DNA of 38,625 nucleotides. Origin: a virus. Its lineage: Duplodnaviria > Caudoviricetes. The DNA is taken from the IMG/VR virus record IMGVR_UViG_3300048998_000250, positions 1 through 38,625 of that record, one strand, 5' to 3'. Each line of letters opens with the position of its first letter. Within the stretch, counting starts at the first letter, position 1. Position numbers and translations under genes: made by a program. This document shows positions 1 through 38,625 of the stretch, in pieces. The notes beneath the pieces are model-generated. The model ran no database searches and was not told the origin of the DNA. It saw only the letters and a list, made by a program, of their open reading frames with translations.

Positions 1-754
1 GCTTGCCCACCGCGATTAAATCGTCCACGATAGGCGCGGCCGCGAGCAGTGCGAGCAAGCGCTCCGCGCTGGCGAGCGCAAACGCGTCCCTCGCGGCCCT
101 CGCGGCCCACGCGGCCCTCGCGTCCCTCGCGTCCCACGCGTCCCTCGCGGCCCTCGCGGCCCACGCGTCCCTCGCGTCCCACGCGTCCCACGCGGCCCAC
201 GCGGCCCTCGCGTCCCACGCGGCCCTCGCGGCCCTCGCGTCCCACGCGGCCCACGCGGCCCTCGCGTCCCTCGCGTCCCTCGCGGCCCACGCGGCCCTCA
301 ATCGCTCCGCGAGGGCCTCCGCCTCTGGGCCGGTCGTCTCGCGCGCGCGATAGCGCCGCGCCACCTCGAGGCAGAGCCCTTTGACCTCGGTGTCGTCGGT
401 CGTGTGCGCGATGCCGGAGGTGGGATCGTCCATCAGCCAGGCGGCGAACTCGGGCCACACACCGGAGAGATCCGCGCCCACCGGGATCGCGGCGAGGAAG
501 CGCTCCGGCCAGCGCTTGGCCTCCCCGTTCGGCAGCGATTCGAAAATTCGGTCCTCGAGCTGGGCGAGCGCCTCGGGGATCCCGAGCTCGGGCTCGTAGC
601 GCACGTGCTCGCCGCTGTGGATCGTGCAGCCCACTCCACAGCCGCGACCGTCTGCCCAGTAGACGCCATGGACTAGTTCGTCATTCGCGATGTGCGCTTG
701 GACGCGCGAAAGGTAGAACTCCTTTATTTCTGGCTTCCCGTGAAAGGCGATCAT
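1..754 (-). CDS. Phage early hypothetical protein with W/R-A/D-A tripeptide repeats (runs off window)
   Basis: Manual translation from ATG 754: [48 protein letters not shown]..., open to base 1. Absent from the ORF track because there is no stop in the window. ATGA overlap with the upstream mini-ORF. Confidence 0.8.
84..299. repeat. 9-bp tandem repeat CGCG(G/T)CCC(A/T) within CDS
   Basis: More than 20 tandem units with two variable positions; encodes [12 protein letters not shown] on the minus strand. Confidence 0.9.
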
Positions 755-837
755 GTCCAGAGTTCTCCGCGAGAGATTTGGTGGAAGGCGCGCAGCGTCG
801 GTGGCGCGGCGGCGGTCGTCGGCTCAGGCGCGGTCAT
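751..837 (-). CDS. 28-aa small ORF
   Basis: GGAGG RBS upstream; [28 protein letters not shown]; its TGA overlaps the next ATG (ATGA). Confidence 0.5.
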   Translation of the reverse strand: MTAPEPTTAAAPPTLRAFHQISRGELWT

Positions 838-1243
838 GGTCCGCCTCCGGGGCCAGAAGATCCTCGGCCGCCGCCGCGTCGAGCCGGTCCAGCAGGGCGG
901 GACGTGCCATCGCCAGCAGCGCGTGCGCGCGCCAGTCCTCGAGTGCGGCGTCGAGCGACGCCGGGGCCGGGCGTGCGGTCTCCCGCGCCACCGCGGCCGC
1001 CACGGCGCCGAGGTCGATCACCCGGACCGAGTACGGCACCGCGTGCGTCGGCGGCGAGAGCGTGATGTGGGGGCTCAGCATGAGGTCGGTGTCGGTGATG
1101 TGGTCGTCGTCGGCCGGAGTTGCGCCGAGCGGGCGGACGTAGTACTGTCCTTGCTGTGCGCTGGACGGTGTGCTCACCCGCATCGGACCGCACAGGGGCG
1201 TCTCGGGGTAACCTGAGCGCCCTTTCTCATTGCGGGCGCTCAT
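824..1243 (-). CDS. Phage early hypothetical protein
   Basis: Start MSARNEKGRSG... overlaps the previous stop (ATGA at 1240-1243); the longer ORF-track start is unlikely. Confidence 0.6.
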   Translation of the reverse strand: MSARNEKGRSGYPETPLCGPMRVSTPSSAQQGQYYVRPLGATPADDDHITDTDLMLSPHITLSPPTHAVPYSVRVIDLGAVAAAVARETARPAPASLDAALEDWRAHALLAMARPALLDRLDAAAAEDLLAPEADHDRA

Positions 1244-1788
1244 GCGGACACCCGCGCGCCGTACACCCGGCGCCGGGAGACGTGGAGTGCGGCGCGCCGC
1301 TCCTCGCACGCCAGCGCGAGCGCGCCGAGCGTCTCTTCCTGCATCCGCGCGTCGCGGATCGCCTCGTCCAGCACGACTGGGTTCTCCGGCTGCTCGACCA
1401 ACTTGAGCGCGGCGAGCGACGTGCGGCACTGCGCCTTCGTCTCGGCGCGGACCAGCGTGGCGAGCGGCCGGCTGGCCGTGCGGCGGTGCTGCGCGACGGC
1501 ATCGGCTTCGAGGAGGGCGATCATGCGGCGGAGGGGGGCGACGACGAGGGCGCAGGAGACGCCATCCGTGAGGTCGCACCGGGCGACCGCGTAGAGGCGC
1601 TTGTACTCGGAGGACAACCCGGCCTGCATCGCGCGGCGGACGTGCACGACGTAGGGATCGGAGGGTGCGACGGGCCGCCCGTTCTGGGCGTGGGGAAGGG
1701 ACTGCCGGGCCAGCAACGTCAACTGCGTCAATGCTGCCGCGTGGGCGTCGAGCGATCCCACGTCGGCCGGGTCCTGTGTGCTAGTCAT
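1240..1788 (-). CDS. Phage regulatory protein, CII-like by position
   Basis: Helical 182-aa ORF directly downstream of the cro-position gene and a hairpin. Function inferred from synteny only. Confidence 0.5.
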   Translation of the reverse strand: MTSTQDPADVGSLDAHAAALTQLTLLARQSLPHAQNGRPVAPSDPYVVHVRRAMQAGLSSEYKRLYAVARCDLTDGVSCALVVAPLRRMIALLEADAVAQHRRTASRPLATLVRAETKAQCRTSLAALKLVEQPENPVVLDEAIRDARMQEETLGALALACEERRAALHVSRRRVYGARVSA

Positions 1789-1847
1789 CGGGCTCACCCC
1801 CGTTGATTGTTCGCGGCATGCCACCGACCTGCCGCGGCCACAAGTGT

Positions 1848-1873
1848 CCGCCTCACCCGAGATGGTGGGGCGG
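1848..1873 (-). terminator. tR1-like hairpin
   Basis: ccgcctcacc...ggtggggcgg inverted repeat right after the Phd-like gene stop. Confidence 0.45.
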
Positions 1874-1880
1874 GGTGCTG

Positions 1881-2087
1881 CTAAGCCGACTTCAGGCGGT
1901 TGTAATCCGCCATCGAGACCACCGCCGCAGACGGACGCCCGCGGCGCGTGATGATCGTGCGCTTGCCCGCGTACAGAGCCTCGTCCACGACCTCGCCCAG
2001 CACGTCTCTGGCTCGCACAATCGTCATCTCTGCCGCGGAACTCGTCGGCGAGGGTTCCTTCTGGCGGCGCGTGCGCTGACTCGGCAT
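1881..2087 (-). CDS. Phd/YefM-family antitoxin-like DNA-binding protein (cro position)
   Basis: MTIVRARDVLGEVVDEALYAGKRTIITRRGRPSAAVVSMADY matches the Phd/YefM pattern; AGGAGG RBS before ATG 2087. Confidence 0.85.
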   Translation of the reverse strand: MPSQRTRRQKEPSPTSSAAEMTIVRARDVLGEVVDEALYAGKRTIITRRGRPSAAVVSMADYNRLKSA

Positions 2088-2098
2088 ATTCCTCCTAC

Positions 2099-2201
2099 TG
2101 TGTCGTTCGTGTCGTTCGCTGCGCACCCGGATGCGGCGAGCGGCGGCAAAGGCAGTGTCTCTCACGTGGCTTAATGTGTTGAATTGTGTCGCGCTTGTCA
2201 A
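2099..2201 (-). promoter_or_regulatory. Divergent immunity control region with PR-like promoter and candidate operator half-sites
   Basis: Minus-strand TTGACA(2201-2196)-17-CACATT(2178-2173); (T/C)GTGTCG repeats at 2099, 2108 and 2185. Confidence 0.5.
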
Positions 2202-2224
2202 GCCCTGTTTCCGAGGCGCGGTAA

Positions 2225-2920
2225 GTGATTGATCTCGAACGCTTTGGGCGTGAGCTGTCCCGTCTCCGCGTCTGCGCCGGGCTCAAGACACACGACGCTG
2301 CCGCGCGGCAGAGCGGCATTGAGCGCGCGACCATTGTGCGGCACGAAAAGGGGACGGGGGGCGTCCCGCGGTCTGAGACGCTGATGCGCTACGAGGATGC
2401 CTATGGCATTGAGCGCGGGTCACTGACCAATGTGTTGTACGGGGTTGGCCAGGCAGTGTCGCAAAGTGCGCCGCGCAGCGCACCAGTCGCCTCGCGAGGA
2501 ACCACAGACGCGCTCCGGTCGCTGCGTCTGGTGCAGAACGACGTAGAGCGGGAATTGATCGAGGCCGGTGCGGCGGAGGACCGACTGGCCGAGGCGAATC
2601 GACTGTTCGCCGAGGCATCCCGTGGATTACGAGTGCTCTTGGGCCGCGATACGTCGGCGCCCGAAGACCAGCAGGCGGGGCCGAACGTAGCGGCCGCCCT
2701 CGCGCGTGTGCTGGAGACAGATGCGGGGACCCTCATCACCGGCGTACAGCGTGCCCCCGATCCTGACGCAGAGGCCGATGACGAGCACCATGCCTATACC
2801 GAGGAGGAGATTAAGGAGGCGACCCGGCAAGCTGACCGCATCGACGCGGCGCGCGCGCGGCAGAAGGCGAAGAAGGCCGCAGACCCGAAACCTGGGCGAC
2901 GCGCCGGCGGGCATCGCTAA
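2225..2920 (+). CDS. XRE-family HTH repressor (CI-like), no S24 peptidase domain seen
   Basis: FGRELSRLRVCAGLKTHDAAARQSGIERATIVRHEKG...PRSETLMRY is an XRE HTH; divergent from the early operon. Confidence 0.8.
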   Translation: MIDLERFGRELSRLRVCAGLKTHDAAARQSGIERATIVRHEKGTGGVPRSETLMRYEDAYGIERGSLTNVLYGVGQAVSQSAPRSAPVASRGTTDALRSLRLVQNDVERELIEAGAAEDRLAEANRLFAEASRGLRVLLGRDTSAPEDQQAGPNVAAALARVLETDAGTLITGVQRAPDPDAEADDEHHAYTEEEIKEATRQADRIDAARARQKAKKAADPKPGRRAGGHR

Positions 2921-3164
2921 CCGGGTCTTGCCGAGCGAGGTCCGTGGCCACCGATCGGAGGATATGCGCGTCCCACTCGTCGGGGAGGCGACGGCGCAGT
3001 TCCCCGTTCAGGAGTGCTCCGGACGACGTGATGGCGTAATAGACCGTCTCGCCGGTCATGCGGTCGCGGTAACTGTAGACTCCCCGCTCGCGCGCCAAGG
3101 GCGGGGGAGGGCCGAGCGGGGGCGCGGGGAGCGGGCGGGTGTCGAAGATCATGCGTCGCGTCAT
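2811..3164 (-). CDS. Hypothetical protein converging on and overlapping the repressor 3' end
   Basis: Globular-looking core GVYSYRDRMTGETVYYAITSSG; about 110-bp overlap with the repressor. Confidence 0.4.
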   Translation of the reverse strand: MTRRMIFDTRPLPAPPLGPPPPLARERGVYSYRDRMTGETVYYAITSSGALLNGELRRRLPDEWDAHILRSVATDLARQDPVSDARRRVAQVSGLRPSSPSAARAPRRCGQLAGSPP

Positions 3165-3379
3165 ACTGCTAAGTATCCATCCCCGGACAATCCCCGGCTT
3201 CGGGGTGCCTTCGGTCGCTCAGGCCGGGCCTGCAACATCGTCCTTGGTATACCCCGAGGCAAGCGTAAACGTTTGGCGTAACGCGCGGGCGCTGCCGGTC
3301 AAAGTGTCTCGCTGTCACGTACCGCCTGCACGACCGGCCGACGCGGGCCATTGCCGACTACCCTCTCGCCCCGACGACA

Positions 3380-3479
3380 ATGGCACTACTCACCTGCTCC
3401 GACTGTAAGAAGGAGTTTTCCGATGCGGCCGCCGCCTGCCCGAATTGCGGCCGACCGAACCCGCACGGCGCGGGCATTC
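3380..3479 (+). pseudogene. Zinc-ribbon domain protein, 5' part truncated by insertion
   Basis: MALLTCSDCKKEFSDAAAACPNCGRP zinc ribbon typical of phage immunity regions; the sequence switches to an IS-end-like motif at 3480. Confidence 0.6.
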
Positions 3480-3519
3480 GGCACTGGTACAGTTTGACGG
3501 GCGCCGCTGAGCCACCACC

Positions 3520-4124
3520 TCAGTACATGCAATCGGCGAAGAAGCCCGACTTGATGGGGATGTAGACCGTGGAAGCGGCGGCCAACTGTGCGCCTTTTGA
3601 GGGAGAGGCACAGTAGACCTTCTTCCCCAGCTCTCGTACTGCCGCGACGGCCGGCGTGTAGTCACCATCGGCGGTCAGCAGGTAGGCCGCGTCGTATTCG
3701 TCATTGTGGGCCATTAGGACCAGATCGACCGCCAAGAGAACATCCACCGCTTTCTCTTGTGTGACCATCACCTGCCGGTGTTTCTGAGCCAGTTGAACGA
3801 GGTCGTGATACACGCCCTTGTCGATCCTGACCCCCAGTGACGCCATGTAGTGGACGAGTTCTTCGGCCAGCTCGTTCCTCGCGGGTCGGGTCTCAAGGCG
3901 GCCATAGCACGCCTTGATCTTGGGGTCCGCGAGTAGTCGGTCCAGGAAGCGGCGCTGTTTCTTGTATCCATCGGGTGCTTCTTGCTGGTTGACCCGCCCC
4001 GTGTAGTAGCGGGTGCCAATCCAGTCTCTACCGGGCCCAATGAGCTTGTAGGAGACCTTGCCGAGGTCGATATCTCCCGGCACCCGAATGCCCGCGTTCT
4101 TAAGCGAGTGATACCAGTTGCTTC
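3520..4124 (-). pseudogene. NYN (LabA/DUF88, PIN-like) nuclease, 3' part; interrupted by IS1595 element
   Basis: QEKAVDVLLAVDLV and AYLLTADGDYTPAV...GKKV motifs; the N-terminal FIDG is missing here and lies at 8711-8749. Confidence 0.9.
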
Positions 4125-4191
4125 GGGAAGTGTGTACTTGGCGCACGGCCAGCCGGTGACGCCGAAATGACGGCCTCGCGTATCGTTCGGC

Positions 4192-4371
4192 ATGCCGACC
4201 ATCTGGGAGATCGCCGAGGAGCTGACCGCGCTGTACTGGGCGCTGTGGGAGCGCCGCACGCCCGCGCTGGAAAGCGCGCTGGACGCGCTATTCGACGCCG
4301 TAGCGGACTTGGACACGCTGGCTGGCGGAATTGCACGGTCCAGCGTGAGGGCGTTGCTGGACGAGCCCTAG
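4192..4371 (+). CDS. 59-aa helical hypothetical protein
   Basis: MPTIWEIAEELTALYWALWERRTPALESALDALFDAVADLD...; GC-rich third positions; followed by an inverted repeat. Confidence 0.5.
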   Translation: MPTIWEIAEELTALYWALWERRTPALESALDALFDAVADLDTLAGGIARSSVRALLDEP

Positions 4372-4380
4372 AATGTCACT

Positions 4381-4403
4381 GGGCCGTCTCAGTGAGACGG
4401 CCC
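4381..4403. terminator. Perfect inverted repeat between convergent genes
   Basis: GGGCCGTCTCA-G-TGAGACGGCCC. Confidence 0.55.
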
Positions 4404-4427
4404 CGGTCGGCGATTCCACCGTCGATC

Positions 4428-4892
4428 TTAGATGGTCCCCTCTGCGTCTGCTGGCGGAAGCTGCGCCGGGGCGGTGGGTGCTACAGCGGTCAGTGCCACC
4501 AGATTGACCGGACGGAGCCAAAGCGGGCCAAACCTCCCACGCGACGTCACGTTAGCAACCAGTTCGCGGACGAAAGGGAACATCATTCCGAGGGCGTGGC
4601 TCTTCACATACTCCGAAAGGGGAAAATTGGCGTCCTGCTCGGACTCAACCAGGGCGGTCATGAGGAATGAGAAACGATACAGCGGCTCGGCCTCCTCTTT
4701 GGAGCTGACCAGTATCTGGATTCGTCCCTTCGCCGCGTCGGGCGACAGCCCTGAACTGAGTTGCAACTCAATGTCGGTTTCAACCGGGGTCGCCGGATCA
4801 AACTCAAGGAAATCTGGCCTGTGCTCGAACATCGCACGCTCAAGAAAGATCTGGGCGATGCGAATTCCGGGTTGCTTGGTTGGGTCGATCAT
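4428..4892 (-). CDS. SecB-like chaperone (TAC system)
   Basis: GIRIAQIFLERAMFE and HALGMMFPFVRELVANVTSRGRFGPLWLRPVNL SecB-like signature; third gene of the operon. Confidence 0.9.
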   Translation of the reverse strand: MIDPTKQPGIRIAQIFLERAMFEHRPDFLEFDPATPVETDIELQLSSGLSPDAAKGRIQILVSSKEEAEPLYRFSFLMTALVESEQDANFPLSEYVKSHALGMMFPFVRELVANVTSRGRFGPLWLRPVNLVALTAVAPTAPAQLPPADAEGTI

Positions 4893-5573
4893 TCAGGCCA
4901 CCGCTAAGAGTTCGGGGCTAGCCGAACCGGTGTTTTGGTTCACTCTAGCCCCGGGAATGGGTTCAGCTAAGCAGGTTGGTACAAGCACTTCCGCCCAGTC
5001 GACAGTGGCATACGAGGCTTCGAGAGGGGGCAGTGGCCCCATTCGTTGTCGCGTGGGAAGGACTGAGGTCGCGGTTACCTGGAAGCGATCATCAAAAACC
5101 GTATACGTGACCTCAAAATTCGCCCACGCATCCAACTCGACCGGTTCAGGAAGCGTGACCCCTGCCTGTTCGGCAAACCGCTTGAAGAGTGAGGGTGAAT
5201 CACGGATTTCCCGTAGCAATTGATCTGCGGCTCTGCTCTGACATACAAGGCCATTCTCCCATCGGCCCCATGTCTTCTTCCCCACGCCAACAATTCGCTC
5301 CATCTGCTCTTGCTTTACACCATAGTTCTTGCGGATCGCGATGATTTCGTTGGGCGTGAGACGCCCCGCCCGTTGCCGCTCGACGCCAGCCAGATTTCTC
5401 GTGGCGGCTCGCGACTGTTGGTAGGTGAAAAACTCCTCGCCGCACCGACCGCAGCGCGAGTATTCAGCATGATACGGGACTTCTTCGCCGGTCGGCGCAC
5501 GAAAGCTCCGCATCTCTGGGTGGACAGTGATCTCCGTCCCCGAGCATACCGGGCAGCTTTGCTTTCGACTCAT
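4893..5573 (-). CDS. MqsA-family antitoxin (Zn finger + XRE HTH) with C-terminal ChAD-like extension
   Basis: CPVC...CGRCGEEF; LTPNEIIAIRKNYGVKQEQMERIVGVGKKTWGRWENG; about 80-aa aromatic-containing tail. Confidence 0.9.
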   Translation of the reverse strand: MSRKQSCPVCSGTEITVHPEMRSFRAPTGEEVPYHAEYSRCGRCGEEFFTYQQSRAATRNLAGVERQRAGRLTPNEIIAIRKNYGVKQEQMERIVGVGKKTWGRWENGLVCQSRAADQLLREIRDSPSLFKRFAEQAGVTLPEPVELDAWANFEVTYTVFDDRFQVTATSVLPTRQRMGPLPPLEASYATVDWAEVLVPTCLAEPIPGARVNQNTGSASPELLAVA

Positions 5574-5914
5574 TGTGAACTCCCGTCAAGCTTGCAGGCC
5601 AGCAGATACAAGTCGTTTGGTCCGATGGCTACTTCCACGAAAAGCACGTCTGGCGGCTTTCCTTCCTCTTCGTGTGACCGCGGCAAGAAGCGCGTAACAA
5701 AAGTTCCGGTCGGGTTGTGAGGCGGCCAGTGGGACTCTTCCAGGTCCTTGTCCCAGCAAGTATCGGTCAGCTCGTACAGCATGTCCCACACGTCTGGTTC
5801 CTTGTAGCCGAGCCCATCCATCTGGGTTCGCGCCTTCCTGCTCACCTCCACTCGCTCTGCGTCAGCGAGTTCGTGGATACGCTGAAGCGCATCGTGCTTG
5901 GAGGGGAGGGGCAT
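5570..5914 (-). CDS. MqsR-like (RelE-fold) toxin
   Basis: LQRIHEL...SRKARTQMDGLGYKEPDVWDMLYEL pattern; upstream of and overlapping the antitoxin (ATGA). Confidence 0.75.
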   Translation of the reverse strand: MPLPSKHDALQRIHELADAERVEVSRKARTQMDGLGYKEPDVWDMLYELTDTCWDKDLEESHWPPHNPTGTFVTRFLPRSHEEEGKPPDVLFVEVAIGPNDLYLLACKLDGSSQ

Positions 5915-5945
5915 CTGCTCTGCTTGGCGGATACATGGGAGGCAG

Positions 5946-5975
5946 AAGGTAGCATGATGCTACTTTGGATTGCAA
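5946..5975 (-). promoter_or_regulatory. TAC promoter with palindromic operator
   Basis: TTGCAA-18-TACCTT on the minus strand; perfect palindrome GTAGCAT-G-ATGCTAC at 5949-5963 overlaps the -10. Confidence 0.65.
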
Positions 5976-6030
5976 GTATGGTTCCCGACCCCCATCAAAT
6001 ACACTGTTGAACCATTAAGTTCCGGTCTTT

Positions 6031-6060
6031 TTGACCGATGTAGCACGATGCTCCTAAGCT
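6031..6060 (+). promoter_or_regulatory. Distal promoter toward transposase containing second operator copy
   Basis: TTGACC-18-TAAGCT; the spacer holds GTAGCACGATGCTCC (6040-6054), 13/15 identical to the TAC operator. Confidence 0.55.
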
Positions 6061-6108
6061 ACCTACGCGGCACGACGTCGTTTGTAACAACCGGGTTATT
6101 TTTCGCAC

Positions 6109-6137
6109 TTGACGCAAGCCTTGCGTTAGGTTATAAT
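6109..6137 (+). promoter_or_regulatory. Transposase promoter, probably leaderless mRNA
   Basis: TTGACG-17-TATAAT ending 5 nt before ATG 6143; palindrome ACGCAAG-C-CTTGCGT at 6112-6126. Confidence 0.75.
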
Positions 6138-6142
6138 AATTC

Positions 6143-7204
6143 ATGGCCACCAAACAGCGGAAAGTCGGCGGGGCAACGACGGAATTGGAGCGCAAGCTGC
6201 CATTGGCCTGCGCCTCGGAGCCTCACGCCGTCGAGTTCATGGAGCACCAGCGCGGCTGGACTTCTGAGGCTGACGCGGCGTGCCCACAGTGCGGCGTGCT
6301 CGGGGAGTCATACCAAATGAAGAGCGCAACGGGCGAGCGCAACCCGCGCTTCTTGTGGCGCTGCCGTGCGTGCAAGCAGCAATTCACCGTGAAGGTTGGC
6401 ACCATCATGGAGGCTTCGCCAATCCCGGTCCGCTTCTGGTGCTTGGCGTTCTACCGCGCCGCTGCGTCCAAGAAGGGGATTAGCGCGATGCAGATGCAGC
6501 GCGAGACGGGCCTCTCCTACAAGTCCGCCCTGTTCATGATGCACCGTATCCGGTGGGCGATGAAGCCAGCCAACGACAACGAACCGAAGCTCGGGGCGAA
6601 CGGCGAGACGGTCGAGTTTGACGAGACCTACGTCGGCGGCAAGCCGCGCGGTCATGCACGCTATCAGACCAAGGCTGATGGGACGTACAAGGGCGGCCCC
6701 GCTGCCGATTTCTCGAAGAGGAAAACGCCGGTTGTCGGTGGCGTCGAGCGTGACGGTCGCGTGAAAGCGCGCGTGGTGATGAACGTCGGCGGTGCGGAGC
6801 TGGCGAAGCACGTGACGGCGATGGTGGACACGTCCGCGCATCTCATGACCGATCAGGCGCAAGCCTACAAGGCCATCGGGCTCGACTTCGCCAGCCACGC
6901 GCGCATTCGACACAACGTCGGCCAGTACGTGCGCTACACGACGGACGGCGTGCAGGTCACCACGAACCGCATTGAAGGCTTCTGGGCGGGCCTGAAACGG
7001 CAGATCGGCGGGACGCACCACGCCGTCACGCGGAAGCACCTGCACCGCTACCTGAGCGAAGCAGAGTTCAAGTACAACAATCGGGGCCTGAGCGACGGCG
7101 AGCGCACGGTAAAGCTGATCCAAGCGTCCGAAAATCGCCGTCTGACCTACGCGGAGCAGATCGCCCGCCCGCGTGACGACAAAGGGCGCTACACGTGGCG
7201 CTGA
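6143..7204 (+). CDS. IS1595-family DDE transposase
   Basis: Zn ribbon CPQC...CRAC; KKGISAMQMQRETGLSYKSA HTH; VEFDETYVGG, LMTD, TNRIEGFW, KHLHRYLSEAEFKYN. Confidence 0.97.
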   Translation: MATKQRKVGGATTELERKLPLACASEPHAVEFMEHQRGWTSEADAACPQCGVLGESYQMKSATGERNPRFLWRCRACKQQFTVKVGTIMEASPIPVRFWCLAFYRAAASKKGISAMQMQRETGLSYKSALFMMHRIRWAMKPANDNEPKLGANGETVEFDETYVGGKPRGHARYQTKADGTYKGGPAADFSKRKTPVVGGVERDGRVKARVVMNVGGAELAKHVTAMVDTSAHLMTDQAQAYKAIGLDFASHARIRHNVGQYVRYTTDGVQVTTNRIEGFWAGLKRQIGGTHHAVTRKHLHRYLSEAEFKYNNRGLSDGERTVKLIQASENRRLTYAEQIARPRDDKGRYTWR

Positions 7205-7221
7205 GATCGACGACGCCACAA

Positions 7222-7253
7222 ACACCCCCGCTCCCAATGGGTTGCGGGGGTGT
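7222..7253 (+). terminator. Hairpin after transposase
   Basis: ACACCCCCGC...GCGGGGGTGT. Confidence 0.55.
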
Positions 7254-7277
7254 CGCGGCGGGTGCTATAATTCAATC

Positions 7278-7497
7278 ACTATGGCGGGGGCATATCCGGC
7301 TCCGGCGTAGTGCGAGTGCGGGCGCGACCTGTCAGAAGCGGTCCCGTTCCTCGCGGTGGATTGGCTGGAGCGCTGGGGGAACGATCCCCACGGGGGAAGC
7401 CTGCCAAGGACTGCCCGGTCACCAGACGCGCCCCAAAAGTCATGCGAGCGGCCAGGGGTTGTTGTGCGCCTACACACCTCCCTCTGGCCGTTCGTGT
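7278..7497 (+). ncRNA. Putative small RNA (about 220 nt)
   Basis: Extended -10 TGCTATAAT at 7263-7271; no credible ORF; long terminal hairpin at 7442-7497 with G-U pairs that favour the + strand. Confidence 0.4.
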
Positions 7498-7500
7498 ATC

Positions 7501-8358
7501 CTACCGCTTGCCCTCCTGCTCCACGTTCGCCTTAGCGGCGAGCACTTGTGCAATCCCGCTCCAGAACGCGGTGATGCGGTCCGGTTGCCACGTGGCAAAG
7601 TCTTTCAGGTCGACGCTGACGTCCACGTTGAACCGCAGCACACCTTCTGGAGCCTGACTGAACGCCGTCGACAGCGACGAGCCGCGCACCGGTTCGCGCG
7701 GTTGTGCGATCCGGGGCTCCTCGTCGTCCGTGCGTTGCGTCGTCGTGTCAGAGCGCATCGGGGCCTCCTCCTGAATGACGGCACCGCCGTCTCGGTACGA
7801 GTCACCCTCTTTTCTGACGAGGCCGCTTTGTGTCAGATAGGACAAAATGTTCTTGAGTTGCCCCTCGTACCTCGGACCTGCACCGGATGCGTCGGCGAGC
7901 AGTTCAATCGCCTCGCGCTCTGTGATGGGCTTGCCCATGCGGAGCCTAGGCAGCAGGACATTGGCGAACCACGTCCTGCTCAGGAGCGGAGCCAGCTTCT
8001 GCGCTGCCGTCTCAGCGTTCCAGCCAATCGCCTTGACGTAGCTCATCACTTCCGGCGCTACCGCGTACCCGTTCCCCTCCTTCCGCAGAAACCCGACGTC
8101 GAGGAAGAAGGGATTAGCGAGAATCGCGGTATTGGGGTGGATCTTCACCAGCTCGGATACCTCGGTGTTCGTCACCGCCGTCTTGCCTTGCGACGTGATC
8201 GCGGCATAGCCCCGCAGCATGTCAAACTGCTTCGTCACGCCGACTCGGTCAGTGGGGAGTGCCTTGCTGGGCTTCTCGCTGACCGGCGGCTTCGCCGTTG
8301 TGTCGGAAGACGATTGCCCGTCGGGCGGAATCGTGCCGACGACTTTCGGACCTGTCAT
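7501..8358 (-). CDS. IS passenger hypothetical protein, probable tandem winged-helix (DUF5343-like, tentative)
   Basis: Two ...FLDVGFLRKEGNGY / YLTQSGLVRKEGDSY wing-like motifs; GGAGG RBS before ATG 8358; promoter TTGAGT(8418)-17-TAATGT(8395). Confidence 0.7.
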   Translation of the reverse strand: MTGPKVVGTIPPDGQSSSDTTAKPPVSEKPSKALPTDRVGVTKQFDMLRGYAAITSQGKTAVTNTEVSELVKIHPNTAILANPFFLDVGFLRKEGNGYAVAPEVMSYVKAIGWNAETAAQKLAPLLSRTWFANVLLPRLRMGKPITEREAIELLADASGAGPRYEGQLKNILSYLTQSGLVRKEGDSYRDGGAVIQEEAPMRSDTTTQRTDDEEPRIAQPREPVRGSSLSTAFSQAPEGVLRFNVDVSVDLKDFATWQPDRITAFWSGIAQVLAAKANVEQEGKR

Positions 8359-8465
8359 AGGAACCTCCATGTGTTGTGCGCCTGCCCACACATTAGCCAG
8401 TCAGGTCGTAGAACTCAAGTGCTCATGAGTAACCATGAGCCAGCGCGGGCCGGAGTGCCCACTTC

Positions 8466-8654
8466 ATGAGCCGTTCTGACCCAAGGTTGCCCAAACCGAC
8501 AAAGACGACCGGTTCGCCTAAGAAATCGCCCGGACGCCCTGCGGAGCCCCTGGTCATCCCCGGCAACTGGAAAGACGCCGTGAAGCAGGCGATGGCGAAG
8601 GGGAAGCCCCCGGCGAAGAAGGCCGCCACGAAGAAGCGGCGCCCCAAGAAATGA
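8466..8654 (+). CDS. Small basic protein at IS1595 right end
   Basis: 62 aa with PGRPAEPLVIPGNWKDAVKQAM core; inverted repeat GCTCATG-N6-CATGAGC upstream (8421-8440). Confidence 0.55.
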   Translation: MSRSDPRLPKPTKTTGSPKKSPGRPAEPLVIPGNWKDAVKQAMAKGKPPAKKAATKKRRPKK

Positions 8655-8710
8655 GCGCCGCCAGCCCGTTACCCCCGGGAGGGCGAATGTGCGCCAAGTA
8701 CATACTTCCC

Positions 8711-8749
8711 GTTGCTTCCGTCGATGAAGACAATGGCTCGGTCGCGCAT
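8711..8749 (-). pseudogene. NYN nuclease 5' fragment (MRDRAIVFIDGSN)
   Basis: Joins in frame to WYHSL at 4116 once the element and one TSD copy are removed. Confidence 0.92.
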
Positions 8750-8761
8750 GGCGGGATCACC

Positions 8762-8876
8762 AAAAGAAAAACCCCGGTGTGTGGCTGAGAGCCAGACACC
8801 GGGGGGGTAAATCCTTGAGCGCCCGTGAGCACTCAAGGTCGTGCAAAGAAAGTATCGGCAAGCGTTCTGAAAGCAA
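8762..8876 (-). promoter_or_regulatory. NYN leader: promoter, hairpin and terminator-like hairpin
   Basis: TTGCTT-16-TACTTT; hairpin at 8813-8838; CCCCGGTGT...ACACCGGGG followed by UUUUUCUUUU just before the ATG. Confidence 0.6.
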
Positions 8877-8920
8877 TACCCAGACCACCTATTCGGGGTT
8901 CCTTCGGCTGTGGGCCACTT

Positions 8921-9037
8921 CTAGAGGAGGGCAACGACCTCTTCCAGCTTCCAGACGTGATCCGCGACGCCTGCCGCCATTGCCGGGGTCCGCTTGATCC
9001 CGCCCGCTGCTGTGGTGAGCGTCTTGTGCGCGCGGCC
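8921..9037 (-). pseudogene. IS1-family transposase C-terminal remnant
   Basis: GRAHKTL...RTPAMAAGVADHVWKLEEVVALL* is characteristic of the C-terminus of long IS1-family transposases. Confidence 0.8.
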
Positions 9038-9235
9038 TGCACACTCGCCCTGAATGCAGAATCCACCGCCCGGCACGGGAAGAAATGGACGGCGAAGGCA
9101 GCGGCCGAGCGGGCAAAGAATCGAATCCACTGCAAACGCGGACACCACCTGACGCCGGAGAACACCGCGACCACCAAGCGCGGGCGAAGATTCTGCCTCA
9201 CTTGCCGCGCGAGCAGGCGGTTGCTGGTGGCCTAG
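9038..9235 (+). pseudogene. Phage HNH-endonuclease-type C-terminal zinc-finger remnant
   Basis: HCKRGHHLTPENT...GRRFCLTCR motif; no start codon or HNH core remains. Confidence 0.65.
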
Positions 9236-9361
9236 CCGGACCGTCGACGCCGCCGGCATCGCACTAGCGCCTCCCCCGCGAGGGAGGGACTGCTGGCAGG
9301 ATCGTGTACGCCGGCGCGCTGGCCGATCGGCCGTCCAGGGCCGGCATGCGCGCGACATGGC

Positions 9362-9697
9362 TCACCCCACCTTCGGGGTGATCGTGATCGTGAAGTTCGA
9401 GTCGTTCGGGAACCGCATGATCGTCAGGTCCGCGAACGTCACCTCGAACTCCCCGTCGAAGGTCCCCGCCGTGGCCGTGTCCGCCGCGAGCCAGGCGTAT
9501 TTCACCTTCCCGTTCGGTGCATCGACGAGCGTGCACACCCCTCGGGTCACGATGAGGGTGGAGGTGTTCGTCACCTTCATCGAGAACGTCACGGTCGCCC
9601 CGGTGAGCGGCTGCGGCGTCACGCCATCGGTGCCGACGAGCGTCGCGGTGAGGAGCGGCGCGGTGTCGCCTTGCTTGAGCTGGACGGAGGTTGCCAT
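9362..9697 (-). CDS. BppU N-terminal-like phage structural protein
   Basis: LKQGDTAPLLTATL...LTGATVTFSM...GKVKYAW...DTATAGTFDGEFEVTF. Confidence 0.75.
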   Translation of the reverse strand: MATSVQLKQGDTAPLLTATLVGTDGVTPQPLTGATVTFSMKVTNTSTLIVTRGVCTLVDAPNGKVKYAWLAADTATAGTFDGEFEVTFADLTIMRFPNDSNFTITITPKVG

Positions 9698-9704
9698 GGG
9701 AGCC

Positions 9705-11096
9705 CTAGGGGATGAGGATGGTGAGCCGAGAGCCCGGCACGGTAAGCGTCGTCGGACTGGTCGGCGCGACGCGGGCGGTCGTCGGCGCCAGCACGGGGAG
9801 CGTCATGCGCACGAGGGAGGCGCCGAGCACCGCCCGGGTCGGGGACCGCACGACGGCCGTGGCGTTCGCGAAGCTCGCCGTGCCACTCGCGGTGGCCACG
9901 CCGGTCACCGTGCCCGAGAGCTGGAGCCGTGCCCCGGCGCTCGCGCTCGCCACGCCCGTCGCGGTGGCCGCCGCTTGCGTCTGCGGGGCCGCACTGGCCG
10001 CCGCGACGCCGGTGGCCGTGCCCTGGAGCGAGAACTGGGCGCCCGCGGTCGCGGTGGCGACGCCCGTGGCGGTCCCGCTCCCCGCCTGCATGAGCGTGCC
10101 GAGCGTGCCGAACGTGGTGAGCGCACTCTGGCAGGCGTAGTCGAGGGCCCCGCGCGCTGCCGTATAGGCCGCCGTGGCGATATGCACCTCGTCGATGTCG
10201 GCGGTGATATACTCCGTCGACCCGTTATACCCGACCGTGAGCGTGCCCGTGGTGTTCCGCGCGCTGCCCGCGATATATGTGAAGGGGGTCGCGCTTTGCA
10301 GCACGCCGTCCAAATAGAGCGCGGTGGGCGCGTTCGCCGTGACGACCCCTTCGAGGAGATGCCACGCGCCCGTCGCCGGGGCGTTGCACTTGAGCGCGAC
10401 GATGTTTGTTCCGTCCCACCACAAGAACGCAAAGCTGGTGACGTTGCCGACGAAACTTGAGTTCTCGCAGCGGAGGATGTAATTGCCGTTCTTGCAGATG
10501 ATCTCCGCGAACACGCCCGCCCCGGGCAGCGCATTGAGCTGCACCCAGGCGGAGAGCGTGAGGTCGGTGGTCGATCGCACCGACGCCCCATCGGGGAAGC
10601 CGATGCCCTGCGCGCCCGCGAAGTGGGCGGCCCCCCCGATCTGCCCCGCAACGGCGGTGGCCCCGCTATTCGTCCCCGTGTTGGCGTTCGCGGACGAATC
10701 GGCGAGCGAGAGCGTCGTGCCGTCGCCCAGGTGCGCGATGACGCCCGCCGACGCGCCCCACACCCCACTCACGTTTTCCTGGCTCGCCGCGATGGCCGCG
10801 TTGCCAACGAACGCATAGAGGACCGGATCGACCGTGCTCGAATACGTCGGGGTCCGGATATGCACCGTGATCGTGCCCGTCGCGGCAACAAACGACCCCG
10901 GCTCGATCTCGTGATCCAACCGCGTCGCCCCCGCCGCATCGCTCGTGAAGATGCAGTCGTAGCCCGACGCCGAGGTGAAGCGGCCCGCCCCAAAGGCAAA
11001 GGTGCGCGTGATGACGCCATTCGTGACGTCTGCCGACACGGCGGTGTGCGGCGCCGTGAACACCGCCCGGTATTGGTAGCCGTTGCTCCAGGCCAT
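9705..11096 (-). CDS. DUF2341-like plus LamG/ConA-like virion protein with GTATGVA repeats
   Basis: AWSNGYQYR...TRLDHEIE...; LTLSAWV...WHLL...LYLDG...DIDEVHI LamG pattern; four repeats of about 18 aa at the C-terminus. Confidence 0.8.
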   Translation of the reverse strand: MAWSNGYQYRAVFTAPHTAVSADVTNGVITRTFAFGAGRFTSASGYDCIFTSDAAGATRLDHEIEPGSFVAATGTITVHIRTPTYSSTVDPVLYAFVGNAAIAASQENVSGVWGASAGVIAHLGDGTTLSLADSSANANTGTNSGATAVAGQIGGAAHFAGAQGIGFPDGASVRSTTDLTLSAWVQLNALPGAGVFAEIICKNGNYILRCENSSFVGNVTSFAFLWWDGTNIVALKCNAPATGAWHLLEGVVTANAPTALYLDGVLQSATPFTYIAGSARNTTGTLTVGYNGSTEYITADIDEVHIATAAYTAARGALDYACQSALTTFGTLGTLMQAGSGTATGVATATAGAQFSLQGTATGVAAASAAPQTQAAATATGVASASAGARLQLSGTVTGVATASGTASFANATAVVRSPTRAVLGASLVRMTLPVLAPTTARVAPTSPTTLTVPGSRLTILIP

Positions 11097-11110
11097 GGCG
11101 CGTCAGCCGC

Positions 11111-11500
11111 TCAGGTCTCGGCGACCGAGACTGTTCCGGCCGGGAACGTGAGCGGGACGTTGATCGACGTCGCCACCACGGCGGTCAGCGCATCCTCGTA
11201 CAGCAGGTTGCCGAGCGTCGCGGCGTCCCAGATGCCGAAGTGCGTCACCGTGCCCCACGCGGCCGGCGTCGGCGCCGGAAACGTCACGGCGCCCGAGTTG
11301 GACCCCGAGCCCCCTGCCGGCGCGCCGAACGCGATCGCCGTCCGGGCATACGCGTTCCCCGTCACCTCGTTCGCGCCCGTGAGGCCGGGCGCCGCGGTGT
11401 GGAGCGACATGTACATGGTGGCCGGGCCGGTGAACGCGGTGGCCTTCAGCACTGCGTTGTACACGATGCCACGGAGGTACGTGCTCTTGGAGGCGGACAT
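11111..11500 (-). CDS. Conserved small phage tail/structural protein
   Basis: YMSLHTAAPG...EVTGNAYAR...WGTVTHFGIWDAATLGNLLY motif common in phage tail regions. Confidence 0.8.
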   Translation of the reverse strand: MSASKSTYLRGIVYNAVLKATAFTGPATMYMSLHTAAPGLTGANEVTGNAYARTAIAFGAPAGGSGSNSGAVTFPAPTPAAWGTVTHFGIWDAATLGNLLYEDALTAVVATSINVPLTFPAGTVSVAET

Positions 11501-11506
11501 TGGCAG

Positions 11507-11800
11507 TTACTCAGGGCGAGGGGTGAAGCAGTAGGGGCATCGGGCGGGCGTGTGCGTCTGGTCGGACGCCCACTGTCGGCAATACGCATTCGCGCATTTC
11601 CAGAACAGGATGCGTGACGGCTGCTGGTAACTGGCTGGGTCGCGTCGCACGACAGGGCCCGTCCACACCGGCGGCGCCTCGTGATCGAACACGTAGTGCG
11701 GGACCTCGCCGCCAGTGCCGTGCGTGAGCGGATCGCGCCGCGTGGCGCGGGCGCGGCGGGGGGTGACGGGCAGGCCGTCGATGCCGACGATGCGCAGCAT
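11507..11800 (-). CDS. Small zinc-ribbon protein
   Basis: WKCANAYC...RCPYC; ATG 4 nt after the upstream stop. Confidence 0.6.
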   Translation of the reverse strand: MLRIVGIDGLPVTPRRARATRRDPLTHGTGGEVPHYVFDHEAPPVWTGPVVRRDPASYQQPSRILFWKCANAYCRQWASDQTHTPARCPYCFTPRPE

Positions 11801-11804
11801 GGGC

Positions 11805-12479
11805 TCAGAAGCTCCGCTGCACGAGGACGTAGAAGCGGGGCCTCTCCCCGAGCGCCACCCGCTGTTCCCCCCGCGCGCCGAGCGCCCACGGGCCCGCCAC
11901 GCGCACGGTGACGTCCACCGCGATCGCAGAGACATGGGCCATGGGGTCGTAGAGGAGGGACAGTGCGCCCCCGAGCCGAGGACGGTGCTCGAGCCGCGTG
12001 ATGAGCGTGTCCTGCTCGCGCGTCGTCACCTGCCGGTCATGGTCCAGCGAGTCCGCCCGCTGCCGCTCCGCGCCTGCGGCGAGCGCGAAGTGCAGCGCGG
12101 CGTGCCGGAGACTGTCTGCGGCCGCCACCAACGCGGGGAGTCGCGCGATGTCGTGCGCCGTGTCGGCGGCCGTGAGGGGGTGCAGCACGAGCGTCGGGCG
12201 CACGGCATCGTAGCGCGCCACGGCCCGATGTAGCGTGCCCGCCTGCTGGTCGGTGACGAGCCTCGCGGTCCCGAGCCGGGCCGAGTCCTGCGCACTCGCC
12301 GCTTTGGACTGGGCGATGACGCGAACGAGCCGGCGCACCTCCACGTCGTGCGTCTGCTGACGATGGAGCACGAGGGCCGCGAGGGCACAGGCGCCCAACG
12401 CCACGCCGACCAGCAAGACGAAGTGCGCGAGGCCGGGCACGCGCGCGAGCGCGGGGCGAGGGTCAGGGAGCATGGCCAC
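11805..12479 (-). CDS. Spanin candidate: N-terminal TM, coiled coil, C-terminal beta strands
   Basis: TM FVLLVGVALGACALAALVL; helical middle; ends ...RFYVLVQRSF; follows the endolysin. Confidence 0.65.
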   Translation of the reverse strand: MAMLPDPRPALARVPGLAHFVLLVGVALGACALAALVLHRQQTHDVEVRRLVRVIAQSKAASAQDSARLGTARLVTDQQAGTLHRAVARYDAVRPTLVLHPLTAADTAHDIARLPALVAAADSLRHAALHFALAAGAERQRADSLDHDRQVTTREQDTLITRLEHRPRLGGALSLLYDPMAHVSAIAVDVTVRVAGPWALGARGEQRVALGERPRFYVLVQRSF

Positions 12480-12702
12480 CCCTCAGCATGAACCGCCGCC
12501 ACCATGCGCGGCGCGGAGCGATCGGGCTGACCGGCAGGCGCTCGACGGCGCTGGGCCACTCGCTCGCCGGGGTGAGGTGTGCGTCGTCCGCGGGCATGGG
12601 CTCGTCCGGCTCGGGGCAGTCGCCGGGGCGCTCCAGCGCGCGGAGGCGGAACAAGAGTTCCTTCGCTTCGGCGAGCCGGTCGCCGTACTCGGGACGCTGC
12701 AT
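12463..12702 (-). CDS. Small hypothetical protein in lysis cassette
   Basis: GAGGTGG RBS; MQRPEYGDRLAEAKELLFRL...RRAWWRRF. Confidence 0.55.
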   Translation of the reverse strand: MQRPEYGDRLAEAKELLFRLRALERPGDCPEPDEPMPADDAHLTPASEWPSAVERLPVSPIAPRRAWWRRFMLRGGHAP

Positions 12703-12716
12703 GGCGGCCACCTCAT

Positions 12717-13160
12717 CTACTGTGGGAGGCGAACGAAAACTTTGTCGTCTGCTGAGACGGGGTGTTCGTAGACGCCATCGCCATTGGACGACGCGCCCGT
12801 TGCACTGGTATTCCCCGCGATGGTCGTGAGCGGGGCGGTCGCGGTGACGATGGCCACGTGATGCGCGTGGCCCGTCGCGGTGACGGAGAAACACAGATCG
12901 TCCACCGCAGGCCCGCGCACGACCCACCCCTGCGCGCGGCAGTAGTCGAGCTTCGTCTGACACGAGCCGGTGCGCGGGCTCTGGGTGTGGCCGTGGTACG
13001 CGATCGCTTCGACGACGGAGGCGAAATCCGCGCACCAGGAGTCACCGACGACGCCATCGCAAAACCGCTGGAAAAACTCGACAAACGCGCCCGCGTTGGG
13101 GCCGTCCGTCTCGCGCACGAAGTCGAACCGCCGGGCGACGGCGGAGAGGGAGGCGGGCAT
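12717..13160 (-). CDS. CHAP-domain endolysin
   Basis: VRETDGPNAG, SWCADFAS (catalytic Cys), HHVAIV (His), TIAGNTS; TGATG coupling to the holin. Confidence 0.85.
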   Translation of the reverse strand: MPASLSAVARRFDFVRETDGPNAGAFVEFFQRFCDGVVGDSWCADFASVVEAIAYHGHTQSPRTGSCQTKLDYCRAQGWVVRGPAVDDLCFSVTATGHAHHVAIVTATAPLTTIAGNTSATGASSNGDGVYEHPVSADDKVFVRLPQ

Positions 13161-13432
13161 CACATCCCGTCCTTCGGCGCGGCTGGGTCGCTGGCGCGTC
13201 GGCCGCCCACGATCGGCAAGTTCGTGGTCCCGAGCGAGACGAAGAGCTGCGTGAGCGCCACGGGCGCGCCCGAGCTCGGGATGAGATAGGCCCCGAACAG
13301 GGCGACCCCGATCCCGGTCAGCAGGAACACGAGCGACGGGGCCACGCCGTGCACCGCGGGGATGAGCGCGAGCCCCGTCACCACGAGACCCACGACGAGG
13401 AACAGGACACCGAGGATCGTCTGGCGCGTCAT
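13160..13432 (-). CDS. Holin
   Basis: 90 aa, at least two TM segments, charged C-terminus, immediately upstream of the endolysin. Confidence 0.7.
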   Translation of the reverse strand: MTRQTILGVLFLVVGLVVTGLALIPAVHGVAPSLVFLLTGIGVALFGAYLIPSSGAPVALTQLFVSLGTTNLPIVGGRRASDPAAPKDGM

Positions 13433-13611
13433 GCTGACCGCGGCGAGAAACCGTCGCGTTCAGGCGACGGAGGAAGAGCCGGTCCGATGTCAACGCGGCG
13501 CAGAACATCGCGGCCCGGGGTGCCGTAATGCACCCACAGGTGTCGGAAAAGTCGGCTGCTGTTGCCGCCTGAGTACAGGCACGAAGCCGTCTGCTTCAGT
13601 TGACGGTCCAT
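13429..13611 (-). CDS. 60-aa ORF translationally coupled on both sides
   Basis: TAATG overlap upstream and ATGA overlap downstream; MDRQLKQTASCLYSGG... Confidence 0.4.
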   Translation of the reverse strand: MDRQLKQTASCLYSGGNSSRLFRHLWVHYGTPGRDVLRRVDIGPALPPSPERDGFSPRSA

Positions 13612-14171
13612 TACGGGAGGTCTCCTTTGCGGCGGCGGGACGGGTGCGGCGCGCGGCGCTCTGGCGCGGTGAGATCGGGCGCGTCGCGCCCGCGGAGGAA
13701 GCCCACGACGTCGGCGATGGCGGTGGCGTTGGCGACCGCCTCGTCGTGCACCTTCTCGACGGCGGTGCGGATCTCGGAGAGGGCCGATGTCGTGGCGGTC
13801 GCGGAGTGCTGCATCGCGGCCGTCTGCGCTTCGATCGCCCGCGTGATCGTGTCGGTGAGCGCCTTGCCCTGCGCCTGGATCGCGGCGTCCAGATATTCCA
13901 GCCGGTCCTCGTGGACCCTCACCAGGTCGATCGCCGCGTCGCGGGCCGTGATGTCGTCGGCGAAAATCTCCTCCACGGCTTTCTTCACGTCCGGGCCGCA
14001 GTCGGAGAGGTGCGAGCGCCAGATGGCGCGGGAGACCGCTTTGCCGATAAACAGGCCCGTCGCAGCGATGATCCCGACGCAGATCGTGGCGACCTTCCCG
14101 GCAAGCGCCCACGCGCTCGCGTCGGGCAGCGTCGGCGCGGCGGCGGATTGCAGGAGCGTCAGGATCGACAT
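13611..14171 (-). CDS. Single-TM coiled-coil protein (holin/antiholin-like)
   Basis: TM KVATICVGIIAATGLFIG followed by heptad helices; first gene of the lysis cassette. Confidence 0.65.
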   Translation of the reverse strand: MSILTLLQSAAAPTLPDASAWALAGKVATICVGIIAATGLFIGKAVSRAIWRSHLSDCGPDVKKAVEEIFADDITARDAAIDLVRVHEDRLEYLDAAIQAQGKALTDTITRAIEAQTAAMQHSATATTSALSEIRTAVEKVHDEAVANATAIADVVGFLRGRDAPDLTAPERRAPHPSRRRKGDLP

Positions 14172-14209
14172 CGGATGGCGGGGAGCAGAGGCCACGGGGA
14201 ACGTCCCTA

Positions 14210-14310
14210 GGAAACGCAGACGGCACCCGCCAACCCCGAAGGGTCGTTGGGTGCCGAGATCAAGCGGCGACAAGATTGTGCGCCCCCGAAGGGGCTGTGA
14301 CTGCAGTGTA
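14210..14310 (-). ncRNA. Leader/attenuator element copy B (before lysis cassette)
   Basis: TACACT -10, small hairpin, ACAATCTT, GCCGCTTGATCTCGGC, terminator stem CGGCACCC...GGGTGCCG then TCTGCGTTTCC; homologous to 36380-36494. Confidence 0.7.
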
Positions 14311-14336
14311 CTACGGGGGCCGGAGCCGGGAAAGCA

Positions 14337-14687
14337 TCAGTGCGGGGACTCGCCGTGCCAGGCGTGCACGAGCAGCGGGGGCCCGTGGCCGCCCTGATTG
14401 CCACGGAGCTGCGCCTGCACGTCGGCCGGGAGCCGGGCGTGGCGCTCCCGGAGCGAGCCCTCCGAGAGGACCGTGCCCGGCGACGGCACGCCCACGACGG
14501 ACCACGCGAGCGTGTCCGGGTCGCGGCGCTGCTGGTCGGCGCAGGAGTAGAGGTCGCCGGTGAGATGGGCGATGTCCATGTTGAGCAGCTCCTGCGCCGT
14601 CGCGGGGCGCACCGTGCCGTCCAGGTCGCGCACGGTGGGCAGCTCGCTCGGGGCGATCCGCCTCACGCTATAGGCAATCGAGTGCAT
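14337..14687 (-). CDS. Hypothetical phage protein
   Basis: 116-aa ORF with GGAG RBS in the tail operon. Confidence 0.65.
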   Translation of the reverse strand: MHSIAYSVRRIAPSELPTVRDLDGTVRPATAQELLNMDIAHLTGDLYSCADQQRRDPDTLAWSVVGVPSPGTVLSEGSLRERHARLPADVQAQLRGNQGGHGPPLLVHAWHGESPH

Positions 14688-14712
14688 GCATTATCTCCGA
14701 TGACAGGATGTT

Positions 14713-16059
14713 TCACAACACATTGCCCACCAGGTCGAGTTCGAACGCGGTGAGCTCCGACAAGATCCCCTGCGCGGTCGTGGCGACGACGTCGGCGTAT
14801 TTCACAACCTTGAACTCGGCGAATTTGCCGAGCCCCACGCCGCCGCTGTAGTGCGAATTGATTTGGACTTTGGTGTCAGCCCACGCCGCGGGGAGCGCGG
14901 CGCCCGCGACGAGTCCAGAATCCGTGACGGCCGCGCCGTTGATCGATTGCACGAGCCGAATCGACCCGGCCGAGGTCAGGAGCCACACCAGATCGAGCGT
15001 ATCGCCGAGCCCCCCCGTGGCGAGGGACGCGACGTAGTTCGCCCCGGACGCGACGGGCTGATAATAAAGTTGATAGACCCCTGTGGCGGAGCACCACATC
15101 AACAGGCGCGGTCCTCCACTCCCCGCGATCGTATCGATCGCCCAGAGGCCGGCGCCCGGGACGAGCGAGGTGCCTCCCTCCACGAGCCGGAGGTGGCCGA
15201 TCATCGCCTGCGGCGCCGGCGGGAAGTTCCAGTAGAACGAGTCCGCACCGCGCGTGCTGGCTGCACTCGTCGTGAAGATCGGCGAGGACCCCACGACCGT
15301 GTTCAGCTCGACCTGGGCCTGTCCCACAATGGCGCCGCCTGTGGTCGCGGCGGCGGTCGTCCCGAGCACCGTGCCCGCGCCGGGGTAGATCAGCCATTGG
15401 AGGGTCGTGTTGCCGGTCGCGTTGTTGGTGAGGGTGACCTCAACGATCCACCAGGGACCGTCCGGCAGGACTCGGAACGATCCGCCGCCCCCGAGCGCGC
15501 CGGACGACGCGGCGGCCCCGGTCGCCTTGTTCAGCATCACCTGCTGCAGTTTCGTCGTGGTCCCGCCAGTCAGGGACAGCTCGAGCGCCGGGAACGTGGT
15601 GGCCCCCCCGTCATTGAAGATCCAGAATCGCGCCGTATGCGTCGCCCCGTCGTTGGCGATGGCGAGAGTCTGCCGGCGATTGTAGAACGCCGTGGCATCG
15701 TTGTCGGCGAGCACGGACGCGCTGTTCGCCGTCCCGTCGAGCCCGACCCCGGTGAGCGTTGCCGTGCCGATGCCGCCTGTCAGCCACGCCGCGTTGGACA
15801 GATCGCGCGACCAGAGCAGGCTGTTGGTGCGCGCCATCTCCAGGAGCAACATCGCCCGCCGCTCATTGGCCGCGGTCGACTGATCGGTCTCGTAGTGGAA
15901 GCCGCGCGGCGTGTTGACGATCGCGGAGGCGTAGCGATTGTTGATGCCCCGCCACAGCGCGGAGGAATTCCGGCTGTGCGTGGGGAGATCGCCCACACTG
16001 GGGATCGGTCCGTGGCGCGAGGACCAATAGTGGAGGGCGCTGCTGCGGCTGAGTGTCAT
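14713..16059 (-). CDS. Fibre/spike-type structural protein with carbohydrate-binding/LamG-like domains
   Basis: LLLEMARTNSLLWSRDLSNAAW and TRGADS motifs; paralogue of 22739-23896. Confidence 0.75.
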   Translation of the reverse strand: MTLSRSSALHYWSSRHGPIPSVGDLPTHSRNSSALWRGINNRYASAIVNTPRGFHYETDQSTAANERRAMLLLEMARTNSLLWSRDLSNAAWLTGGIGTATLTGVGLDGTANSASVLADNDATAFYNRRQTLAIANDGATHTARFWIFNDGGATTFPALELSLTGGTTTKLQQVMLNKATGAAASSGALGGGGSFRVLPDGPWWIVEVTLTNNATGNTTLQWLIYPGAGTVLGTTAAATTGGAIVGQAQVELNTVVGSSPIFTTSAASTRGADSFYWNFPPAPQAMIGHLRLVEGGTSLVPGAGLWAIDTIAGSGGPRLLMWCSATGVYQLYYQPVASGANYVASLATGGLGDTLDLVWLLTSAGSIRLVQSINGAAVTDSGLVAGAALPAAWADTKVQINSHYSGGVGLGKFAEFKVVKYADVVATTAQGILSELTAFELDLVGNVL

Positions 16060-16181
16060 GCGGGGCTCGCGGGGTGAGAGTGTCGCGAAACGAGACAGTG
16101 GACCACGGCGGGGACAGCCTGCGGCGTTGCGGACGGGGCCGCCGCGCCGTACCGTAGGGGCGTCTCCAACGGAGTCGTGCC

Positions 16182-17354
16182 ATGCGGTCCAATCAGTCCA
16201 ACAGACACACGCTCGTCGTCGCGGTGGGGTGGTGCGTCCTCGTCGCGGCGTGCCACGGCGGCAGCGCGGCGCCGATCGCGGCCGATGGGCCGCTGGCGAT
16301 CCGCGCCGGGTCGGGCAATCACCAGGTCGTCCAGGCGGGGAACGGCCCGCTCCCCGCGCCCGTGACCATCCAGGTGGGCTATCTCCCGAACGGGCAGGTA
16401 GCGCTCCGGCAGCGCGTGCTCGACGCCGTGCTCCCCGAGAAGGCGTATGCGCAGGGCACCGTGCTGAAGGGGATCGCGGGGCAGCTCGTCTGCGCCGTCG
16501 CCCCGGACCCCGCGCTCGCGCTCACGCCGCAGGTGCCCTGTCAGATCGCCGACGCACTCGGCAACGCGACGTTCAATTTCGACCACGGCACGAAGGCCGG
16601 CGTGGCCCGCGCGCAGGCCCGCGCCACGGTGAGCGGGGCGACGGTCGTCACGGATAGCGTCACCGCGACGATCCTCCCCGGCGCCGCCAGCACGCTGGAC
16701 GCTGCCTACCATGCGTGGTTCGTTGTGAATGGAGCGAAAATGGGCATCGCGTCCCTCGTGGTACGCGCGCGCGACCAATACGGGAACACGGTGCCAACGA
16801 TTCCGACTGTGACCGGCAGTGGACAGTTCACCGTCGTCGGTGACTCCATCCTCGCGCCGAGCACGGAGCGCATCGGCACCGTGACGATGAGCCTGGGCGC
16901 GGCCACGGCAAGCACAATGCTGACCGCTGTGTATGATTTCCGGATCAGGCCGTGGCGCATTGTCGGCCGGTGCGGCCCAGCCCAAGGGTTCACGCACGGC
17001 GAGTTTTTTATTGACAGCTTGTCCTTCGATATGACGACCACGGGCGTTCAATACACATCGGCCGGGTCCGGGGACCCGCTCCTGAACTTTCTGTGGCACG
17101 GGAGTGTTGTCTGGTATGTGCGTCCGATGACTGCGCCGGACACACATACTGTCGTGACGGACACGTTGCCCGTGGCCTACGCGCCGTGGCGACAGAGCGT
17201 CGATAGTCTGGTCCTCGCGGGGAACGGGATTGCTGCGCTGCGCGACGGAACGCAGGCCCGTCGCACCTACGTGCGGCCATGGGTGAATCTGAGTAATCCC
17301 CTGGGCTGCCCGCTCGCTCCCGCAAACGCGACGTGGACATTGGTTGAGCAATAA
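16182..17354 (+). CDS. Lipoprotein with Ig-like domains (moron, antisense to late operon)
   Basis: Signal peptide with lipobox LVAA-C; AGSGNHQ...LPAPVTIQV and ARDQYGN Ig-like motifs. Confidence 0.75.
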   Translation: MRSNQSNRHTLVVAVGWCVLVAACHGGSAAPIAADGPLAIRAGSGNHQVVQAGNGPLPAPVTIQVGYLPNGQVALRQRVLDAVLPEKAYAQGTVLKGIAGQLVCAVAPDPALALTPQVPCQIADALGNATFNFDHGTKAGVARAQARATVSGATVVTDSVTATILPGAASTLDAAYHAWFVVNGAKMGIASLVVRARDQYGNTVPTIPTVTGSGQFTVVGDSILAPSTERIGTVTMSLGAATASTMLTAVYDFRIRPWRIVGRCGPAQGFTHGEFFIDSLSFDMTTTGVQYTSAGSGDPLLNFLWHGSVVWYVRPMTAPDTHTVVTDTLPVAYAPWRQSVDSLVLAGNGIAALRDGTQARRTYVRPWVNLSNPLGCPLAPANATWTLVEQ

Positions 17355-17377
17355 CGCGCGCGCTGGGCGTGGCGTCC

Positions 17378-17818
17378 TCACGTGCCGCTCCGGTGGGGGT
17401 CGATCCCGAGCGGCAGTGCCTGACGGATCGCGTCGCGCAGCTCGACTTCATCAAACTCGATCCTTCCGCTCAGCATCCACGACTCTGCTTGCGCGGCCAG
17501 TTCGTGCGCATACTGCTCGCGCACCACATCGGCCGCTGCGCCCACGGCGGAGCACAGGCGAGAGGGGGTCCAGTCGTTTGCCGGATCGACGTACAGCCGC
17601 CACCGGCAGTCGTGACAGAGCCAGTCGTGATCCTGCGCCGGCTGATGGGCGCCCTGCACGATGGTGTTCGGCACGGCGCGCACGTCGAGGATCGAATCAG
17701 CGAAGGTGCGCCGTCCACAGCAGGGCGCGTACACCTCGACGAGGCATCCTGATTCGATCGGCTCGGGATGCACTCGCAACGGGGCGACGAGTTCGGGGTA
17801 ATGCGCCAGGCTCTTCAT
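17378..17818 (-). CDS. Cys-rich hypothetical protein after tail fibre
   Basis: PCCG and WLCHDC motifs; ATGA overlap with the fibre gene. Confidence 0.65.
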   Translation of the reverse strand: MKSLAHYPELVAPLRVHPEPIESGCLVEVYAPCCGRRTFADSILDVRAVPNTIVQGAHQPAQDHDWLCHDCRWRLYVDPANDWTPSRLCSAVGAAADVVREQYAHELAAQAESWMLSGRIEFDEVELRDAIRQALPLGIDPHRSGT

Positions 17819-20106
17819 GATTTTTCCACCGCCAAGAACAGCACACCAGTGTCGTCCCCAGCCACGGTGAGGGATGCGGGGGTCCCCGCTGTCACGACGT
17901 TGTAGGTCACCGTCTTGCAGGTCACGGTGGCTGTCGCCGCTGGCGTGGCAGAGTACGAGAGGACGATCCGCAGGTCGTAGCCGACGCCGAGCGTCGCCGT
18001 TAGCGAGAGGGTTTCGCCGGTGAGTATCTGCCCAATGTCGTAGGTGTTCGACGCGGCGAGCGCCCAGTTCACATTATCCGTCGCGCTGGTGTTGTACCAC
18101 AGTTGCACGCGGAGCAGCTTGCCGGCCGACATCGCTGTCGTATCGACATCGTAGGTCGCGGTATAGGTGGTGCTCGTCGCGTTCGCCGATCCGAGGTCGC
18201 AGTACGCCGCCGCGCCCTGCGCGGAGATCGCGACCGACGCAGCCGTAGCGCCGTCGAAGGTGGGAGAGAAGTTGTTGCTGGCCGGCGTGCTGGTCGATCC
18301 GCTGATCTGCTGGGCGATCGCCGTGAACCCAGCCGTACTGACGCCGGTCGCCTGAAACTTGACCTTGTTGCCCGCAGTCGGCGCGAGGTAGACCTGCGGG
18401 ATCACCTTGATCTCGGGGGCATTCTCAAACGGGACGGCGAACGTTTTCGACGCCGCATCCTTGGCGGTGATGCCCTCGTTATGCCGGTTCGGCGCGAACT
18501 GCCGCCCCGCTGACGGGCCGAATGCGACGTTCGGGTCCCCGCGCACGCCCGCGCCGATCGCGAGCCCGGACAGCATCTGCTTCCCTGTCGTGTCGATCAG
18601 CGGCACGAGGCCGGTCGGGTCGTAGATCGGCTCCGTGTGGTAGCGCGCGCCCGGCACGGGTATCCCGCCCGAGCCGCCGCGCGCCAGGTCCTCGCCGTCG
18701 CGCCCATAGCCGTGGCCCGCGTTCCGGGGGCCGCCCCAGCGCGCCCGGTCCCGCACGGTGCCCGAGGGCGTGCCGCCGACGTTCGCCGCGTCATTCGCCG
18801 TGCGCGACTCCGTGTTATTCGCGCCCGTCTCCTGCACGGCGCGGCCCCCGCCGACGAGGACGTCGTTCGCGGTATTGCTCCCCGTGACGTCGGCGCCCGA
18901 CTGTCGCACGGCCTTCCCCGCGCCGAACAGGACGTCGGCCGCGGTGCGCGTCTCGGTGACGTTGGCGCCTGCTTCGCCCGGTCGGAGCCCGTCCACGCTC
19001 TGCCCGTTCGTGTAGCCCAAGCTCGCGCCAATCCGCCGGAGCGTCGGGTCGAGGAGCACCGACACGCCGTCGTCGGAGAAATAGGGTTCGGTGATGATCC
19101 GGCCGCCGCGCACGGGAATCCCCGCCGTCCCGGCGCGTGCATCGTCTTCGCTCGTGCGCCCCGTGGCCGTGCCGGCGGTCCGCGCGCCGTCGCGGCCGTC
19201 GTCGCCGAGCGGCACGCGGGACGAGGTCTGCCCGGTGAGGGCATCGGTGATCGTGAGCACGTACCAGCCCAACTGCTTCGGCACGCGCGCGACCGTCACG
19301 GTGAGCGGGAGCGCGGTCGCGGGGCCGCTGGCGAGCGTCGTCGGCGCGGCCTTCCCAAGCTTCTGCGTCAGCGTGTAGGTGAGCGAGGCGAGTGCCGTCG
19401 TTCCCGCGACGACGCTCATCGTCAGCGAGGCGACGAGATCGGAGGTGTCCGTCGAGGACCAGTCGAGCGTCGGGAGCGGCGCGATCGGCCCTGCCGCCGT
19501 CGCGAACCCCAGCGTCTCCCCGGCGAGCACCTTGAGCACGCCGTCGACGTCGTACCCGGTCACGCGGTACGCGATCGAGGAGCCCGGTCCCGGCGCGACG
19601 GTCACGGTCGCCGTGCCCGAGCCACCCGTTATGGGGAGCGGCGCCCATGCCCCCGGTGCCCCGCCAGAGACGACCGTCTGCGTCTCGACCAGCGTGACGC
19701 GGGACTGCGGGTCGACCACCGTGACGGTGAGGGTGCCCAGCGTCGCGGTCTGCGTTTTCGCCGTGGTGATGATCGCCGCCGTCGCCGCGCCGCGGAGGGC
19801 GTTGGCCGGGATCGTCGTCGACTTGCCGGACACCCAGCCCGTGTACGGCGAGGGGCTGTCCCCGAACCCAACGTGCCGGAGCCGGTACCACCGCACGGCG
19901 TTATCCAGCGGCTGCGGGTCCAGATAGACCGGCTGCGTCCCGGGGATGCCCGTCGCGATCGTCGTTGCGGCGCCGACGTTGGGCGACCCGGCGCTGTCCG
20001 GCGCGGACTGCACTTCGAGATCGTAGGCGCGGTCCGAGGCCCAGAGCTCGACGAGCACGCCGGTGACGACCGTGCGGACCGCGCTGGCGGTGAGGATGGG
20101 GCTCAT
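17815..20106 (-). CDS. Tail fibre/tip protein with internal repeats
   Basis: Start MSPILTASAV 2 nt after the upstream stop; FN3-like N-terminus; GA(N/D)xTxxxTAxDV repeats. Confidence 0.75.
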   Translation of the reverse strand: MSPILTASAVRTVVTGVLVELWASDRAYDLEVQSAPDSAGSPNVGAATTIATGIPGTQPVYLDPQPLDNAVRWYRLRHVGFGDSPSPYTGWVSGKSTTIPANALRGAATAAIITTAKTQTATLGTLTVTVVDPQSRVTLVETQTVVSGGAPGAWAPLPITGGSGTATVTVAPGPGSSIAYRVTGYDVDGVLKVLAGETLGFATAAGPIAPLPTLDWSSTDTSDLVASLTMSVVAGTTALASLTYTLTQKLGKAAPTTLASGPATALPLTVTVARVPKQLGWYVLTITDALTGQTSSRVPLGDDGRDGARTAGTATGRTSEDDARAGTAGIPVRGGRIITEPYFSDDGVSVLLDPTLRRIGASLGYTNGQSVDGLRPGEAGANVTETRTAADVLFGAGKAVRQSGADVTGSNTANDVLVGGGRAVQETGANNTESRTANDAANVGGTPSGTVRDRARWGGPRNAGHGYGRDGEDLARGGSGGIPVPGARYHTEPIYDPTGLVPLIDTTGKQMLSGLAIGAGVRGDPNVAFGPSAGRQFAPNRHNEGITAKDAASKTFAVPFENAPEIKVIPQVYLAPTAGNKVKFQATGVSTAGFTAIAQQISGSTSTPASNNFSPTFDGATAASVAISAQGAAAYCDLGSANATSTTYTATYDVDTTAMSAGKLLRVQLWYNTSATDNVNWALAASNTYDIGQILTGETLSLTATLGVGYDLRIVLSYSATPAATATVTCKTVTYNVVTAGTPASLTVAGDDTGVLFLAVEKS

Positions 20107-20108
20107 GC

Positions 20109-22736
20109 CTACACACTCGGCGCGAGCGAGACACTGACCCCGGCCGGCCGCGGTGCGGTCCCGAGGGTATTGGTCGTCGTGAACGTGAGCACCGCCATCG
20201 GGGAGGGCCCCCGGTTCGCGTCCCGGTGCAGCACGCCCACGGTGTACTGCGTGAGCGCGCTCAGCCCCCAGAGGCGCCGCATGACGCTCCCCGGCCGGAG
20301 GGCGACCAGCTTCATCGTCTCCGCCCACGCGCTCGGCACGCCCCCCGTGACGAGGTACAGTTCCACGGCCAGCGTCGCATCTCCTACGGTCCAAGTGACG
20401 TCCGCCCGGTTGGCGTAGAGCATGCCGGCGGGGACCGCGAGGGCCGTGGGCGCCAGTACGGCGGGGAGGTCGACGTATCCCGTGCCGCCCGCGACCGCCC
20501 AGCCGGACGGCAACTTGAGCTGCGTGCCGATCGGCGTGGAGCGGGCGCGGAACCAAACGCGCGTCCCCTTCGGGTAGGGCCCGAGGCGCACCGTCCCACT
20601 CGATGTCGCCGGGGCCTCCAGCCGGAGCCATGAGGCGGCACGCTCATCAGGCCGCGTCGCGGTCCCGGCCGGCGTGATTGCCACTTCGATCGCGACCGTC
20701 TCGCCTGCCGCGTTGAGCGTGAGCGGGAGATCGACCGACGTTGGATCGCTACTGAGGACCGCAGTGCCGAGGACCGGCGCGACGGCGACCGAGGATGCGC
20801 CCGCGTCGAGGAACTCGAGGTCGATCGTGTTCCCGTTCTCGGTCCGCGACAGGCAGAGGCCGAGCCGGTTCGCGCCACGGCTATTGCTCGCCGGGTCGGG
20901 CAGTTTGGACACCGTGAGCGTGTACCACTGCCCCACCTGCGCGGCCGACGGGACCGGGGTGCGGCGGCAGTGCAGCGTGTATTTGGCCGCCCCCGTGGCG
21001 TAGGGCGCGAAGAACCCCTCGAACAACTTGTTGATGTCCGAGCCGGCCGTGACGCTCCCGCTCACCACGGCGAGCGAGAGGCCTGGATCATCGTTGACCG
21101 AGGCCGCGCGCGGGGGCTCGTTCTCGAAGTAGCGAATGCCCTTCGCGTCGATCTTCTGGATCTTCTCCCCCACGTCGCGGAGCGTCGAGAGGTCGTTCGG
21201 GATCAGCACGGAGTCCTGCGTCGGCGACTGCAACGACAGCGGCCAGATCGGGTACTCGTCTCGCTGCTGGAGCAGGGACAAAAATGTTTTCGGCCGGTCG
21301 ATGTAATACGTGATCTCGGCAGCCGTGATCGCGGTGTCGCGCGAGACGGACCACCCCGGGGTTGCCGTCGTGTCGAGATCGTCGTCGACGAACGTACCCG
21401 CGGAGACGGTGTTCGCGGTCCGCCGAAGGTCGATCAGGACGACGTTGCCGAGCGCGTCGAACCGATAAGCCAATTGAAACACCTGGCACAACTGCTGTTC
21501 GAGGAACGTGCTCGCCGTCACGGGGGCGTCAATGACAAACCGCGCCTTCCGGAACCCTTGGTCGGCCAGGAGCGCGGCCCAGTGCCCGGTGTCCGCGCCC
21601 GAGGTATCGCGCCCCGCCAGCGGGACCAGTGGGCCGCCGCTGGCGGGCAAGCTGAGCTTCCCGTCGAGGATGTCGGCGAACAACTGCACCGGGTGCACGT
21701 CCACGAGGTGCAAGGGGCAGTCCTTGGAGGCGGCCGCGTCGACCGAGACGGCGCACTCCACGATCGTCCCCGGTGCGGGGAAGGCGCCATAGAGCGCGTC
21801 GCCCGGGATCGTCTCGACGACGGAGAGTTTGGCGAGCCGGCGGTGCGTGATGCCGCCGATGTACTGTACGTCCGCCGTGTCGGCGTCGAAATTGGGGTAG
21901 TAGCGGAACGCGATCTGCTGCCCGCTCGCCAGGGTCGTCGTCACGCGGAGCGGCGCCCCTTTGACGATCAGCGTGTGCGCCAGATCGCAGAGCATCGTGT
22001 ACTGCGGCCCGTCGCCGGCAATCGTGATCGACCCGCGACTGATCACCCGCTTGAGACCATCGGTCCGCGTCGAGGCGACGGCGTTGATCGTCGCCGTCGT
22101 CGTGCCCTTGGTCTGGAGTTGCACCCCCATGTCGACGCCGAAATAGCCCATCGGGACGAGCGTCGGGAATCCCGCGTAGCCGCCCCTGGACACACTGATC
22201 GCGTTCACGTAGGCGATGTTCGCCGCGACGGAGACGTGCGGGGCGGCCGTGAACAACTGCCGCTTGAGGTCGTCCGCGAAGTCCCGCACCTGGAGCGTGA
22301 TCCAGAGCGGGCCGTCCAGCCCGAGGTCGTAGATGCGTCCCGTGAAGTAGGGGGCCCACGTGCCGGTGAGCGTGACGTCGCTCCAGTCGAGGCACTCCTC
22401 GATGAAGATGCGGCACCCGATCAACTGCGCCTTGCCCGTCGCGTCGCCGAGGAAGCCGGTGGCCCAGCGGTGCAGGTTGTCCCCGCCCGCCGTCGTGCGG
22501 ACGTCGAAGCACTTGAGCGTCAGGGCGCCGGTCGTGAGTTTCTTGGTCAGGTGGTCGATCGCGCCTTTGCGGCCCTTCAACTCGCCGAAGTACGGTTTGA
22601 ACCCCGCGAGTCCCTGCACGCTCGCGATCTGGAACGCATCGGCGTGGGGCGCGGTCGCGGCCGGGGTGAGGACGGTCGTCTCCCCCGCATTCACGCTGCG
22701 CGGGGCGTACACCGTCAGCCGGTAGGCGGGACGCAT
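20109..22736 (-). CDS. Central tail tip/hub protein with FN3-like C-terminus
   Basis: 875 aa downstream of the tape measure and Dit-like genes; LWGLSALTQYTVGV FN3 pattern. Confidence 0.75.
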   Translation of the reverse strand: MRPAYRLTVYAPRSVNAGETTVLTPAATAPHADAFQIASVQGLAGFKPYFGELKGRKGAIDHLTKKLTTGALTLKCFDVRTTAGGDNLHRWATGFLGDATGKAQLIGCRIFIEECLDWSDVTLTGTWAPYFTGRIYDLGLDGPLWITLQVRDFADDLKRQLFTAAPHVSVAANIAYVNAISVSRGGYAGFPTLVPMGYFGVDMGVQLQTKGTTTATINAVASTRTDGLKRVISRGSITIAGDGPQYTMLCDLAHTLIVKGAPLRVTTTLASGQQIAFRYYPNFDADTADVQYIGGITHRRLAKLSVVETIPGDALYGAFPAPGTIVECAVSVDAAASKDCPLHLVDVHPVQLFADILDGKLSLPASGGPLVPLAGRDTSGADTGHWAALLADQGFRKARFVIDAPVTASTFLEQQLCQVFQLAYRFDALGNVVLIDLRRTANTVSAGTFVDDDLDTTATPGWSVSRDTAITAAEITYYIDRPKTFLSLLQQRDEYPIWPLSLQSPTQDSVLIPNDLSTLRDVGEKIQKIDAKGIRYFENEPPRAASVNDDPGLSLAVVSGSVTAGSDINKLFEGFFAPYATGAAKYTLHCRRTPVPSAAQVGQWYTLTVSKLPDPASNSRGANRLGLCLSRTENGNTIDLEFLDAGASSVAVAPVLGTAVLSSDPTSVDLPLTLNAAGETVAIEVAITPAGTATRPDERAASWLRLEAPATSSGTVRLGPYPKGTRVWFRARSTPIGTQLKLPSGWAVAGGTGYVDLPAVLAPTALAVPAGMLYANRADVTWTVGDATLAVELYLVTGGVPSAWAETMKLVALRPGSVMRRLWGLSALTQYTVGVLHRDANRGPSPMAVLTFTTTNTLGTAPRPAGVSVSLAPSV

Positions 22737-22738
22737 CG

Positions 22739-23896
22739 TCAGGCGCTCCGCATCGCGGCCATGGTCTGCACGCCGCGGAGCGTCTTCAGGGCGGCGAGGC
22801 CGACGAACCCGCCGAACGCGCCACCGACCGACCCGGCCCAGAGCGTCGTGTCACTCCATGCCGTGGCGAGGGCGTTGCCTGCCGACTGCGCGCCGAGCGT
22901 CTCTGCGGCGCTATTGATGGACTGGCCGATCTGCACGGACCCGTCGGCGCGGAGCACCGCACGCAGCTCGACGAGATCCCCGATGGACGGCGCGACCGCG
23001 AGCGACGAGGAGACCACCGCGACGTTGTTGTTGTGCTGCGCTTGGTAGACCCCGCCCCCGGCGTAGAGGATGCACGCCGGGGCGGTGTTCCCGGACGCGC
23101 CGATCTGCGCGAGCCGCGCCCCGTTGGTCGTCAGGATCGTCCCCCGCTCGTAGCATCGGGCGTACAGCGTCAACTCCATCGGCGCATACGGGAACGGCAG
23201 CGACACCACGTCCGCGCTCCGCGTCGCCGCCGCCGCGGTCGTCGCGACGTAGGACGAGGCGAAGGACGCGTTCAGCTCCGACTGGCCGCCCCAGAGCGAG
23301 ACCGTTTTGCCGGCGCCCGTGTAGCTGCTCACGTCGGTCGCGCCCGCGCTGTTGTCGTGCGGGCCGAGGATCGGCGAGTAGGTCGTCAGCGTGCCATGCG
23401 AGCCGGTCGCTTCGATCCGGGACCAGCCGTTCGCCAGCGCCGTGACGGCGGAGCGGAGCAGCGTCCAGCCGGCCGCCGCGTAGGTCTGCGTGATCGTGCC
23501 CGTCTGGAGGTCGACGATCACGACCCAGCCGCCCCCGTTGCTCACGCCCACGCGCACGTAGCGCTGCGTGCCGGCCTTGGCATACACCGTGACGGCCGTG
23601 GGCTGCCCGGCGACCACGGGCAGCGTCTGGAAGGCGCGGTTCACCGTCCCCGCGCCCCCTTCCGTGAGCGTCGCACTGGTGAGCGTGCCATCGGGCGCGA
23701 GCGACTGGTTGTCCGCCGCCGCGAGTCCCGCGTCCTTCGACCACGCGGCATTCGTGAACGCCTGCGACCAGAGGAGCGCATTCGTGCGCGCGCCTTCGAG
23801 CAACACCGCGCGCTCGTAGAGGCCCGTCGTGGCGTTTCGCTCGTAGTGGGAATCGCGCGGGACGTTGACCGCAGCGGTTGTGAGTTGGAGGGCCAT
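22739..23896 (-). CDS. Fibre/spike-type structural protein
   Basis: AVNVPR...LLEGARTNALLWSQAFTNAAW...ASSYVATTAAAATRSAD motifs. Confidence 0.8.
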   Translation of the reverse strand: MALQLTTAAVNVPRDSHYERNATTGLYERAVLLEGARTNALLWSQAFTNAAWSKDAGLAAADNQSLAPDGTLTSATLTEGGAGTVNRAFQTLPVVAGQPTAVTVYAKAGTQRYVRVGVSNGGGWVVIVDLQTGTITQTYAAAGWTLLRSAVTALANGWSRIEATGSHGTLTTYSPILGPHDNSAGATDVSSYTGAGKTVSLWGGQSELNASFASSYVATTAAAATRSADVVSLPFPYAPMELTLYARCYERGTILTTNGARLAQIGASGNTAPACILYAGGGVYQAQHNNNVAVVSSSLAVAPSIGDLVELRAVLRADGSVQIGQSINSAAETLGAQSAGNALATAWSDTTLWAGSVGGAFGGFVGLAALKTLRGVQTMAAMRSA

Positions 23897-23898
23897 CG

Positions 23899-24132
23899 TC
23901 AGGCGTTCCCGTGCGCCAGGGCGGCGCTGCCGCGCGTGACGGTGCCTTGCGCGAGGCCGCCCCCCGCCTGATAGCGGAGCAGCGTGTCGGCCAGCGCCGT
24001 GGTGGCGCTCGCGCTCGTCCCGCGCGTGGCGGTGCCTTGCGCGAGGCTGTCGCCCGCGACGTAGCGCAGGAGCACGCGTGTCGCGCCCGGCGCGGCGCGG
24101 CGCAGGCCGTCCTCCGCGCTACCAGCCATCAT
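23899..24132 (-). CDS. Small ORF with internal duplication (likely split N-terminus of downstream gene)
   Basis: LLRYVAGDSLAQGTATRG / LLRYQAGGGLAQGTVTRG repeat. Confidence 0.55.
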   Translation of the reverse strand: MMAGSAEDGLRRAAPGATRVLLRYVAGDSLAQGTATRGTSASATTALADTLLRYQAGGGLAQGTVTRGSAALAHGNA

Positions 24133-24565
24133 ACGGCGTGGTGGCGTTGCGAATCTTGAACGCGAGCCGGCGCTGGCCGTCCGCCTCGGGCGTGGGGAGC
24201 CCCTGCATCGGCTCGAACAGGTAGGAGTCGATGGACGTCGCGCCCGTCGCGTCGGGGTAGAAGCGGATGATGTTCTTCGCGCGTGCCCACTCCAGGAACG
24301 CGCGCCCGCCACTGGCCCCGTCCCATCCCGTCGCGAGCGGAGACGCCGTGTCCGTCTGCGGAATCCACCGCGCTTCGCACTGGAGCACGTAGTCGGTGCC
24401 GACGATCCACGAGTCCTCGATGCCGGACGGGGATTGCACGAACACGCTGCCCGCGCGCGGCTCCGAGCCCGACGTGGCGTTGTCGAGGCGGTAGCCGACC
24501 GAGAGCGTGTTCGCGAAGCCCGCGCCCCAGAGGATCTTCGCGAGAGCGAGACGGTAGGTGGGCAT
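24119..24565 (-). CDS. Distal tail (Dit-like) protein
   Basis: 148 aa directly after the tape measure; assigned by synteny. Confidence 0.65.
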   Translation of the reverse strand: MPTYRLALAKILWGAGFANTLSVGYRLDNATSGSEPRAGSVFVQSPSGIEDSWIVGTDYVLQCEARWIPQTDTASPLATGWDGASGGRAFLEWARAKNIIRFYPDATGATSIDSYLFEPMQGLPTPEADGQRRLAFKIRNATTPYDGW

Positions 24566-24568
24566 CGG

Positions 24569-26737
24569 TCAGCTATGCCCGAACTGGAACTCGATGTTGC
24601 GCGTGCCGCCCAGATGCTCCACCATCGCCATGAAGGCATCCTGGTCGGCCGGGTCGGCGAAGTCGAGGACCGGGCGCTGCCCAGGGAACACGATCGTCAG
24701 CGAGCCGCGGTGCGCACCGGCCAGGAGCGCGCTGTTGGCCGACTGCTGGTTCGTGTATCCTGAGCCGCCACTCGCGGCGGGCCCCCCCCCCCCCCCCCCC
24801 CCCCCCCCACCGCCGGAACTCCCTGCGATGCTGGCGACGGCGTACATCGCGACTGCCGCGGCGGTCCACTGCGCCGCTTCGGCCACGCCGGCCGGATTTC
24901 CGCCGATCGCTTTCGCGACCCCAGCGAGCGCCCGCGCCTGGAACTGCCTCGCTTCCGTCTTCGCCACCTCCGCGATCGCCTCCTTCATCGCCTGCTCGAA
25001 CGCCTGGCCGCCGAGTTTCGAGCCGGTGACCATGTTGCCGATCGCGGCGCCCATCCCCTCGCTGAACCCGGCGATCGGGCCCGCCACGACGTCGGCGATC
25101 GCGTCCCCGAACGTGTGCCACTGCTCCGTCGCGCTCCCCAGCTTCTTTGCATGCTCGTCGACCGCGTTGCCGATCCGGTCGACCATACTGACGTGCGCGC
25201 CCTCCTCGACCGCCGCCCGGTCGACGAACGCGCCCTGTTTCGCCTGCGCGCGAATCTGATCGAGCGTCGCCTTGATCTCGGCGGCGTCGTCGATCTTCTC
25301 GATGGCCTTGTTCGGGTGGTCCTGCTGGTTCCGTTCCCGGTCGTCCTTCCGGTTCATCTGCTCCAGCGCCGTCGGCTCGGTCTCCGGATCGTGATACTTG
25401 ACCCGTGCGGCGTGCGCCTGGTTCGCGCGCTCAAGCAAGAGCGCGCGGCGCTCCCAGGTGAGATTCCCGTTCTTGAGCGCCTCGGTGGCCGCGTGCTCGA
25501 TCAGGCGCAGTTGCGCGAGCCCGACCGCGAGCGTGCCGTTGCCAGCCGCCAGTTTCTCCGCCAACTGCAACCGCGCCTGGATCGCCGCGTCCTGCGCTTT
25601 GATCCTGGCAAGTCGCGCCTTCTCCTCGGCGTCCGCCTTCTTCTGCCGGGCGGCTTCCTCGGCTGCCGCCCGCTCGGCGAGCCGAGCCTTGTTGTTCCGC
25701 GCTGCCTCGTCGAGTTGGGCCTGTGTCCGCTGCACGCCTTCCGCTTCGCGTTCGGACGCCGTGGCTGCGGCTCCCCCGACGCGCTCATAGGCCGCGACGA
25801 GATCGTGGCTCAGTGCCTTGTTCAGCCCATGCCACGCATCCTTGAGATGCGCGAGGTCCTCCATCTGCTTCTCGGGGCTGAACGCGTGCTGGATCGCCAG
25901 CGCCGCATAGCCGATCGCTTCCCCGAAGTAGAACGCGGCCCGGACCACGTCCGCGAAGGCGCTGGTCAGCTCCTTGACGCCCGCTACGATGACGGTAAAC
26001 CAGAAGCCGATCGTGCCCTTGTTCGCCTCGATATACTGGGTGAGGGATTCCAGCCCCTCACGCACGGCAGACATCCCGTTGCCGAGCTTCGAGTTGCCGG
26101 TGATGACGTCTCCGACCGCTTCAAGGAGATTGTAGAACTTGATCTTCGTCGCCTCGACCTGGCCGCCGAACGTCGCCATGTCGGCCGCTGCCGCGCCGCC
26201 GATCCGCTCTCGCAACTGCTTGAGCCCATCGTGCGCGTCTTTCGTGACGATGCCGAATTGCCGGAGCACGCGGGTATTCCCGCCCATGACGCGCCCGACC
26301 AATTCGGCGGCCTCGTTGAACTCCAGGTGCTTCGCCTTCGCCAGATCGGCGGTGAGCACCATCTGGTCGAGTGAGCCCTTGTAGTCGCCCGACCGCTGCA
26401 CGAGGGTGTTGAACCCCTTGATCGCGTCGTCGGTGCGGACGTTCGCGACCTGCTGGAGCGACTTGATCGTCTCCTCAATCTGGCCGCGGTTGTGCTCATA
26501 GCTCACGCCGACGTTCGCGAGCGTGTTGGAGAGCTGCGCGTAGCTCTGCTCTGCCTCGGTCGCCTTCTCGATCGCGCCCTTGAAGAACTCGACGATCGTG
26601 AAGCCAACGAACGCTTCCGCAATGAGGGTCTTCGCCTCGCTGGCGAATTCCTGCACGTGGTGGCGCGCGGACTTGAACCCTGGGACGGTTTCGTCCAGCG
26701 CATTGATGACGACGTTGACGTCCTTCTTGCCGCTCAC
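24569..26737 (-). CDS. Tape measure protein
   Basis: DVNVVINALDET start, long Ala-rich helical body, located after the tail chaperones. Confidence 0.9.
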   Translation of the reverse strand: MSGKKDVNVVINALDETVPGFKSARHHVQEFASEAKTLIAEAFVGFTIVEFFKGAIEKATEAEQSYAQLSNTLANVGVSYEHNRGQIEETIKSLQQVANVRTDDAIKGFNTLVQRSGDYKGSLDQMVLTADLAKAKHLEFNEAAELVGRVMGGNTRVLRQFGIVTKDAHDGLKQLRERIGGAAAADMATFGGQVEATKIKFYNLLEAVGDVITGNSKLGNGMSAVREGLESLTQYIEANKGTIGFWFTVIVAGVKELTSAFADVVRAAFYFGEAIGYAALAIQHAFSPEKQMEDLAHLKDAWHGLNKALSHDLVAAYERVGGAAATASEREAEGVQRTQAQLDEAARNNKARLAERAAAEEAARQKKADAEEKARLARIKAQDAAIQARLQLAEKLAAGNGTLAVGLAQLRLIEHAATEALKNGNLTWERRALLLERANQAHAARVKYHDPETEPTALEQMNRKDDRERNQQDHPNKAIEKIDDAAEIKATLDQIRAQAKQGAFVDRAAVEEGAHVSMVDRIGNAVDEHAKKLGSATEQWHTFGDAIADVVAGPIAGFSEGMGAAIGNMVTGSKLGGQAFEQAMKEAIAEVAKTEARQFQARALAGVAKAIGGNPAGVAEAAQWTAAAVAMYAVASIAGSSGGGGGGGGGGGPAASGGSGYTNQQSANSALLAGAHRGSLTIVFPGQRPVLDFADPADQDAFMAMVEHLGGTRNIEFQFGHS
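24782..24808. repeat. C27 homopolymer (poly-Gly in tape measure)
   Basis: 27 consecutive C. Confidence 0.9.
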
Positions 26738-27150
26738 GGCGCCGCCTCGGGGTACGCGGTGGCGAGCAGTTGCTCGACATGCCGGCCTCGCGTCGCCTTC
26801 CCCTCGTCCCCGCCGTGGATCATGGCCCCGGCCAACAGGGCAGCGAAGTACGCGTCCGCCTGCTCCGCCGCGGCGACGTGCGCGATCGCGGCCAGCATGG
26901 GGTAGAACAGCCGGAAGGGGATCGCCCCGTCAGCAGTCGGCCACTCGCGCGACCAGAACATGTCACGACCGTAGAAGCGGATGAAGCGCGCGACGAGGTA
27001 GCCGACGGGCATGCCCCGCCCGCGGGGCGTCGTCTGCTCACGCGCGCGGCGGTTGTTCATGCGGGCGAGCTTAGCCCACTCGTCGTCGGGGTCCTCGTCC
27101 GCAGCCCAGGCACCGTCCACCGCTGCGCCGCTGCCTGGGCGTTGACAAAA
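26734..27150 (-). CDS. Tail assembly chaperone T part (-1 frame relative to G)
   Basis: Open -1 frame overlapping the G 3' end and ending at the tape measure start. Confidence 0.6.
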   Translation of the reverse strand, partial: FCQRPGSGAAVDGAWAADEDPDDEWAKLARMNNRRAREQTTPRGRGMPVGYLVARFIRFYGRDMFWSREWPTADGAIPFRLFYPMLAAIAHVAAAEQADAYFAALLAGAMIHGGDEGKATRGRHVEQLLATAYPEAAP

Positions 27151-27449
27151 GTCAGGAACGCGTCCAGTTGGAGCCCGTAGGGGAGCGTCGCCACGAGATC
27201 GGCGACGCGCTTGGCCCCGCATCGGCGCGTCCACCAGGAGGGGGGCGGGAAGAAGACGTCGATCACCTCGCGCATCAGCGCGGTCCCGCCCTCGACGCCG
27301 AGGTCCCCGAGGTGTTGCAGCCGGTCCTCGTAGCGGAACCACTCCATCGCCGAGAGCACGCGCCCCACGTAGACCGTCTCGCCGTCCTGGAACCGGGGCG
27401 GCTCCACGGCAGCGAGCAGCGCCGCGCGGTCGAAGGTCCGAATGTCCAT
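27057..27449 (-). CDS. Tail assembly chaperone G
   Basis: 130 aa between the tail tube and tape measure genes. Confidence 0.7.
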   Translation of the reverse strand: MDIRTFDRAALLAAVEPPRFQDGETVYVGRVLSAMEWFRYEDRLQHLGDLGVEGGTALMREVIDVFFPPPSWWTRRCGAKRVADLVATLPYGLQLDAFLTFVNAQAAAQRWTVPGLRTRTPTTSGLSSPA

Positions 27450-28453
27450 CAGTCGAACGTGATGGAGTATTCATCGTTCAGCCCGAGCGCCGACGGGTTG
27501 AGCTGGAACGACAGGGTCCAGACCGCCGCCTGCGCTTCCTTCACCGGTTTGGGCTCGACCATGATCTGCGCGGCCGGGGCAGCGAATTTGATCCGCTTGT
27601 ACTGCACCGTGCCGAACGAGAACGCGATCGCGTTGGCGTTGGCCGACTCGTAGAGCTGGTATGGGTCGATCGCCCCCGCCGCGAGGAACGGTGACGCCGT
27701 GAGCGGGAGCGCTTCCATCGTCACGTCGAGCTGCGGGACGCGGTGCTCCGGCCCGAACCCGGCGTGCGCGGTCGAGTTGGCGTCCAGCCGGTCGCCGAGC
27801 TTCCGCGCCATCTTGAACTGGATCGTGCGGATCTTCGGCGCCGTCAGAAGCCCGAGCGAGAAGCCGATGTTGACCGCGGTCGGCGGGTCCTGCGACGGGT
27901 ACGTGATCGCCGGGACCGACGCGTCCGCGATCGCAGTGGCCATGAGTCCCATGAGCGGGAACTCGAAGATCGGCACGTCACCGGCCTTGGCGAACGCGAA
28001 GTTGAGGTCCGAGTACACCCCCGTGAGGTGGTACTGCTCCCCGCGGGCGAACAGGTCGAGCACGCCGGAGGCGAAGGCCGTGGGGCCGGCCGTGGGCGTG
28101 TACACCACCTTCTCGGCGTTCAGCGTCGTCGTGATCGTCTCGTCGTGCCCCGCGATGCGCATCAGGGTCGAGACGTTCGGCCTGTTGGCTGCGGAGTAGG
28201 CGGCGCCGAACGGACGGGGCTCGACCTTGGCCGTCCCCTTGCCGAACCGGCCGGAGGGCGTGGCGCGGCGCTGCACGCCGAGTGTGCCCGGTGGGGCGGG
28301 CCTCGTGCCGTCGTTGGCGTAGGCCGGCTGGAGATCCAGAAACTCGGCGAGCTGGATGCCGTCCGTGGCGGCCGCGGTCACGCCCCCGGCGTTGTACGAC
28401 GCTTCGACCTTGGCCTGGAGGCCGATGATGGTAACTGCTTTCGGGGCGCTCAC
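27449..28453 (-). CDS. Major tail tube protein
   Basis: LQAKVEASY...DGIQL...; ends NDEYSITFD; position fits. Confidence 0.85.
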   Translation of the reverse strand: MSAPKAVTIIGLQAKVEASYNAGGVTAAATDGIQLAEFLDLQPAYANDGTRPAPPGTLGVQRRATPSGRFGKGTAKVEPRPFGAAYSAANRPNVSTLMRIAGHDETITTTLNAEKVVYTPTAGPTAFASGVLDLFARGEQYHLTGVYSDLNFAFAKAGDVPIFEFPLMGLMATAIADASVPAITYPSQDPPTAVNIGFSLGLLTAPKIRTIQFKMARKLGDRLDANSTAHAGFGPEHRVPQLDVTMEALPLTASPFLAAGAIDPYQLYESANANAIAFSFGTVQYKRIKFAAPAAQIMVEPKPVKEAQAAVWTLSFQLNPSALGLNDEYSITFD

Positions 28454-28656
28454 AGGTCAGCTCCTTCGGCGTGGGAATACGGGGCCGGATCGGTATCCGC
28501 CGCGGCGATGGGCAGGGCGGCGGGCACCGGCGGAGCGGTCTGCGCGGCGACGTACTGCTCGACCGCGGCCCCGCCCTCGGCTTCGATGGACTGCGGGATG
28601 GCGACGCCGTCGACGGTGAGGCCGCTCGGCACGGGGTCGTTCGACGGAGGAGTCAT
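28450..28656 (-). CDS. Small hypothetical protein
   Basis: 68 aa; ATGA overlap with the tail tube gene. Confidence 0.6.
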   Translation of the reverse strand: MTPPSNDPVPSGLTVDGVAIPQSIEAEGGAAVEQYVAAQTAPPVPAALPIAAADTDPAPYSHAEGADL

Positions 28657-28712
28657 GGGTGACGTGGGTGACGTGGGTGACGTGGGTGACGTGGGTGACG
28701 TGGGTTACGTGG
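28656..28712. repeat. 9-bp tandem repeat TGGGTGACG x5 plus variant TGGGTTACG
   Basis: Directly visible; fills the intergenic space. Confidence 0.95.
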
Positions 28713-29271
28713 CTTCGTCGCGGATGGCATAGCTGGCGAGGATGCCGGTGCTCAGCACCGCGCCGTCCTTGGTGTCGTCGAACCGCACCTCGCGGAGCGC
28801 CGAGCAGCTGCGCAGCGCGACGGCGTTGCGCAGGCGGAACACGTCGTAGCGCGCCGGGTCGTGCAATTGCTTGAGGGACCGCAGGATGGCGCGCATCGTG
28901 TAGTGCGCCGCAGCCCGGCCCGTCGCAATGTCGGCGCGCTGCGTCACCCACGCGACGACCACGTCGGCCGTGGCATCGCGGTACGTGGTCAGCACCTCGC
29001 CATCGGGGTAGTTGATGCCGTTGTGCACGAACACCGCGAGCGCGGGGAACGTGATGCCGGACCCCTCGTAGGGCGCAGTCAGTCGCGCGACCCACGCGTC
29101 TCGCGTCGCGTCGTACACGGTGACGTTCGCGGGCTGCGGATCGGTGCCGTCCCGCGGGACCGCCGGGAGGAGCGCGTTCACCGACAGCGGCCCATCAGCG
29201 AGGCCGGCTGGCCCGTTCGTGCCGTAGTGGAGCCAGTCGGCAACCATGCGCGTCACTTCGAGCTCGGCCAT
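28705..29271 (-). CDS. Tail terminator/completion-like protein
   Basis: TAATG coupling; FPALAVF motif; position before the tail tube. Confidence 0.65.
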   Translation of the reverse strand: MAELEVTRMVADWLHYGTNGPAGLADGPLSVNALLPAVPRDGTDPQPANVTVYDATRDAWVARLTAPYEGSGITFPALAVFVHNGINYPDGEVLTTYRDATADVVVAWVTQRADIATGRAAAHYTMRAILRSLKQLHDPARYDVFRLRNAVALRSCSALREVRFDDTKDGAVLSTGILASYAIRDEAT

Positions 29272-29582
29272 TAGCCCTCCACCAGATGCAGCACGCGCGA
29301 GCCGTCCGCGCCGGCATCGCCGAGGTCGCGCAGGTGATAGGGATTCCCGTTCACCGTGATCGCGCGCTCGTTCACGAGCCCCGTGAGCGAGCCGTCGCGG
29401 ATGCGCAGCTTCGGCAACCGGCCGACGGTCGTCATGCCGGTGTCGATGTTCAGGCTCGTCACCTGCTGCGTGTCGAGAATCCCGTTCGTCGACTGCGCGA
29501 CGCCGCCGGGTGCGGTGTAGCTCACCGGCAGGCCGAGGTCGGCCAGCATCAGGTCCAGTTCGGCCGCGCTCCCGATGGCCAT
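29271..29582 (-). CDS. Head-tail joining protein (lambda gpFII-like)
   Basis: DLGLPVSYT...GILD...ITVNGNPYHL...DGSRVLHL pattern. Confidence 0.7.
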   Translation of the reverse strand: MAIGSAAELDLMLADLGLPVSYTAPGGVAQSTNGILDTQQVTSLNIDTGMTTVGRLPKLRIRDGSLTGLVNERAITVNGNPYHLRDLGDAGADGSRVLHLVEG

Positions 29583-29585
29583 GGG

Positions 29586-30428
29586 TTACGCCGCGTCGTG
29601 GCCGGTGAGCGCGACGGACGCGAACGACCCGGCGACGCCGGCCGCCGTGAACTCGAGCGTCATCGCATTGCCCGCCGTGCCGACGATGTTGAGGCCCGAC
29701 ACGTTGAGGTCCCACACCCCGTTGATCGGCAGGATGATCTGTTTCGTCCAGAGGATCGCCCCCACGCCGGTGGCCCCATCCCGCAGCACGAGGATCGCCG
29801 CCGCCGCCTGGGCCGTGGCACCGGTCGCGAGCGTGGCCGCGAGGGAGGTGCAGATGTGCCGGAGACCAGCGACGGCGGCCCGCGTGGTCGTCGCCTGCGT
29901 CGCGGCAGCTGGGGTCTGGCCTTGCGACCAGTCGCCGGGCAGGCTCACCAGTGCTGCGCCCGTCGCCGACAGCGTGGCCAGCGCGCCGCCAGATGCCACG
30001 GGCGCGAGCGCCCCGGTGCGCACTTCAAGCACGCCGCCGGTGAAATCGAGCAGCCCGGCGGCTGGAACGACCAGCGTCAGCCGCAACGCCTGCACGCCCG
30101 CCGGCACGGGGACGACGTTCTCGCTCAGCGTCGCCGCCGCGAGGGTGAGCGCGATGCTCGGGGGGACGGTGTTCTTGGACACGCCATCCGCGAGGCATGG
30201 CACGACGGTTCCCGTGCAGGCCCCAGTGACGGTGGCCGGTCTGGTGGTGAAGATGGCCGACTGGCCGCCCGCGACCGGGATGATGAAGTCGTAGCTCCCC
30301 GGCCCGAGCGGCCCGAGTGCCGTGACGGCGGTGTCGCGCCCGACGCCGGGGAGCGTGCCATCGCCCCGCACGACGTCCTGTCGTCCGATGACGGCCCGTT
30401 CGACCTTCAGGAGTTGGCTTTCGCTCAT
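29586..30428 (-). CDS. Beta-rich structural protein
   Basis: Start MSESQLL at ATGA overlap with GAGGAG RBS. Confidence 0.65.
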   Translation of the reverse strand: MSESQLLKVERAVIGRQDVVRGDGTLPGVGRDTAVTALGPLGPGSYDFIIPVAGGQSAIFTTRPATVTGACTGTVVPCLADGVSKNTVPPSIALTLAAATLSENVVPVPAGVQALRLTLVVPAAGLLDFTGGVLEVRTGALAPVASGGALATLSATGAALVSLPGDWSQGQTPAAATQATTTRAAVAGLRHICTSLAATLATGATAQAAAAILVLRDGATGVGAILWTKQIILPINGVWDLNVSGLNIVGTAGNAMTLEFTAAGVAGSFASVALTGHDAA

Positions 30429-30679
30429 CGACGGCTCTTCGGCGAGGGGGGAGTGGCGCCGCCCGCGGATCGCGCGACGTGGGGCGAGTGTGCTGGGGCC
30501 TCCTGCGCCGGGTCGCGCAGGAAGGAACTGAGGAGGGCACGCGCGATGGGCGACTCTTCGGAGGAGTCCTCGGCGTCCGGCCACCGCGCGTGCCCGCGCG
30601 CCACCATGGCACGCGCCACGGGGACGGCGAGATCCACCGCCGTGCCCGCGCGCGCGCCGAGGAGGACGACGACGATCAC
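30425..30679 (-). CDS. Small head-region hypothetical protein
   Basis: GTG start; AGTAVDLAVPVARAMVARGHA motif; basic tail. Confidence 0.6.
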   Translation of the reverse strand: MIVVVLLGARAGTAVDLAVPVARAMVARGHARWPDAEDSSEESPIARALLSSFLRDPAQEAPAHSPHVARSAGGATPPSPKSRR

Positions 30680-30690
30680 GGCCCGATGCC

Positions 30691-31176
30691 TCAGACGACC
30701 AGCGAGTCGGGCGCCGTGCCGGCGTAGCGCAGGCCGGTCGGAATCGCCTCGGCCTGCGTGATGTTCGCCGCGATCGACGCCCCGGTCACGAGCGTGACGT
30801 AGGCGTACCCGTTGGCCACGTCGAGCTGTGCGGCGTCCACCTCGAAGATCACGAGTTTGGTCTGGAGCCCGGCGTCCGTCGTGAACGTGTTGGCGTCCAC
30901 GGCCTGCCGCACGAGTGCGTCGTTGGCGCCCGTGTTGAGGTTGACGTAGATGGCGACGGCCGGTCCCGCCTTGGCCCCAGCCCCAGCCGCCGAGGTGGCC
31001 TGTTGCAGGGTGACCGCGACGGTATTGGCCGCCCCCTGGTTGATGTGGACGACGAGGAACACCTTGGCGGCCTTCTTGAGGCCAACCCACGCGCCCGTGC
31101 GGCCCGCGGCGTCGGCCGCGGGCGGGAGCACCGACACGGGCGGGGTCTGCTGCGCGAGCGAGAATGCCTTCGGCAT
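30691..31176 (-). CDS. Capsid decoration/cement-like protein
   Basis: 161-aa beta-rich protein directly after the capsid gene. Confidence 0.65.
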   Translation of the reverse strand: MPKAFSLAQQTPPVSVLPPAADAAGRTGAWVGLKKAAKVFLVVHINQGAANTVAVTLQQATSAAGAGAKAGPAVAIYVNLNTGANDALVRQAVDANTFTTDAGLQTKLVIFEVDAAQLDVANGYAYVTLVTGASIAANITQAEAIPTGLRYAGTAPDSLVV

Positions 31177-31213
31177 TGCGAGAGTCTCCGAGTGGAGCGT
31201 GAAGTCGAGGAAG

Positions 31214-31237
31214 GGCGGGGCGCCGCGGCGCCCCGCC
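31214..31237. terminator. 24-bp perfect palindrome after capsid gene
   Basis: GGCGGGGCGCCG|CGGCGCCCCGCC. Confidence 0.55.
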
Positions 31238-31242
31238 TCGGA

Positions 31243-33915
31243 TTACCGGGCCGCGATGGTGACGAATGGGGACAGCGTGTTCACGCCGTTCTTCGGGGTG
31301 AGCGGGACGTTCCACACGGGCTGGCCATCCACCCGATACGTGATGCGGAACGTCATCTCGTCGTTCAGGAACCGGACGTGGAGCGACTGGGCCTGCTGGG
31401 CGCCCCCCTTGTCGATCACCAGGTACTGCGACAGATCGGCGAGCGTGATGTCGCCCGGAGTGCCCAGCGTCGCGGCGTATTCGATCGGCACGATCGGCCG
31501 GCCGAGCAGCGTGCCGTAGGGCGCCACCGCGAACCCACCCTGCGGGGGCAGGTAGACGGGCCAGTTGCCCAGCTGGAGCTGCAACAGCTGCGGCAGCACG
31601 TCCTGGTTGATGAACCACACGGCGTTCATCAGCGACCGCGCCCAGAGCCGGGCGTACACCTTCGTGATGTTCTGCACGTTCACGGTCGCCGCGGCCTGCG
31701 CCCCTTCCTTCGCGACCTGGAGGATTGCGCCCGACTGGAAAATCCCCAGCGGCTGACCGTTGCCGGTGCCGTTCAGGATGGCATCCTCCGTCATGAACGT
31801 CACTTCCTCGGAGAACGCTTCCTGCGCCACCGCGCCCATCGCGGTGGTGTCCTGCATCAGTTCGTCGGTCAGGTACCAGACCGCGAACAGCTTGCGGAGC
31901 TCGAGCTGCATCTGGCGCAGCTTGGGCTTCTTCGCGGCCACCGTGTCCGCCTCGCTCGCCCAGTACGCCTGGATGCCGCCGTAGCGGGACCCGGTTGCGC
32001 GGCTCGTCTCGTCCACCGCGTTGATCTTGAGCCCGTTCGCCTGCTCGGAGATCGGGATCGTCCGGACGCGACTCAGGATCTGGCCCGTCTGATACGAGCG
32101 CTTCAGGATCTCCGTGGAGAAATCCGTCTGGATGGCGAACCCGCCGTCGGAGGGCGTGGCCTCGCCCATGCCCGACGCGGCCGCCTGGAGCGACTGCACG
32201 TGCAGCAGGCGCTTGTCCATGGCGTGCGGATTCCGGGTGGACTTGACGATCGCCTGCAACTGATCGCCGAACGACGCGAACGGCTTCTCCGCCTCGCGAT
32301 CCGCCCCGACGCGAATCGGCGGTGACGCACTCGCGAGCTGGCGCTTGATGCTGAGGATGTGCGCGGCGGCGGCGTTCATGTCGCCGCCCGCCTTGGCGAC
32401 GACGTCGGCCTGGTGCGTGGCCTCGAGGCCATGCTCGCCGGCCAGCGCGCGGATCTGGGCGTTCACTTGCTCACGCTTTTCGAGCGCGGCCTCGACCGCC
32501 GCGGCGATCGCTGCGGCCCCAGGCTGGGCCGCCGTGTTTGCTTCGGGCATACTCTGCTCCATGGCCAAGGGCCGGTTGAGTGCGGGGGACCGGGTGTGCG
32601 TGACGGCGCCCCCGCCCGCCGTCACGGTGAACGCGCCCGCGAGCCCGGCACGGGGCCGGCTCCGTCGGGTGTCAGCCTTCGCGCGGCGCGCCTTCCGGCC
32701 CTTCCGCGCCGTGGTGTCCTCGGTGTCGTCATCCGCGTCCGGATCGCCGGTGATCTCTTCGTCGGCGCTGGCGTCGGCCGGATCGTCCTCGACCTCGTCA
32801 TCGTCAGAGTCGTCGGCGCTGGCGACGAAGTCCTCGTCGTCCTGTTCGAGATCCTCCTCCTCCTCGTCGTCCGGATCGTCGTCGGTGGTGTCGTCGGCGC
32901 GCCGCGTCCCCGCCGCCAGCCCGAAGCCGAGCGCCAGGAGGTCCGCCGTCAGCCCTCCCTCGAGCGCGGCCTGCACCGTGTCGCGTCCAGCCGACGCGGC
33001 GAGACGGGCCGCCGCGCGACGCGGCGTCTGGGCTTCTGCGCGACGGGCCTTGCCATTCATTCCGGCGGAGGGCGCTCCGAGGTCGGCCAGCACCTGCTCC
33101 AACGTGGCGACGCGATCGGCCAGCCCTTCGGCTACGGCCTGGCGCGCCGGGAGCACGCGGCCCTCTCCGAACCCGTTGGTGACGGCGCTCGCCTTCACGT
33201 CGCGCCCTGCGGCGACGGCGGCGACGAACATGTTGTAGAACTCGTCAACCATCGCCTGCTCGGCCGCGCGCGCCGCATCGGAGAGCGGCTCGTAGCTATT
33301 GCCCTCGGTCTTGAACTTCCCGGCGGAGATCAGCGTGCGCTTGATCCCGGCCCGTTCGTCCGCCGCCGACTCGTCGGTGTGGCAGGTGAACACGCCGATC
33401 GAGCCGATCAGGCTGGACGGACTGGCGACGATCTCGTCCGCCTGCGCGCAGATCCAATACGCGGCGCTCGCCATCAGAGCGTTGGCGACCGCGACGATCG
33501 GCTTGCCCTTGCCACGCGCGGCCCGAACCCGCGCGGCCAGTTCCGCGACCCCGGAGACCGACCCACCGGGGGAATCGCAGTCGATCACGATGGCGCCCAC
33601 TTCCGCGTTCGCCATCGCGGCATCGAAGCTCGCCGCGAATTGGTCGGTCGATGTCCCGCCGGAATACTCCGACACGACATTTGCGCGCTGGCAGACCACA
33701 CCATAGAGCGGGAGCACGGCGATCTTGCCGCCCACCGTCGGGGCGCGCGTGGCCGTGCTCCGCGCGTTCATGACGGCACGGATCTCCGCATCACTCTTGG
33801 CGACGCCGGAGGCCCGCAGTTCGAGCATATCGAGGATCGCGTGCAATTTCTCCGGCACGATCGCCCAGGCGGTCGACTGGACGGCGCGCATGACGCCGGG
33901 GATTCGGGTGCGCAT
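31243..33915 (-). CDS. S49 prohead protease fused to scaffold and HK97-fold major capsid protein
   Basis: DSPGGSVSG, MASAAYWI, GSIGV, AGKFK (S49); acidic linker; SDGGFAIQTDF...EDAILNGTGNGQPLGI...TLLGRPI (MCP). Confidence 0.92.
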   Translation of the reverse strand: MRTRIPGVMRAVQSTAWAIVPEKLHAILDMLELRASGVAKSDAEIRAVMNARSTATRAPTVGGKIAVLPLYGVVCQRANVVSEYSGGTSTDQFAASFDAAMANAEVGAIVIDCDSPGGSVSGVAELAARVRAARGKGKPIVAVANALMASAAYWICAQADEIVASPSSLIGSIGVFTCHTDESAADERAGIKRTLISAGKFKTEGNSYEPLSDAARAAEQAMVDEFYNMFVAAVAAGRDVKASAVTNGFGEGRVLPARQAVAEGLADRVATLEQVLADLGAPSAGMNGKARRAEAQTPRRAAARLAASAGRDTVQAALEGGLTADLLALGFGLAAGTRRADDTTDDDPDDEEEEDLEQDDEDFVASADDSDDDEVEDDPADASADEEITGDPDADDDTEDTTARKGRKARRAKADTRRSRPRAGLAGAFTVTAGGGAVTHTRSPALNRPLAMEQSMPEANTAAQPGAAAIAAAVEAALEKREQVNAQIRALAGEHGLEATHQADVVAKAGGDMNAAAAHILSIKRQLASASPPIRVGADREAEKPFASFGDQLQAIVKSTRNPHAMDKRLLHVQSLQAAASGMGEATPSDGGFAIQTDFSTEILKRSYQTGQILSRVRTIPISEQANGLKINAVDETSRATGSRYGGIQAYWASEADTVAAKKPKLRQMQLELRKLFAVWYLTDELMQDTTAMGAVAQEAFSEEVTFMTEDAILNGTGNGQPLGIFQSGAILQVAKEGAQAAATVNVQNITKVYARLWARSLMNAVWFINQDVLPQLLQLQLGNWPVYLPPQGGFAVAPYGTLLGRPIVPIEYAATLGTPGDITLADLSQYLVIDKGGAQQAQSLHVRFLNDEMTFRITYRVDGQPVWNVPLTPKNGVNTLSPFVTIAAR

Positions 33916-33916
33916 C

Positions 33917-35539
33917 CTACTCTCCTGTGCCGGTGGCCACGGCGCGCAACCGTGGGCGCGCCGTGGTCGAGGTGGGGTGGCCATCGCTCGTCGCTCGGAG
34001 CAGCCGCTCGTAGCGCGCGTAGAACACTTTCGTGCTGATCTCGCCGGTCACGAGGCGCCGGAACAGCGCGCGCACGCGGCGCGGCGCGGGGCTGGCCGCC
34101 TTCGTATTGCCCGCGCTCGTCTGGTCGCCCGTGACATCCACGCCCGCCGTGCCGGAGACGTCGATCTCGTGCGCCAGCTCGTCGATGATCTCCTCCCAGT
34201 CGCGCCCCTGCTCACCGGCCAGCCGGGTGCGCGAGTCGAGGCCGAGATCGATCGCGAGCTTCGCCGCGATGAGGTCGTCCTTGGGGTTCACCCACTTCCA
34301 GCCCCGGGGGCGCCACTTCACGTCGCGGTAGTCGGAGGAGAGGCGGCTGTCGACGGCGAGGCTGCCGGCGAGCAAGGCGTTTGGGAGCCACGCGTCGTAC
34401 ACGTCGCCATGGCAATGCTCGATGAGCCAGCGCTGGAGCGTGCGGTACCAATCGCGCTCGGAGAGCAGCCCGGCGCGGATCGAGGAGTAGTTGACCGCCT
34501 CCAGGTCGCCGGTCAGCGTCGTGTAGGCCATATTGAGCCCGCGGGCGACGCCGCGGAGTACGGCCTTCGTGAAATCCTTGAAGGCGATCGACGGGTGCTT
34601 CGGGTCGAACAGTTGCATCTCCTGCCCCGGCGCCAGCTCCTCGAACGAGCCGGGCGCGGCATCGGACAGCCGCGCCGTCTCCCCGTCGCCCGAGGCGTCA
34701 TACGCTTCGATCGCCTCGGGCGTCTTGTTGACGATGAACCCCATCTTCGCCGCCGCCGTCCGCGCGGCGACCAGCTCGGCTTCGGTGTAGCCGTCGAGCA
34801 TCTTGAGGTTGAGCAGCGCGGGCGCGAACCAGGTCACCCCACGCGTCTGCTGCCCGCGATACTGCACGAACAGGTGGATGATCTCCTCGGCCGGCACGCG
34901 CACGCGCTGCCGCGGCCCCATGTCGGAGATTTGCCGCGACCAGATGTGGTAGGCGATCGGGGCCCCGTACTCGTCGATCTCCACGCCGTTCCGCACCTCG
35001 TGCTGCCCGGGGCTCGGCCCGACGAGATAGAATTCGTCGACCTGATCGGCGTCGATGAACTGGAGGGCGAACGCGTGCGGATTGCCGAAATAGCGGATCT
35101 TGCGGAAAAAACACTCGCCGTCCATCGCCACGGTGCGGACCGCGAGCCGCTGGAGATCGCGCCAACTCGTGCGGCGATCAACGCTTGCGTGCTGCGGACG
35201 CCCCCAGTCGAGCCACGCGCGCTCGATCGCCTGGTTCGTCGTCTTGGACTTCTTCCCGTCGCCGGTCGAGACGTGGGCTTCGAGCAGGATGCCGTCCGGG
35301 CCGACCACGTTGCTGGCCAGCTCGTTGAGAAAACCGGATGCGTGCGGATTGTCGCGAACGAGCATGCGCGCCCGCGCGCGCATGACGCGACCCGCCATGC
35401 GGATCTCGACGTCCGGCGAGTAGATGCCCGCCTGAAAATCCTGATAGAGCCGCGAGCCCGTCGCGCCGCCGAACACCGCGCGACGGTCCACGCGTGGCGC
35501 GTCCATCATCCGGGCGGCGGCCCGGAAGGCGTTACCCAC
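33917..35539 (-). CDS. Portal protein, lambda family
   Basis: RARARMLVRDNP, GVEIDEYGAPIAYH, TGDLEAVNYSSIRAGL, WVNPKDD. Confidence 0.95.
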   Translation of the reverse strand: MGNAFRAAARMMDAPRVDRRAVFGGATGSRLYQDFQAGIYSPDVEIRMAGRVMRARARMLVRDNPHASGFLNELASNVVGPDGILLEAHVSTGDGKKSKTTNQAIERAWLDWGRPQHASVDRRTSWRDLQRLAVRTVAMDGECFFRKIRYFGNPHAFALQFIDADQVDEFYLVGPSPGQHEVRNGVEIDEYGAPIAYHIWSRQISDMGPRQRVRVPAEEIIHLFVQYRGQQTRGVTWFAPALLNLKMLDGYTEAELVAARTAAAKMGFIVNKTPEAIEAYDASGDGETARLSDAAPGSFEELAPGQEMQLFDPKHPSIAFKDFTKAVLRGVARGLNMAYTTLTGDLEAVNYSSIRAGLLSERDWYRTLQRWLIEHCHGDVYDAWLPNALLAGSLAVDSRLSSDYRDVKWRPRGWKWVNPKDDLIAAKLAIDLGLDSRTRLAGEQGRDWEEIIDELAHEIDVSGTAGVDVTGDQTSAGNTKAASPAPRRVRALFRRLVTGEISTKVFYARYERLLRATSDGHPTSTTARPRLRAVATGTGE

Positions 35540-35810
35540 GACGCCGCTCCAGGTCGTTCAGCTTGTAGAGCCCGTAGCGCGCGACGTTGGCGAGCCAGCC
35601 CCAGCCTGCGAGCGAGAGGCAGAAGAGCCCCGCCGAGAGCGACCAGACCGGCCCACGCTGGGCCACCTGCGCGATGGCGTGCGTGACGAGCCCCCACCCG
35701 GCGAGCACGGCGAACGACTGCGCCAACTCCGCGCGCGCGACGAGGAGGGCACGACCGAGGCGCCGCACCTGGCGCACGACCGGCACGTCCATGACGTCAG
35801 CGGGTCGCAC
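35532..35810 (-). CDS. Small two-TM membrane protein
   Basis: Hydrophobic segments; lies between the gpW-like gene and the portal. Confidence 0.6.
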   Translation of the reverse strand: MRPADVMDVPVVRQVRRLGRALLVARAELAQSFAVLAGWGLVTHAIAQVAQRGPVWSLSAGLFCLSLAGWGWLANVARYGLYKLNDLERRRG

Positions 35811-36369
35811 TGAACACCACCGTGCGCTGCGGGGCCGCGAGGGTGGGATGCCGCTGGCGCCAGACCTCGTGGCGATAGCGGGCGCGGAGACGCATCAACT
35901 GCCGCGTCTCGATCTTGCCGACCGACTTCCCGTCGATCTGGTAGTGCTCCATGTCGGCGGGGAGCCGCTTCTCGATCGCAGCCTCGATCAGCGCGAGCGC
36001 GCGGTCGGCATGCGTCTGCGAGGCGACCGGCGTGGTCGTGAGCGGGTTCGCATCAATCACCACGACGGCGTCGTAGATCGTATGCGTCTCGCCGCTCAGC
36101 GAGACTTGCCCCACCAGTCGGAAGGTGCCGTCCGCGTTGATCGCGGCGGTGTCGGCAGGGGCGAAGGCGACGAGCCAGCCACCGCCTTGCACCGCCCCCG
36201 TCACCGTCTTGTCGACGAGCGGCGTCGCGGCGGTCCCGACCGGCCCGAAGAGCCGGTACTTCAGGACCCAGCCGTCGAGCGCCGAGAAGTCACCAAGTCC
36301 TTTGGTGAACTGCACGGTATCGCCAGCAACAATCGTCGTCGGTTCGCCGACCGGGATCTGAGGTGCCAA
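35797..36369 (-). CDS. gpW-like head completion protein with N-terminal Ig-like domain
   Basis: LALIEAAI...HYQIDGKSV...QLMRLRARY; position between terminase and portal. Confidence 0.8.
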   Translation of the reverse strand: MAPQIPVGEPTTIVAGDTVQFTKGLGDFSALDGWVLKYRLFGPVGTAATPLVDKTVTGAVQGGGWLVAFAPADTAAINADGTFRLVGQVSLSGETHTIYDAVVVIDANPLTTTPVASQTHADRALALIEAAIEKRLPADMEHYQIDGKSVGKIETRQLMRLRARYRHEVWRQRHPTLAAPQRTVVFSATR

Positions 36370-36379
36370 CCGGGCTCCT

Positions 36380-36518
36380 GGAAACGGAAAACGGCGCCCA
36401 CTGACCCCCCCCGAGAGGGATCGTTGAGCGCCGAGGTCACGCGGCAGTAAGATTGTCGGGGCCAGCCCTGAGGGCGGCCTGTGCGGTCAGTGTAGCACTA
36501 GGCTGCGGGATCTGTCAA
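36380..36518 (-). ncRNA. Promoter plus leader/attenuator element copy A (before head genes)
   Basis: TTGACA-18-(TGc)TACACT, hairpin, ACAATCTT, GCCGCGTGACCTCGGC, terminator CGGCGCTC...GGGCGCCG then TTTTCCGTTTCC. Confidence 0.75.
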
Positions 36519-36552
36519 CGCCTTCGCGGAAGCGCGTCTGGCACCCGCTCAC

Positions 36553-38502
36553 TCACCAGTTGTTCACCCAGCCCGCACGGCGCGGCTTTGGCGGGGAGTA
36601 GACTGACGCGGGCTCGGGCGGGGGCGCGACGGGTTTGGTCGCGCGGAGTGCCGCGCCCTGCTCGCGGAGTTTCTCGGCGCGACGACCGAGCCCTTTGATC
36701 GCCGTCTCGCCAAGCGAATGCAGCGCGGCCAGCGCGTACACCTCAAGGTCAAGGGCTTCGTTGCGGTCACGGGTCGGCACCCACCGTCGTGACCACCCGC
36801 CCTGTGGATCACGCCGCGCGATCTTCTGCTCGCTTGTGAGCTGCGCGAAATACTCCGCGTCGCACCAAGGCGCGACCGGGAAATGCATGTAGCCGGGCCC
36901 CGGGAGCGGCTTCCTGAGCCGGCTCCCGAGAATCAGGTCCTTCGCCGTGTCCGGGCCGACCTCATACACCTTGACCCGGTGCTTGCCGACCCGCGCTGGC
37001 TTGGTGGGCCAGAGCGGTTTCCCCTGCTCCTTCGCGCCGCGGATCGCGTACACCTGGCGCCCCGCATGCGCCCGCACGAATCGGGCGACGTTGTCGGAGT
37101 AGTGGCCGCCATAGTCGATCACTGTCACGGTGGCCCGGAGCAGCACGCCCGACTCGTGGATCCACTCGCGCTCGAGCAACGCGTCGAGCCGCGCCCACAC
37201 GTTGTCGGGTGCGGCGGCGTCGCCCGGATCACCGAGCAGCCGCTCAAGATGAATCAGCCAGCTCTCCTCCTGCTCGCCGTATCCCTTCACGGCCACCTCG
37301 AGCCGATCGCCTTGCACGTCGACCGACACGACGAGGAGCGCGGCCCCCATTGGCACTTCGGCCTGATACTCCTCGCGCCGGTCGTAGAGCGTGTCCCCGT
37401 TGACCCGCTCGCCTTTCTCCTCGAAGGTCTCGGCGAGGCGCGTATTGACGAACACTTGGAGGAGGTCTCGCTCGCCCTTGGCCGCGACGAACTCGTCGGC
37501 CAGTTCGGCGAGCGAGACGAATGGAGAGATCAGCGCCGGGATGTGGAATCCGGCGGGCTTCGTCTCACCGACACCGGGAGGTGCCATCGCGAGCCACCGG
37601 CCAGCCCGGATCATGCGCTGCCGCGCGCTCTCCGTGATGACGCATCCGTTCGGCTGGCACACGTAGTACGCGGTCTCGGGCTTGTGGACCTTGGTGTCCC
37701 CCTCGCCGGTTTTCTCCCACTGCACGCCTTTCCACACGAGCACCTGCTCGGCCCCGCAGTGAGGGCAGGGGCAATGCCAGCGCCGTTGGTCACTCCGTTC
37801 GTATTCACGCTCGATGTTGCTGAATTTCTTGAGCGTGGGCGTCGAGCCTTTGATGAGCTTCCGGTTCCAGAACGTCGTCGCGCGCTTCTCACCCAGCTTG
37901 ATCGGATTGCCCTCTTTTCCCGACGAGGGGGGAAAGCCGTCGATCTCGTCAAAGATGACGACGCGCCGCGGGCGCGCCCGAAGCCCGGCCGGGGCGTTCG
38001 CCCCGACGATCCCGAGATGGCCGCCGGGGTATGCCTTGCTGAGGATCGTCGTATCGCTGTTCCGCGTCCGCGCGTCCTTGATGCTGGCCCGGAGCACCGG
38101 CGTGTCGCGCAACATGGGCGAGAGTTTTTCCTTACTCCATTTCTCGGCCTCTTCGACGGAGATGTGCACCACAAGAATAGGGGCCGGGTCCTGATGGATG
38201 TGGTAGCCGACGAGGTTGTTGACGACGCCATCCGTGAAGGCGACCTGCACGCCCTTCATGACGACCGTCTCGCGAATCCGCCGGTCCGTGCAGGTGTCCA
38301 TCACCTCGCGGAGATAGGGCACCACGTCGGTCCGGAACCGCCCGGGCGACGCGGAATTCTCACGTGAGAGCATCCGATACCGGTCCGCCCATTCCGAGAG
38401 GGTCAGGGTCGGGGGCGGCGCCAAGATCGTCCGGCACATCTGCGATCGTCGGCGCCGCCACGCCTGTCGCGCGGACGCGTGCGTGCTATGCCGCGCCAAC
38501 AC
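36553..38502 (-). CDS. Terminase large subunit, lambda GpA family
   Basis: LSEWAD, MKGVQVAFT, VIFDEID, STPT, CPCPHC, VDVQGDRLE, RNEALD. Confidence 0.97.
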   Translation of the reverse strand: MLARHSTHASARQAWRRRRSQMCRTILAPPPTLTLSEWADRYRMLSRENSASPGRFRTDVVPYLREVMDTCTDRRIRETVVMKGVQVAFTDGVVNNLVGYHIHQDPAPILVVHISVEEAEKWSKEKLSPMLRDTPVLRASIKDARTRNSDTTILSKAYPGGHLGIVGANAPAGLRARPRRVVIFDEIDGFPPSSGKEGNPIKLGEKRATTFWNRKLIKGSTPTLKKFSNIEREYERSDQRRWHCPCPHCGAEQVLVWKGVQWEKTGEGDTKVHKPETAYYVCQPNGCVITESARQRMIRAGRWLAMAPPGVGETKPAGFHIPALISPFVSLAELADEFVAAKGERDLLQVFVNTRLAETFEEKGERVNGDTLYDRREEYQAEVPMGAALLVVSVDVQGDRLEVAVKGYGEQEESWLIHLERLLGDPGDAAAPDNVWARLDALLEREWIHESGVLLRATVTVIDYGGHYSDNVARFVRAHAGRQVYAIRGAKEQGKPLWPTKPARVGKHRVKVYEVGPDTAKDLILGSRLRKPLPGPGYMHFPVAPWCDAEYFAQLTSEQKIARRDPQGGWSRRWVPTRDRNEALDLEVYALAALHSLGETAIKGLGRRAEKLREQGAALRATKPVAPPPEPASVYSPPKPRRAGWVNNW

Positions 38503-38625
38503 CGGGCTCCTCCTCCGACTCCTCGTCGAGCTCTGGGTCCTCGCCGGCTTCGGAGAGTGCCTGAAGCAGTTCTGTCGACAACCGTTCGAGGACGACCAGC
38601 GCGGACGCTGGATCGGTGGTCTCAG
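38486..38625 (-). CDS. Terminase small subunit C-terminus (partial)
   Basis: ...ALVVLERLSTELLQALSEAGEDPELDEESEEEPGVGAA* overlapping the large-subunit start. Confidence 0.65.
   Translation of the reverse strand, partial: ETTDPASALVVLERLSTELLQALSEAGEDPELDEESEEEPGVGAA

Follow-up and report, generated by a model that had tools for sequence, protein, structure and literature searches.

Two related, structured leader RNAs precede the late operons of an uncultured soil phage: copy A stands ahead of the head genes and copy B ahead of lysis-type genes. Both are confirmed as real, duplicated, structured late leaders. We lean towards reading them as RAT-like antiterminators, in which a protein would stabilise a small hairpin built on a new RNA motif. 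The logic of such a gate is most likely the RAT-like one that is already known, and the RNA motif itself uncatalogued.

The window analysed here is the whole 38,625-nt stretch, an entire 38.6-kb virus record from a soil metagenome whose genome is estimated to be 63% complete; the contig lacks the small terminase as well as the replication and late-control region. Run X1, which may be the source sample, has a public assembly that is identical over 34664-38625 and 14100-14450. The minus strand carries lambda-like head genes (large terminase, head-tail joining, portal, protease-capsid), followed by tail and endolysin matches. Copy A occupies the 183-nt gap between the terminase and the head-tail gene, the terminase stop lying 35 nt upstream of the copy A -35 box, and copy B occupies the 141-nt gap ahead of the lysis-type genes.

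36553..38502, minus strand: large terminase (phrog_15, E 2.6e-242)
36518-36375, minus strand: leader copy A, between the large terminase and the head-tail/portal/capsid genes (sequence)
35797..36369, minus strand: head-tail joining gene, the first gene downstream of copy A (phrog_5774, E 2.9e-23)
31243..35539, minus strand: portal, then protease-major capsid gene, downstream of copy A (phrog_21, phrog_53, phrog_10)
14337..14687, minus strand: conserved 116-aa gene abutting promoter B (five homologues at 50-75%)
14333-14204, minus strand: leader copy B, ahead of the lysis-type genes (sequence)
11805..14195, minus strand: lysis-type genes downstream of copy B (family match and translations)

The endolysin match falls in ORF 12717-13508 (phrog_9589, E 1.2e-08), and candidate holin and spanin roles within 11805..14195 come from hydrophobic stretches and position only. 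Immediately ahead of a small tail-region gene, positions 28643-28712 hold a nine-base tandem repeat. The left end of the window, read from its ORFs, looks like an immunity-like, lambdoid-looking region. There, a divergent control region with a TTGACA promoter box (2150-2240) is flanked by a repressor-like gene (plus strand, 2225-2920) and by a Phd-family small gene at the expected cro position (minus strand, 1881-2087). Another nine-base tandem repeat (28-360, minus strand; 108-nt unit in 26 overlapping copies) encodes the Ala/Trp/Arg/Asp-rich repeat of the early gene 2-754. A cassette of three at 4428-5914 (minus strand), made up of an unannotated small ORF, an MqsA-family antitoxin and a SecB-like chaperone, resembles a toxin-antitoxin-chaperone defence module. 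An IS1595-family transposase lies downstream of a near-consensus promoter (6109-7204, plus strand), and the stretch of about 3500-9200 seems to contain leftovers of another IS copy, together with an NYN-domain gene whose two parts flank the insertion region.

The motifs named in the first-pass annotation are all present on the minus strand where it had placed them, and its second leader, copy B, is likewise confirmed. The anatomy and positions of the two leaders are read directly from the DNA, whereas their start sites are predictions. Copy A is built as follows.

36513..36518, minus strand: -35 box TTGACA (sequence and promoter scan)
36489..36494, minus strand: -10 box TACACT with TG upstream (sequence and promoter scan; spacing from -10 to ACAG equal to that in copy B)
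36460..36479, minus strand: 5' hairpin P1 (fold prediction)
36449..36456, minus strand: conserved box ACAAUCUU (ACAATCTT at 36456-49), identical to copy B at 8/8 positions
36430..36445, minus strand: mini-hairpin GCCG-CGUGACCU-CGGC, the predicted antiterminator, 14/16 identical to copy B
36392..36433, minus strand: long stem with AAC internal loop and upper hairpin, the predicted terminator (fold prediction)
36375..36391, minus strand: pyrimidine tail TTTTCCGTTTCC and AGGAG ribosome site (sequence)

Transcription of copy A is predicted from its sequence to start at 36482 (ACAG). Its promoter, described earlier as a strong sigma70-type promoter, matches the consensus at 10/12 positions, with TTGACA, an 18-nt spacer and an extended -10 (TG-TACACT), but the scan found one such site in the window against 0.8 expected in shuffles, so that its support comes from its position and its match to copy B. 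The CGGC is common to the mini-hairpin and the long stem; taken by itself, the mini-hairpin has a predicted energy of -4.1 kcal/mol. The AGGAG ribosome site (36379-75) is followed by a TTG start codon at 36369. Copy B has the same parts.

14305..14333, minus strand: promoter candidate (sequence)
14282..14295, minus strand: 5' hairpin P1 with a C(UUCG)G loop (fold prediction)
14253..14279, minus strand: box ACAAUCUU and mini-hairpin GCCG-CUUGAUCU-CGGC (sequence and fold)
14204..14256, minus strand: long stem, tail and AGGGA ribosome site (sequence, fold and survey)

Here TACACT (14310-05) is preceded by a weak TTTCCC (14333-28) and no clear -35 box; the promoter scan did not call this promoter, and the start is predicted from sequence at 14298. 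The long stem runs from 14256 to 14221, its upper hairpin again closed by a C(UUCG)G loop, and the tail reads UCUGCGUUUC. The order common to both copies is TACACT, six bases, ACAG, P1, ACAAUCUU, three bases, GCCG-CNUGANCU-CGGC, four bases, AAC, the upper hairpin, GGGYGCCG, the pyrimidine tail and the ribosome site. P1 differs between the copies in sequence and length, and so does the upper hairpin in length.

A joint motif pattern occurs twice in the window and in none of 100 shuffles; since the copies themselves supplied this pattern, blastn and the rank among 144 controls are the fairer tests of whether the resemblance exceeds chance. With copy A masked, blastn of leader A against the window returns copy B at E 7e-6 and its next match at E 0.56. 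The A-B local alignment score of 43 exceeds the best of 144 control stretches by a narrow margin (41). A motif-blind survey that lists 31 minus-strand hairpin-plus-U-tail sites ranks copy A first (-27.6 kcal/mol) and copy B second (-26.9 kcal/mol). The unpaired motifs are conserved, in agreement with the first-pass annotation: the copies agree at 8/8 positions of the box, 14/16 of the mini-hairpin and 12/16 between the -10 box and +4, compared with 0/3 linker positions and, near background, 8/24 between -35 and -11. GCCG, CGGC and GCCG are invariant in A and B, whereas the pairs next to them and the two outer hairpins differ. Three patches, seen directly in the two copies, together contain about 20 unpaired bases that are conserved.

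Both leaders are predicted to choose between two folds. Counting the intended helices only, the long stem is favoured over the competing fold by 4-5 kcal/mol, with -27.5 against -23.2 kcal/mol in copy A (gap 4.3) and -23.8 against -18.6 kcal/mol in copy B (gap 5.2). The mini-hairpin and the long stem share 4 nt in both copies, an overlap visible in the bases themselves, and the proposal that the mini-hairpin uses the terminator's 5' CGGC holds accordingly for both: the predicted folds are mutually exclusive. In the growing transcript of copy A the mini-hairpin is predicted to form first and to be displaced once the 3' arm emerges. Pre-forming is predicted at a P of about 0.9 in A and 0.1-0.2 in B, where the box and GCCG are predicted to pair with the non-conserved P1 in competition with the mini-hairpin.

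The 13 pairs of the long stem are kept throughout (26/26 cells paired across A and B), the changes being one two-sided and three one-sided (wobble). The compensatory change reported for the stem therefore stands, but as a single two-sided change and with none in the mini-hairpin, whose four pairs do not vary between the copies and are thus unproven by covariation. A shuffle control on stem pairing (264/500) is uninformative with only two rows, and slid registers pair at 35-54%, the structure having been derived from the same sequences. Both copies have stable stems followed by interrupted U-rich tails, with U at 7/10 tail positions in A and 5/10 in B. The intrinsic terminator said to end the leader is accordingly a prediction, favoured by the strong stems and weakened by the interrupted tails and by the consensus terminator scan, which called neither copy. 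In the survey, nothing resembling a terminator separates the leaders from the genes upstream of them, so the gates would act on read-through RNA too. Readings of the element as a packaging site or a DNA operator were rejected: the mini-hairpin is symmetric only in its outer four bases, and the third GCCG completes the competing stem.

Could the leaders work without any switch? They may be an old duplicated promoter-terminator cassette whose stem attenuates, pauses or stabilises the RNA, with an incidental mini-hairpin. The presence of two copies only, the similarity score barely above controls (43 against 41), the missing covariation of the mini-hairpin and its low predicted occupancy in copy B all fit this account. 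We nevertheless consider it unlikely: conservation is higher in the unpaired bases of box and loop than in the linker and the promoter spacer, and essential genes placed behind a strong promoter and an unregulated stop would need a bypass.

According to the RAT-like reading, polymerase would by default stop at the long stem, ahead of the head genes and of the lysis genes. A factor, probably a phage protein, would bind the mini-hairpin and so keep CGGC from the 3' GCCG of the stem. In the resulting open fold the upper stem would survive, displaced by four bases from the U-tail, and termination would be abolished. Recognition would involve the CNUGANCU loop, ACAAUCUU and the AAC internal loop. 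Termination, as well as the existence of the factor, its protein nature and the bases it recognises, is what we infer from this arrangement; a phage protein is favoured, since two developmental operons would stand under a single motif and their promoter DNA is unshared (8/24). Points against the RAT-like reading are that there are two full copies only and that the mini-hairpin bases are possibly conserved as sequence, along with the low predicted pre-forming in B, the interrupted tails passed over by the terminator scan and the absence of a factor gene from the contig.

In RAT systems a small hairpin in the leader shares bases with the 5' arm of an intrinsic terminator, which wins unless a protein holds the hairpin; the RAT described in the available text of the sources is about 30 nt long, with two conserved internal loops, a variable apical loop and, in licS, an 8-nt overlap (PMC5393181, PMC12591593). 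The word 'phage' does not occur in the main text of the antiterminator review among these (PMC12591593). As in the RAT of the BglG/SacY/LicT (CAT-domain) antiterminators, the mini-hairpin of both copies overlaps the 5' arm of the terminator, here by 4 nt. Unlike the RAT, it is 16 nt long, with 4 pairs, no internal loop and a conserved 8-nt apical loop. The leaders further differ from RAT/CAT systems in their upstream box, their phage late-operon context and the lack of a CAT gene in the contig. ANTAR elements, as far as described in the portion of PMC8934654 consulted, consist of two hairpins, the second overlapping the terminator, with hexaloops that carry A1 and G4. Copies A and B also have two hairpins, of which the second overlaps the terminator, but their loops are 3-4 nt (P1) and 8 nt (second hairpin) rather than dual hexaloops.

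The phage systems offered in the first-pass annotation vary in how well they fit. Its late-gene antitermination element finds its best match in the RAT-like logic, together with the default long-stem fold and the late-operon position, whereas nut-like and put-like elements fit poorly. In lambda, the N-responsive nut site consists of a single-stranded box and then a small GC-closed hairpin. The A and B leaders likewise have a single-stranded box and then a small GC-closed hairpin, but by eye neither the boxA nor the boxB consensus is matched. Nut and HK022 put both act at a distance, and the A/B hairpin instead shares bases with the terminator. An RNA that acts on polymerase without a factor, as put does alone according to the available part of PMC8191782, which also deals with EAR and conAn, would be consistent with two hairpins before a terminator. 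We consider this very improbable, as P1 is unconserved, the second hairpin is absorbed into the terminator and a factor-free element at a consensus promoter would give no timing.

The late promoter, short leader, terminator and late genes, with a -10-like hexamer in the leader, also recall the lambdoid Q system at pR'-tR', in which Q loads through DNA and paused polymerase. The conserved box can be read as a -10-like xACAAT hexamer; GACAAT and CACAAT retain A2 and T6 of the -10 box in the two copies. The long stem would then be a plain late terminator and the hexamer a pause element for loading a protein onto polymerase. The lambdoid late layout and the lambdoid-looking immunity region of this phage speak for such Q-type control, as do pauses that arise from repeated -10 sequence, reported in the accessible text of PMC5001585. 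It is unlikely all the same, because the promoter DNA from -35 to -11 is unshared (8/24), though a short Q-binding site or one further upstream may be common to both, the distance from hexamer to start differs between A and B, the invariant mini-hairpin is left unexplained and PF06530 (Q) has no match in the 63%-complete contig. The conserved part of A and B is, unlike a Q site, transcribed and in competition with the terminator, the promoter spacer is unconserved, and there are two separate gates.

The same hexamer could instead be the -10 element of an activator-dependent nested promoter that starts at the G of GCCG, which lies 7 nt past the hexamer in both copies; in some distant relatives xACAAT stands just before the start codon. 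The DNA upstream of the hexamer, which differs between the copies and resembles an RNA hairpin (with a UUCG loop in B), tells against this. Alternatively, stem and tail may tune ribosome loading, but the ribosome sites lie 12 nt past the long stem and are left unpaired by it. We regard both versions together as improbable.

The factor presumed by the RAT-like reading was sought in the 63%-complete contig. PF03123 (CAT) gave 0/1 for the phage's own record, its control matching in 4/14, and PF03861 (ANTAR) had no match in the contig, its control matching nowhere; nor did PF10055 (DUF2292) or Mor have a match. Together with the Q search, these results agree with the earlier statement that the window contains no identifiable trans factor, and a factor gene would most likely lie in the missing part of the genome. 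The 116-aa gene abutting promoter B belongs to a family of 103-193-aa forms with both ends common and a variable middle. It has no Pfam, PHROG or NCBIfam match. Its model (pLDDT 78, about 90 residues confidently folded) yielded no Foldseek match, a best Z of 2.9 and no usable Atlas match, and as a candidate factor the modelled protein has no support either way.

The novelty suggested for the element withstands a scan of Rfam 15, in which no family matched even at permissive E-values: at the gathering threshold there are no matches in the window, a single chance match near copy A has E 9, and around copy B and a further leader, L259, there are none at E<=1. A covariance model (R2), proposed earlier as a means of scanning phage loci, was built and scores its own copies at 101-105 bits, but no full homologue was found with it. 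It detects no third copy in the window and none in 58 loci or 29 whole records; five more records gave only E of at least 0.1. A strict pattern retrieved no loci from IMG/VR. Looser patterns retrieved 41, 42 and 68 loci, all judged chance or coding, with a best model score of 21.7 bits, and among the 41/68 loci of the last pattern that the model scored none fell below E 0.09. Searching the leaders against cultured phages and plasmids by blastn gave short chance matches only, and 301 genomes of one phylum contained no close head-tail gene. The DUF2292-linked hairpin, present in 4/5 DUF2292 loci from 4 genomes, differs from that of A and B: it has an inner stem and a four-base loop where A and B have an 8-nt loop. 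Model R2 scores 0/5 of these loci.

In the literature covered, with subscription papers mostly outside that coverage, we found neither this motif nor a RAT-like gate for the late operons of a phage described. The part of PMC10690425 available lists 10,006 candidate viral RNAs; the leaders match none of the candidates in three of its six supplements.

Two observations are leads toward a wider family. The first is a 151-nt contig of depth 2 from a second soil run (X2), which spans the whole long stem of copy B. By hand reading, four inserted letters lengthen its upper hairpin in register, taking it unbroken from 6 pairs to 8; three substitutions are unplaced, and the alignment shown excludes the mini-hairpin part. 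Diverged terminase pieces also occur in run X2. The second is L259, which was selected by pattern; among 46 other pattern cores it alone passed a filter for a full stem and a U-rich tail.

L259:1975-2080 (G302:C1 about 23715-23820): leader ahead of another phage's protease-capsid gene

L259 has CUCGGC-N4-AACGA, GCCG, a tail and a ribosome site in common with A and B, and a competing hairpin with a different loop (-29.7 against -34.4 kcal/mol). It is without the box and the UGA loop, is unscored by the model and matches neither Rfam nor DUF2292. In its 44-kb record it is present as a single copy and ties for the strongest hairpin-plus-tail site. It may be an analogue rather than a relative.

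Over-long gene calls offer a further lead only. In the distant head-tail homologues P0018, P0027, P0072, P0116 and P0135 the N-terminal extensions finish with peptides rich in Phe, Cys and Val, which is what a terminator tail ahead of the ribosome site would encode if those phages also had one. Reading such calls back into codons gave no significant result in any single-motif test. End-anchored alignments gave a weak signal in 3/6 proteins over 12 uncorrected tests (P0007 against A, 1/120; P0135 against A, 0/60, and against B, 2/60; P0018 against B, 2/60). A pattern built from P0018 found nothing.

The conserved unpaired bases would also suit an ON riboswitch, the ligand-sensing alternative of the first-pass annotation, with a compact two-helix pocket for a host metabolite or ion built from the box, the 8-nt loop and the AAC internal loop. 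The three patches of about 20 such bases and the switch-sized energy gap are compatible with it. We give it little credence, since no Rfam family matches even at permissive E-values, inspection found no conserved pairing between the unpaired patches, and a developmental protein would suit the gating of head and lysis genes better. If it were true, the leaders would form a new class, through which a temperate phage senses a host small molecule to license head assembly and lysis, and L259 would be a distant member.

Relatives put the position of copy A into context. Closer head-tail homologues exist as seven proteins at 52-65% identity, whereas scans with the head-tail protein reached distant relatives only (13 + 38 viral loci, 1 genome locus and 12 metagenome loci) and a terminase scan reached 2 loci at 43%. 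We analysed 43/52 distant-homologue loci, excluding 9 as weak, duplicate or truncated, which left 36 distinct upstream regions. The A/B motif is absent from all 36. A different box, of the type GACATT-N-TTGCCTA-N-AATGTC, is found in 22/36 (in L059, L063, L065-L067, L082-L085, L088, L139 and others), at a distance of about 20-60 nt from the head-tail gene downstream and with a start codon close behind it. From its sequence it is probably an activator site of an activator-dependent late promoter; a weak Mor match, below the cut-off, lies near it in 1/5 records tested. In two cultured phages the junction is only 3 and 27 nt long. Loci L068 and L071-L073 carry a terminator-like stem and U-tail 50-100 nt before the head-tail gene, its upper part having two alternative pairings, possibly a different gate at the same junction. 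Placement after rather than before the terminase had been pointed out as a feature of the element, but the 22/36 regions with their own conserved box show that it is not peculiar: control downstream of the terminase is ordinary in this lineage, and it is the device that differs.

To our knowledge, the late-gene switches described so far act via DNA and polymerase, through Q-type loading, promoter activators or sigma factors. If the RAT-like reading is true, a RAT-type RNA gate on every late operon would depart from these described solutions, and the presence of another box at this junction in most relatives would mean that late-control modules are being swapped. At about 110 nt the leader is small and would provide a handle for finding a new RNA-binding protein.
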